Of a DNA stretch of 64,000 nucleotides, positions 1 to 64,000 are shown one piece after another. How positions within the stretch are numbered: position 1 is the first letter of the stretch; the number at the start of each line of letters is the position of its first letter. Under the pieces are notes generated by a model, which made no database searches, had not been told where the DNA came from, and worked only from the letters and a program-made list of their open reading frames with translations. The DNA lies in contig JBHGNT010000002.1 of assembly GCA_043228905.1 (NCBI GenBank), forward strand, positions 12,834,001 to 12,898,000. The letters run 5' to 3'. The position numbers and the translations under genes are program-made. Source of the stretch: Azolla caroliniana. Its lineage: Eukaryota > Plantae > Polypodiophyta.

Positions 1-1319
1 AAATCCCTCTATATGAAATAATTGTACACAATATACAACATATAATACAAAGCACATGCCCCCATTTTATAGGTGACGCATGTATGGTTAGAATGCCATT
101 TCAGCACATCCTTTCGGATAAGATCTCCTAAAGTCATAATTCATGGCTATTCATATCTAAATTCTATTACATCGTTTCCTATCTAATAATATTCCGCTAC
201 ATAATAATATGGAATCCTAATAATATTTCAGCTTCCGGCTTCACACTGCTTGCCGGTTATCCGATTCGACTTCGGCTTTCACACCAGCCAGCCTTCAGCT
301 CTTTCACATATTCAGCCTTCAACCATTTCGGCTATCAATCCCCGTGGGAGACAACTGTGTGTTACGACTTCCGCATTTATTTACACGGGTTTGCAAAGAT
401 TAGAGTTCTTGCAAAGATACTCATAAGGTGTTGTTCTCAAGTTGTAGTTGTAGTTGTTGAAGAACCTAAAACAAGAGAGATAATATGAGAAAGCTCATTT
501 TATAATCCTTATATATATATATATGGAGTCAAGCATGCTAATTATTGCATGGTTTGCCAAATTTTCACGTACATACTTAGTCTCTCCCTTAGTCTCACCA
601 TATACTGTCCAATCTCAATAGACAAAACCTAATGTCTAGGATTCAAGTATAAACGTGCAAGATTATGATAAAGGGTGGCCATTTGTCCGAAAGGTTTGAT
701 GGGAGTTTTGTTCTATGCCCCTTTTTCTCAATGTTCGCTTGAGCTAGGTGCCTATGCAAGTGTCGTGATGTCTTCATGCATTGTGTTGTGTATAATGAGT
801 ACTTAACACTAAGATATTGACACAATGTTAATATCTTGTTACTTCTAATCTCCCAAAGGCTAAGAAAAATTGGGCATGAGTGCTCATCTAAGTATAACAT
901 TGAATATATACCATTTGGACCCATAACATTTTCTCAGCAAGTCTACCCCAAGAGGTGGTGCAAAGAAAATAAGGAGGATGACAATGATGGCAACGAAGAG
1001 CAACTACTACTTTGGTTTCTAGCTCGATATTTATCTCTGTTTTTATAGGCTCTCTATCTCGCTAGGTTCTCTTTCTTCGTTTAGCCCTACTCGAGTTTCT
1101 CTAATTACTTTTTCCCTTTAAAAAGTATGTACCAAGGACTTCATTTTCTATCATATAGGGATGGATGTCTTTTTGTGGAAATAAGAAACACTAATAAGTA
1201 GTGGCAATAGAAAGCCATCACTTAGATTTCTCTCATGCTCTCATGGAGTACAAAACCCATTCATTTTACAAACAAAAACTAGTTAAATCTAGGTTTCCCC
1301 AAAAACTTTTCAATGAAAC

Positions 1320-1775
1320 TATTATAGATCATAATACTAATGTAAGCTTAAGATAAGGATAATGAAGAAATAGATAGAAAGGAGAAAGAGAAAGAAGGGT
1401 GCCGATCCACCCGACCACCCCCGAGCGAAGGGATCGAGACGGACTCGAGCCTCGATCGGCGTCCCATACCACCGCCGTGGCGTCGAGTCGTACCTGGTGC
1501 TGGCGCGCTCGCTACAAGAGTTGACCCACCACACGAGCAGAGTCTCGATGTAGTCAAAAGAAAGATCAAATGAGGGTAGCTAGGCCTCTTATTTATAGCG
1601 ATACCCAAGGCCCCCAGGCAAGTTCACACTTGACCTAATGGGTTGTCTCAATCCCGAGGATTAAAAGTAATCCTCCCCTTCTTTACACTCTCATTTAACC
1701 CTCACACTTATCCACGTGTATAGAATACTACGGTAAATTCTTACCACGGGATATTATATGGTCATGCTCGTAACA
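1320..1775 (-). repeat. 3' LTR of element A
   Basis: Direct repeat of 7885-8340, adjacent to the PPT. Confidence 0.96.
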
Positions 1776-4700
1776 TACTCCCCCTCTTTAAAACATTGCA
1801 CTCTTGCAACGGAAAGTTAGGGAAGTTAGTTCTAAGAGTATTTTCGCGTTCCCATGTGGCATCTTTTATTGATTTATCCATCCATTTTATTTTGAATTCT
1901 CGGATTTCTTTAGTACGTAATTTTTTTGTTTTAACATCGAGAATTCTTTCTGGTACATGTGGTTTAGAAGATAATTCTTCAGAAGTAACCAGAGTTTCAG
2001 TCGTAACTGTATTGTCTCCAGAACCTAGAAGTTCTTTTAGACGACTCACATGAAAGACTGGATGAATTCCGACACCATCGGGTAGAGCGAGACGATAGGC
2101 TGATGACCCAATGCGTTTGAGGACTGTAAAAGGTCCACAAAACCGTGGGGCTAACTTAGCGCACTTACCCGTAGACAATGTCTTAGAATTGTGAGGTACA
2201 CGTAAAAATACCTTCTGTCCAGGGTTGAATACACGAGGTTGCCTATGATGATCGGCATAAAAACGCGCTCTATCTTGAGCTGTTTTTATATTATCTCGTG
2301 CAATATGCAACATATCTTGCATATCCCGAAGAAAGTTTTGCGTACTTCGCAACTCATCATGATGTATATTAACATCAATCGGGGCTCGTGGCTGAAAACC
2401 ATACATCAACATAAAAGGACTATATCCCGTCGACGTATGCTTGGAGCTGTTATAAGCAAACTCCAAAATTGGGAGATAACGTTCCCATTTTGTTGGTTTT
2501 GCACCAACGTATGCTCGAAGCATGTCCTCAATAATTTGATTTACTCGTATTGTCTATCCATCGGATTGAGGATGATCCGTGGAGCTCATGCTCAACGTAG
2601 TTTCTAACTTCTTAAAGACTTGTGTCCAGAAGTCACTAGTAAACTTTGGATCTCGATCACTCACGATATCCATCGGCAACCCATAAAAACGAAACAATTC
2701 GTCAACAAATTGGTAAGCCAATTCAGGAGCTGTTACCGTGGTTTTAGTAGCAATAAATCTGGCCATTTTAGTTAGTCGATCAACGACAACCCATATGGCA
2801 TCATGACCTTTTTGGGTGCGAGGAAGGCTAACAATAAAATCCATGGATATGCTTTCCCACTTATTATTGGGAATGTACAAGGGATGTAAAAGTCCTGCGG
2901 CTTTAAGTCGCTCGGCTTTGTTAACCTGACACTGGTGACATTTAGTCACATAGCTATGTATGTCAGGACGCATCTTAGGCCAATAAAATTGAGTGGAGAT
3001 GAGAACGAGTGTACGATGTATTCCAGGGTGCCCTGCTGAGGGTGCATCATGGCATTCAAAAAGAATCCTCTTTTTGACCTCGGGTAAATCTGGAACACAA
3101 ACCTTCCCATTACGGTAGAGCAAACCGTTAGCAATGTGGAAGTATTCCTTCAAGGATGTGGTGGTGTCTGTTCCAGACTCAACTCTAGCCCAGTATTTTG
3201 CGAAATAACTGTCATCAGGATACTTTCCTCGAAGGTGATCATAAAGATCTGATGATATTTCAGTGAAGCTAAGCGTGTTAACTTCACGGATGCGACTTAG
3301 TGCATCAGCGACAATGTTCATGGAACCTTTACGATTTCGTATGGAAAAATCAAAGTCCTGGATGAGATCAGCCCATCGTGCCTTACGACCTTTCAGGTCT
3401 TGTTGGTCACAAAAATATTTCAAGGACTCGTGGTCCGTAGTTACCACAAAGTGATTTCCATAAAGATAATGGCGCCATGTTTTGAGCGCATGTATAACTG
3501 CAAATAATTCCTTTTCTTGAACGGTATACCGACATTGAGCAGAATCAAGTTTCTTACTCTCGAATGCTATTGGTTTACCATCTTGATACAAGACAGCACC
3601 TATAGCATAATCGCTTGCATCGGTTTCAACCTCAAAAGGTTTTGAAGGATCAGGTAAAAGAAGTGAAGGAGCCTTGCAAACCAGGTCCTTGAGTTCCTTA
3701 AAGGCGAGGTCTAGTGTACCATTCCACACAATAGGTTTTGTAGACTTACGTGTTTGACCTTTTAAAAGATCAGTAAACGGCGTCGTCAATTGGGAGTAAT
3801 TACGAAGAGACTTTCGCAAAAACCCCACAAAACCAAGGAATGATCGAACTTCTCGAATATTCCGAAGAGTGGGCCAAAGCTTGATTTTCTCAATGCGAGA
3901 AGGATCAATTTCAACTCCTCGTTCGGTTATGAGATGTCCTAGATAAGTAATTGATTTCTTGAAGAACTCACATTTTGAGATCTTCGCATAAAACTGTTTA
4001 TCACGCAATGTTTGTAAAACAAAGCGGACATGTCTAGCATGTTCTTGTAATGTACGGCTATAAACTAAAATATCATCCAAGAAAATAACGACAAATTTTC
4101 CAAGTTGTTCTCGGAAAATGTCATTCATTTCTTGTTGAAAAGTAGCCGGAGCATTGGTCAAACCAAAAGGCATAACCAAAAACTCGTAATGGCCATAGCG
4201 CGTACAAAATGCTGTTTTAGGAACATCGTCCTCACTTATTCGTATTTGATGGTAGCCAGTACGGAGATCAAGTTTCGTAAAATACCGAGCTCCCTGGAGA
4301 CGGTCAATTAGATCGTCAGGCCGGGGCAATGGATACGAATTCTTGATCGTCACTTTATTCAAGCGTCGGTAATTAATACACATACGCCATGTGCCCTCTT
4401 TCTTTTTAACCAAAAGAACTGGTGCACCCCATGGAGATTTACTATAACGTATATAACCCATTCGTAAATAGTCCTTGAGTTGCTTAGATACCTCATCTTC
4501 TTCGGATCGACTTAAGCGATACGGAGGTATACTTATTGGTGCAACACCAGGTACAATATCTATACGATGGTCTATATTACGTTTAGGAGGTAACCCATCA
4601 GGTAGTTCACTTGGAAAAACATCATGAAAATCATTTAAGATTTCATCAAGTTGTTGTTGTTCAAAATATGTTAATTGAATCGGGACATTATCGATATTGT

Positions 4701-5238
4701 AAACGTGAATGTTCGGATCAAATACACAATAAAATAACGTAGAACAAGACAACTCGGATATTGATGGACACGAGGAAACAATCGAGAGGGATTGTTTTTT
4801 TACACATTGAATAAAATGCGTACAATCGTTCAGTACAAAAGAAATGGAATGACGAACCCAATCAATAAATAAAGAAGAGTTTTTATTATAAAACCAGGGA
4901 TAACCCAGTATTACATCGGTGGTACAAAGATTCATTACATGGAAGTCTACTTCCTCTATATAAGTATCAATAGAAATTCCTAATGAATGAATCGCCCCGT
5001 TGATGTATTGTACTCTTCCATCAGCCAAGTGCACCGTGTAGGTGTGATCACTTACGGTGGGTTGGATTCCCCATATCTGAACCAAACGATCATTCACAAA
5101 ATTGTGTGAGCTTCCCGAATCAAATAAAAATTGTATGGGAGATCCATTGATATACCCGTTTGCACGTAGTAAATCATTGGGACCCAATACATAGTGAGGG
5201 AAAGAACATTGACAATTACTTAAATGATGTGTATAGAC
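1762..5238 (-). pseudogene. pol: pol (aspartic protease, RT, RNase H, integrase, chromodomain) with one in-frame TAG at 2554-2556
   Basis: [10 protein letters not shown] protease; FLDDIL RT; [10 protein letters not shown] RNase H; HHCC and SDRD integrase motifs; C-terminal chromodomain VPERILD...IKW...ATWE. ORFs 2554-5187 and 1762-2523 are in frame across HPQSDG*TIRVNQ. Confidence 0.95.
1776..1787 (-). promoter_or_regulatory. Polypurine tract of element A
   Basis: Minus-strand AGAGGGGGAGTA immediately before the 3' LTR. Confidence 0.9.
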
Positions 5239-6195
5239 CTAAAGGACATTAGGAATCTGACCTTTATGGTCTGCAGCTTTAGCTTTGTTGTCGTGCTCTT
5301 TCCGTTGGAGCTTTCGACATTGTTCTTTTGTATGACCCTTCTTTTTGCAGAATACACAAAAAGGATGTTGTCGCTTACAATCGCGATCCAGGAATTCGTT
5401 GGGTGTCTTGCGTTTCCCAACAAATTGCGACTGCTTAGTCCCGGGCGCTTCGTTGGGTTTGTTATGGTCCTTCTTCGAAGTGCGTTGATAGCGAAGAACT
5501 ATTTCAACGGCCTCTTCGAAGGATTTTGGATCCTTATCGTGCACTATCCAGTGATAGTCCGAATTGGGGATGCCATTGACAAAACAAGCTATCAACCAAT
5601 TGTCCCCTTCTAGACCCGATTTTTGGATTTGGGTTCTAGCATGGTGAACATAGTCCTCTAGCCAGGAAAATTTCCTGCTAGAGAGGTTCATTAAAGCTTG
5701 TGCTGCCTCGGTTCGAGAGGGAGGTTGCAGAAATTGGCCCTTAAAAACCATGACAAAATCTGTCCAGGTATCGGGCAATTTCCCCATAGTACGGAGCCCA
5801 CGCCACCAGGCGGCGGCCTTACCCCCGAGTTCTCGGCCGACATATGCAATCTTCGTACTATCTGGCGTGGGATAGAGCTCAAAATGAGACTCCCATCGTC
5901 CCAGCCATGTGCAGATTGCTTCTTCGGTTCTTTCCTTTTTGTCTCCCGTAAATGGCTTAACGACAAATGATGGTTCACCTTGTCGCTCATCAGGTCTATT
6001 AGTCTCACGTTGTAGACTAATGACACGTGCCTCAAGAGCACTCTGAGATTGCCGAAGTTCGGTCATCTGTTGAGCGGTGAAACTAAGGTATTGGGTTATT
6101 TGTGCCAAATACATCTCAGTGGACATTTGTCCAGGAGGATTCCCTTGAGTTCCTTCCGCTTGAGCGGATGACATCGGGTCGTTAATTTGAGCCAT
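5239..6195 (-). CDS. gag: Gag protein of element A
   Basis: 318-aa ORF with retrotransposon capsid-like region (LGGKAAAWW) and CCHC knuckle CVFCKKKGHTKEQC. Confidence 0.93.
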   Translation of the reverse strand: MAQINDPMSSAQAEGTQGNPPGQMSTEMYLAQITQYLSFTAQQMTELRQSQSALEARVISLQRETNRPDERQGEPSFVVKPFTGDKKERTEEAICTWLGRWESHFELYPTPDSTKIAYVGRELGGKAAAWWRGLRTMGKLPDTWTDFVMVFKGQFLQPPSRTEAAQALMNLSSRKFSWLEDYVHHARTQIQKSGLEGDNWLIACFVNGIPNSDYHWIVHDKDPKSFEEAVEIVLRYQRTSKKDHNKPNEAPGTKQSQFVGKRKTPNEFLDRDCKRQHPFCVFCKKKGHTKEQCRKLQRKEHDNKAKAADHKGQIPNVL

Positions 6196-6298
6196 TAAAG
6201 ATTATTTCTAGAAAAGAAATAGGATAAGGTCAGAGATATAGTCATAACATCTTGTCGTGATGTAAACATATCATGGGCGAGCATTAATCGATATCATT

Positions 6299-6458
6299 AT
6301 CTCACGTCAATACCCCTCTAGACGTATGAGATGAGGTTCAAGATCAGGTTACTATGGTAACACAAAGGTGTTTTAAAAACCATGGGGGTGACAAATAAAT
6401 GTCTTTCCCTGATCTCTATATCGATTTTTTCATGGTGGCTCCCCGAGGCTCAACCATG
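6299..6458 (-). ncRNA. Conserved structured RNA element in the chromovirus 5' leader (copy A)
   Basis: Homologous to 53379-53541(+), with conserved stems and compensatory base-pair changes; about 104 nt upstream of the gag ATG. Confidence 0.6.
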
Positions 6459-7367
6459 TATGTTCGCGTCATGAATAGTTTATACACGAAAAAAAATGTT
6501 AACAATAAACTATGTTTCGGTGCCCACATAAGTGGTTTCGGCTCTTTAAGTCCTATTACGAGGACCCCGAGGTGCACTTAGACCTTAAGTCTAAACATGT
6601 GTTATAGTCATATGTATCAAGGATGTTGTATGGTCTTGGACATATTTGAACTCGAGACCTCGAGAACAAATACATTAAACACTTGAGCCAACCAAGTAAG
6701 TTGCTCTTCTCGAATGCTTAATGTTTGATGTGTATAAGAGATATGCGAGGCAATTGATCATATATGTTTTTTTAAAAGAACATATATGTCAAGGGTCCTT
6801 ATTTCGCCCTCATTTACCAAAACTATGTTGGTACGCTACCTAACCTCAAGTCTCGTAATTACGATGGCATACGCCAAAGTGCAACCTAATGGTCAAGCCA
6901 AATGAGCCCTCGTTTCGTAGTAGGCTCATGTGGGCCATCACATGGTCACGTCATTACGAATGCCTCTCGTAAGAACGAGCTCATGGTGGCATCGTATCCA
7001 TGTAACGAGGGAGGGATGTTGGATACGTGCGTCATTGGAGCGACCTCACTTGAAGTGGGTCAAGCCCTACGTACTCAACATCATTTTGGCTATTCGCGTT
7101 TCTTTACGTAACGAAATCGAGGTCGTCAATGGGGTTATCAACAATAAAACAATGTTGAAAAAGGGATGGTGACAACGCCATTCTCACAAAAATGTGAGGA
7201 CGGCCACCAACATCCTTTTCCCGACAAGGACAACTTTCGATATAATCACGTAATAACGAATATACACATATGTTTACTTATCACATATATACGATCAAAT
7301 ACGTATATATGTGACCACATATGCCTATATTAAACATATCGTTATATTAAATAGCCACAAATGATGT

Positions 7368-7640
7368 GATCGAGATACGTAATCGAGGTATATACCTCTA
7401 CGCACACGAAACATCCACAAATAAGAGATCATCGTAATACGCAATGGAGGTATTGACCTCTTACGCATACGAGACCAAACGCATATCGTTTACAACAAAT
7501 CAAGGTATTAAACTCATACGCAAACGTAACATATGTTCGTGATCGTAATACGTAATTGAGGTATTAACCTCGTACGCATACGACACTCATCACATATTAT
7601 TAATATGTCAAACGAGGTATTGACCCCGTGCACATATGTA
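7368..7640. repeat. Five hairpin repeats (core GAGGT-N4-ACCTC) at about 55-62 bp spacing in the leader of element A
   Basis: GAGGTA-like cores at about 7385, 7447, 7502, 7558 and 7614, with flanking TACG/CGTA arms and dissimilar linkers. Confidence 0.7.
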
Positions 7641-7870
7641 AACGTTTTAGATAATCAATTAAAGACCACTACAACATCATTGATTTAATGAAAAAAATTA
7701 CATATAAACTAAACACATGATTAGATGGGAGAAGAGAGAATAGAAAGAAAAATTAAGGAAAGAGTTACCGAAGTTCTTTGTTGATCGTTGTCTGGATCAA
7801 GGCCAACCGCACAACGATCGATCAGCATCAATCAAAAGACAAATGAAAAACAAAGAAACATTAGTAAAAA

Positions 7871-7882
7871 AATCTGATACCA
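7871..7882 (-). promoter_or_regulatory. Primer-binding site (tRNA-iMet type) of element A
   Basis: Minus-strand TGGTATCAGA 2 nt after the 5' LTR. Confidence 0.88.
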
Positions 7883-7884
7883 AA

Positions 7885-8340
7885 TATTATAGATCATAAT
7901 ACTAATGTAAGCTTAAGATAAGGATAATGAAGAAATAGATAGAAAGGAGAAAGAGAAAGAAGGGTGCCGATCCACCCGACCACCCCCGAGCGAAGGGATC
8001 GAGACGGACTCGAGCCTCGATCGGCGTCCCATACCACCGCCGTGGCGTCGAGTCGTACCTGGTGCTGGCGCGCTCGCTACAAGAGTTGACCCACCACACG
8101 AGCAGAGTCTCGATGTAGTCAAAAGATAGATCAAATGAGGGTAGCTAGGCCTCTTATTTATAGCGATACCCAAGGCCCCCAGGCAAGTTCACACTTGACC
8201 TAATGGGTTGTCTCAATCCCGACGATTAAAAGTAATCCTCCCCTTCTTTACACTCTCATTTAACCCTCACACTTATCCACGTGTATAGAATACTACGGTA
8301 AATTCTTACCACGGGATATTATATGGTCATGCCCGTAACA
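7885..8340 (-). repeat. 5' LTR of element A
   Basis: Direct repeat of 1320-1775, next to the PBS. Confidence 0.96.
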
Positions 8341-9436
8341 GAAACCATAAACTCTTAGAATATAGTATACCCCTCATGGCTTTTTGGGTTGCAAAGACAT
8401 GTGTGAGTGAATAGAAAACAAGAAAGCATGGGAGAACAATTGAGAAACTAGAAGATTTTTTTTAGGTGAACTCAAAGTTCATGAGATAAGTTTTAGCCAA
8501 CATACTCAAGATGATCTTTATTAGATGAACTCATAGAGTTTCTATTGTGTAACAAACAGAGAAATTCGTGTGCAAAGGCTTAAGGGTTTCAATGACCATG
8601 GTGTGTAATCGATCACTTGGAGAGAGAAGGCACCATTTGCCCGCTTGCCACAACCAAACCATACACATATGATAGATAGGCTTCAATTCTAGCGCTTGCT
8701 TTTGCACCCACACCCACATCCGCACCTTGTGTGTGTTTTTTGCTATTGTACACGAGGGAGGATATACATATATATATATATATATATATGAACACACCAT
8801 ACGTTTCCCCTCCTCCTCCTCCTCCTCCTTTGACTTTAGTTTGTTAGTTGTGGGCTGATGAATGTGAAAGCAAAAAGAGAGGAATTAAGGAAGTCTCCTC
8901 CTCCTCTTCATGTCGATTGTCGACACACGCGCACGCGGAGAGAGTCGAGAGTCGAGAGTCGAGACAGACAGCGAGAAAAGACACAAACAGAGGAAGGCGC
9001 ACGCACACAGATAAAAATACAGATACACAGACAGAGGCTGAGAGTCGAGACAGAGACAGAAGAAAAAGGGAAGGGAAGGGAAGGGAAGGAGGGAGGGAGG
9101 GAGCTTTTTCAGTTTGTTGTCTGCCTCGTCTCCGTTCCGTATGTACTGATGATGACTGTGTTTGTGTTGTTGTGTTCAACAAACATGATGTGATGAGATG
9201 AGATGAGATGAAGCCGCCGATCCCGCTCCCCTCCGCTCTGTGAGTCGGTAGTGTTGTTGGTTCAGCATCAGCATCCTCTTCCTGCGAAGGAGAAGGCCTT
9301 CTGTTTCCAGAAGCTGCTTCTTCTTCTTCTTCTTCTTCACTCAGATCCTGAATTCATGATATGATTCATCTGCCGTATTTCATATTTTAGTGTATGGATA
9401 TGATGTGCAGAGAAGAGAAGAATTATTATATTGATA

Positions 9437-9440
<4 letters not shown>

Positions 9441-9485
<45 letters not shown>
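9441..9485. repeat. (TA)n microsatellite just upstream of the DUF789 start
   Basis: Pure AT dinucleotide run; others at about 8766-8789 and 16018-16068. Confidence 0.95.
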
Positions 9486-9486
<1 letters not shown>

Positions 9487-9500
9487 CAGCACTTCGAGAG

Positions 9501-10360
9501 ATGGAGATGAGCAGCAGCATCCACGGTGGATGCTGCGCACCATCCACTTCCTCCTCTACCTCTACCTCTACCTCTTCTTCTTCTTCTTCTTCTTCTTCTT
9601 CTTCTTCTTCTGCTCCTCCTCCTACTTGTTGCACTGCTGCTGCTGCTGCTGCTTTGATTCGTGAGCGTCTTCCACAGCATAGATGGCGCCGCAGCAGCAG
9701 CAGCAGCAACAGCAACAGAAACAACAACAGCAGGTCCCGCTCTCATCGATCTTCTTCATCTCTCTCTATGACAATGACAATGACTATGACTCCTCCTACT
9801 CTTCCTTCTCCCTCTTTTCCTATTTCTGCCCACGGATCTGTAGCCCAGTGCAATGACACCAAGCCTTCCTCTAAGCCCATCAATTGTAACTTAGATAGCT
9901 TCCTCGATGCCACTTCCCTCACCGTTCGAGCACAGCATCTTCCAAGAGTAAGGAAAAAACAAACTCACTTGCTCTTTTCTCTTTCTATTTTCTGTTCAGC
10001 TCTCCAATTCAAAATCAGTGTCTCCATTCCATTGTATTTTATTCATCTTTATCCCACAGAGCTGTCAATGGGAGACATGTCGCAAGAGATCACAACGGAA
10101 TGCAGGAAATGTGGAGCATGATGATCTCCCCTACTTCATCTTGGGCGACCTGTGGGAATCTTTTGATGAATGGAGCGCCTATGGTGTTGGAGTTCCCATC
10201 ACTCTCAAGGACCAAGACGTTGTTGTTCAGTATTATGTACCTTATCTCTCTGCGATTCAGCTCTATACACGCACCATGAAACGCCAGAACATCAACCGCA
10301 GGTAAGCCTAACAGCATTCTATGCATTTGTCTCGGTACACACACACATATCTATATATAC

Positions 10361-10394
<34 letters not shown>

Positions 10395-11859
10395 CTATAT
10401 CTATCTATCTATCTATATATATATCTCTATATCTATATCTATATATAGTGTGTGTGTGTGTGTGTGACATACAGTCCACGTTGACATGGTAACCACCATT
10501 TTTGCCTTTTCCAAAATGCATAAATTCTCTTCATAAAGCGGAGTATGTGACATATTGCCCAAGATGGAGCTTTATCGAATAAATCAGTGTATATGTATAT
10601 TCTCAACATGTAGTAGTCCTACAGTCTACATTACATCAATGCCCACATATATTTATCATCATTATATTATTGTGCCTAGGTTCCCTGCATACATATGATG
10701 TATATGTGATATGGAGGAGGCCTCCTAAATGTAATCACAATAGGTGACATTTGGATTCTACAGCATCACAGGGGGTATGGTGATAGACAGTGAAGACACG
10801 GATGAGCTGTCGGTTCCTGATTGCCGCCAGTGCCAGTGTGGGATGACCACCTCCTCGCAATGTTGCTCATCAGAATCTGACGCCTCCTGCTGTGGATGCT
10901 ATGCATTTGAGAAGATGTCACAGTCGGACCTCCGCAAGGACCCAGAAGATCAGGACAATACAACTAGTAGTTACAGCGGCCACAGCTCCCGCACGAGCGA
11001 TTGGCACGGTCACCTTCTCTTTGAGTTCTTTGAATCATCTCCTCCATATGCCAGGGTTCCCTTTTCAGATAAGGTGCTCTATAGATCTAGAAACTCTGTA
11101 GTACTCTTTGATAGCGTATTGGCTGGCTTCCTCAGTATTCGTGTGGAAGTGGATATTTTTATGATGACTCCTTTGGATGTTGTAGATTTCACAGATCTCA
11201 GCAAATTTCACAGCCTTGAAGACGTTGAGAAGTGTTGACCTTCTTCCTGCAAGTTGGATGTCTATTGCATGGTATGTAGGAAAAAGGAAGGTATTCTTTT
11301 TCTTTCCTCCTTTCTTCCTGATTTGGTTTTGACAATTCTCTCACTCATATTCTCTGGTTTAGGTACCCGATCTATAGGATCCCAATTGGTCCGACGTTGC
11401 GGGATCTTGAGGCCTGCTTTCTCAGCTTCCACAGTTTATCCACGTCATTGCAAGGTTCTCCCTCTCTCTATGCAGCCAGTGTCTGTCGTATTCAATTCTT
11501 CCTGCACCAGTATTCTTGTTCTTCTCGAACTATTGCTACTGGTGCTTCATTTCTGTGCATTGTATGGATATATAGATGGCGAGCCCTGGGGAATCGTGAA
11601 ACCAAGTAGTCGGCCAATACAATGTGCAACCTCGTTAGAACCTGGTTCACAGTGGGAGCATCCAATGATAAAGCTCGAAGCATTTGGTTTGGCGCATTAC
11701 AAACTCCGTGGATCTATCTGGACTTCTGCAGGGAATCTTGAGAGAAGGCATGCAGCATCCATGTATCGATGTGCTGAGTCATGGCTCAAACAACTTCATG
11801 TTGGGCATCCTGACTTTGAATTCTTCCGATCCCATAATCCCTCACCTCAAGCCTCATGA
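9501..11859 (+). CDS. DUF789 family plant protein, 6 coding exons: 9501-9947, 10060-10301, 10764-11073, 11186-11271, 11363-11454, 11576-11859
   Basis: GT-AG introns with consistent phases. Family motifs [101 protein letters not shown]. No stops in the spliced frame. Confidence 0.92.
10338..10465. repeat. Compound microsatellite (CA, TACA, TA, TATC, GT) in DUF789 intron 2
   Basis: Directly visible simple repeats. Confidence 0.9.
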
Positions 11860-14233
11860 AACAGTTGAAATTTCATTGCCCTACATTCTTACACGAGGCT
11901 TATATGTAAGCTTATAGGTAAATATTACCTCTGTCCTAAATTGTGTGTCAGATCAGTGAAAAATATTTTCTGGCCTAAGGGAAGTGCTAGATTGTCAATA
12001 AATAGTTGATGTGTTGCAAGCATGATGCTTCTCATTTTGTTTCTTGTATATACAATCAGGGAAAGTAGGAAGAACTACTAATGACTGACAACTCACTGTA
12101 ATGCTGATAGTCTAACGAAAGAACTTGTTAACCCTCTAATTGTATTTGGTTGGACCAGGCTTGGAAATTTATGCTGTATACTAATTATCATGAAATTTCC
12201 TCAGCTTTTTGTACTGTCCCTTCGCTTGATTGCATCGTTAATACTTGGTCAACTATGTAGATGGTTACATGTTAATTTTCTTTTAATTTGAGTGCAAAGT
12301 TGGAATGATCTTTACAACACCTCAAGCAAAAATTGGATGAACATGGAGAATGTACAGAGTAAAGAAATAAATAGGATCAAACAAATTGTTATCGCTAATG
12401 TGGTTAAAACCCCTCAAAATCCGTTATTCATGATCCCACACTGTTTGGCAGGTTCCCTCTCTACATCAGTGTTTTTCCATGATTGTACTTGAAATTTCTC
12501 TTTAAATTTTGATAGATGGTCAGTCAATGAAACCCAGGCAATATGGTTTCAGCATATACAACTTAAGAGAATATGAATTTCTTGGTTTTCTATTGAGGAA
12601 AATGGCTTCTTGTGACTTGTCTTACATGAGAACCTCTTGGCTCCAAAAGAACCATTTTGGTGTACTGTTGACAATTAACTAATTTAATGTGAAATCATGA
12701 GATTTCTTACATAATTCTGGTATCAAAAGAGAAGACTAGAAGAACCCAAAAATTGATGGAGGATTTATGAATTATAAGAATCTATGGATTGGAGAGGTTG
12801 TAAAATCGAAAAGAGGTTGACATGCATGATTATGAAAAGTTGATGGTGATGGAAGGATTTTGGTAGGATTGATCTTCAGAGCATGTGGAGCCATGACATT
12901 ACTTGCTCATGTTTTACTAGAAATAAACAATTGATTGGTTGCGAATTCATCAGATGGAAAGAAGTTTTGAGAATTTGTGATATCTAAACATAAGCATGCC
13001 TAGGAAGTAGCGAGCTATATGCATAGGAACTCAACCTTTAGGATAGATAATTTGTTATTATAGATATGGTTGGAATCTGCCTTGGTAGAATGAAATTTGA
13101 AGTTAATAGCGTGTAGTGATCTAAATGCTCAAAATTTGTGATAGTCCAATCTTGACTACTAACTTGGCAACAAAGTTTTAGGTTGGTTGTTTGGAGATTG
13201 TTCCAATGAAGATAAAATATAGTATAAGTTTAACATTGGAAATACTTTATTTGTCCTCATGAAACTTGCATTGGTATGGCATAGAAAGGCTGGAGCTTAT
13301 CATGCCAAAGCTTGGTTTTAGTAAGTTTGCAAGATGCTCCCTTCCTCCTCAACAATACCATTTTTGTTTCAAGCAAACAAAAGTGAGAAGAAAAAGAAAC
13401 ATTGAAAAGGAATACCTAGATATCTTTAAAGCATGAGAGAGAGAAGCCTTAGATATAATCAGCTTATCAATTGACTTGCATATTAAATGTGGCATTGACA
13501 CGAAACGAAAAATATAATCCACTCTCTCTATCTCTTACACAACGGTTGTGACTATTAGTGTCCCCACTAATTTTGTAGTCGACTAGTCCAGATCCCATCT
13601 AAGCTCTAAGGTGTGAACACATGGGTGGGCCACCATTTGTGAGCTACTCTCATATATAATAGAAAGTTTCTTTCTAGATGTACATCTCTGTGATTGCAAC
13701 TCTATATGCCTATCTAATTGATTCTCAATAGTTCTAATATGGTATCATTGCAAAGAGGTTGATCTAGATTAGGTCTATATGGGTAGTTGGTGTCTAGCAG
13801 TAGAGAGAGACACACACACACACACAGAGTATCTGTGGCCTTGTCCGTGAAAGTTGCAACTACTCCACTGCTCATTTGCCTTGTCCCTTGTTAAATATCT
13901 TGCAATAGTCATCATTATCTGGCCTCCTACTAGAGATAATATGTAAACGAATATCAAGTACATGCCTTACCTCTTTGAGAATCAACTTTGATCTCATGTT
14001 GGTCTCCAAACCAATAGTTCCAATGCCTACCACGTTTGAAAGTCCATCATTATTGACCCTCCAATAAGTCTCTAATTACTCCTTATCCTATTTGTGTCCC
14101 TTTAGTAAGTCTCTAATTTCTCATCTATTTTCATGTGTATTTGTATCTTTTGCACGAGTCTAGGTGTATATGCATGCATACATTTTTTGTATGTGTGACA
14201 TATGCAATCCACATCTTGTCCATATTCAGTCAT

Positions 14234-15160
14234 TTAGGTTATTTTCCAAATTTGGACGGATCGCACCTGCTTTCGAGGTTGTTGGAAGGGACTAACTAAT
14301 ATCAATCTTCTATTATGTATTGTCATTGCCTCATGAACATCGTTTGCCTCATACAACATCAAGTTGGAATGTAATACTCCCCACATCGCTGATCCCCATG
14401 AAAATAGGCAACCTACATTGATTGTTAGGAATAAAGACATGACTTTCTTCCATACTTGTTGAGCTAAAGAACAAGACCATAGGACATGCTTGGTAGTCTC
14501 CTGAGGTTCATGGCAAAAGCCACATTGCTGCAAATTGGGTGCTACATTCCCTTTCAATGAATGATCAACTGGTAGAGCCATATGCACTAATAACCATCGA
14601 AAGAGAATAAATTTAGTTGGCCCCTTGAATGACCATATCCATTTCCAGTAGGTTCTCAAATGCAAAGTGGACACCCCAATTGGTCCAATGTTTCTGAGCT
14701 GCTGGTATCATTACATTCTGAGAGAGCAGTAATGATCTTCCAAGTTTTACTGAGTATTGAAAGAAGGGGACCTTTACGATCTTTTCGCCCAAGGAGTGTG
14801 ACCAAAGTCAACCCCCCGGATCCCATGTTAATCTTGCAACAAGATCTTTTGCGTATAACCACAAGATATCACACATATAAGTCATTTAGGTTTAGATCTT
14901 TGTTTGAACAAATCCCTTTGTATTTTGGTATCTCTATCATGACATTTATGGGTACCATTATGACTTGATTATGTAACATTTCTAACAAGATAATACCAAA
15001 AAACGTTTTCAACTTGAGTAAGAAACATATGAGTTGCATACAACTTTTACACAAAACCCACCCAGACAACACTTGAGGAATCAAGAGAAAGTGGATGTCC
15101 ATTTAAAGTGGTGAGGTGGTTGTGTCGGGTTTAATATTTGAATGCCCCACATGGTAAGGC
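14234..15160 (-). mobile_element. L1-like LINE fragment (C-terminal ORF2 with zf-RVT)
   Basis: YWKWIW...FRWLL...CGFCHEPQETTKHVLWSC CCHC motif; same family as 44450-45965; boundaries approximate. Confidence 0.85.
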
Positions 15161-15164
15161 AAAG

Positions 15165-15830
15165 TTGACTAGCTCCCATGTTTTGTTGTCTTTGATCGAG
15201 TCCATCTCGGATCTCATGGCTTGTAGCCATGTGTTGGCGTCCGGTGTGGCTATAGCTTCCTCGTGGGAGCTTGGTTTGCATGCATCCGTGTAGTTGACGT
15301 AGTCGAGACCTGGTTGATAAAACTCTGTTGGCCGTCGAGCTCGTTTGGATCTCCTAGGTACCGAGATCTTTGGTTCAAATTCTTCGATTATCTCAGTTGG
15401 TTGATCGGTATTTCTTGAACCATCGTCAAGAGTTCTATGAGATGACTTGCCCCTGGTGTAGGATTTCAACGATATTTGGTCATCCTCCCCTTCTTTGGGA
15501 TCGATTGATAGAGGTACGTGTGCCTTGGCTGGTTCGGTTCGGTCTTTTGGCACTTTACCCTGTTTGGGAGATTTGATCATTTCGACTTTGTCATATTCAC
15601 CTTTTGTCAATCTCTTAGTGGAATCAAATTTGACTAGTGGACCTCTTGCCGATTTGAGTTCAACAAGGGGATTGGCTTGGTCGATTTTGACTATTTGTTT
15701 GATCGCCAATTCGGTCCAGTGGGTCAGTCCCTCTACGGTATCTTCGTCAAAGGAGACCTTTTTCCCACTTCTCTTAGGCCGGGATGGGTTTGAGGACAGA
15801 ATTGAGTCTTCATTGAAGACTACGTCACCG
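15165..15830 (-). mobile_element. Ty1/copia fragment (integrase-RT linker and RT start)
   Basis: DVVFNE...RRSKRARRP...WLQAMRSEMDSIKDNKTWELV. Confidence 0.85.
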
Positions 15831-15836
15831 CTCTGG

Positions 15837-16018
15837 TGTTGGGAAACAGGTCCCTCCGGATGGGACGCGTTGGTCAGCTGGTTTCGGACGCGGAATTGGA
15901 TTGGCCAGGAAGACATCTGATAGGCATCCGGAATCCGGAATCCGAAAAGAATCGGGATTCCCGATCCAGCCGTAGCCGATTAGAGGCTATATTTGTAAAT
16001 AACCATTACAACGTATAA

Positions 16019-16072
<54 letters not shown>

Positions 16073-16086
16073 TTAGGCCTAACATG
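15837..16086 (+). repeat. 5' part of a copia LTR, interrupted by a related element starting at 16087
   Basis: Starts TGTTGGGAAACAGGTCCCTCCGGATGGGA; nearly the same start recurs at 16087. Confidence 0.75.
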
Positions 16087-19000
16087 TGTTGGGAAACATG
16101 TCCCTCCGGATGGGAAGAGAAGGACCGTGTTGGTGAGTACCTCAAAATCGGAAATCGAAATCGAAATCGAAATCGAAAACCAAAATCGTTTCGGAAGACT
16201 ATAATTGTAAATAGTAAAAAATGCCTCTTGGGGGCTATACTTGTAAATAGCCAGAAAGTTGCTTTGGTTTATAAGCAACTAGGGCAAATCTTATAGTTAG
16301 TTCTTTTATCGGACGAAGGAGAACTTGAGGTCGTTGCCTCCGAGTTCCGTATTTGTACTTCCTCTCTACTATAGTGATATGTTTTCTTAGGGTTTGTGGA
16401 CCCCCGTGGTTTTTCCCATTTTGGGTTTTCCATGTAAAATATTGGTGTCTCTATGTCTTCACGTTTTTCTTGTCTGTGTACCAGTTCTTGGTTTCTACAC
16501 ACGAATATAAACGTGAAACCAGTTGTGGCCGGTCGATTCCTTACAAAGTGGTATCAGAGCGATGGAAAACTCATTCGGCGGCATGTTTAAGCTAGCCGGC
16601 TCCAACTACTCAGTGTGGAAGTCGAAGATGAGAGACATGCTCGTGTGCAAAGACCTCTGGCTGCCGGTGTAGTTCGGAGATAAAAGACTAGACAAGATCG
16701 ATGCAACGATGTGGGAAGTATTGCATCTAAAGGCAGCCACATACATAAGGTGTTTTTTGTATACATGAGTCTATACAACAACTTTGGCGAAACAGATGCA
16801 GGGGTCCTATGGAAGAAGATCGACATCATGTTCGAAAACAAGAACGCCGTGAACCGAGTCTCAGTATTTTGAAAAATCGTGAGGCTCCGGTATTAGGATG
16901 GCTCCAGTATGGCGGAGCACATCAATGCCTTTGGATTGATGAACCAAACCACCTCTCTAGAAGTACCTCTAGTCGACGAGGTATTAGCATTACTATTGCT
17001 GGGATCCCTTCCAGACAGTTGGGAGATGCTCGTTGTCACTTTGAACAACACCAGGCCGGAAGGGAAGTATCTATCCCTAGAGTAGGTGAAGTGGAGCTTG
17101 TTGAATGAAGAAGCTCACCGGAAGGACCGTGAGTCCAATACCGACCAGAAGACTTTAGTCACAGAAGGTGACACGATTCGGGGAAGAGGCCGAAATCGAA
17201 GTCCCTAGAACCGAGATAAGTCGGGGACTAGGTTGAAGTCGAGGGGGAGACCCACGTGCTTCTATTGTGGGAAGCCGGGGCACTTCTAGAAAAATTGCCG
17301 ACACTTTCGAAAGGAGAAAGGGGGAGCTGATGGTGTAGAGCCGAAGAAAATCCCAGATAGAAAGAACACCTCAGCAATCGGCACGAGTGAGGAGGAGTTG
17401 TTGCTCATCAGTGAGCAAAACGAAGTGAATCTCGCCGGCGAAGAATCGACATGGGTGGTCGATTCGGGTGCGTCATTCCACCTAACCCTTGACCAAAAGT
17501 GTTTCTCATCCTACAGAGCTGGAGATCTCAAATCCGTAAAGATGGGAAATGAAGGAGCATGCCGAATCGTCGACATTGGAGATGTGTGTTTGGAAAATTC
17601 AACTAAGTTCAGACTCGTGTTGAGAGATGTACGACATGTTCCGGAGGTTCGATTGAACCTAATATTAGCCAATCAGCTAGATGACGAAGGTTACATGGGT
17701 AGCATCTGAAACAATGTCATGAAGTTTTACAAAGGAAGTCTGATCGTGGCTCGAGCTTGGAAGACCAACACACTATACATAATGAATGTTCGAAAATGCT
17801 GAGGGGAAGCAAACGTGGCAGCCGACACGGTCGGTGAACTGTGGCACAGGAGGTTGTGCCATATTAGCAGAAGGGGATGCAAAAGCTTGCCGAGGACAAC
17901 CTCGTTCCTGAGGTGAAGAACGTGCAACTTGAGAAGTGCACGGATTGCTTGGCCGACAAGCAGAATCAAACATCTTTCCGAACGAGGCCCCCAATGAGAA
18001 AGAAAATGCCGTTGGAGCTTGTGCATACGAATGTATGCTATGTGGACACGAAGTCGCATGGTGGTTCCCAGTATTTCGTGACCTTCGTTGATGACTGTAG
18101 CACGAAGTTGTGGGCTTCCGTGCTAAAGATGAAGGATCAAGTGTTATCTCTCTTCAAAGAGTTCCAAGCAAGGGCCGAATGAGAAACCAGTCGAAAACTG
18201 AAGGCAGTCCGATCGGACAATGGTGGAGAGTACCATGGACCGTTCGAGGAATATTGCCGAAATCAAAGAATCTGGCTTGAGTATACCGTGTCGAAGACGC
18301 CAGAGCTTAATCGGTTGGCCAAGAGAATGAACCAGACCGTAATGGAAAGGGTCCGAAGCATGCTTGCACATGCTAAGTTACTGAAGATGTTCTGGGCTGA
18401 GGCGTTGATGACGGCGGCGTACGTGATAAACCGATCACCCTCAGTACCCTTGGACGATGATATTCTACAAAGGGAGTGGAGTGGCAAAGACGTATCGTAC
18501 CGAGATTTGAGGGTGTCGAGTTGTCTTGCTTATGTGCATATGGCAAAGGACCAGAGGGGGAAGTTGGACTCGAAATCTCGGCCATGCATATTTGTCGGCT
18601 ACGGCAATGATGAATTTGGCTATCGGCTATGGGACTTAGCCGAGAAGAAAGTGATTAGGAGCCGCGACATTGTCTTCATGGAGGAAAAGACAATAGTTGG
18701 CTAGGAGATTGAGAATAAGTCTCAAACTACCGAATCGAACCGAGTCGACGCTCGGCCGAATCGATCGAAATCGAATCTGAGTCAGTTAGCTGAGTTAATA
18801 CTTAGCAAAATCGAGAACTGACTGAAGAGCGAGGGGAAATGGCTGAACAGGGAACCGAATTCGAATCGGCTGAAGAAGAACCGACTGTGCCGAATGGAGG
18901 TCGTAGATACCCCCTAAGAGAAAGGAGGGCCCTCCGAAGATTTCCAGATGAAGAGCGTGTACTACTAACAGATGAGGGAGAGCTGGAAAGCTTTGAAGAA

Positions 19001-20100
19001 GCCAAGGAAGATACCCACAGCCGAAAGTGATTGAGTGCCATGCAAGAGGAGATGGATTCTTTCCATGATAATCACATATGAACTGACCGAACTTCTGAGA
19101 GGAAAGAAGGCACTTCGGAATAAATGGGTATACAAGTTGAAACCGGGAGATGGCGGGAATCCACCCAAGTACAAAGCACGAATCGTCATGAAAGTTTTTC
19201 AGTAGAAGAAGGGTGTCAATTTTGACGAAATATTTTCCCCGTTCATAAAAACGAAGTCAATTCGAACCGTGTTGAGTATCGTGACCAACATGGATCTCGA
19301 AGTCGAGCAATTAGATGTCAAGACGGCGTTTCTACATGGTGATCTTGAAGAGGGGATCTACATGCACCAGCTGGAAGGATTTGTAGGGAAAGGTAAAGAG
19401 AACCTCGTATGCCGATTAAGGGAGAGCTTGTATGGGTTGAAGCAAGCACCTCGGCAATGGTACCAAAAATTTGAATCCTTCATGACCGACAACGGGTACC
19501 ACAAAACGCAGGCCGATCATTGTGTATTTGTGAAGAAATTCGACGAAGATGAAGGAGATTTCCTCATCCTTCTGTTGTACGTAGACGACATGCTAATTGT
19601 CGGACAGGACGATACGAAGATCCAAGTGCTGAAGAAGGCCTTGACCAGATCGTTTTCGATGAAGGATATGGGTCCATCAAAGCAAATCCTGGGGATGCAC
19701 GTTGTTCGGGATCGAACAAAGAAGTTGTTCTGGCTGTCACAAGAAAAAATACGTGACAAAGGTGCTCCAGAGATTCGGCATGGAGAGCACAAAACCGGTC
19801 GGCTCGACACTGTCGACAAACTGCAAGCTAAGCAAAGAACAATGTCCGAAATCGAAAACTAAGAAGGCCGAGATGTCAAAGGTTCCTTATGCCTTAGTAG
19901 TCGGAAGCTTGGTGTACGCGATGGTATGTACCAGGCCGGACATAGGATACACAGTCAGTGTGGTAAGCCGATATATGAGGAACCCCGGAAGAGAGCATTG
20001 GCCTGTCGTGCAATGGATACTTCAGCACCTAAAAGGCACCTCGAACGTGTGTCTCCGTTTCGGTTCATGTAACCCCACACTGGAAGGCCGAAGGCTTTAA
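16087..20100 (+). mobile_element. Degenerate Ty1/copia element (Tnt1/Tork-like), 3'-truncated at the start of RNase H
   Basis: LTR 16087-16545 (TG..CA); PBS TGGTATCAGAGC 16549-16560; gag ATG 16562; CFYCGKPGH knuckle, VVDSGASFH protease, integrase, DVKTAFLHG and LLYVDDML RT; many stops and frameshifts. Confidence 0.92.
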
Positions 20101-20626
20101 CTGAAGACGCATTTTTTTCTTTTCAAGCTTCCGACCCACGTTTGACTGGGAGAGCGCACTTATAGTGTTTAGTTGCGTTATTCTTGCTTTTTCTTTTCTT
20201 TTCTTTTACATATCCTCGAGTTTGTGTGGTGCGTTTTTCATATCATTATTTCTGGGTTGTCATCAAAATTTGTTATACAAGAAAGCTCTCTTTGTTAGCT
20301 TTCTTACAAATATTTTCTTTTGAAATTTGGATAAGAGATGAAGAAATTATGAGCTTTTTTCTCTACCTTGCTTTTTTTGCTTAATTTTCTGCGTTTTTCT
20401 TCTTTTTCTACTTTTGAAAAATGCCTCTAACTTTATTTCTCTTCAATTTCATTTATCATTTAACTCTTGGACCTTTCATATTGTGCTTTATTCTTCTATA
20501 CCTTCGCATCCAATGTATTTGTCACAATCTTTTCCTATGAGCAAAAATCAACTTCACAGAACGTAACACTCATAACTTCCCGGGTTGCGCTCATTGCGAG
20601 ACTTAATCCAACACCTTACTGCACGT

Positions 20627-23600
20627 TGTCGCGTTACTACGCACGTGCGTGGAGAAACGAGGCGGGACCACCGGGGTCTTGGACCGAAGAGCAGGTGATA
20701 GAAGGGGAATGAGAAAGAGAGAGACGCCCTGTCACGTATGAGTAAGAAACACAGGGGCACAGCTCGTCAACACAGATGACGCGAAGGGACACAGAGATAG
20801 GGAGACACAAGTGTTTGTATATTAACGAGTAACAGAATACACAACAAAGCACGTGAGCGGTTACAACCGAACAGGTCGGCGAACAGATGCCGATGCTTGT
20901 TCATCTGCGCACGAAAGGAGAAAAGGGTGGAGGTGCTGCCGGAAGCACACGGGCGTTCCTCGAAGCAGCGCGAGCCTCCCGAAAACCTGCAGAGAAGAGC
21001 GATGGAGAACGAACAGAGGAGAAGCGTTCGGTTCCGGTCCGACAACACTTCGTCCTCCTTAATGCACGATCCCTTCTCCCTGCGTCTCCCTCTCCTTTAT
21101 AGTGTCAAGAAGGGAGCCGTCTCCGTCATTTACTTCCTACCTACTGAATCTAACTACCCAGGATATCTCTATGTACCTAATTCTCTATTATATACATTAA
21201 GAGCAGTTCTTCCCGACTCACCTCGTCCCTCCAATCTACTGTCGCCCAAGAGGAGATCGTCCGTTCCATCGGCATGATCGGCTTCTGTCCGAACATGAGC
21301 TCTAACGACATGAACCCGGTTACCGAATTGTGCGTTGTCCGGTCCGCCCACAAGGCATAAGGTAACAGCCGTGGCCAGTTCCTGACCTGGCCTCTGCATG
21401 CCCGGACTAGCGCTTTGACGATTGGCCCGTGCCCGCGCTCTACCTTCCCGTTTGCCTCCGGATTGTACGCTGTGGTGAGCGAGAGCTTGACCCCTAACTG
21501 GTCGAATAGCTCCTCGGCCTCTTCGGCGTCCAACTCCCCCCGGTCAGCCACAATCTTTCCGACGCACCCGTACCGGCATATCACGTCCTCGAACAGGAAC
21601 CGACACACGGCCGCGGTCGTTTTGTTTTGCAGGGCTCGGCCTTCCACCTGGTTTGTCAGGTCCTCCCGGGCCAACACCAAATATCGCATATGCCCTACGC
21701 CCATCGACATTGTCACCAAATCTACCATCCATTTGAAGTGGATGGCCGGAGGGTAAGTGGGGTGAAGCTCGTCCTGATGTCGGACTATGGAGTGCATCTG
21801 ACAGCTCTCACAAGTTGTCACGAACCGATGCACGTCCCGGTACAGTCCCGGCCACCAGTACTTCCCCTTTAGTTTCTCAAACGTGGCCCACGTCCCACGG
21901 TGTCCAGCCCAAGGGCTATCGTGTTAGGCCTTCAGCAACTCCTCCTGTTCCTCCTTCATCGCCACTACTCGGAGCGGGATGCCGTTTCTCTTCTTCGGGT
22001 GCTTCCACAAGTATCCGTCCCGGAGAAAGAATCGGTATGCTTTCTTCTGGATTCGGTTGGCCTCATCCTTTGTCCATGACGCGTCTGGCGCCATCGTCCT
22101 CAAGAATCCCCCAATCTGCAGCCACTCCCCATCGTACTTGCTTACGTTGAAATCGTTAAGCGCCAGAGTGCTCCCTCCCTCGGTTGTTGCGTAAGCCGCC
22201 TCGAAGAAGTCCACGCCGACTTCCTCGTCCTCCGAAACCATGCCGCCCTCGTCATTGAATCGCGCCCTCGAAAGCATGTCGGCCATGGCATTGTCTTTCC
22301 CGGAAATGTGTCGTATTTCCGGATCCAGGGACTTGATGTACGCTATCCACATGAGCATCGCCAGGTCCGGGGTTGCGCATCCGAAAACCATGCCGAGAAT
22401 CGACAGGAAGTCCGTCTTGATAATCACTTCTGTCTCGATCAGATAGTCTTTATCGGCCTTCACCGCCGAAACGATACCCCAGAGTTCGCGTTTAACCTGG
22501 GAGTATCCTCGCTGTCGCTCGTTGAGGACCTTCGCGCCGAACCGGACTGGGAACCGAATGCCGTCCTCATCTTCTTGGTTGATGACCCATCCGATCCCGG
22601 TCGGACTCGTATCTACCGTTATGTAGATGGGAGTGCCTTTCTCGTAGACAGCCTTCTGGAGTGCCGGTGCTGCAGAAAGAGCCTCCTTCATCTTTCGGAC
22701 CGACTCCGCGTGCTCGTCTCGCCACTCGAATTTTCGCCCCTTTTTCAGCAACCCGTATAGCGGCTCGGCAATGTGGGCGTAATACGGGATCCATATGTGG
22801 TAGAACGCGCATGCTCCCAAAAACCTCTGTACCTCCGTGACCGAGTTACAGTCGGGCTTCATTGAGAAGATGGCTTCCACCTTAGCCGGAGACGGTTTCC
22901 GGCCATACGGCCCGCATAGATGTCCGACGACCATGATCTCTGATTGCCCGAAGGCCGATTTCTCCCCGGAGAAGGTGAGCCTCGCGTCCTCTAGCCTCTG
23001 CAGCACCCTCTCGCAGTCGTCAATGTGTGTCGCCACGAATTTCCGGCATCCGTTCGGTCCAACCGTTTCGTCCTTTTCCTCCACCGGACATCCCTTGATC
23101 GGGATGTCATCCAAGAATGGCATGGTGATGTTCGGGATACAATCCCTCAGCACCTTGCTCATTGCATTCACCATGTGGGCCACTGAGTTCGTCCCTCCTT
23201 GTGGTAGGGTGCACATCCGCACTAGGCCGAGAGGAGTCCGCATCGTCGTAATGTCTCTGCTCTCTACGGCTAGTTGGAACTGATCGTACCCCGAGTACAG
23301 ATCACCGACCGAGTAGATCGACCTTCCGGCGAAGGCCCCCGCGAACTCGTCTATCGTTGGTCCGATTCCTGCGTTCCGAATGGTAACTGTGTTGATCGGT
23401 TGCAGGTCTTGAATGAAGCGCAACGTCCCGTTCTTCTTCGGTATGGTAAACCACCGGTTCGAGTACGGGGCACTCGACGGTTCGAGGATGCCCATATCGA
23501 CTTTCTGCCTCAATAGCTCCATCAGTTCTGGGATGTGAGCTCTCGGTACCGAAATTGGCTTGAGATTCCATGGTACATGCGGTACCGTGAATATCACCAT

Positions 23601-26600
23601 CGGCTTCACGACTGTCGGGTCTACGCACCCGATCTCTTCTGGTGAGAATGCGAAGGCTTTCCTGTGCCTTCCGAGCATTCTCCAAAACCGGTCTTCTTCC
23701 GCCGGCAGTAGGAACCCGCCCCCACCTATTTTGAGCTCCCGTAGTGTTCTGTCGGTGAAGGCGTGCCCTATGCAGGCCAGATCTCGTAAACTAGGGTCCG
23801 ACGCGACCCCCTCGATTCGCAACTCGCTGCCCTCCAGTAAGGGTGCCGCGACTGGCCTTACCTTCCGGTCCACAGTCTTGTACTTCGTGTTAACCCGGGC
23901 CGTCCGATCCGACTCGAGCCCTCGACTGAAGTCCGCGATGATTTCGTACATTTCTTTTGAACAAACCGGTATCGTCCGGTCCTCTTTAAGGCCCTCTCCA
24001 ACCACCTCTCGCAGTATTCCCAAGGTATCGTCGAAGGAGACCGCCTCCATGGCTCCGTAGATTTCCTCGTTGGGCCCGAGAACTCCGCACGCCCGAAGTT
24101 GCTCTTCTGCCCTTGTCTTTTCTCGGCCAACGACGCCGACTATCGTACACCCTCCGTTTTCGGAGAAACAAAACTTCCTACTCATGGTACAAGGTTTCTT
24201 CGGTTTCACATCTATCGTACATATGTGGGGTTTTCCCGGAGTGTCCGGACTGTCGCGGCCCCACGCCTTGGCAGCCCTCTCTAAAAATCCTCTCGGTTCT
24301 CGCCATCGAGGGACTCGCGGTTTCGCTCATGGTTCGGTCGCACCGTCAGGAACTGGACCGAATGACGCCCGTCCTGACTCTTGACCCTCGCGTAAGCCGA
24401 CCCGTTGTCCAGCACCTTGGTCTCCATTCGCGCTGCCGTAATGTACGGTTCTCCCAGTATGACCGGGTGCGAGGACGTCTCCTGCACAAAGCAGTGCTGG
24501 TCTATTTCGACGTCGCCGATCTTGACTCGCACGTTTGGGTAGGCCCCGTGTAGTTCCTCGGTGGTGCGCGTCGCCGCCCGTATCTTCCACCCGTGGTTAG
24601 TGTTGATCGGCCATTTCCCCTTCTTGTAGAACTCCATGGACATCAGGTTTATTTCCGAACCGTGGTCCACCAGCGCCACCACCAGTTCCTGAACATCTCC
24701 GATCTTCACCGGGGTTTCCGTGGTCTCTCGGGCCCAGTGTGGCCTCGAGAAGTGGCTCTCCGCCCACTCGTCTTCCAGCGCCATGTCCTCTATGTGCGCC
24801 GTCCGCACCTCCACCGGCCTTCCCGGTTCTGCCTCCGTTGACAGCCTCTTCCTCTTCACCAAGTCCACGATGGAGTCGTGGAACTCCTTCTTGGCGATCC
24901 CTAACACCTCCCGCAACGACAGTTCCACCTTGCTGTCGAGGATTCGTTCTTCCAGGACCTTTCGTAGGTCCGTGGTCCTTTCGATCTCCGTGCCAAAATG
25001 ATACCCGCCCTTTTTGTGGTTATCCCGGGCACTGGACTCACCGGCCTCGTTCCGTTTCGGCCCGAATCGGGTTTCGTATCTCTGTGAAGATCCGGCCCCT
25101 CCGGGTTTACCTACCCGTTTGTCTTCAACTAGAGCCTCGTAGTTCTGGCAAGCCGCTTCGACGAAACCCGTCTTTTCATCGACCGGGTCACTCCACCCGG
25201 TTACCTCTTGGACCCGCTTCTCCGCGCGGTCCGCCTCGTCTCTCTTTAATCGGGCACCGGCGAGGCCTTCCAGCACCGTCGGCCAGAACTCGGCTTTGCT
25301 CTCCTTCCGGGCCTTGCTGCCTCCGACCCGAATACCGGCTGACGCTGAGTAGTGGACGGTCTCCGCGTGCCGGGCTGCCGCCTCTTCCATCAGCCTTTTC
25401 ATTCCTCCTCGCCTGTTGTTTCGGTTCAGGACCCTCCGGGTATCGCTGGCGTGCACCCGACCTTCCCATAGGTACACTACACGGCTTCTCAAAGCCTCCA
25501 TAAAGTCCCCGCAGTCTTTCCGGATGTGGCCGACCTCGTCGCACCACATGCACCTACTTCCTGCCGGAGGCCGTCGGTCACGAGCCTGATCGCCGCCTTC
25601 TCTCCTAGCCTAGGCGATCTGGAGATCCTTTACCGCTCGTGTCAACTCCTCCAAAGCTGTTCCCCCGGACGAGCCTCTGACCACGCCGGTCGAAGCCGAA
25701 CCGGTTTCGAGCCACTCCCGGGTCTCTTCCCTTCGCGCATGCGGTATCGGTTCGAGCTTCCTTGCTGCGACAGGTCCCGCCCCGGTCGCCTCTGTATTAG
25801 CCCACTCCCACCGTTTGTCAAAACGACCGCAGACTCTTTTTACGGTGGTCCAGTCAGCCGTCAGCCCGTCTTCGGTTTCCAGTAAGGAGCCAACTTGCCC
25901 CCGATCCCTTGCGTCAACCGATTTGACAATTAGCAGGACACGACTTGTGTCCAGAACGGTCCGATCGAGCGCAGAAAGGCGCGCAAAGCGTTCCTCAAAC
26001 TCCCGGAGGAGTACCGATGCATTGCTTCCTTTGTTGGGGGACTCCACCCACTCCATGAAGCTCCGCTTCGAAAGTCGAAGCGCGTCATCCAGCCTGTATT
26101 TCTCCAGGAGCCTTCCTTCGAATTCCTCCCAGGTTCGGCTCTCCGCCCGGACCTCGAGCACCTCCGCATGGATGCCCAGCATCGCCACTCGAGGGAATCC
26201 GGCAAGACGCCTCTCTTCCGGAATATCCCTCATCAACATCTCCGCCCGGTAGGACGCCAAATAACTCGTGGCATCCTTTCCACTGAACTGGCCGATCGTA
26301 CCGACGATCGCCTCAATAACCCTGTCAAGGGCGCCGGTGCCCTCGCGCGCGCTCACTATCCGGTCCACGGTCGAAGCCATGGCCTCTGCAAGATCCGAAC
26401 CCCTCATCTTCTGCTCCTCTGCCGCCTGTTTCACGTCGGGTTCACCAAATATGTCGGGTTACTACGCGCGTGCGTGGAGAAACGAGGCGGGACCACCGGG
26501 GTCTTGGACCGAAGAGCAAGTGATAGAAAGGGAATGAGAAAGAGAGAGACGCCCTGTCACATATGAGTAAGAAACACAGGGGCACGGCCCGTCAACACAG

Positions 26601-26625
26601 ATGACGCGAAGGGACACAGAGATAG
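20627..26625 (-). mobile_element. GC-rich Ty3/gypsy element of fungal Ylt1-like type, with internal deletions
   Basis: LTR ends TGTCG.GTTACTACGC at 20627 and 26452; gag 25610-26434; LVDHGSEINL protease; RT WFTIPKKNGTLRFIQDLQPIN...LPQGGTNSV...FLDDIPIKG; RNase H VDTSPTGIG; integrase ADRGE...ANGKVERGH truncated near 21198. Confidence 0.9.
26430..26447 (-). promoter_or_regulatory. 18-nt PBS complementary to plant cytosolic tRNA-Trp
   Basis: Plus-strand TTCACGTCGGGTTCACCA matches the recalled 3' end of plant tRNA-Trp(CCA) including CCA; 4 nt from the LTR. Confidence 0.85.
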
Positions 26626-27137
26626 TGATCTGTTTTCTCTGGGTTTGTGAACCCCCGTGGTTTTTCCCATTTCCGGTTTTCCACGTAAAATATCGGCGTC
26701 TCTATGTCTTCACGTTTTTCTTGTTTGTGTACTAGTTCTTGGTTTCTGCACACGAATACGAACGTGAAACCGGTTGTGGCCGGTCGATTCCTTACAAAGT
26801 GGTATCAGAGCGATGGAAGACTCGTTCGGCGGCATGTTTATGCTAACGGGCTCCAACTACTCAGTGTGGAAGTCGACGATGAGAGGCATGCTCGTGTGCG
26901 AAGACCTTTGGCTGCCAGTGCAGTTCGGACATAAAAGACCAAACAAGATTGATGGAGCAACATGGGAAGTGTTGCATCTAAAGGCGGCTGCATACATAAG
27001 GTGTTTTATTGATATGATTCTATACAACAACTTTGGCGAAGAAACAAATGCAGAAGTCCATGGAAGAAGATCAGTGTCATGTTCAAAAACAAAAACGCTG
27101 TGAATTGAGTGTCAATATTTTGAAAAATTGTGAGGCT
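26622..27137 (+). mobile_element. Copia fragment: 3' part of LTR, PBS and start of gag (same family as 16087)
   Basis: Similar to about 16371-16886; TGGTATCAGAGCG followed directly by ATG at about 26813. Confidence 0.88.
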
Positions 27138-29435
27138 TCATATTCTTCTCCGGTTGAGAGTTGGATTGGTGGTGGAGGAGAATGGTGTTGATTGGGGATT
27201 TCAGATATATGGCAAGGTTCTAGAAGGGAGACATGGAATACATTATGAATATGGAAGTGGGATGGTAGCTCTAAGCGAACAACCATGGAACCAATTTTCT
27301 CAATGATTCAGAAAGGGCCTAACTTCTTGTAATCAAGCTTCGGACAAGGATGAGTGGTGCCAATATTGCGACGGAGAAGCCAAACAAAATCACCTACCTC
27401 GAACCGGGGAGCATCTAAGCGAAGATGGTCAGCTTGCTCCTTGTAGCATTCGCCAACGAGGGTGAGTTCCAAGGAAAGACCACAATGTAAATCCTCTAAG
27501 ACACGTGCTCGGTCCTCCACAGAAGGATTCAAAGAGTCTAAGGGAAGCGAAATGTTGAAGTGGGCGTGGAGACCGTAGTTTGCAAAAAATGGAGTAACTC
27601 CCATAGATGTATGTAGAGAGTTGTTGTAGGTGAACTTGGCAAGTGGGAGAAGGTCAACCTAGTTGTCTTGTTGGTAGCTAAGAGAGCACCGCAAGTATTG
27701 TTCCAAGATTTGGTTAACCCGGTCCATTTGTCCATCGGTTTGTGGATCATAGGCGGAAGATAGTTTCATAGTACAACCGAAGGTTTGCAGAAGGCACCGC
27801 CAGAAATTGGAAACAAATCGTGGTCCTCGATTAGAAGTGATATCGTCCGGGAGTCCATGTAGTCGAACCACATTTTTGAAAAGCAAATCGGCTGTTTCCT
27901 ATCTGGTAATGGTTTTGGCACATGGAGCAAAATGAATCATCTTGGTGAAGCAATCAACCATGACGAATACCGAGTCATACCCACCATGAAAAGGAAGGTC
28001 AGTGATGTAATTCCATGGAAAGAGAGGCCTAAGGCTGTTTGGGGATTGGGAGAGGGTGAAGGAGACCATATGGTCGATGATGAGATGCTTTAGAGCGAGC
28101 ACAAACGTCGCATGATTTAACGAACTCCTTGACCAATTTCCATGGTTGTGGCCACCAGTACCCCGGAGATATCAACTCCAAGGTTTTCGCAACGCCAAAA
28201 TGACCAACAAGTGGATCATCGTGACACTCGTGAAGCACCCTGGTCCGACAGGGACCTTCTGGGACATACAAAAGATTATCTCGAAACAAAAGATTATCTT
28301 GAATTGTATAACGAGCTAAATCAGGCCTTTTGGGTTCGTGGGAGGGGTTTGTGATACTTGCCTTGACCTCTGTGGTGAACTTATCAGTCTTAGTGGCTTT
28401 TTCTATTTGCTTGAGCAAAGAGTCATCCCGGAGCAAGTAAGTAGCAAAGTTGTAGAATTGGTCACGCTTTAACAAACTCTGGGACTGCTGAACATAGGCT
28501 TCATCCTCTGAAGTGAGTTCGAACTCAGATCGATGGGATAAAACATCGGCTGCCATGTGTTGAGCGCCAGGTCGAAAGATTATCGCGCCTGTCTACGATT
28601 TGACCATCGCGCCTCATAGTCTGCTAAGAAGTTTGACCATCGCGCCTGTCTATGATTTAAGGTTCGTGTGGTAGAAAAGTATATTAGATTTTTGTGATCG
28701 GTAATCACTTGGATATGGTGTTGCACCCCGGCTAAATAGGGTCTTCATTCTTCAAAAGAAGCAATAATAGCGAGAAGCTCCTTGTCGTATATGGGGTAGT
28801 TGATTTCTAGGGCCGTGAATTTGCAGGAGAAGTAAGCCACCGAGTGAAGCACATGGACCTCATCTGGTTGCGAGAGGATCGCCCCAATGGTGAAATCGGA
28901 AGTATCCATTTTGACTTGAAAAGGCTTAGTGGGGTCAGGATGTAAGAGGACTGGTGCGATAGTAAAGGCTTGTTTCAGCAAGTCGAATGCCTTTTGTGTA
29001 GTTGTCCATTCAAAAGTAGTATCCTTGCGGGTAAGAGAAATGAGAGGTTGTGCAACCACTGAGAATCCTTTGATGAAGAGATGATAAAAATTGGCAAAAC
29101 CAAGGAATGATTGCACATCTCGTACCTGCATTGGGACAACCCACTCTTGGATAGTCTTGACTTTCCGTGTGTCCATTGTGATTCCCTGTGTCGAAATGAC
29201 ATACCCAAGAAACTCTACACAATTACGATCAAATTCACATTTTTCACTTTTAGCATAGAGTCCATGCTTGCAAGGTTTGGCGAGGACTAACCTAACATGT
29301 CGAGTATGCTCCTTGATGTTCAAAGAGAAGACCAAGATATCATCTAGATAGATCACAACAAAATGATCTAGATATTCTCGGAAGATGTCATTCATCATAT
29401 GCTGGGATACTTCAGGAGCATTAGTGAGGCTGAAA

Positions 29436-29693
29436 AGCATTACCTTATACTCGAAATGACCGTAACGCATTCTAAAGGAAATTTTCCATTCATCTCCAGG
29501 TTTGATCCGTACCAGATTGTATGCTCCCCGTAGGTCAATCTTAGAGAAGTACTGCCCAGTTCTGAGCATTACCTTATACTCAAAATGACTGTAGTGCATT
29601 CTAAAGGAAGTTTTCCATTCATCTCTAGGTTTGATCCGTACTAGATTGTATGCTCCCCATAGGTCAATCTTAGAGAAGATCTGCCCAGTCCAG
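29436..29693 (-). repeat. In-frame 129-bp tandem duplication within RT
   Basis: FSKIDL.GAYNLVRIKP.DEWK.SFRM.Y.HFEYKVML occurs twice in ORF 28745-29911. Confidence 0.9.
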
Positions 29694-32059
29694 AGTCGAT
29701 CCAACAACTCTAGGATGAGAGGCAGTGGGTAGCGGTTGCGAACAATAATCTTGTTTAGACCCCGATAGTCAACGCAGAGGCGTAAGGAGCCATCTTTATT
29801 TTTCACGAACAAAATAGGAGCTCCTTCTAGTGATTTTGAGGGTTGATTAAAACCCTTTACAAGGTTCTTGTCGAGATAAGTTCGGAGTGCTTGGAGTTCT
29901 GGTTCTGACAAACCATAAATTGGCCAAAGGGAGGACTGACACCTTCTTGCAAATCAATTGGACAGTCGTAGCGTCGATGCTTAGGCAAGTGATCAACATT
30001 CTTTATCTCAAACACGTCCCTGAAGTCTTCATAATTGGACGGTAGTGAGTCAGTAGCTATCCTAATTGGATTGCTCGACTCAGAGGCACTACACACTATT
30101 TTCCTTGTTGTGACTGGATGTGAGCATCCGCCTTGGAGCTAATTCTTGCTTTAATGGGAGGGTGAGCACCTACTACAACATGACATACTGCTTGCACCTC
30201 CGAGCTGGTTTGGGAGAAAGTAGAGTGATTGTGCCAATCAACAAGTGGATTTTGTGCCTTCAGCCAAGACAAACCAAGGATGAACGGATGTCGCAGTGAA
30301 GTGATAACATAAAACGTTAAGGCCTCCTGGTGGTCCCCGAACTGTAAGATAAGTGGAACAGTGGCTTCGGTGACTGCTCCTGAAGAAAGCATGCGTCCAT
30401 CAATAGCTTCCACTAGGATTGGCTTGGACAATTGGACAACCGGAAATTTGTGTTTACGAACGAACCTTTTGTCCATAAAACACGTTGTTGCCCCGGAATC
30501 AAGAAGTCTTAAGGACCTAATTGAAATCGACTTGAAATGGATGCTTACCGAAAAGGAGAAATCTTTTGTCGATGTAGCCAAACTATGTGCGCGACACGAA
30601 TGCGGATTGTCCAACCACATGGCTCCTATTGTAGTTGGACACCGTCGTTTTCTGCTTGTTGGATCCGTCTTGTCGTATTGTTTGTAGATATTTGTTGTTG
30701 ATTATTCTTGATTGGGAAAAAACGAATTAGATGGGTGGATGCACCACAATATAATCATAGTCCGTTAGTTCGGCAATACCTCCGTTCTGTCTCGATGAGT
30801 GGCGGGTCGCGATCTCGATCAATTTCCATCGGCGCGGCGTCATCGTACGATGACGATGGAGAAGATCTCGAAGAGGGTTTCCACCTTGAAGTTGCTCGTT
30901 ACTCTTGACGAAGCTCAAACAACCGATCGTCACAATTAACTGCTTGCATGATGGCTTGCGACCATGACGTAGGCTCCGGAAAGTTGAGGAGTAAATATTT
31001 AATCTCGCTTCGAAGGCCTCGACGAAAATGGTGATAGAGAGCTTGGCCATCCCACTGAACATCACATGCTAATTGTCTAAATTCAGAGACATACCTTGAT
31101 TTAATGAATAGAGTTTGGTAATGGCAGTTCGGTGTCGGTTTGTATCCCCAAATGTTGCCTCAAACTTTGCCAGAAAGGCAAGAAATTTTTGTAGAAGTGG
31201 TGATGAAGTTTCGACCAATGCTGCAAACCAGGCTTGTGCAGCTCCTGACAAAAGGGTCTCGATGAGACCAACTTGACGAAAATCATCTGCATACCGTTGA
31301 GGCTGTAGTTGGATAATAAGCTTGATCTAATTTATGAACCCTCGGAAGTGCTTCCTCGTGCCATCGAACTTGTCAGGTAAACTAATCTTGGGCTCCATAC
31401 TTGTAGTCGGATGGGGAGGAGTTGGAGAAAGCCTAGATGAGGAACCAGACTCTATAGGTAGAACATTTGTTGATGCAGGAGGAGAGTTGGTTTTTTCTTC
31501 GAGTTCTATCGGTGTTCCAACTTGAAGCTTCTGTAACGACTCTTGAAGGTTGTTATTCTCAAGTTGAAGGTTGTCATTTTCAAGTTGAAGTTTATGCATG
31601 GCTTCCATGAGCTGAAGATCCGACATGTTGACGCTTAGAAATGGGAAGGTGAACAAATTGTCACGGAAGGGTGGAATGAGGCTAGGTACTAAGAGAGAGC
31701 GAAAGCATAAACAAGATCACAAGATTGTCACGGACAAGTAGACGAGGCTCAATATTAAGAGATAACAGGAGAGAGAGCATAGACAAGAGAACAAGCAAGA
31801 GAGAGAGAAAATAGACAAATGAACAAGAATTGAATTATGCTTTTGTAACTGGTATTGTTCAGCTTGATTGTAATCAAGGTGCACCCCAATATTTATACAA
31901 GAATGTGGAGGTATGCATGAAAGTTAGAAGACTTCTAGAGAGCGCATGGAAACTTCTAGAGAGTGCATGAAGATGCATTCTCTAGAAGGTTTTTGAAAGT
32001 TCTAGTGATCAATCTATAATGTTATAAGTTGAATCTTATACAATACAATAACGCATAGA

Positions 32060-32129
32060 TGGATGTAGCTCAATTGTTAAGGTTGCCCAATAAGACCAGA
32101 AGGTCATGGGTTCAACCCCCACCACTCCA
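32060..32129 (+). other. tRNA-like (SINE-head-like) Pol III promoter remnant at the LTR terminus
   Basis: A-box-like TAGCTCAATTG 32066-32076; AGGTC; T-arm ATGGG-TTCAACC-CCCAC; imperfect acceptor TGGA(-)TG/CACTCCA; anticodon arm degenerate. Confidence 0.55.
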
Positions 32130-32150
32130 TGTGGCATCCTGTCTATGACA

Positions 32151-35100
32151 ATGCTCGCGGAAAAAATGGTAGTACACCTCAATGTGCTTGGTCCGGGCAT
32201 GGAAGACGGGGTTCTTCACAAGTTGGACACTGTTAAAGTTGTCTCAATAGATCGTTGTCGGATCGGACACCTCCACCTGCAGATCCTTGAGTAGCCTCTT
32301 GCGCCAGATGACTTCACACATAGCGACAACCGCTCCTCAATACTCAGCCTCCGTGCTTGACAATGCCACTATCGGCTGCTTTTTACTGCTCCATGCGATC
32401 GCCACACTTCCCAATGAAAATGCGTATATCCAGATGTTGATCTGCGATCGCCAGCATTTCTGGCCCAATCGGCATCCGTGTAACCGACTAACAGCTGGGC
32501 TACTCCTACCTATAGCAACGCCATGTCCTTAGTGTTGCTAACATACCACAATATCCTTTGCGCGCACTGAAGGTGTTTGGTCATGGGCTATGACATAAAT
32601 TAACTTATCAGGCCGACCGGGTAACTAAGATCCAGTCGAGTGATCGTCAAATAAATTAGGCTTCTGAAAATCTATCGGAACTGTGTTGGGTCACACGCCT
32701 TTCCCGAATCTCAGTGAAGCTTGATGTTTCTGTCTAGAGGAGTTGAGATGGACTTACAATCTGCCATCCTGAATTTGAAGAGCATACTCAACACATAATA
32801 TCGTTGGTTGATCTGTATGCCTTTGGAGGTGCGGATCACTTTGATCCCTAGGAAGTAATGATGGTCCCCTACATCCTTCATGTTGAATGATGCTGCGACC
32901 TGGGACTTTACGCGACTGATTTCATCTAGGTCAGCGCCAACGATGACTAAATCATCGACATAAAGTAAAATACTAACAGATCCATGTCGACCTTGCTGGA
33001 AGAACAATGAAGAGCCCGATTTGGACGTCGCAAACCCCATCCGAAGCAGGCGTTGCGTGATCTTCGCGTTCCACGCACGCGGGGCTTGTTTTAGTCTGTA
33101 GAGGGACTTCTTCAGTCGGCATACCGCCGAGGTGTTCTCTCTGAACTGAAATCCGGGGGGTTGTACCATGTACACTTGTTCCTCTAGTTCTCCTTGAAGA
33201 AACGCATTCTTTACATCCATCTGATGTAAATGCCACCTCTTTACTGCTGCTACCGCAAGCTGGACAAGGACAATTGTCATTTTGGTGACTGGTGCAAAGG
33301 TCTCATCGTAGTCGATGCCGTGTTGTTGTGTGTATTTCTTTGCTACTAACCGGGCCTTGTAGTGGTTGATAGAGCCGTTGGTGTTGTACTTGACCTTGTA
33401 CACCAACCTGCATACAATCGGCTTTACACCCTTCGGGGCGTCAACCAGGTCCCTGGTTTCATTTTCCGCTAACGCGAGCATCTCTTCCTCCATTGCGGCA
33501 CACCAATTTGCGTCCTTCGCTGCTTCTGCATAACTCTCCAGCTCACACAGTTCCGCCACTCGCGTCATGTATGCATAATAATTGTGCCATGTACTCATTG
33601 TATCCAAACCACACCACGGGGTTCTTCTAGTGGGTAGATTGGCGTAATTGCTCATTAGTCGATTTTAAGGCCCTCTTCGCCGACGCGGGCTTCATTTCCG
33701 AAGGACTGTCTTCGTTCTTCTTGAAGTAGGATTCACTTTGATCTGACTCGTGTTTACCAGTGCCGTACTCCGGCATCTTTTTCATTCCCTTCTCTTTGTG
33801 CATAAACCATCTCCTCGACTTCCTATGCGGAGAATGAACGACCGAGTCTCCACTACTCGCTAGCTTTGCGTCTGAGTTGTCATGCCGACTCAGTCACTCA
33901 TTCGGCCCACTGACTCTCTTCAAGAGCTCCGATGTCTCCTTCATCCCGAGGCATTTCAGACTCACTGACCTCTTCGTCAGAGATCGGAATGGAGTCGTTA
34001 GGAGTTGGAGGCGAAGGCAAGTACCACGACGCGTACTCGGCGAACACAACATCACGACTTACATGAGATTTTTTGGTTTAGGGGTTATAACACTTATAAC
34101 CCTTCTGTTCATTCGAGTAGCCAACCAAGATACACTTCTTAGCTTTGGCATTCAACTTCTTCCGTTTTTCCTTTGGCACATGCACATCCGCAATGCTACC
34201 CAAGACCGGTAAGTGTGCCAAGTTCGGCTTCTTCTTGATGTACACTCATGTGATGACACTCCTCCATTGGCAGATGCCCGATTGTGAAGGTAGATGGCTG
34301 TTTTGACTGCTTCGGCCTAATAGAACTTTGGAAGATGCTTCTCTTCAAGCATTGCCCTTGCCACCTTTTCTATCGTCTGATCCTTCGTCTCGGCCACGCT
34401 GTTTTGTTGCGGAGTGTATCTACATGAGAATTCACGTTGAATTCCCTCCTTCTGTAGATAACTCAAGAATTGGTTGGAGAAGTACTCCTTCCCGCCATCG
34501 GACCTTAGGCACTTGATCTTTCGCCTGCTTTCCCTTTCCGCAAGGCTCTTTACCTTGAGGAAACATTGCCAAGTGTGCCAAGTGAAGTCATTGATGAAGG
34601 TTACAAAGTAACGGCTTCCTCTGATGCTCACGTTCTGTGTCGGTCCTCATATATCCGAATGGATCACATCGAGTAGATTTCAACTCCGATTATGCTCGTT
34701 GGGAAATGGAAGTCGGTGCTACTTCCCGAGCTTGCAAGCTTCGCAGACTTGGCCGTACCGGCCACTAAAATTTGGCAATCTGAAAATGATGTTCTTCATC
34801 CGCATTTTATGAAGGCATGGGAAGTTAACATGGCCGAACCGCTTGTGCCATAGGTCGATGTACGAATCGACTTTCGTTCCTTTCGCGAACAACGCAGTTA
34901 GGACTTCATTGGTATTGAGGATGAACATCCTCCCTTCTCGGTGCCCTTGCGCAATGACTTTCCTGTCTTCTTCGATGTAGCAATCTATATGCGTGAATCG
35001 AACTTGCATCCCTTGGTTGACGATCTGTCCGACTGAGACTGTGTTCTTCGTTATTGTTAGGACGTGTAGCATGTTCATGAGTTTCCCTTTCTGCTTGACG

Positions 35101-36766
35101 TGGCTGAGGGGTACTTGACCGACATGTTCGATGGTATGCGGAGTGTCATCTCCTGTTTCGACCACTCCCTGTTTTTCCGGTTTCTCCAAGTACAAGAACC
35201 ATTCCTTGTGACTTGTCATATGATTTGATGCTTCAGAGTCAACATACCACACCTCCTTCAGTTTAGAGGTGTTCACCGCCATCGAATTGGCTTTGTGCTT
35301 CATTACGAAGGCTAGGCCCGATCCATTTTTGGCTCGTTCGGAGCCCTCGGCGTAGTGCGATAGCTGTCGATTTCCTTGTTCGGTCCGCCTAGAGCCGAAT
35401 GTAGTTCTCTCCGAATCGGCATGTTTCTTCCAGCACTCGCTCTCCCTGTGGCCTTTCTTTCCATAGTACTAGCATTCCGCGACAGGCTTTCCTTGCCAGT
35501 TTTCGGTGCCGCCTCGACTCCCCCTGCTTCGGGAGGGTTCAGAACTATTGTTGGCATTACGACCATGCCTTCCATCTTGGTCATGTCGGCCACCTCCATT
35601 GTGCGTCAACTCGCGTCGTTCGCCAAGACCACGGGGGCTATCTTCTTCCGTGTACAACATCTTGTTGTCGGCGTGCGTACTTATGGAGGCACCCCCATGG
35701 TTATCCTTTTACTAGGAGCATCGACTGCAAATCGAAAAACAACAACGTATTCTCCCTCGTACAAACAGTAGTTTGGAATGCTCCAAACTTTGACGCTAAC
35801 CCTCCGAAGTTAACCTGCACCATTTTGTCCTCCTCGACGTTTACATCGACGGAGGCAAGAGAGTCACATATGTTCTTGATCATGGAGGTGTAATCAGCGA
35901 ACGACATATCTCGTTGTCGAACATTGCTCAACTCTTGCCTACGTTGGAGCTTTCTGGTTGTGGTGCTCGCGGTGAAAATCTTTTTGAGATTTCCCCAAGC
36001 ATTCTTCGGTGTCCTCGCATATCGAATGTAGCTCAAAAGCTGATCGTGCACATAGGATGCGAAGTAGTAGAGAAATCTGCTTGGCACCTATTCCTAGGTC
36101 AGGAAATCTCTGTGTGACAATTCGGGTGCTGTGTCATTACCTCCATTGACATAACTCCAGTAGCCATGCCCGGGCAGGTACTGGTGCATCTTGTACGATC
36201 AAGATGCATAGTTGTACGACCAAGAAGGTGCATCGACATATCTCTGTCGGAAGTGAGCTAGCCATTCCTTTGTCCATTCTTTCCTTCTTTTGTTCTTCAT
36301 TGTGAGCAACAGAGGATCTCAACCCTCACGTTCTGGTACCATGTCAAGGAATACGTGTGGAAGCGTAACAGACACAACTGGGTAACAACAGACAAAAGTC
36401 GAGAGACAAGGAAGGTTTAATGGAAAGCCTAATCAATATAGCGTACACAGGAGAGACAAAGAGAGCAGAACCCAAAAAACTCTATTCCAAAACAATACTC
36501 TAAAACTCTGTACATAAGACGTGCTCAGAGAGCACTTTTATACAAGTCCATACGGACTGATAGAAGTACTTACTCGTACTTCAATGCTCATCAATGAGCC
36601 CCTACACTAACTCCCAAAAATATATTCCTCTGAGGAATATCTATCCAACGGCCTCCTGATTTACACACTGCTACGACCTCTCGTTGCGCACCCGGTTTAT
36701 GCACCCAATCTATGCACTCATTTACGCACCGGTTTATGCACCCAATGTTGAGCTTGTATCTCAACA
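32151..36766 (-). mobile_element. Degenerate Ty1/copia element (same family as 46897-52633), interrupted in RNase H by the Tcn1-like element
   Basis: 5' LTR 36342-36766; PBS TGGTACCAGA; gag MDKGMASSLPTE; WYVDSEASNHM protease; RT MDVKNAFLQG and LLYVDDL. Confidence 0.92.
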
Positions 36767-39700
36767 AAGTACAAGTTAGGACACCGAGTTGTCAACTTCA
36801 GGTCGAAGCCCTCGTAGATACCGGAGCCAATTCTTGTTTCATGGATAGAGAGTTTGCCCAAAAACATCAAATATCCTTGCATACCCTTCCTTGCCTAGTT
36901 TCCGTAGTAGTGATTGATGGATGTCCCATAGCTTCAGGGAAGATATTCGAAGAGTCTGAGCCAATACACATACTCTCAGGTGATTTAGGATGTGTAGTTT
37001 CCTTTAATATAATACGTAGCCCTGAGCATCCAATTGTCCTTGGTTTGCCATGGTTCGAGCTACATAACCCAAGAATCGATTGGAGGAGGCAAGAAAACAA
37101 CATTGCTAAAGATCAAACCCAGGAATATTCCCTTAAAGAATATAGTTCTACCAGTGCACCATCTCCGTTTCATCAAATCTCAACCATCACATTGCAACAA
37201 TTGTCCTAAGTGGGACGAAAGGAGGAACTTTTCTTATTTGCAATATTAGTGACACCTTCTTTTATTTCTTTATTTCTTTTTTTTCCGAAAAAAACTCCTT
37301 CCATTAGTTATAAAGATTTTACAGATAAGACTATTATATACAAATCCCTATAGGGACACGATAGGTCCATCTTATGTGGATGCCCACTGCCTCAAGAAAA
37401 GGAGAGGATGACCATTGTTGGATAAAGACTAGTTGTCTTTCAACACTATCGGAGTCGCCCTTGAGGCCATCATATTGGCTTTTTAGAGTGGCTACAATTG
37501 CACTCCATATCTCTTGCATTAAAATTATTGGTTGCGCGCTTTGGTTGGAAAAGACCCGTCTACACCGTTGTTTCCATAGAATCCAAAGAATTATTGGGTT
37601 GACCAAGTCCAACACAACTTGAGATTTGGCACTAATAGGAGTTGAGTGGATATTGCTGATGGTGGAGAAAAAAATCTCTTGTGCTTTTATAACCAAAGTC
37701 ATCCCCTCTTCCCAATGCTCATAGCTGTCAATTGGGGCTTGCCATGATAGCCAACATACATTCCCCCACTTGATTGAGCCTTGCACTTGGCATAATTGCA
37801 ATAAGCGGACAACCCCCCACCATATTCAATGGGACTTTGGGCAGTCCCATAGAGCATGTCGTGTGGATTCTAATACAGTTGGGCATGCTACACAATTAGA
37901 AGAGTTGAGGTTCCCACGCTGCCATGCACCAACCGGTAGTGACTTATGTATTAATAGCCATTGGAAAGTGGTGATTTGCCTCGTGTGTTGTTGGTTCCAA
38001 AGTTTCTGCCAAAACTTGGTCATAATTGTGTAAGGAACATGATATGTGTGCCAGACCTTTGCAGCAGCTAGCTCTTGAGCGGATTGAGTGGCTATAATAT
38101 GGCGACCCAATCTAGTTGTGAATTGAAAGAAAGGGATAGGTTTGCTTCCTTGCTCCACGTAAGGATCACAACATGTCCATTGCAAAGGGTCCCAACTGAC
38201 CTTACGTTGCCTTGTGTTTTCATGAGTACATATGTGTCAATCTGGTTGTACTTTTATCGGATCAGGATCTACAATCCATTTCTGCCCAATATATGCTAGT
38301 ATTCGAATTGCCTTATGTTGTGTTGATGTCTCGTTGTCCTGCAATTCAGAGCCTTCGATCCTGTCCGGTGTGTCCTTACCTCTTGGGATCAAAGAGCCCT
38401 CCTCCTTGTAGCGTATCCATTTCTCCGTTGTTGTCCTTTGGTGAGCAACTTCCCTAATCAGTAGAGCGTTAATGATTTCAGATCTCATAGCCCATCCACG
38501 CTTGATTCCATGGAGGATGTTGGCTTGGTCTTGTATTGGCAATGTCATAAGCCGTCTCCAACATTCTATACTTTTTCCTGGACCTTCCAACATCTATCCC
38601 CATGACAGCCCCTTACATGATCCAGTTAGTTAATTAGATTCATCCCTAATACATGGGTTCCATAGGATATGTTGACTAAGCCAGGCAGGTTCAGAATTGG
38701 GTTGATCACACTTGAGTCCTCGTCTAATGTCACACCATGGCTTCCACATGGATGCACTAAATCTATCCTCTAGTTGGTGGGAGAAACTAGGTTTGAGATC
38801 CATGTTTAGAATCCATCTAGTTTGGGGGGCCCAATTGGTCCCTTTTCGTGGCCTAAAGTAAGCGAAGCGTAACCGTAGTAACATTTTCCAACATTCATTC
38901 CCTGGTTGGAGTCCTCATACCACAAATTTGGCGAGTAGGGCTTTTGATTGTGAGAGGGGATCAATAAGACCCAATCCTCCTCTTGACTTAGGTGATGTGA
39001 GTATAGGCCACGCCACCTTCGCCTGAGTTGTATGATCTTCCTTACCACACCAAATGTAGTTGCATACCAGTCACTGAATCTGGTGTATACTTTCTTTCGA
39101 GATTTTCAAGCATGATAGGTTGTACCATGCTGTTGTGAGTAATACCTGGTTTGCCACTATGATGTGCCCAGCTAGCGAGAGTTTTTTCGAACTCCAATGT
39201 ATTAACTTTTGTCAAATGGAGTGAATAACTGGTGTAATCATAATAGTCTTTGGAGGTATGTTGAACCCAATTTGGAAACCCAAATATTTGGTGCTCACTC
39301 CTTGATTGATCCACTTGAAAGCAGGATCTAGGTGCCACGTAGGATGTGCTTCATGAGAGAGCCATATTGCACAAGATTTGTGCCAATTGATCATGGAATT
39401 GGATCTCTTGCAAAATACGGCTAAACCACTTTCTAGATTTTGTAAATTTTTCAAGTCGCCTCGCAAGTAGACCACAATGTCATCTACAAATTCTATATCT
39501 AGGAGGCTTTGATGAGAATGCGGCACACGAAGACCACGTAGGCTTAGATGCCGCGAGTTGAGAAAGCTAGAGAGTGCTTCGGTGTATAATAGAAATAAGG
39601 ATGGAGCCAGTGGGCAACCCGTCGGATGGACCGCGATATTCGGAAGAAAGGGGTTGTTGGCGTTCCCGTAAAGTCCTGTAATGCCTTTGATCCATGACTC

Positions 39701-42312
39701 GTGAAAGCCAAGTTTCCCCATCACACTTTCTAGAAATCTCCAGCATACCCTAACATATGCTTTCTCAAAATCTAGGAGCACCACAACTACCCTATTGTTG
39801 GTACACTTGGCAAGGGCTACTGCTTCCCAAAATGAGAAGAGGTTATCTAGGATGCTCCGATTTCTAACAAAACCTATCTGGGACGGATGAATGAGCTGAG
39901 GGAGAAGTGATTCTAAGCAGTGTGCCACGATTTTTGCGAGCAACTTATAGATAGTATTGAGGAGAGTTATGGGCCGCCACTTACTAATGTTATTGGCACT
40001 CCCACCACTTTTAGGAATGAGATGTATCATCCCCTATCCAAATTCCTCTTGCATGTTTCCAGAGGTGACGATCTCCTCATATGCCTGGAGAAGGTCTTCT
40101 TTAATAGTGTCCCAAAGGCATGTGAAAAGTGAGGGGTGAGGCCGTCGATTCCGTGGCAGCTATCTACATCCAAATCAGAGAGGGCCTCCCATATCTCGAT
40201 GATTGATAGGTGACGCACGAGCCACGTATTCATTTCCGTCGTGACTTTCTTAGGTATGCTCTAGAGGATAATATCTTCTCGTATGTCTTCCCCTGAGGCC
40301 ATATTATCTTCAGTAAGTAATCCCTTAAAATAACTTGTGGCAATATTCCTCATTTCGTCGCCATCCTCTGTGGTAGTTCCATCCGCTCGGTTGAGGCTGC
40401 GTATCATTGTTCTAGCATGCCTCGGTCCCTTGGATCGGAAGAATTCCTTCATGGTTTGGTCCCCTACTCGAATCTATAGAGCCATGCTTCCATGAAACTA
40501 CATGTCATAGATTGCCTTTTCTACCATGATGAGGTCATGTTTGGCCATGACAACCTATCCCGCGATCCAACTACATGCCGGGTATCACTGTTGGGGTCGT
40601 TGCAAGGCTATTAGTCCCCATTTTGTCCTCTATCGCTTTTCCTGAGCATACTTACTTCTAGTCTTGACAATCTCGTGCAGTAGAGTTGAAGCTCTTGATA
40701 ATTTAGCTAGAAGTTTGTTAGATGCTAATGAGGCATTGACGGGTAGTGACCATTGGTTGGCAAGTTGTTCCTTCACCTCTATAACTGTGTGGATAGTGGG
40801 TGGGATTCGAGGCTGGAATGAGCCCCGCAAGTGAAAGTGACCGATTACCGGGTAATGGTCAAAGAAAGTCGTGCTTGGAGTTATGCGACACCACCCTCCC
40901 TTCGCTTCTAGGGCCTTGCCTACATAAAGAGGGTCGATGCGAGATTGGGTGGGTTAACTATTTCTCCCATCTGATCAGGAGAATAAGAGAGAGTCCCTTT
41001 TTCGTTGGAAGTTGTCGGAATGCCATATATCTCGCAAGTTAAGGTGTACACATAAATTCTCCCATTGTTTACCCTTCCTTGTAGGACTTTGGGTTGTTGT
41101 TAGAGCTATCAGTGACACCTTCTAGTGCCACTCAAGGGAATTCAAACAACCAAATTCCCGAAAAATATCAAGAGTATCCTGATGTTTTCGACAAAGTCAA
41201 AGCTAGTGTGCTTCCAAAGCATCGGCTGTACGATTATCCCATTGTCCTCCAACTAGGAAAAGCGCCACCGTGGGGTCCGATCTACAATCTCTCACCAACT
41301 GAACTTGAGGTTGTTCGTGAATACATCGAGGAGAATCTTGCACATGGGTTTATTCTACATTCAAAGTCTCCAACTGGTGCTCCTATATTATTTATGAAGA
41401 AAAAGGACAGTTCGCTTCGTTTGGTCATGGACTATCGGGGATTAAATAAAGTCACCATAAGAAATAGGTATGCTCTACCTTTAATCTCTAGTCTTTTAGA
41501 GTGCATTGGTGGGGCAAAGAATTTTACAAAGATTGATTTAAGGGGTGCATATAATCTTGCTTGCATTCGACTAGGAGATGAGTGGAAACTGCATTTCGCA
41601 CTCGGTATGGTCATTTCGAGTATACAGTCATGCCTTTAGGGCTCACAAATGCACTCGCGGTTTTTCAACATATGGCAAATGACATTTTCTGAAATTTTCT
41701 GGATATCTTTCTCATCATTTATTTAGATGATCTGTTGATTTACTCTAAAGCACAAGAGGAGCATGATATACATGTCTAGAAAGTACTTGAATGCTTAAGA
41801 AAGTATGGTCTGTATGTCAAACTTGAGAAGTGCAATTTTGATAGCGAACAAGTCGAATTCTTCGGTTATACTATTTCATCCAAGGGTATCTTCATGGATC
41901 CAACAAAAGTCAAAACAGTATTGGAATGGCAACCCCCACATTTTGTTTGAGACATCCAATGTTTCCTCAGATTTGCTAACTTCTATGCAGATTTACATGG
42001 AATTATTCAAAGATCGTATTGCCTCTCACCCAACACACCCAAAAAAATCAAGCATTTGTTTGGACTATTGAAGCAGACACAACCTTTACTCAACTCAAAG
42101 CGACATTCACATCAGCTCCTATCTTAGCGCATAGTGATCCCGAAAAGCCATTTATCATTGAGGCAGATGCTTCACACTTTGCATTGGGGAGTATCCTATC
42201 ACAACCAGGCAAGGACGGGCAGTCCCATCCAGTCGCATTTCACTCAAGAAACGTTACTGCTACGGAGATAAACTAAGAGGTGCATGACAAGGAGTTACTA
42301 GTTGTTGTGGAC
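36767..42312 (+). mobile_element. Second Tcn1-like gypsy fragment (protease, RT, RNase H) split by a LINE
   Basis: LVDTGANSCF protease before 37260; resumes at 41107 with PPWGPIY, DYRGLNK, KIDLRGAYN and EADASHFALG. Confidence 0.88.
37261..41106 (-). mobile_element. 5'-truncated L1-like LINE with 17-bp TSD
   Basis: TSD TAT(T/C)AGTGACACCTTCT at 37244-37260 and 41107-41123; A-rich 3' tail; end of APE domain (SRID..DH), RT (WRPITLLN, LDFEKAY, GCPLAP, FVDD) and zf-RVT CVACPTVLESTRHALWDC. Confidence 0.93.
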
Positions 42313-42880
42313 TCTTTCGAGCAATGGTGACATTTCTTGGAAGGATCCCCTCATCAAATCATCATTTATAATTGAAAGAGTGATCATAGAAAGAAGAGAG
42401 AAAAAATATATATAGATCCTAAACCACAAAGATCTATTGGTAATGAATGATCATGATGGAAGGAAGAGAGAAAGAAGATACAACTACAAATATCTATTGA
42501 TAAGAACTCAAACAACACTACATGAATTGGAAAGAAATCACCACAAGAAAGAGACCCTTCACCACCACCTTACTCTTTTTGCTTTAAATGAAGTTCTCCT
42601 CTAGTAGATAAGTTTCCCTTGCTTTCTTTTCCATGCTATTTTTAGAACTTTTCCATCTGCTATTCTTAGCTATGACACAACAAACGTCTAATAGTCATAT
42701 CCCCCTCATCCGAGCTCCAAATGTACTGATTTAAAATACTACAGATAGCTGACTTCACAAACTTTCTAACCCATATTTGCACATTATATTTGGCTTCGAA
42801 ACGAAAGAGTTATAAGCGTTTGTTTCAGACTGTGGCTTGGTGGCCCACTTTTTTCTTCTTTTACTTTTCTCCATGTATCT

Positions 42881-43220
42881 GTCAGGAACAGCACTAAGAC
42901 AGAGAAGGAACTAGTACTAAAAGATGAGGATTAGTACTAAGGGAGGTCTAGAACTCTCGAGAGAAGGAGAGAGTGAGTGAATGAGTGAGTGAGAGAGAGA
43001 GAGTGAGTGAGTGAGAGTGAGTGAGAGAGTGATGATAACAAAAGCTATATATTATGTTAAGAGAATATACGATAGTAGCTAGGAGGCTTAAGACTAGCGT
43101 TGAACCGATTTGGTTCGAAATAATGCATTATGCCTCTTTTTATAGTGTTTTGAGGAGTACTCCTAAAGTGTCTAGAATGTTCCAGGGAAATCTAGAATAT
43201 ACATCAAGCGTTGTGTAACC
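42881..43220 (-). repeat. Probable LTR remnant (Tcn1-like type) with GAGT/GA microsatellite
   Basis: Begins TGTCAGG; TACTAAG, TTTATA and CTAGA motifs resemble LTR 31659-32150; right boundary uncertain. Confidence 0.45.
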
Positions 43221-43809
43221 AGTCGGTTGTAGCCGGTTTGGTCATCTCCATAGTTTAGAGTCCATATGTAAGTCCATATAGTTCGGAGTCCTCAGTGATT
43301 TGAAGCAAAATGAACTCTTTTTCCTGAACACGACCTTGAGTTGAATAGACAAAGGACCGGATATTCGACACCATGTTATCCAAGCCGATAACACTTTTGG
43401 CACGCCTGTTGGGACAGTGCATTGCACAATCGAACCCACTTGCCATTGCAAACTTTAGTTGACCAAAACTCCATCGCTCTTCTCGTTGGTCAGAAATCCC
43501 TCGACCGGAACACTGCTCCATGATCGATAACTTCGATCAGAGCTTGCTTGACAAGAACCTTCTCATTCAGCCAACACATCTCACAATTGGATCACACACC
43601 AAGTAACTCATCACGACGGCATGGATCATAAAATCACGTTGCGTGTATGTGTATTCTTCCTTTCCTTCATGTGAGTTGAATTTTTGTACCATAAGTTTTC
43701 GAAATATTGTTTTGTACCCCTTGGTTTTGGAAATTTACGTTTTACCCTCAAGTTTTTGAAATGATATATTTTGCCCTCCAATTTTTGAAATATTTATGGC
43801 TGCCCTTGA

Positions 43810-44400
43810 GCTTATGAAATTTTGTCGAATGCTAGAGTAGAAATTAGCCAGGTTGCCTGTTTGACGGGTCGAATCAATCTGATTTTCAAAAGTTTGTTGA
43901 TTCGGGTTCATTCGATATCTTCGTTATTGAACTGGCATGGCATGTGTCAAGAGATTTATTTGGTTCTGGTAGAATTTTTTATTCAATCCTTTCATATCCT
44001 CATGTGACCACCCGAATACATCCTTGTACTTCCATAGTAGTTCGATAATGGCTGTCTTTTTGGAAGTCGGCAAATCCTTTGAAATGGACAGTGGTCGTAG
44101 TTCCTCGGAGGTCCCAAAATTAATTTCTTCCAATGCCGAAGCCATGACTCGCCCGAAAATCTCTATTTCACGGTCAAACGCTTCTTGTGCTCGTCTGAGC
44201 TCCATGACCGCGGCCTTGTCCAGCTCCCACTCGTCCTCTTTGGCCGTCACAGGTTTGTATACGCGTCAGTTGTTTAGATGATGTCAATTTCGAATAATGG
44301 GAGGATTCCAAGGTTTTTTGCTAAATAGTTATGCACTTCTTCGTTGTCTAGACCTTTCAGCATGTGGATTTCCACCGCATATAGTGGCGTCAGTTCTTTT
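43810..44400 (-). mobile_element. Non-chromovirus (Tat/Athila-like) gypsy pol fragment upstream of RT
   Basis: LEEINFGTSEELRPLSISKDL...LLWKYKDVFGWSHEDMKGL...HAMPVQ. Confidence 0.7.
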
Positions 44401-44449
44401 GCTGTTGGTGCACATTCCTAAGTCGACAGCTAAATTTTTTCTCAGCCCA

Positions 44450-45965
44450 GGTGAAAGCTAAATGTTTTACACAAGCAGATGCCTAACACGTGGGATGGTT
44501 GGATGAATCAACTGCTTTTGGCTAATTCTCTCGTTCGGGATTCTATTGGAAATGTATTGGGGAAAACTTGACAATGGGCCAACAACATCAGTGGGATCCT
44601 GGATTCATTTTCAACAAATACCAGAAGTGGATCAACTTAAGCAGTTACACTCGATATATGGGGCGAAGACAATGACAATGGATATTTCAGCGGTCTTCTC
44701 ACATGCCTCAACGCGACTTCCCCCAATGCAAGAGCATATGTGGTTTGCTTGCCTTACAAATGGCATGATGCTCTTTGTTAAAGGAATTTCTACAGTTGGG
44801 TGTATGTTTTATTTCCATATTCAACAGGATAATAAATTGCAGCCTTATACACCCTCAAATAATTTACTACTAAACCTACTCGCTATTCCAGTTAGGGTGA
44901 TTGCCAAAACTGGTAAGACATGGCTCTTCGATCCACAACTGTCAATATCTCATTTGTGGGATGTTCTTTGGTTATATGCATGACAACCAAAAAATAGGCT
45001 GATGTGGGACCCAGGGGGATAGTTCTGGACTAGTCCCATGATGGATCCAATGCAGAAAGTTCCGTGCAGAATGTTCCGTTCTTTCAGTATGCTATAAAAT
45101 TTGGTAGAACCTTACTCATGTGTAAGAATATTCCAACTCCTACGGCTCCAAAGCATTGGCGTAAGTGGGGTATTTCAAGCAATCATTTAAAGGCTTATTG
45201 GAAATGGATTTGGTCTTTTATGGGACCAACAAGATACATTCTCTTCAGATGGCTTTTACTACATGTAGCACTATTAGTAGGTCAGTCATTGAAAGGAAAT
45301 ATGGCAACCGTTCTTAGTCAATGTAGTTATTGCGGTGACTCGCAGGAAACTAACAAGCATGCTCTCTAGTCCTGTTCACTAGCCCAGTAGGTATGGAATA
45401 AAGTTCTTTGTTTATTCCTGACAATTAATGCAAGTTGCCTCTTCTCTTAGGGATCAACGGTATGGGGGTTATCCATTCTAGTATCTTATTGTATGAGGCA
45501 GATGATGCTCTAGAGGCTAAGACAGGCATCTAATATTTGTCTCCTTTTTTCAGCAACCTCGAAAGCAAATGCGTGCAGTGAAGCCCACGTATGGAAAACA
45601 ATATCTACAATTACATTATGGAACTTATGGAAGTATTGTTGTAAAAGAAGATATGATTCCATAATTCCCCTTCTCTCAAATATATTGCCAGAATTATGGG
45701 AGAGCTTATTGGTGGTAGTGCGTGGGCAATATGACAATATGTCAACCTCTTCAGAGGTTGTTCTTAAGAAAAGGAAAACAATACTGTAGTTATGGAGGAA
45801 GTTGCCTCTATTCACGGTCTCCTCTCAAGGACCAATCTGGAAATATCATCAAGTCTGGCCCTTGCCCTGATCATCCTTTTGTATATAACACTCTCTAGTT
45901 GTACATTTTGTAGCCTTTTGGCATTTTTTCTTAATACTAATGAAGGAAATCTTTTTGGAAAAAAA
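44450..45965 (+). mobile_element. 3' portion of an L1-like LINE (zf-RVT, A-rich end)
   Basis: YWKWIWSFMGPTRYILFRWLL...CSYCGDSQETNKHAL; homologous to 14234-15160; boundaries approximate. Confidence 0.85.
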
Positions 45966-46396
45966 GAAGTGTGGAAGCTAAGACAAAGCCGGCTAGTCTA
46001 GATAACAGCAGAACATAAAAAGAAGGTTTAATGGAGATCTTGAATACACGGGAGAGACAGAGGGAGTAGAACAATAAACTCAATTCAGAATAATAACACT
46101 CTGTACATACAAGATGTCTAACAAAACACTTTTTATACAAGTCCTTAAAAGGACTGACAGAAGTATTGACATGTACTTCAATGTTCATAGGAGTGACTGA
46201 CACTAACTCCAAGGAATATGCCTACGTATTAGGCTCAAACTGTAGGCTCGAACCGTAGGCTCCAACGGCCTACCAGTTCTCACTATTCTGTAGTACAATT
46301 CGGTTCTCTAGTCCAGCTCTAGGTTTCGGATACCGATATATCCGGACACTGATCCAGGTGCCTATTTGGTTCTCCGTTCCGCATACCGATCCAACC
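45966..46396 (-). repeat. Copia-type LTR remnant related to LTRs 36342-36766 and 46897-47335
   Basis: Shares GTGTGGAAGC, GAAGGTTTAATGGA, CTCTGTACATA, CACTTTTTATACAAGTCC and CACTAACTCC blocks with 36356-36614. Confidence 0.7.
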
Positions 46397-46459
46397 CTTG
46401 TTGGTCGAATCAAATTTGTATTATGTTTTCTTTTCTTTTCTTTCTTCTTTCTACTGTGA

Positions 46460-46896
46460 TATGATTTTAATTATTATTGTGCATCGGGCCGAGTGTGTTT
46501 GCACTAATCGCACACACTCAACTTATGGCCCTTCTGTATATTGCGATGTATCTCCTATGCTCCCCTCTCTTGAGCCTTCTCTTACGATATTAATTATTGT
46601 TGTGCATTGGGTCAAGCGTGTTTGCCCTAATCGCACACGCTCACCTCATGGCCCTTTTGCATATGATGTTGAGTATGCCACTCTTCCCTCTATTGAGCCA
46701 TCACTTGGTTGATTCTATGGGATGTTGTGGCCATGACGAGGTGTATGTCGCCTACCTATGCCACTCTACTCTCTATTGAGCCATCACTTGGCCGATTCTA
46801 TGGGATGTTGTGGCCTTGACGAGGTATATTTTGCTTACCTATGTCACTTTACTCTTTATTGAGCCATCACTTGGCCGATTCTATGGAGATGTGGTG
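46460..46896. repeat. Two ~122-bp hairpin repeats followed by about 3 copies of an 83-bp repeat
   Basis: TGTGCATCGGG and TGTGCATTGGG at 46479 and 46601; TATTGAGCCATCACTTGG at 46691, 46774 and 46857. Confidence 0.8.
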
Positions 46897-49800
46897 TGTT
46901 GAGAGACAAGCTCAACATTAATGCGTAATACGATGCGTAAACCAGTGTGTAGATTGGGTGCGTAAATCGGTACGCATAACATGGCAGTATCAGTGTGAAA
47001 ACCGCGACGCCGTTGGGAAGATATTCCTCGTAAGGAATAATTTTGGGAGTTAGTGTAGTAGGCTCATTTATGAGCGGTCAAGTACTATCAGTACTTGTGT
47101 CAGCCCTATTGTCACGGCTTGTATAAAAGGTGCTCACTGAGCACAGTGTATGTACAGATTGAGTATTACTTTGAATTGAATCTCTGTGTGTCTTCTCTCT
47201 CTCTCACTCTGTCTTTCTCTCTCTCTCTCACTCTCTCTCTCTCTCTCCCGCGTACTGTGTATATTCTAAGCTCTCCATTAAACCTGTGTTTCTGTGTTCG
47301 GTTTTCTATTGCTTCCGCACGCTATTTTTTTTACATGGTATTAGAGCGAGGTTGAGAACCTCTATAGCCGACATAGCTTGAAAAGAAAACCAACAAAGAA
47401 GAACAGGAAAAACAAAATGGATAGAGACATGGCTAGCTCGCTTCCTACCGAGAAGCTCGATAGAAAAAACTACGCGTCTTAGTCCTACAAGATGCACCAG
47501 TACCTGCTCGGGCACAGTTATTGGAGCTATGTCGACGGAGCAAATGACCTAGCACCCGAATCGACAGACAAAGGTTTCTCAGTGTGGGAACAGTTGGTGA
47601 GCAAAGTATTGTACTACTTCATGTCTTGTGTGGGCGAACAGCTTCTGAGCTATATTCGGGATGCGAAAATGCCAAAGGATGCTTGGGGAAATCTGAAGAA
47701 GGATTTCACCACAAGCACCACAGCCAGGAAGTTTCAAGTCCGACAGGAGCTGAGCAACTTACGACAACGCGACTTGTCGGTGGCTGATTAGAGCTCGAAG
47801 ATCAAAAAGATATGCGACTCAGCCTCCATCGATGTGAACATCGAGGAAGGCAAGATGGTGCAGATCTGTCTTGGGGGACTGGCATCGAAGTTCGGAGCAA
47901 TCCGAACTGATGTGTGTACATAGGAGAATACGTCGTCGTTTTTCGACTTACAGTCGATGCTCCTTATAGAGGAGAACCACGTGGGTGCATCGACGAGCAC
48001 GCATGTCGACAACAAGATGTTGTACACGGAGGGAGATAAGCCCCGTGGTCGTGGCGGACGAGGCGAGTCGGTGCGCAATGGAGGCGGCCGACGGGATCAA
48101 GGAAGAAGGTACCGAAGTGATGCCGACAACAATTCTAGACCCTCCAAAAATAGGGGGAGTCAAGGCGATGAGAACCAGCAAGGGAAATCCGCCACGAAAT
48201 GTTGGTATTGTGGTAAGAAAGGCCACAGGGAGAGTGAGTGCTGGAAAAACGCGCCGATTCGGAGAGAACCGGGCCCGGATCAGGTTCCAAACAGACCGAC
48301 AAAGGAAATCGGCAGCAATCGCACTACGCTGAAGGATCCAGAAAAGGATCAGCCTTCGTGATGAAGAAGATCACCCCAAAGTCGGACGAGGTGTGGTACG
48401 TCAACTCCGGCGCGTCAAACCACATGACGTGCCACAAGGAGTGGTTCTCGTACCTAGAAAAACCGATGCAACCGGGAGTAGTTGCAACTGGAGACGACAC
48501 TCTACATCCGATCGTGAATGTCGGTGAAGTTCCCCTGAGCCATGTCGGGCAGAAAGGGAAACTCATGAACGTGTTACACGTCCCAACTATCACGAAGAAC
48601 CTGGTGTCAGTCGGTCAGATCGTCGACCAAGGGATGCAAATCCGGTTCATGCATCTCGGGTGCTTCATCGAAGAAGAAGGTCGAGTTATTGCGCAAGGGC
48701 ACAAAGACGGGAGGATGTTTATCCTCGACTCTAGTGACGATGGCACCGCAATGTTCATGAAAGGACTTTTTCGCGAAAGGACAAAAAGTCGAGTTGGATA
48801 TCAACTTATGGCACAAGCGGATAGGCCATGTTAACTATCAATGGCTTCAGGACCTGTAATCAAAACAGGTGGTGTTCGGATTGCCCAAATTTAGTGGCCG
48901 GAGGGCGCAAATTTGTGAAGCCTGCCAGCTAGGGAAGCATCACCGACTTCCTTTCCCTAACGAGCGTAACCGGAGCCGGAACAAGCTTGACTTGATACAT
49001 TTCAATGTATGGGGGCCGACACAGAATGTTAGTCTTGGCTGGAGTCGATATTTCGTCTCCTTCATCGACAACTATAAGCGACACTCGTGGATCTACCTCA
49101 TTGAGAAGAAGAGTGAAGTCTTCGATTGTTTCCAGGACCTCAAGAGTTTCGTCGAAAGAGAAACAGGAAGAAGGATCAAGTGCCTCTGGTCGGATGGCGG
49201 AAAAGAGTACTTCTCTGGTTAATTCAATGGGTATCTACAACAGATGGGAATTCGACGAGAATTCAGTTGCAAATATATGCCAGAGAAAAACTGCGTGGCC
49301 GAAAGGAAAAATCGGTCGATTGTGGAAGCGGTGCGGGCAATGCTGGAGGAGAAGAGCTTGCCCAAGTTCTATTGGCCCGAGGTGGTACAAACCGTGGTAT
49401 ACATCCAGAATCGGATCCGAGACAAAGTGTCGGCGCATGAGCAGTATTTCGGAAGGAACCCGAATCTACGACACTTGAGAGTTTTCGGTAGCATTGCGTA
49501 TGTGCATGTGCCGAAGGAGAGATGGAGGAAGTTGGATATGCAAGCCGAGAAGTGTATCTTGGTTGGCTATTTGGACAAGCAGAAGGGTTATAAGTGTCAT
49601 AACCCTTGCACCAAACAAGCACGCGTGAGCCGTGACGTTGTGTTTGACGAGTCCACGTCCCGGTACTTACCTCCGACTCCGGACCTCACCTCCAATCTGA
49701 GTTCTGACGATGAGGTCAGCGAGGCCAAGATGCCTCCGGATGAGCCTGAAATCGGGACCTGCGAAGAGAGTCTGATTTCGTTTCGGTTAAGCGGACCGAA

Positions 49801-52633
49801 TGGATAGTTGAGTCGGTTAGACCAGTCTGATGAAGAGCCAATGAGTAGTGGAGACTCGGCCGTGCATTCCCCGCGCAGGAAGCCGAGGAGACGGCTTACG
49901 CGCAAGGAAAAAGGGAAGAAGAAGGTATCAGATTACGACACGGATAAGAACGAGTCGGATCGACGCGAGTCCGATTCTGAGGGAAGTGATGACGGGTCTT
50001 CGAGAGCAAAGTTTGCGTCGGCCAAGAAATCCTCAACTTCGGCTAATGAGCAATTACGCCAATGTACCCACCAGAAGAACCCTGTTGTGCGGTTCGGTAA
50101 CAACGAGTACATGGCGCATCACTATGCCTACATGACTCGTGTAGCGGAAGTGCGTGAGCCAGACAGCTATACAGAAGCGGTGAAGGACGCGAATTGGCGT
50201 GCCACAATGAAGGAAGAGATGCATGCATTGGCGGAGAATGAAACCTGGGACCTGGTTGTTGCACCGACAGGTGTGAAGCCGATCGGATGTAGGTGGGTGT
50301 ACAAGGTCAAGTACAACACTGACGGCTCAGTCAACCAATACAAGGCCCGGTTAGTAGCGAAAGGCTACGCACAGAAACACGGCATCGACTACGATGAGAC
50401 GTTTGCGCCGGTCACGAAGATGAAGACCGTCCATGTTTTGCTCGGGGTAGCTGCGGAAAAGGGGTGGCACTTACATCAGATGGATGTAAAGAATGCGTTC
50501 CTACAAGGTAAGCTTGAGGAATAGGTGTACATGGTACAACCCCCCGGATTTCACTTCGGAACGAATACTTCGGCAGTGTGCCGATTGAAGAAGTCCCCTT
50601 ACAGACTAAACCAAGCCCCGCGTGCCTGGAACGCGAAGATCACGCAACGATTGCGTCGGATGGGCTTTGCGACGTCAAAATCAGACTCCTCACTGTTCAT
50701 CCGGAAAGGTTGACTCGGGCCGGTTAGCATTTTACTTTATGTTGATGACTTGGTCATCACTGGCGCCGACTTAGGTGAGATTGACCGCGTGAAGCTCCAG
50801 CTTGCGGCATCATTCGACATGAAGGATCTGGGGGACCTTCATTACTTCCTCAGGATCGAAGTGATCCACACCCCCGAAGGCATACTGATCAGCCAACAAC
50901 ATTACGTGCTGAGTATGCTCTTCAAATTCGTGATGGCCGACTTTAAGTCCTTCTCGACTCCTCTGGATAGAACCGTCAAGCTTCACCCCGATTCCGGAAA
51001 GGTATGCGACCTGATGAGGTTCCGATAGATAGTCGGAAGCCTTATATACTTGACCATCACCCGACCAGATCTCAGCTACCCGGTCAGGGTGATTAGTCAG
51101 TTCATGGCGCGACCGACCGAGGGCACCTTTAGTGTGCACAACGCGTACTCCGGTACGTCAGTGGCACTAAGGACCGGGGGCTACTATATCGGACCGATAC
51201 TTCCGCATAGTTGATTGGTTACACCGACGTTGATTGGGCTGGAAACACTGGCGATCGCCGATCCACGTCCGGTTTCACGTTCTCTCTTGGGAGTGCCGCG
51301 ATCAGGTGGAGTAGCAAGAAGAAGCCGACAGTTGCTTTGTCGAGCACCGAAACTGAGTATAGAGGAGTGGCTATGGTGACATGCGAAGCCATATGGTTGA
51401 AGCGGCTACTTAAGGATCTGCAGGTGGAGGTATCTGATCCAAGGACAATCTACTGTGACAACCTCAGCAACATCCAACTAGCGAAGAACCCCGTCTTCCA
51501 AGCCCGGACTAAGCACATTGAGGTGCACTACCATTTCTTCTATGAGCATGTCCTCTCCGGTGAAGTTGAACTTCAGTATGTTCCGACGGATCGGCAGAAT
51601 GCCGACATCTTCACCAAGCCTCTTGGTCTGGACAAGTTGCGACAATTCTCGGGTGCGCTTGGGTTGCGTCACCTCAACGTGCTAAACTTGAGGGGGAGAG
51701 ATGTCCCAGATGATGTCCACATCCCAGATGATCACGGAAGGGAGCAAGAAAGGAACGGAAAAGACCGTGACGTCAAGTCGGATGACGAATTCGATTTCGG
51801 ATTGGCTGAAGAAGCCGAGGGCGGATCCGCGGAAGAGTCCTAAAGCGGACATAAGGGGACTAACCGGAAGAAAGAGCCAAAGCCAGTCAAGCATGGGGGA
51901 GATAAAGCCATCAAGGGGGAGAATACCGAAGACAAGTTGGAGACAACCAACTCAGAGAAAAACGAAAATCGATGGAAGGAAGCCGAATCAGTTCGGATGT
52001 TTGATTCGGATACGCTGAATCAACTGAGGGCCAAGCGGAAGTGAAGGCAGCAGAAGAGGCGCCAACACCGCAACAACAAGGAAGTTGAGAAGGGGCCGTC
52101 TATGCAGACGAGCTGACCGAAAGGGTCGAGGTGCGTGAAGTCGCAGAGCGTGAGCAAGGCGTGAAGCCAAAAGGAACTGGAGCGTAGATCCGATGGAGCA
52201 AGTGGAACTTCAAGTTGAGCTTGAGGGGGAGAGTTGAGAGACAAGCTCAACATTAGTGCGTAATACGATGCGTAACCCAGTGCGTAGACTCGGTGCGTAA
52301 ATCGGTACGCATAACATGGCAATATCGGTGTGAAAACCACAAGGCCGTTGCGAAGATATTCCTCGTAAGGAATAATTTTGGGAGTTAGTGTAGTAGGCTC
52401 ATTTATGAGCGGTCAAGTACTATCATTACTTGTGTCAGCCCTATTGTCACGACTTGTATAAAAGGTGCTCATTCAGCACGGTGTGTGTACAGATTGAGTA
52501 TTACTTTGAATTGAATCTTGTGTGTCTTCTCTCTCTCTGTCTCTCCCGCGTACTGTGTATATTCTAAGCTCTCCATTAAACCTATGTTTCTGTGTTCGGT
52601 TTTCTATTGCTTCCACACGCTATTCTTTTTACA
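46897..52633 (+). mobile_element. Full-length degenerate Ty1/copia element
   Basis: LTRs 46897-47335 and 52232-52633 (length differs mainly by a CT microsatellite); TSD TGGTG 46892-46896 and 52634-52638; PBS TGGTATTAGAGC; PPT GAGGGGGAG; gag, PR, INT, RT and RH with many stops. Confidence 0.96.
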
Positions 52634-53378
52634 TGGTGGTCTTGAGGAGGTGCATGTCGACTACTCTAGGGTTTCGTACCTTAAGACATGCTTAATGTTC
52701 CATACACCTAATTGCTTATTATTCTAATTAATTTCTAATTCCACAAATTGTCATTTCACTTATATGATTATCTCGTAATTATTGTTTACTCGCCCACAAT
52801 TAACTCTCCTTTTTCCCCTTCCTTTTCGTGTATAAAGTATTTACGTGCGTTTACCTATGATGTAACGCTTCCGTGTAGACTATTTTTTTCGTATGGAGTG
52901 GGCATCATGCCGTTTTTTTGAACGATTTTTTCCAATGGATCATGTACGTTTAACTCATATTATCGAGCCTTAGAACTCGAGTAAAACCACATGAGTTCCT
53001 CTATTGATGTTTCTTCATGGATTTGAGTACCACATCTTTGCGTAACAATATGTGGCTTATGTCACAATTGTGCAAATTACAACCATCATATTAGGATGTA
53101 TATGTGCATACCTCGCACCTCCCATTTATTTGTGACATTATATTTTTAGTACGTAGCACATGGGTTTTTTTACCCTTGTTTTCGTCACTACTAGCCTCTA
53201 ATGGGTAATGCCTTATTTTATCATTTTTATTATCACATTTGCTTGTTACTCGCAAGACTAGAATATTACTTCCGAGTGAACTTGTTTTTTTCACATAATA
53301 CATTTTCTCGACCATATCAATACATGCTGGGTTGGCATTAATATAAGGCTAACTAGGAAATTAGATTGATGTTGGAAC

Positions 53379-53541
53379 CATGGTTGAGCCTCAGGGAGCC
53401 GCCATGATTACTCAAAATAGAGATCCGAGAAAGACATCTTAGCTATGTTTGCCCCCATGGTTTTTAAAACACCGTAGTGTTACCATAGTTATCGGATCTC
53501 GAATCACATCTCATATGTCTAGAGGGGTAAAGACGTGAGAT
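53379..53541 (+). ncRNA. Conserved structured RNA element in the chromovirus 5' leader (copy B)
   Basis: Homologous to 6299-6458(-); about 102 nt upstream of gag ATG 53643. Confidence 0.6.
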
Positions 53542-54223
53542 GCTTTCTTGGTAAAGTTCTTCCAATCAAAATTTCAAGCATTCATTTTGCTTGTGTATTT
53601 TCTAAACCTCCTAATTTATATTCCATACCCACAACTTGCATCATGGAACAAATTTTGAACGTTACTGGAGTGATCTCTCTGACCGAGACGTCTCAACTCC
53701 AATCCGCATGTCGCACACAAGCTGAGATCACTATTGAGCAATTGCTCACTACTACCTTGAATCAATTGGCTGAAATGAGGCAGACCAATATGGCATTGGA
53801 AAAGAAATTCCAAGAATTGACTATTGAGTCCAAGAAAGAAGGTGGGCCTTCTTTCGTAGTAATGCCATTCAAGGGACATAAGAAAGAAAGAACCGAGAAG
53901 GCCATTAGCAAGGCTTGGTCATTGGGAGTCTCACTTTGAGCTCCACCCCAAGCCCGATGTTGTAAAAATTGGTTATGTCGGTCGTGAGTGAGGTGGCCGA
54001 GCTGCTGCTTGGTGGCGTGGCCTGAGGACTGCAAAGAACTTACCCACACTTGGGAAGGTTTTGTTGATGTTTTTAAGAAATAGTTTTTGCAGCCACCTCA
54101 AACTGAACAAGCGCAACACTTGCTCACTTTGTCGAGTAAGCCATTTACCTCTCTCGAGGATTATGTGCATCATGCTCGGACCCATATCCAAATATCAGAA
54201 CTTACGGGTGAGAAATGGTTTAT

Positions 54224-54959
54224 TGTGTAGAGAATAGCGAGGAATATTGCTCGGCCACAATCGAGTCTTGAATCACTTCGATTAGAATGAAATACAGAGA
54301 TGGGAATAGGAGAGTACGTAGGATGTTTACATGGAAAACCCTAAATGGGAAAAACCACGGGAGCCCACAGACTCCAACTATCACTATATGAGAACAGTAC
54401 AATCAGAGGCTTGGAGGCAACTACCTCGAGCTCTGTATCTTTGCAAGGCGGCGGTTACAACAGAGTATCCCTCTGTATCTCCTCTTTCGCTCTCTCTCTA
54501 TACAACAGCTTTGCACACGCCAAAATATGACAAGATTTGTCCACCCCATAAAGTGATTGCCCTAAGTCATATTTATACTTATACGAACTTAGGGCTATTT
54601 ACAAATATAGCCTCAATAGGCTTACTCAACACATTTACAAGTATGTCTTCTCTTCCGGTTCTCACCGGGTCCATCCATCCGGTTTCCGGATCTCTTCTAG
54701 TTCTCACCGGGCCTATCCGATCTGGTTTCTTGATCTCTTCAGGTTCTCACTAGGCCCTCTTTATTCATAACTGGATCCCATCCGGAGGGACTGATTTCCC
54801 AACAATCTCCCCCTTCACTCCGGCATGGGATGTCTCATCAGCCCGATCCGCTTTCGACAGTGTCGAACTTGTCGGTCGTCGACACCTTGGTCAGCATATC
54901 CGACCCGTTCTCCTCCGTGTGGATCATCGTCAACACGAACTCTTGATCTTCTACTCTCT
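54224..54959 (-). mobile_element. 3' end of a copia element: 3' LTR (about 54224-54804), PPT and RNase H tail
   Basis: LTR minus-strand start TGTTGGGAAATCAGTCCCTCCGGATGGGA resembles 15837/16087; PPT AAGGGGGAGAT; RVEDQEFVLTMIHTEENGSDMLTK cut off at 54959. Confidence 0.88.
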
Positions 54960-55312
54960 GGGTGAAAGCATGCGAGTGGAAACAATTAGCTATGTCCTTG
55001 ACATAGCTAATTAGCTATGCAAAAAGCTACCATTGATAAATAGTCATTTTAGTAAAAAGCCATCATTAATAAATTAAGTATGCAAAAAACTACCATTGAA
55101 AATACTAGAGTGTTTTAATTACATATGTAAATGAGTGCCATAAATGTGCAACATAAATTGATGTGTGCACCATAAATGTGTACCATAAATTATATATCGA
55201 ATTCCTAGGTCCATTATGCATGATCCTTTGCCACATCACGTAGGCCATCTCTAGTTGAGTACTGTGGGTTAGTTGCTACCACTGTTGCTAAACCCTATCG
55301 AGTCCACCTGCC

Positions 55313-56050
55313 GCCACTCTACACTGAGGGGCTGCTACTGTGCGTTCCAAGCATCATCAAAGAGCTGCTCAATCTGACGGGGTTCTCTTCTCTGTGACAC
55401 TCTACACTCAGGGGCCACTATTGTGCATTCCAAGCATCATCAAAGAGCTGTTCAATCTGACGGGGTTCTCTTCTCTGTGCCACTCTACACTCAGGGGCCA
55501 TTACTGTGCGTTCCAAGCATCATCAAAGAGCTGTTCAATCTGAGGGGGTTCTCTTCTCTGTGCCACTCTACACTCAGGGGCCATTACTGTGCGTTCCAAG
55601 CATCATCAAAGAGCTGTTCAATCTGAGGGGGTTCTCTTCTCTGTGCCACTCTACACTCAGGGGCCGCTGCTGTGCGTTCCAAGCATCATCAAAGAGTTGT
55701 TCAATCTGACGGGGTTCTCTTCTCTTTGCCACTCTACACTCAGGGGTTGCTACTGTGCGTTCCAAGCATAATCGAAGAGCTATTCAATCTGAGGGGGTTC
55801 TCTTCTCTTTTCCACTCTCACTCAGGGGCCGCTACTGTGCGTTTCAAGCATCATTGGTAACTGTTCAATCTGACGGGGTTCTCTTCTCTTTTCCACTCTC
55901 ACTCAGGGGCCGCTACTGTGCGTTTCAAGCATCATTGGTAACTGTTCAATCTGACGGGGTTCTCTTCTCTATGCCACTCTATTCTCAAGTGCCTTCTATG
56001 TGCGTTTCAAGCATCATCGGTAACTGTTCAATCTGACGGGGTTCTCTCCT
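55313..56050. repeat. 83/81-bp minisatellite, about 9 copies
   Basis: GCCACTCTACACTCAGGGGCC...CAAGCATCATCAAAGAGCTGTTCAATCTGA.GGGGTTCTCTTCTCT; ORF starts recur every 83 bp (55340-55755). Confidence 0.95.
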
Positions 56051-56382
56051 CCATTGCCATCATTCTATACTCAGTTGCCACTACTGTCCAGTCCCGGATT
56101 GCTTCCACATTTCGATTTGACGGAGTTCACTCATCCAACGGCAACATTCTACACTCAGTTGTTGCCATTGGTCGGTCTTGGATCGCCTCCTCAACTGTTG
56201 GATCCAACAGAGTGAAATCCTCTACTGTTCGGTCTTGGATTGCAATAACTTTTCTGTCTATTGATTATCTTGTGTATTGTTGTGTCTAATCTTGTGTATT
56301 GTGTGGAATATTTTTGTGTATTGTTGTTGCCCATAGCCATCTTTAATACTTGTTTTTTTTTCTGGAAATTTAGGGTTTTAAC

Positions 56383-59300
56383 ATGTCTAGCCAAATGGAA
56401 GGGGAAGAAGGGTGTTTAGAATTACCCCTCAATGATCATAAGGATAGGGATGATGTTATCAGGACACAACAAGCCATACGAAACTATTGGGCAGAAAAAA
56501 AAGGAAACATCGTCAATTGTTGAAGGATACGAAAGCCACACTCAGTAAAGGTAAGGATAGTTTAGATGAGAATGTAAGTAATGCGACTACCATCATAGAG
56601 AGAAAGGTTGTAGACTATTTCAATGTTCAAACCAAGCACATCAGCAATGAAGAAAAGAAGGTAGTACTTTATGGAATATGTAATGATCCATCGATAAAGG
56701 ACTTAGTTGATTGTGATGGTCTTAATGCAAACATATCATCTATTTTAGTAAATAATCTTCGTAATAGTTTCGTATCCATGAGCAGGTCAGAAGATGATCT
56801 TGTCTTAAAAAGGTCTAGTCTAATGATGTTACTTAATAGTGATGTTGACGATATAAACATCAGTGAGCTATCTAAGGTAATTGGTGTTAGTAGAAAAACA
56901 GTGTACAATACAATGAACCGTATAATTTCCTCGGGTGAAGGAACTAGTCTACTAAAGCTAACTACAAGATGTAAGCCAATGACACCCATAACATTTGAAA
57001 TCAAGGATGTAATCACAATGTTTTGGACTAATGAGAGTAGGGTTTCACCCAATAAAAAGGATTTATGCAGGAAACGTGTTGGAAGAAATCAATACGAGGA
57101 GCATCCCATTCATCTTCTTGATGTACCTCAGGTATTTACATTTATCTCAACATTTGTTTTGACTCTACTCGGAAAGTTAATTAGCTCAGTTAGCAGAAAA
57201 GCTAATTAGCTGTACTGCTAGCTAGTTAGCTATCATGGTAGCTAGTTAGCTATTTCGTTATTACCAGCTAATTAGCTACTAGGAAAGCTAATTAGCTACC
57301 ATGATAGCTAATTAGCTACTATGATAGCTACTACATAGGTAACTGGCTACTCTCAATAGCTACTACCATGATAGCTAATTAGTTAGGATAGCTAATTAGC
57401 CACCATTATAGCTAATTAGCTACTAGACCAGCTAATTAGCTACCATGATAGCTAATTAGTTACTAGGACAGCTAATTAGCCACCGTGATAGCTAATTAGC
57501 TACCATGATAGCTAATTAGCTACTATACCAGCTAATTAGCTACCATGATAGCTAATTAGCTACTATACCAGCTAATTAGCTACCATGATAGCTAATTAGT
57601 TACTAGGAAAGCTAATCAGCCACCATTATAGCTAATTAGCTACTAGACTAGCTAATTAGCTACCACGATAGCTAATTAGCTACTAGACCAGCTAATTAGC
57701 TACCATGATAGCTAATTAGTTACTAGGAAAGCTAATTAGCCACCATGATAGCTAATTAGCTAGTAGACAAGCTAATTAGCCACCATGATAGCTAATTAGC
57801 TACTAGGACAACTAATTAGCTACTAGGACAGCTAATTAGCTACCATGATAGCTAATTAGCTACTACGACAGCTAATTAGCTACCATGATAGCTAATTAGC
57901 TACTAGAATAGCTAATTAGCTACTAGAATAGCTAATTAGCTACCATGATAGCTAATTAGCTACTATGACAGCTAATTAGCTACCATGATAGCTAATTAGC
58001 TACTACGACAGCTAATTAGCTACCATGATAGCTAATTAGCTACTAGAATAGCTAATTAGCTACCATGATAGCTAATTAGCTACTACGACAGCTAATTAGC
58101 TACCATGATAGCTAATTAGCTACTAGGACAACCAATTAGCTACTAGGACAGCTAATTAGCTACCATGATAGCTAATTAGCTACTACGACAGCTAATTAGC
58201 TACCATGATAGCTAATTAGCTACTAGAATAGCTAATTAGCTACCATGATAGCTAATTAGCTACTACGACAGCTAATTAACTACCATGATAGCTAATTAGC
58301 TACTAGGACAACTAATTAGCTACCATGATAGCTAATTAGCTACTAGAATAGCTAACTAGCTACTAGAATAGCTAACTAGCTACTAGAATAGCTAATTAGC
58401 TACTAGGATAGTTAGCTAGTTACGAGAATAACTAATTCCCCTTTATTACGCAGGTCGATTTATTTATTAGGTTCAAACGAATGCATCCAACTATCAAAGT
58501 TCAACTACGAACATTCGAGTCTCTTAAGCCACACTTTGTGAGACGCTTAAAGGATCGATACACATGTTGTTGCATTTACCATGTACAGATGGGTTTTCTG
58601 AAGGACTCTGTTAATCTACTACGTCACCATAGCGCATCCCTAACTAATACAGTTTGCACATGTGGGTGCCAAATCTGTCGATCAAGCCCGCAAGAGGAGT
58701 GTAAATCATCTGAGCACGTTATCTCTTCCATGAGTTATTTATTAGATTTAATATTGTGTCCGAGAGAATCTGACGCTATCTTCCATATTCATAAATGTGT
58801 CATGGGTTTATGTCAAGATTGTGGCCCTACTAGATTTAGGTGGTGTCCAAATGAATTGAGTAGTGAAATATTGATCTCTGTGAAGTTATTTGAGTCAGTG
58901 AACACCAATTTCGAAGGAAAGGTGTGTAAAAGAAAGGATCTAGTTCGGAAGATGCTTAAACCAAGGGATTTGGTGTCTCTGTTTGTAGTATCTCTAGGAA
59001 AGTTCATTAAACACAACTTCATTTATTCATGGCAGGCCCATCAGTTTAAGACTTGCATATCTGATTTCCCAAATGATGTAGTAGTCTCAGTAGTAGATTT
59101 CGCAGAGAATTATACTTTCAAGCAGCAGAATGAAATTCAATCTATGCATTGGTGTTCAGTTCAGGTAACCATTTTTGTGCACATAACATATTTTCGAGTT
59201 TCAGGTGATGTTAAAAAAGTAATTCATTTCTTTATTTCCGATGATAAGAAGCATGATACCTTGTTCGTCCAACACTGTTTTAAGTTACATTGGCAGTGGT

Positions 59301-60295
59301 TATTAGCTCAACGTTTGGAGCTTACTCAACATTGGGTCTGGTCTGACGGAGCTGCGTCACAATTCAAGGCTCGACATCCATTTTATTTTGTGGGGAGGTA
59401 TCCTGCTATAACAGGTTTGGAGATGAGATGGAATTTTTTTGGGTCTGGCCATGGTAAAGGTGAACATGATGGTGCAGGGGCTGTTATAAAGCGGGCACTT
59501 ACCCATGAACAACTAAAGACAGATGGTGTGCACATGAATTGTGCATCACATGTAGTTGAATTTTTAAGAACAAATATGTCGACGAGTGCCACAGGTGTTT
59601 ATTCCTCGCAAGTTCGAGATATCAAACGTGAATTTTGGGAAGTGAAGATAGATGAAGTAAATAGGGAGAAGACCTGGGAGTGCCAAGGAATTCCCGAATT
59701 GCGATCTCTGCATGCTGTTCGCGGTTATTCCAGGTTGGATGGTCATTGTATTGCGGTGAGAGAATTGACTTGTTTTTGCTTCCATTGTGTGTAGGGAAAT
59801 TGGAGATATTGTCTAAACAAAGCATACATTCAGAATTGGGAGTATCACACTCTGAATGATAAGGAAGCAGTTGATGGAGAAACAGGGCAGAATGCTGACT
59901 TCACATATGAGGGACTTGGAGATACTTTGAGTGATGTCCTGAACGTTGGGGATAACTTCGCTGTAAATGCTGAAGAAGGCAATTCAGAGGGTGCTGATTT
60001 CTATATATTAAAGTGCACGGTTAGTAAACAGTGTGCAAGGCAGAATATTGTAGATGCATGGGGAAATTTTGTATCTGCCGGGACATTCTACATCGAAGGC
60101 ATTTTTTATGCAAAACTAGATGACTACGAATATGTGTACAGGCTGTTAGAAGACAAACCAGCAGCGTATATGTACTCTCATTTGGTCAGATGCATCAACG
60201 TCCCAATGTCAGAATACAATAGCTGCTCCGGTTTATACACTGTTGGTGCTAATGTGTATGAATGTATTTACAATAGTATGCCATGGAATTTGTAG
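56383..60295 (+). pseudogene. Sola2-type DDD transposase; exons 56383-57131 and 58454-60295; one frameshift (A run near 56495-56502) and one TAG (59792-59794)
   Basis: Phase-0 GT-AG intron 57132-58453 joins HLLDVPQ|VDLFIRFKRMHP. Motifs TCCCIYH, VDFAENY..QNEIQSMHW, FISDDKKHD, WSDGAASQFK, WNFFGSGHGKGEHDGAGAVIKR, CFCFHC...C. ORF 59927-60295 is in the same frame. Confidence 0.85.
57200..58435. repeat. 20-bp palindromic satellite (TAGCTAATTAGCTA core) with 40-bp dimeric higher-order structure, inside the transposase intron
   Basis: GCTAATTAGCTACCATGATA alternates with GCTAATTAGCTACTA(G/C/T)NNNA at an exact 20-bp period. Confidence 0.97.
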
Positions 60296-60730
60296 CTACA
60301 AGTAGCACTTACCATGTTCTCTTGTAAAACAAACATGTATTTCGCGAAAACAGATCAATAAATTCGTTTGGAATCAATTTCTTGTATACAGTCTGCTTTC
60401 TGTGCTTCTTTCTCAATAAAATCATGTCTTTTTTGTTAAGTTTTAAGTTATAAGTTATAGCGAAATAGTCATCAGTAGCTAATTAGCTGTACAAATGTAT
60501 TTACAATAGTATGCCATGGAATTTGTAGCTACAAGTAGCACTTACCATGTTCTCTTGTAAAACAAACATGTATTTCGCGAAAACAGATCAATAAATTCGT
60601 TTGGAATCAATTTCTTGTATACAGTCTGCTTTCTGTGCTTCTTTCTCAATAAAATCATGTCTTTTTTGTTAAGTTTTAAGTTATAAGTTATAGCGAAATA
60701 GTCATCAGTAGCTAATTAGCTGTACAAATG
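60261..60730. repeat. 233-bp tandem duplication of the transposase stop and 3' UTR
   Basis: AATGTATTTACAATAGTATGCCATGG at 60261 and 60494; copies look identical by eye. Confidence 0.93.
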
Positions 60731-60897
60731 CAGCTAATTAGCTGTACAAATGTAGCTAATTAGCTGTCAATAGCTAAATAGTCATCAATAGAATGAAATC
60801 AACAATCTGCAACATATTCCTCAAATTACATAGTAGATAAGTACAGTGGGAACAAGTAATTAAATTCTTCATTGAATAATGTCATCTCTTTACATAT

Positions 60898-62776
60898 TTA
60901 TAAATTACCATTGGAAATGTCTACAAATCTCCTATAAACAGCTAAGCTCTTGCTAGTCAGTGGAACGAGTCTACATATATTATCCGCATATTGAGCTCGG
61001 TATGGAGTCCACAACCATGCACCTAGTTGGCAGCTCACTGTTTGCACCAGGTACTGTTCAGGCATTTCCTCGGGTAGAATGAGACAGCATCTCCGAATAT
61101 TGAAGTAGTGTCGGAAATGTTCTGTATCCAAAATCAATGTATTGTCAGCATTATATTCAGGCCAAGTAGCCCAAAAATCAGAAAGCCTCTTGAATCTTGC
61201 AGCTTCCATCTGCTCACAATTTTCTCGTGCCCATTGACCTTTAAAACGACTTCGCCATTTTGGGAAGAATCTTGCCAAACACTTCCACACATCTGATTTT
61301 GGTTTCTCACTCCAAATAAACAAATCGAAGTACTCCGCAGCCCACTCTAGAAACTGATTTGCGTCCCTCCTTGGCTGCATATATCTCACACTCATCAAGA
61401 CTTTATCCAGCTCCAAGATCAAGGCTCTTCGCTCGACTTCTAGTGGTTTAGGTTTCCATTCCTGAAACTGAGCCGCTGTTACACCATTTTCTGGTAGGAT
61501 ACGATCAATCTCAATCAGCTCAGGTTCGGCTGACACAACTGGTGTCCTTTTCCTCTTTAAACCCCTAGTCGACTGTGTTGGGCCTAGCTTCACATTCTGG
61601 TGCTCTTGTTTTGTCGACTTAGTTATCAATCCTTGGATTACCTCAGTGCATGTAGCTACTGTTCTGCTCGATATCAATCCACTGGTATCACATGCTGCAT
61701 CTACCTGCAACACCAAGTCATCCGTGCTACATGCTGCATCTACCTGCAACACCAAGTCATCTGTGCTACATGCTGCATCTACCTGCAACACCAAGTCATC
61801 CGTGCTACATGCTGCATCTACCTGCAACACCAAGTCATCCGTGCTACATGCTTGATCAACTTGTGTGACCAGATCACTTGTGTCAGTTGCTACATCTACT
61901 TTCAAGATGGGGCCCTTTAAACATGCCGCAACATCAACAGTATCCACACTGCCATTGGCCTTACGAGCAATAGAATCAAACCCTTTAGACTCTGCAACAT
62001 CAGAAAACACCAACATATTCACACTCACAAAGTAACTACTAGTCTCACAAAACAATATCCTGAACATCAAAGAGTTTCAGTCATAGAACAACACTCTTCA
62101 AATTATCTTGGAAAAACATCATAGAGTTCCATTACATAATGTGGATCAAGCAACAACCAATCTGAGGTTTTACTTGTCCAACAGGATAGTAAAACTTCAT
62201 AAAACCCTAGCAAAATCCCTAAGCTAACAATCATATCCAACTAAACAGTATTTCGCTCCACTACGTCTGGGCCCCTTGACCGAGTAACTGGTCTTGTTCC
62301 CGATCGTGGCCCCTTCTTCAGCCTTTTTCTGGTTGGTTCCCCATTTAGCCTTGCTTCTAGGACCCAATGCGCAAGTGTGTCCTCCTCCGACAACCTTCCC
62401 ATCGCCTCAGCAGCTAATTGCACATCAGCCGTTTCTTGAACTAGCTTTTCAAGTACAGAGGGATCTGTTTGGACATTTTCAGTAGTTGGGCTCGGTGGGG
62501 TGGAATCAAGGTCTTGAGACTCGAAGAAATGTTGCATCAAGTGTTCATAAACACTGTTGTTGTGAACCTCAGTTTTACATGTTGTTTCCACTATTTCATG
62601 GCATTTCACATCGTTGCCTAATTCAGTACACTGTTCCAAAAGAATAGGGTGCAGCTGATCTGAAGGAGATGTGATAGCAGGACTCTTACTTTCAGCCACA
62701 TTGGCAGTAGTATCCTCATCTGTTGCAGCATCATCAGCACCAGACACATCATGTGCCGTCCTTAATCCACAAGATT
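60898..62776 (-). CDS. Multi-exon gene with C-terminal FCP1/NIF (HAD-fold CTD phosphatase-like) domain lacking DxDxT; 5' exons outside window
   Basis: RRALILELDKVL..RRDANQFLEWAAEYFDLFIWS..FKRLSDFW..YNADNTLILDT resembles the NIF/UBLCP1 layout. Candidate acceptors at 62777 and 61992; the donor between the two ORFs is not resolved. Confidence 0.6.
61691..61850 (-). repeat. 39-bp coding tandem repeat (13-aa unit TDDLVLQVDAACS, 4 copies plus degenerate ones)
   Basis: CATGCTGCATCTACCTGCAACACCAAGTCATCCGTGCTA repeated in frame. Confidence 0.92.
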
Positions 62777-62799
62777 CTACAATAACATGACAGTTATTT

Positions 62800-64000
62800 A
62801 GGATAGCTAATTAGCTACTTTACTAAACTATGGTAGAAGCTAGGATAGCTAATTAGCTAGTACGATAGCTAATTAGCTAGTATGATAGCTAATTAGGTAC
62901 TTTACTCAACTATGGTAGTAGTTAGGATAGCTAATTAGGTACTTTACTCAACTATGGTAGTAGTTAGGATAGCTTATTAGCTACTAGGACAGCTAATTAG
63001 CTGCCAGTAGCTAATTAGCTACTAGGATAGCTAATTAATTAGCTACCAGTAGCTAATTAGCTACTAGGATAGCTAATTAGCTGCCAGTAGCTAATTAGCT
63101 ACTAGGATAGCTTATTAGCTACTTTACACAACTATGGCAGTAGCTACTAGGATAGCTAATTCGCTAGTAGGATAGCTAATTAGTTTCCAGCAGCTAATTA
63201 GCTACTAGGATAGCTAATTAGCTAGTAGGATAGCTAATTAGGTACTTTACTCAACTATGGTAGTAGCTAATTAGCTAGTAGGATAGCTAATTAGCTACTT
63301 TACTCAACTATGGTAGTAGCTAATTAGCTACTAGGATAGCTTATTAGCTACTTTACACAACTATGGCAGTAGCTAATTAGTTACTAGGATAGCTAATTAG
63401 TTACTAGGATAGCTAATTAGCTACTATGGTAGCTAATTAGCTACTTTACTCAACTATGGTAGTAGCTAGGATAGCTAATTAGCTACTTTACTAACTATGG
63501 TAGTAGCTAGGATAGCTAATTAGCTACTTTATTAACTATGGTGGTAGCTAGGATAGCTAATTAGCTACAATGAAAGCTAATTAGCTACTTTCTCAACTAT
63601 GTAGTAGCTAGGATAGCTTATTAGCTACTAGGACAGCTAATTAGCTGCCAGTAGCTAATTAGCTACTTTACACAACTATGTCAGTAGCTAATTAGCTACT
63701 ATGATAGCTAATTAGCTAGTAGGATAGCTAATTAGCTAGTAGGATAGCTAATTAGTTGTCAGTAGCTAATTAGCTAGTAGGATAGCTAATTAGCTTTTTT
63801 ACACAACTATGGTACTAGCTAATTAGCTAGTACCATAGCTAACTAGCTACTAGGATAACTTATTAGCTACTTTACACAACTATGTCAGTAGCTAATTAGC
63901 TACTATGATAGCTAATTAGCTAGTAGGATAGCTAATTAGTTGCCAGTAGCTAATTAGCTAGTAGGATAGCTAATTAGCTATTTTACACAACTATGGTACT
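62800..64000. repeat. Second TAGCTAATTAGCTA satellite array with mixed ~17/20/32-bp units, running off the window
   Basis: Same palindromic core with linkers CTAGGA, CCAG and CTTTACTCAACTATGGTAG. Confidence 0.96.

Follow-up and report, generated by a model that had tools for sequence, protein, structure and literature searches.

Why should two retrotransposons whose leaders have otherwise diverged keep one short segment just upstream of gag? The question arose in the window, the 64,000-nucleotide stretch of Azolla caroliniana DNA analysed here, where a first-pass annotation had paired a segment on the minus strand with one on the plus strand, each lying shortly before the gag of a different element. 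It proposed that the two are copies of a selected cis-acting RNA, and left its function open among an IRES, a packaging or dimerization signal and a ribozyme. Below we consider whether the segment is under selection, whether it is selected as RNA, and on which RNA of the element it might act.

Two chromoviruses and the block they share

The elements and the shared segment are placed as follows:

1317..8340 (-): element A, a full-length Ty3/gypsy chromovirus-type LTR retrotransposon of 7,024 bp
8340-7882 and 1775-1317 (-): LTRs of element A, 99.1% identical to each other
1765..6195 (-): gag-pol of element A, with capsid, zinc knuckle, protease, RT, RNase H, integrase and chromodomain
6299..6458 (-): copy A of the main structured RNA
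53379..53541 (+): the older and decayed copy B of this RNA
53643..54325 (+): gag of element B, no longer intact and interrupted by a later insertion

Element A is flanked by a 5-bp target duplication and carries a polypurine tract, as well as a primer site after the 5' LTR that we take to be of the tRNA-Met type. Its domains follow the Ty3/gypsy order with the chromodomain after integrase (Pfam Chromo, E 1.8e-7), and the gag sequence contains a CCHC knuckle. The tRNA-type primer site argues against membership of the Tcn1 clade, most of whose members lack such a site (PMC6317226, in part). The gag ATG lies at 6195 in A and 53643 in B. In the window's A copy gag-pol is interrupted by in-frame stops at 5239-5241 and 2554-2556, and many sibling copies retain a single long frame. 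The B copy in the window is older, and other insertions break it up; elsewhere in the genome there are full-length B relatives with identical LTRs, whose C-terminal domain resembles the A chromodomain.

Several features of the surroundings were recorded along the way. A complete copia-type element sits inside the leader of element B (46898-52637, +), with a relative at 32151-36766 (-), and a host DUF789 gene (9438-11859, +) lies just beyond the 5' LTR of element A. At L248:1055-1519 an inverted LTR immediately precedes the primer site, an arrangement absent from the 80 other copies selected by their primer site, and loci L306, L307 and L315 are tandem arrays of internally deleted units with LTRs in common. 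The regions 55230-56180, 57188-58440 and 62800-64000 hold an 83-bp tandem array and long 20-bp near-palindromic arrays; stop-free frames occur in the latter, near weak HTH and NIF domain matches.

The two copies of the block align at 82.9% identity over 164 columns (E 3e-38), in the positions and on the strands first reported. The gag ATG follows the end of the block by 103 nt in A and by 101 nt in B; the figures of 104 and 102 given earlier differ by one through the manner of counting. Two objections that had been raised against a functional RNA, equal conservation across the whole leader and a cryptic coding exon, fall away. Within the roughly 2-kb leader, the only non-coding sequences that can be aligned between A and B are the block and two short stretches of the LTR; elsewhere the internal leaders give no alignment, and the annotation had already noted poor similarity in the flanks. 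In gag-pol, A and B share 73% of residues, and their fourfold-degenerate sites are identical at 174 of 428 positions (41%). Since these sites are near saturation and the block stands at about 82-83%, the block must have been under selection. Its length varies from 157 to 165 nt in the 14 rows of our alignment, with no stop-free frame common to them on either strand, and it is therefore not a coding exon.

The same block occurs beyond these two families. DNA searches, in which the best 40 of 1,429 first-look candidates for A and the best 40 of 976 for B were scored, were complemented by a core pattern that gave 1,156 matches against 0 for its reversed control; more than a thousand copies are thus present in one genome. 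Through gag homologues we reached three further lineages with the block at the same place: lineage C, a metagenome contig (L131); lineage E, a decayed family of this genome with five loci at distinct places or on duplicate contigs; and lineage F, another decayed family of this genome, found at one place with a tandem duplicate and as a decayed relative. The duplicate, at L167:1270-1603 (-), repeats the whole structured block. All 10 pairwise comparisons of the five leaders recovered the block, at about 71-82% identity, and the C/E alignment extends more widely. A metagenome scan found at least six loci; among the matches listed, two reach the block (lineage C and one B copy), one holds only its last bases and three start inside gag. 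No relative was found in viral and prokaryote collections. A covariance model run across the window gave no third copy, so the other gypsy elements in the window lack the block. Thus, the block is a strongly constrained, non-coding sequence in five lineages.

The fold of the block

The model that we drew for the sense RNA contains these parts:

6431..6458 (-): predicted hairpin P1
6340..6416 (-): three-way junction formed by P2, P3, a C-rich joiner and the P4/P5 arm
6416-6408 with 6348-6340 (-): long stem P2, which closes the junction; double-sided changes at three pairs
6403-6390 (-): hairpin P3
6388-6384 (-): C-rich joiner between P3 and P4
6383-6354 (-): P4/P5 arm; double-sided change at one P4 pair
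6299..6332 (-): hairpin P6, whose loop GGGG (6316-6313) is a candidate partner of the C-rich joiner

Every stem named by the first-pass annotation is present in the sequence, and so are the two compensatory changes that it saw in the long stem, one from A-U to C-G and the other from G-C to A-U. The fold was evaluated on a MAFFT alignment of 14 rows hand-picked from the 235 loci with a block. In these rows 87.6% of cells pair and 16 cells carry a double-sided change, values that none of 500 shuffles reached when kinship among the rows is ignored; controls in which the fold was slid along the alignment paired at 31-52%, and a 9-row subset paired at 89.8%. The number of pairs with a double-sided change did not exceed that in shuffles (288/500 in the 14 rows, 69/500 in the 9-row subset). 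Clean, independent double-sided events number only about four, three in P2 and one in P4, the last running through A-U, G-U and G-C across lineages.

The model was drawn without lineages C, E and F, which nevertheless retain most of its pairs and show two further double-sided changes. Among changed pairs, C keeps 8 of 12 (p 3e-4) and F keeps 8 of 16 (p 4e-3), the baseline being 23 of 124, as measured on rare substitutions among the genomic copies. Variable pairs favour G-U on the sense strand over A-C (15 versus 5, p 0.04). A comparison of shared with rare substitutions within families was set aside as support, since two of the four common pair-keeping variants there were enriched by the pattern search itself. 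Folding energy is modest, with a z-score of -1.5 for block A (15 of 200 shuffles as good) and -2.2 for block B (6 of 200). Taken together, it is well supported that the block folds as drawn, on the sense RNA.

Individual parts of the model are of unequal strength. The GACA hairpin (P3) exists and is also the weakest helix, with 62-67% of its cells paired, partly owing to a one-column shift in the alignment. A pseudoknot between the P6 loop and the joiner, suggested earlier from five complementary bases, is plausible in a shorter form: four base pairs are paired in 93-94% of cells, but their changes are one-sided only (C-to-U), and the fifth pair fails: young B copies, like lineages C and E, have U-U or C-U there. 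RNAalifold picked the same four pairs, at the cost of P2 and P6. Pairing of the P1 loop with the linker was discarded, as it is not kept in B or F. Among unpaired columns, 46 of 80 are invariant in the four young rows.

A second structured module, also a three-way junction, lies upstream of the main block at 6520..6577 (-) in lineages A, C, E and F and is absent in B. Its covariation did not rise above shuffles (49/500), and its core resembles the P1 apex with an inserted hairpin. What looked like a second repeat matching its pattern turned out, at 6 of 8 loci, to be a short element with inverted repeats and no relation to the module. This abundant element (L253-L258) has terminal inverted repeats and a GA-rich interior, with an 8-bp target duplication in L253, and is likely a MITE of the hAT type. 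Within the LTR, a separate block at 7966-8038 (-), repeated at 1401-1473, is 75% identical between A and B over 73 nt in an otherwise diverged LTR; it includes an identical G-rich stretch of 21 nt and contains a candidate splice donor.

The comparison with Rfam that had been proposed returned no match on either block among the 76 matches in the window at E up to 5 (Rfam 15). Focused scans reached 15.4 bits at best, and SAM_alpha scored 12.7 bits (E 3.3) against a threshold of 36. The hammerhead core is marked by CUGANGA beside stem II; none of the matches to it, one in L001 and four in L131, falls in the block or the upstream module. Together with the contrast to synonymous sites, three more lineages and a sense-strand G-U bias, this supports the proposal of a selected cis-acting RNA outside the described families.

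An acceptor signature between the block and gag

What best distinguishes the possible functions, and had been overlooked in the first-pass annotation, is a splice-acceptor signature that lies after the structure and before the start codon of gag. The leader is rich in start codons: from the TATA box to gag, A has 53 ATGs and B has 46. In family A several of these fall inside the block and between it and gag. The candidate splicing signals are:

6208..6233 (-): candidate branch point (6233-6229), pyrimidine tract and candidate 3' splice site AG (6209-6208)
53632..53645 (+): acceptor position of family B and gag ATG (53643), with no AG in the window's B copy
7763..8058 (-): three candidate 5' splice sites, whose GT begins at 8058, 8034 and 7768; the sites at 8058 and 8034 fall in the LTR and can be aligned between A and B

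In A the candidate AG stands 12 nt before the gag ATG. In the representatives of all five lineages a YAG stands 8-13 nt ahead of the start codon of gag, and 9-11 of the 20 nt that precede it are U. The acceptor stretches do not align among lineages, and a YAG by itself has a background frequency of 7-14% per position; a product of such probabilities overstates the significance because the five lineages are related. The YAG is kept in 102 of 131 distinct A sequences. In B it is present in 19 of 50 distinct sequences and missing from 24, the other 7 having no gag start in range; all four long-frame B copies examined have it, and the metagenome B contig L132 does not. One B subfamily may therefore have spread without the acceptor. 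Each candidate donor is conserved in 69-76 of 80 copies. From these signals we infer that the leader is spliced to an acceptor just before gag, and since the acceptor signature recurs in all five lineages and the leader holds about 50 ATGs, the structure likely lies within a leader intron. The conserved acceptor signature, and with it the likely intronic position, is what is new here.

Public sequencing runs bear on this point through contigs that are only guessed to derive from RNA. In runs X4 and X7, which come from one study, contigs break exactly at the G of the candidate AG, and depth rises across the break from 9.1 to 12.7 and from 7.7 to 11.7. Bin depths leave no space for a second contig on the intron side, and a second, unplaced path enters the graph. 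These breaks, seen in two of four runs, are compatible with a splice junction. Runs guessed to be RNA cover the block, and in X2, X3 and X5 contigs cross the acceptor unspliced. Among the joints listed (15 of 47, plus 2 more), none has splice-site ends; the joint 6249-6608 in run X10 is one of those that we set aside as not due to splicing. The low coverage of the far leader in the RNA-guessed runs proves nothing about splicing.

Some reading frames near the start codon deserve mention. In one A subfamily (L112 and related A2 copies), upstream ATGs lie in the gag frame and might extend the protein by some 20-30 residues; in the subfamily to which the window's A copy belongs, the same short frame stops at a codon overlapping the gag ATG. 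This overlap of stop and start is not common to all lineages and was dropped as a conserved feature.

What the structure might do

We hypothesize that the block is a sense-strand RNA structure, likely within a leader intron, that marks unspliced RNA for pairing and for choice by Gag as packaging substrate, and we give this reading about an even chance. Under this model, a leader of about 2 kb with 46-53 ATGs would be spliced to the acceptor 8-13 nt before gag, yielding a short-leader mRNA that lacks the structure. If so, the block would be present only on RNA that retains the intron and can serve as genome, and this RNA would be both its sole carrier and the template for new copies. Dimerisation may begin at the apex of P1, which is self-complementary, and the junction-plus-loop domain may form the fold that Gag binds.

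The P1 apex (6448-6441, -) is an 8-mer that is self-complementary when G-U pairs are included, and it is predicted to allow a duplex between two molecules. It is kept, or is a perfect palindrome, in the representatives of A, B, C, E and F. The predicted gain from dimerisation through P1 is -14.7 kcal/mol in A, young B and C, compared with -1 to -8 for the other hairpins; this gain is not exceptional, for when the interior of the hairpin was permuted 2000 times, 170 of the results equalled it. Among the 80 copies selected by their primer site, 74 have the block, and the six without it are unique deletions or truncations, none of them an exact spliced copy. Nine deletion or truncation junctions in these copies show microhomology or inserted bases and no splice sites. 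Retention of the block is compatible with a need in cis. Since no amplified non-coding derivative was found, such a need is not separable from a role in translation; a deletion that seemed to be shared by four loci was two places counted twice.

A partner other than Gag would fit the same intron model. The structure may govern the nuclear fate of unspliced RNA, by limiting use of the acceptor or by recruiting a host export factor in the manner of RTE and MTE of mouse IAP and musD. The block stops some 70-90 nt short of the branch point and acceptor, a spacing fixed in all lineages, its unpaired columns are often invariant (46 of 80 in the young rows), and MTE is itself a complex fold with a pseudoknot and kissing loops (PMC12786077, in part). 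We consider this possible, if rather doubtful, as it leaves the P1 palindrome unexplained and as plants are described as lacking the TAP/NXF1 route, with the export of such RNAs unstudied in them (PMC12786077, in part); RTE and MTE were compared with the block by sequence through the Rfam scan only. The constant distance to the ATG, the 46-53 upstream ATGs and the missing acceptor AG in one B subfamily would instead suit a cap-independent translation element that recruits initiation factors about 100 nt before gag and so bypasses the ATG-rich leader, possibly by exposing a G to eIF4E as in the PTE, whose three-way junction likewise has, between its arms, a C-rich joiner that can meet a G-rich tract (PMC10484670, in part). 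This is unlikely, since an acceptor signature in five of five lineages offers a simpler bypass that would remove the block from the mRNA, the G tract lies in a separate 3' hairpin loop and not in a 5' bulge of the basal stem, and in family A several ATGs remain within the block and between it and gag. A bolder form, to which we assign a low probability, has the junction-plus-loop fold as a 5'-placed cap mimic, a retrotransposon analogue of the PTE that hands a flipped G to eIF4E, so that unspliced RNA is translated past 50 ATGs and is switched to packaging when P1 dimerises.

The remaining readings carry little weight. A role in reverse transcription, in primer placement or strand transfer through long-range pairing with the LTR, draws on the G-rich LTR block conserved between A and B, which has a 7-mer common to P1 and the upstream module. 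We think it very unlikely: predicted duplexes between LTR and leader are inconsistent and differ between A and B, the 7-mer is no commoner in the window than expected by chance (9 of 100 shuffles), and the block lies 1.0-1.5 kb from the primer site. The compact junction, the possible pseudoknot and the many invariant unpaired bases could also belong to a self-cleaving ribozyme of unknown class, an idea that is barely tenable given that no Rfam ribozyme matches even at E up to 5-10, that the hammerhead core motif is absent from the block and its vicinity, and that cleavage would separate the primer site from the coding region of genomic RNA. That the block has no function as RNA, and is a DNA-level site, a hidden exon or the product of recent exchange between families, is largely refuted and scarcely credible. 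Segment swaps are possible among related families and the G-U bias is only moderately significant, but the five lineages differ by 17-30% in the block, its 157-165 nt share no open frame on either strand, and its changes keep pairs.

How plant LTR retrotransposons choose between translating and packaging their RNA is a largely open question. A 2025 review states that export of plant LTR RNA has not been studied directly and names only Ogre and EVADE as intron-bearing exceptions (PMC12786077, in part). In the mostly open-access literature that we covered, we found no description of this element or of a chromovirus leader intron; the block is a real structured RNA of a plant chromovirus lineage, undescribed within that literature. 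As a compact element of 160 nt with a defined fold, a near-saturated synonymous background and more than a thousand copies in one genome, it is ready for probing and for work on dimerisation, Gag binding and splicing.

If the intron model is true, the retroviral arrangement would be inverted, with protein made from spliced RNA and unspliced RNA serving as genome. Retroviruses make Gag from unspliced RNA, and the Psi of MuLV lies 3' of the splice donor, whereas Gag-Pol here would come from spliced RNA. RTE and MTE are located away from the gag leader, and the introns of EVADE and BARE lie within coding regions. Palindromic hairpins start dimerisation in retroviral leaders, and the closest likeness is to SL-A to SL-D of MuLV, about 160-170 nt of several stem-loops shortly before gag, with a palindromic hairpin on the 5' side and a Gag with a zinc knuckle (PMC5874298, in part); restriction to unspliced RNA, probable here, would be a further likeness. 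Gammaretroviral Psi carries GACG tetraloops on two hairpins (PMC5874298, in part); the block has none, its GACG lying only within the P6 stem, and it differs further from MuLV in its three-way junction, its possible loop-junction pairing and the lack of any sequence likeness. Ty1 is also an LTR retrotransposon whose RNA has dimerisation palindromes (PAL1/PAL2) and a pseudoknot region bound by Gag (PMC6844567, in part). That pseudoknot is dispensable for packaging (PMC6844567, in part), which we counted against our packaging reading. Ty1 is, however, a yeast Ty1/copia element whose region sits at the extreme 5' end, overlapping gag and the primer site, with no leader intron (PMC6844567, in part). 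The block shares no defining sequence with the retroviral dimer-linkage region or with the Ty1 5' region.

RTE and MTE are likewise structured cis elements of LTR elements that the full-length RNA needs, and MTE makes pseudoknot and kissing-loop contacts, but both are mammalian and depend on NXF1 (PMC12786077, in part). The PTE, a 3' CITE, resembles the block in its three-way junction, where two hairpins are linked by a C-rich joiner (6388-6384 here); it differs in that its G-rich tract forms an asymmetric bulge in the 5' strand of the basal stem and that it lies in the 3' UTR of uncapped viruses (PMC10484670, in part), whereas the G tract of the block is a downstream hairpin loop in a 5' leader. 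Nearer in host are Ogre, EVADE and BARE, plant LTR elements in which splicing or separate RNA pools divide translation from replication (PMC12786077, PMC6317226 and PMC3735527, each in part). The Ogre intron lies between coding regions (PMC6317226, in part), whereas the candidate intron described here would lie wholly before gag and carry a conserved structure.

Follow-up and report, generated by a model that had tools for sequence, protein, structure and literature searches.

The right-hand part of the analysed stretch of Azolla caroliniana DNA (the window, 64,000 nucleotides; G000:C2 coordinates are window coordinates plus 12,834,000) holds a Sola2-type DNA transposon of 11,882 bp, which begins at 54,960 and runs 2.8 kb beyond the window end. 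It encodes a spliced transposase and, facing it, two passenger genes, here called B and C, and its non-coding parts carry a recurring palindrome, AGCTAATTAGCT (Table 1). We regard both this structure and the Sola2-type assignment as close to certain.

Table 1. Features of the Sola2 element (positions above 64,000 are window-equivalent and lie beyond the window)
Feature	Position	Strand	Remarks
Left target-site duplication CTCT	54956..54959	.	copies and empty sites compared
Left TIR, 25 bp	54960..54984	+	begins GGG
Subterminal palindrome AGCTAATTAGCT	54985..55100	.	one copy, plus half sites
81-83-bp tandem repeats, 5' of transposase	55313..56193	+	repeat number differs among copies
Transposase exon 1	56383..57131	+	HTH-like region; 1-base loss in A run near 56,494 (window copy)
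Transposase intron	57132..58453	+	57 palindromes, mostly 20 bp apart
Transposase exon 2	58454..60295	+	Cys-rich region, RNase H-like core, C-terminal beta domain
Spacer separating facing 3' ends	60296..60897	.	233-bp duplication, 4 palindromes
ORF C, single exon	60898..62067	-	389 aa from first ATG (372 from conserved ATG at 62,016)
Gene B last exon (predicted)	62241..62776	-	acidic region, basic tail ending TRSR...stop
Gene B last intron	62777..64000	-	extends beyond window to 64,507
Gene B exon 5	64,841-64,508	-	coiled-coil end, RING-H2-like finger
Gene B exon 4	65,069-64,926	-	
Gene B exon 3	65,829-65,148	-	unnamed folded domain
Gene B exon 2	66,390-66,334	-	
Gene B exon 1	66,590-66,487	-	
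Right TIR (after two palindromes)	66,817-66,841		
Right duplication CTCT	66,842-66,845		

The first-pass annotation had placed the left end at 54959/54960, with GGG after CTCT, and had described an element of more than 9 kb. The same base opens 30 of 30 other copies, whose flanks are unrelated. Extending the contig, as had been proposed, revealed a right end at window-equivalent position 66,841 (G000:C2:12,900,841), where a 25-bp inverted repeat with one mismatch is followed by CTCT and resumed retroelement sequence. The insertion target was a copia-like element; all 11 of its other copies examined are empty, with one CTCT and contiguous flanks. Terminal inverted repeats (TIRs) and a 4-bp target-site duplication (TSD) thus enclose the facing genes in a single mobile unit. 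Three observations had been named in advance as contradicting this reading (lack of a downstream TIR and TSD, a single-copy syntenic second gene in relatives without the transposase, and a transposase grouping outside Sola2); where they could be checked, none was made.

DDD transposases cut at the TIRs and duplicate 4 bp upon insertion. The transposase triad, D465/D548/D589 of 864 aa, lies in an RNase H-like core with hints of an RNase H-like/integrase fold at weak E-values. The motifs VDFAENY, WSDGAASQFK and HGKGEHDG, noticed in the first pass, and the GT-AG intron are all present, and six motif patterns from the published Sola2 alignment used as reference (PMC3627910, Additional file 10) all match. 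The element shares with the Sola2 group the DDD in DF[AS]EN[YF], [ST]DG...Q[FY]K and HGK...DG.G...K motifs, an upstream CxCxxH plus Cys cluster, short TIRs and a 4-bp AT-rich TSD; it differs in its streptophyte clade, its 11.9 kb, its two facing passenger ORFs and its intronic palindrome arrays. Triad spacing is 83 and 40, as against 82 and 40 in Sola2-1_HM (the latter counted by hand), and in a tree holding only unnamed and NCBI-named homologs the transposase falls within a streptophyte-wide clade. The 25-bp TIR starting GGG agrees with the 5'-GRG start of Sola2 TIRs; that of the sister family L125 apparently starts GGG too (one end). The 1-base loss near 56,494, together with the TAG at position 59,792, breaks the transposase in the window, and this copy is movable in trans only.

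The genome contains about 500-650 candidate copies, a share on the order of 1% (estimated as about 500 candidates x 12 kb / 523 Mb), and results of own-genome searches with distant proteins were dominated by this family. Copy statistics were taken from 30 sampled copies. Both ends are present in 27, and each of these 27 complete copies has a TSD, exactly 4 bp long in 26 and 8 bp within a CT run in one, with an AT content of 81% compared with 56% in the flanks. Counting the copies that hold the passenger region, as suggested in the first pass, revealed that it is fixed: each of the 27 complete copies carries C together with the final two B exons. Copies diverge from the family majority by 0.3-0.5%, and all three ORFs are open in 6 of the 30. 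The family expanded recently, and the window copy is one of many near-identical copies. C-to-T type changes account for 205 of 313 differences among copies, 114 of the 205 being at CHG; from this CHG/CG bias, these copies are likely methylated by the host.

The right arm had been described as a single FCP1/NIF-like gene, giving a two-gene element. It instead holds two facing ORFs, for a total of three, and B, the larger of the two passengers, does not resemble FCP1. The B protein, of 618 aa, comprises an unnamed folded domain, a coiled coil, a RING-like finger and an acidic tail. Three B introns are spliced at the modelled sites in one contig of run X1, which comes from a relative and is presumed to be RNA; no contig of this run showed the transposase intron or either of the final two B introns removed, or B joined to C. 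For the B domain, predicted to fold with a pLDDT of 94, 141 relatives were found with E no higher than 0.001, and no Pfam family matched; an Atlas lead, PF04195 at 0.88, is under the trust level, and an Atlas search with B exon 3 returned mainly unnamed clusters. Foldseek with the N-domain model gave 0 matches at E up to 0.001 in PDB and 0 in viral models. VIA-align of the same model against 48,161 chains reached a best Z of 2.4 (rmsd 3.9, 78 aligned), with VANC21 (9LNK) not among the listed matches, a result that does not establish a new fold. A PDB sequence search with the B alignment gave coiled coils alone among the matches listed, and a word-based search for longer B relatives found none among 1,335 candidates. 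A RING-H2 pattern of eight zinc ligands, with C-x3-C at its end, can be recognized by eye; its Pfam matches (E 0.11-0.42) fall short of the cut-off, as does that of relative P0217 (8e-4).

C consists of in-frame 39-bp repeats followed by a NIF/FCP1-like HAD domain. Its NIF-like identity was borne out by a match of the ORF at 60,901-62,076 to Pfam PF03031 (E 1.2e-7; 32 bits, cut-off 21.8). The catalytic motif of FCP1/SCP enzymes is DxDx(T/V). Compared with these HAD phosphatases (NIF, PF03031), C keeps the NIF blocks hydrophobic-D/E-L, W-S and N-T-L, whereas the motif is replaced by ELDKV (L127 and a pair of proteins from Adiantum have DLNG), and C is therefore predicted to be an inactive phosphatase-like protein. 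B and C could also be exons of one gene of roughly 990 aa, as the first-pass annotation had it. An in-frame donor/acceptor pair is visible by eye in the window copy, and some Adiantum gene models agree, four predicted proteins having NIF sequence after the B domain (Pfam NIF confirmed in 2). However, two diverged copies preserve neither splice site, and their B stops directly after TRSR/TRRR; L127 also stops after TRSR, the linkers of P0177 and P0214 resemble non-coding sequence, and the start stretch of ORF C is unconstrained as protein (dN/dS 0.6-2.3). We consider the one-gene model improbable.

Comparison with three diverged copies in the same genome gave dN/dS values of 0.25-0.31 for transposase exon 2, 0.15-0.19 for the B N-domain (p about 1e-9) and 0.25-0.36 for the NIF part of C (p below 1e-4); for the two passengers, purifying selection is put at 0.12-0.36 overall. 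The RING-like region of B gave 0.23-0.58, and its last exon is weakly constrained (0.56-0.68). We conclude that the passengers are very probably functional. That they are neutral captured host fragments, as in Pack-type cargo, would suit the patchy distribution of C among families and the weak constraint on the last B exon, but the strong purifying selection on the B N-domain and the NIF part largely refutes it. Moreover, L127 and Adiantum carry the B and C pair too, with about 30% identity, and transposase and B sequence adjoin 10/10 diverged C loci fetched, which leaves neutral capture highly improbable.

All 10 named B-domain relatives (16 looked up) are from Adiantum. L127 encodes a transposase 49% identical to ours in the same facing layout; its NIF relative scores 55 bits to PF03031, and a PDB sequence search with that ORF found no match at E 0.01. 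Stable carriage of the NIF gene, inferred in the first pass, applies to this family and to some of its relatives in ferns, but NIF was found beside 1 of the 80 loci with related transposases, and the 60%-identical sister L125 lacks it. B-like signals lie beside about a third of related transposases, and facing B-like genes were found across the plant clade. An acidic/basic-tail test was positive in 6/32 clusters, and weaker tests gave a B-like signal in L132, L182, L176 and L189. L132 is linked to B through profile comparison alone, BLASTP of B exon 3 against it being not significant. On 80 metagenome loci the B-domain HMM reached a best E of 0.079, none significant, and screening metagenome loci for TIRs turned up no convincing pair.

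Allowing up to 1 mismatch, AGCTAATTAGCT occurs 130 times within the element, 0 times in the preceding 54,959 bases and 0 times in the following 26 kb. Introns hold 123 of the 130, remote from the ends; the last B intron contains 66 in all, and the transposase intron varies from 827 to 1,616 bp among copies. The motif had been reported at the terminus, in both genes and between them. It does recur at the terminus, between the genes and in introns, but is absent from C and from all coding exons. The 12-bp core is kept across repeat units of different length, 20 bp here and, among older copies, 19/33 bp, and related Sola2 families have their own, different tandem motifs in the same transposase intron. 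The same core is present in 10/10 examined LTRs of an unrelated copia family, in 5-7 copies with 18-bp spacing; the motif therefore does not alone tie the unit together, as had been argued.

The core, TAATTA, resembles a homeodomain site. The palindrome may thus be the site of a host homeodomain-type factor, multiplied by the Sola2 and copia families for expression, with B and C helping the element otherwise, such as by acting as E3 ligase and adaptor to counter a defence protein of the host. The regularly spaced core in the copia LTRs and the RING-like finger in B fit this scenario, and DNA binding by B is a prediction. We nevertheless find it doubtful: different intron motifs in related families are more readily explained by co-evolution with a protein that the element encodes than by a single unchanging host factor, and 0 motifs occur across 81 kb of flanking DNA. 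Alternatively, B may be a required transposition cofactor that recruits the transposase to the short TIRs by binding the subterminal palindromes, with intronic arrays grown by slippage and C as an optional extra. The second protein of Harbinger and TnpA of CACTA offer parallels. At both ends motifs are found 25-60 bp in from the terminus, likewise in L125, B-like facing genes are widespread in the plant clade, and constraint on the B N-domain is as strong as on the transposase. Most motifs are far from the ends, however, a cut-and-paste cofactor is useless to copia LTRs, and the accessible portion of PMC3627910 mentions no such Sola2 partner; we judge a cofactor role quite unlikely.

Our tentative preference, with chances somewhat short of even, is for anti-silencing, in which B and C would act on the palindrome arrays and keep the element transcribed despite host methylation. 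B is likely a sequence-specific DNA-binding chromatin regulator; it may bind AGCTAATTAGCT as an oligomer via its coiled coil, and its RING may attach ubiquitin to a host factor involved in silencing or chromatin. C is likely an inactive phosphatase-like partner that would bind a phosphoprotein without removing the phosphate. A complex prediction for the B N-domain and C NIF, run without alignments, scored 0.00. The solely non-coding arrays, conserved core and family-specific motifs, a pattern like that of VANDAL/VANC, speak for anti-silencing, as does the copia LTR family sharing the array, which parallels the unrelated AT9TSD1 with its VANC6 motifs. Against it stand the HTH that the transposase N-terminus itself has, and the motif just inside both TIRs, as for a transposase or cofactor site. 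The motif in copia LTRs is just as compatible with a host factor, sister families can do without C, B-like signals accompany a minority of related transposases, and the CHG-biased decay means that inserted copies do become methylated.

Bao et al. (2009) is said to be the original paper on the Sola superfamily. The first-pass view of Sola2 as single-gene elements of animals and protists is contradicted by Sola2-Fanzor1 chimeras in Dictyostelium fasciculatum and Polysphondylium pallidum (PMC3627910) and by a cypress in which Sola2 is the commonest DNA transposon; a Sola1 with an accessory gene is also known. The chimeras share with our element the Sola2 transposase, a passenger gene located toward the 3' side and the 4-bp TSD, but their passenger is Fanzor, varying among families, instead of unnamed-domain/RING and NIF-like proteins. 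Sola1-1_Ec32 of Ectocarpus (PMC12477816) is likewise a large Sola with an opposite-strand accessory gene and proposed action on its own DNA; it differs in being a Sola1 and in encoding a ParB-like plus amino-methyltransferase protein, without RING or NIF. The B and C cassette was not found in the published Sola work searched, in which plant Sola2 and Sola passengers themselves already appear. With VANDAL/VANC (PMC5735166 and PMC13547354) the element shares a plant DNA transposon setting, an accessory protein with globular domain and coiled coil, and family-specific non-coding motif arrays whose motifs also occur in an unrelated element (AT9TSD1, PMC5735166). VANDAL differs in its MULE transposase, and VANC has DUF1985/DUF287 and is described as dicot-specific, with action proven by experiment, whereas a RING-like finger sets B apart. 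The likeness of B to VANC is one of architecture.

A broader proposal is that seed-free plants have a second, independent anti-silencing system, in which Sola2 B (an unnamed DNA-binding fold with a RING ligase) and a pseudo-phosphatase read the palindrome array, copied by copia LTRs for the same protection; we rate this full version as unlikely. Should B prove to be a sequence-specific anti-silencing factor, it would be a VANC-like answer to silencing that lies beyond both Mutator elements and flowering plants. Its target would then be short and defined, several intact young copies would be at hand for tests, and it might serve as a targeted chromatin tool. Regardless of mechanism, this is the first worked-out anatomy of a plant Sola2 in the literature searched, for a family that recently came to make up on the order of 1% of the genome, and it brings to light an unnamed, well-folded protein family, the B domain, and one motif array common to two unrelated transposons.

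The stretch carries a real Sola2-type DNA transposon with three open reading frames (ORFs), selected passengers and a palindrome shared with a copia family. The left end at 54,960, proposed in the first-pass annotation, was confirmed: in 30 of 30 fetched loci the boundary fell at the identical base with unrelated flanks, and the 341 bases from that position showed 100% identity at 40 of 40 scored places (among 666 candidates). An inverted right end followed by CTCT had also been anticipated, and the neighbouring stretches revealed an inverted repeat of 25 bp, mismatched at one base, and then CTCT. The interrupted copia-like element has other copies, and 11 of 11 showed an empty site, with a single CTCT and contiguous flanks. 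The two-gene unit first described held insofar as a NIF-bearing cargo ORF faces the transposase, but the right arm comprises two ORFs, B and C, giving three in all. A near-perfect 233-bp duplication spans the transposase stop and 3' region. Elsewhere in the window lie exons of a DUF789 host gene, and the remainder consists largely of gypsy-, copia- and LINE-like remains nested in one another. The DUF789 gene marks the host as a plant, and the organisms named for relatives make a fern likely.

Coordinates of the element and of associated features (window positions, continued past the window's end as window-equivalent positions; L, fetched loci; G000, host genome; C1 and C2, two of its contigs; the window spans G000:C2:12,834,001-12,898,000)
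Feature	Position	Description
Element	54,960 to window-equivalent 66,841	11,882 bp
Gene B	66,590 to 62,241	618 aa, six predicted exons
ORF C	62,067 or 62,016 to 60,898	single exon, NIF domain
B second-intron repeat	window-equivalent 65,830-66,333; L031:2830-3333	degenerate
C-terminal transposase domain	59,900-60,295	beta-rich
Duplication	60,255-60,720	233 bp
ORF C repeat	61,651-61,866	39 bp, in frame
DUF789 exons	10,744-11,856	host gene
Palindrome-bearing copia LTR	L238:7622-8170; G000:C1:10,404,622	partner about 5 kb on, G000:C1:10,409,676
Inverted duplication, L237	about G000:C1:10,943,351-10,947,140	copia-like ORF
Facing ORFs with 'NWA.F' block	L132:7029-8732; L170:18008-18490; L182:18074-18595	
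B3 DNA-binding-domain gene	L185:14360-16224; L187:11895-13759	minus strand

The transposase comprises 864 aa in two exons. Exon 1 gave HTH-like matches below the Pfam cut-off, the core matched no Pfam family, and the confident structure model (pLDDT 83) had as neighbours RNase H-like integrases, nucleases and transposases, at weak E-values. A C-terminal beta-rich domain was confidently folded, with no Pfam family above noise. The motifs agree with the Sola2 alignment in Additional file 10 of PMC3627910, and the triad spacing is 82, 40 versus 83, 40 (counted by hand) in Sola2-1_HM. In a tree of the element and 111 relatives (120 of 127 were listed, and nine with a core too short or too long were dropped), the element fell inside an 85-row clade (99/96) with Calypogeia, Ceratodon, Cryptomeria, Taxus and Klebsormidium, and two animal-named rows fell outside it. 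Motifs, spacing and target-site duplication bear out a Sola2-type transposase and would place it in Sola2 rather than Sola1 or Sola3, the tree comprising unnamed and NCBI-named homologues. From family knowledge, such a DDD transposase would move the element by cut-and-paste.

Sola elements are reported from Physcomitrella (PMC10741241, accessible part), where they are classed as Sola1 (PMC9033089, likewise), many SOLA elements are known in Azolla (PMC6786969), and Sola2 is the commonest DNA transposon of Cupressus in the available portion of a preprint (10.64898/2026.07.23.736688); the accessible part of PMC7466625 does not mention 'Sola'. Passengers in Sola elements are already known, since Sola2 with Fanzor1 (PMC3627910) and Sola1 with a methyltransferase (PMC12477816) appear in the available text of those papers. 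In the literature searched, a RING or NIF passenger was nowhere described for a Sola2, although such elements may be listed in Repbase Reports, in Bao et al. 2009 or in the supplements of 10.1101/2021.09.26.461848 and of the cypress preprint.

Queries returned 636 candidates for the right end, 518 for the transposase core and 474 for ORF C, which are not copy numbers. Thirty loci were stitched from the best matches to the left end, a sample therefore biased to young copies; a right end lay within 15.7 kb in 27 and none was in range in three. The two-ended copies measured 10,252-13,846 bp, and each of the 27 had a 4-bp duplication (8 bp in one, inside a CT run), the target-site duplications being 81% AT versus 56% in the flanks. 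Among the 30 copies the transposase was open in 14, B in 19, C in 23 and all three in six; in the window copy the transposase is broken (1-base loss near 56,494; TAG at 59,792), with B and C open. Copies diverged from the family majority by 0.3-0.5%, and 205 of the 313 changes were of C-to-T type (114 CHG, 48 CG and 43 CHH). Since these changes favour CHG and CG although CHH sites are far more numerous in exon 2, we infer that the host methylates the copies at CHG and CG. Between subfamilies (loci L206-L215 versus the main family), dS was 0.10-0.115 in ORF C versus 0.02-0.03 in the transposase, and in older copies both B and C diverge more than the transposase, which suggests arm exchange between subfamilies. 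Beside one older copy a copia-like ORF is duplicated in inverted orientation, and the two 40-base arms are identical.

From its N-terminus, gene B has a folded domain (model pLDDT 94), a coiled coil and a RING-H2-like finger; its tail is acidic and carries TRSR close to the end. One 1,252-base contig from sequencing run X1, guessed to be RNA and about 95% alike over its longest piece, joins across introns 1-3 at the modelled sites (two junctions listed with CT..AC ends, the third within one base) and revealed exon 2; the last two introns are prediction only. The second intron holds nine AAACCCTA/TAGGGTTT words, which we take to be telo-box-like. The B domain had 141 relatives; an organism was named for 10 of 16 looked up, all Adiantum, and in protein sequences alone NIF sequence stood behind the B-type domain in 4 of 15 and a RING pattern occurred in 4 of 15. 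The catalytic motif of ORF C reads ELDKV. Its internal repeat keeps the frame, copies ranging over 350-389 aa in 13-aa steps. In the window copy a B-to-C splice could occur, but because both sites are lost in two diverged copies, B and C are very probably separate genes.

Ten further diverged loci, chosen by similarity to C, all had transposase and B sequence beside it, and six had both ends. Against three of these, transposase exon 2 gave a dN/dS of 0.25-0.31, the B N-domain 0.15-0.19 and the NIF part of C 0.25-0.36. Values were 0.35 and 0.58 for the B RING exon (0.23 on shared changes) and 0.56-0.68 for the last B exon; the first 58 codons of C showed no constraint against diverged loci, and closer copies held too few B changes for a clear ratio. 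By these ratios B and C are under selection, and it is highly improbable that they are neutral cargo.

The palindrome AGCTAATTAGCT was counted 130 times inside the element (123 in two introns, four in the spacer, three at the ends, none in exons) and not once in 81 kb outside. Most array units of this element measure 20 bp, and those of older copies 19 or 33 bp. Of the related families, several carry different tandem motifs in the spacer or the transposase intron and others carry none; in metagenome locus L125 the intron motif recurs just inside the GGG end. A genome-wide pattern search found 9,747 paired sites, against 0 for the control. Three outlying clusters were checked, and one proved to be both LTRs of a copia element and not this element; 40 of 40 scored matches to this LTR were 86-100% alike, and the multi-copy family has five to seven palindromes at 18-bp spacing in 10 of 10 LTRs examined (L242-L251), in both LTRs. 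Its presence in copia LTRs weakens the use of the palindrome as a marker of the unit, as first proposed. Sharing leaves two readings: the palindrome may be a host factor's site, or copia may be hitch-hiking on B. The former, with B and C as ligase and adaptor, we consider doubtful, and a role for B as a transposition cofactor is unlikelier still. ORF C also invites comparison with PP7L, which is not known to be active as a phosphatase and whose phosphatase family differs from that of the NIF-like C. A similar pairing, of a TE-related domain and a phosphatase-like partner, is that of MAIN/MAIL1 and PP7L (PMC7156037). We tentatively favour a VANC-like anti-silencing system, because a conserved accessory protein with globular domain and coiled coil, family-specific arrays in non-coding parts, probable methylation by the host and motif sharing with an unrelated TE are all paralleled in the available text of PMC5735166.

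NIF was found at one of 80 metagenome loci that carry a related transposase: L127 (transposase 49%, C 30%), in the same facing layout. It was absent from the gap of L125 (transposase 60%). The accessory gene called stable by the first-pass annotation is selected here but in its NIF form rare among these loci. Of 32 clusters having at least 1.5 kb downstream, 6 contain a facing ORF that is acidic and ends in a basic tail; the three other strand/side controls, which differ in length, gave 0. Locus L132 has the B N-domain (hhalign 91.6%, E 8e-7; ORF picked by eye from 495), the match in L182 is weak (69.6%), and L176 and L189 gave weak RING matches. In three distant Sola2 loci (transposase 32-40%) the 'NWA.F' block of facing ORFs resembles the B domain; two other loci have a gene with a B3 DNA-binding domain downstream of their related transposase. 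From B-like ORFs in several related loci versus NIF in a single one, a facing gene of the B type probably goes far back in the plant clade, with C optional.
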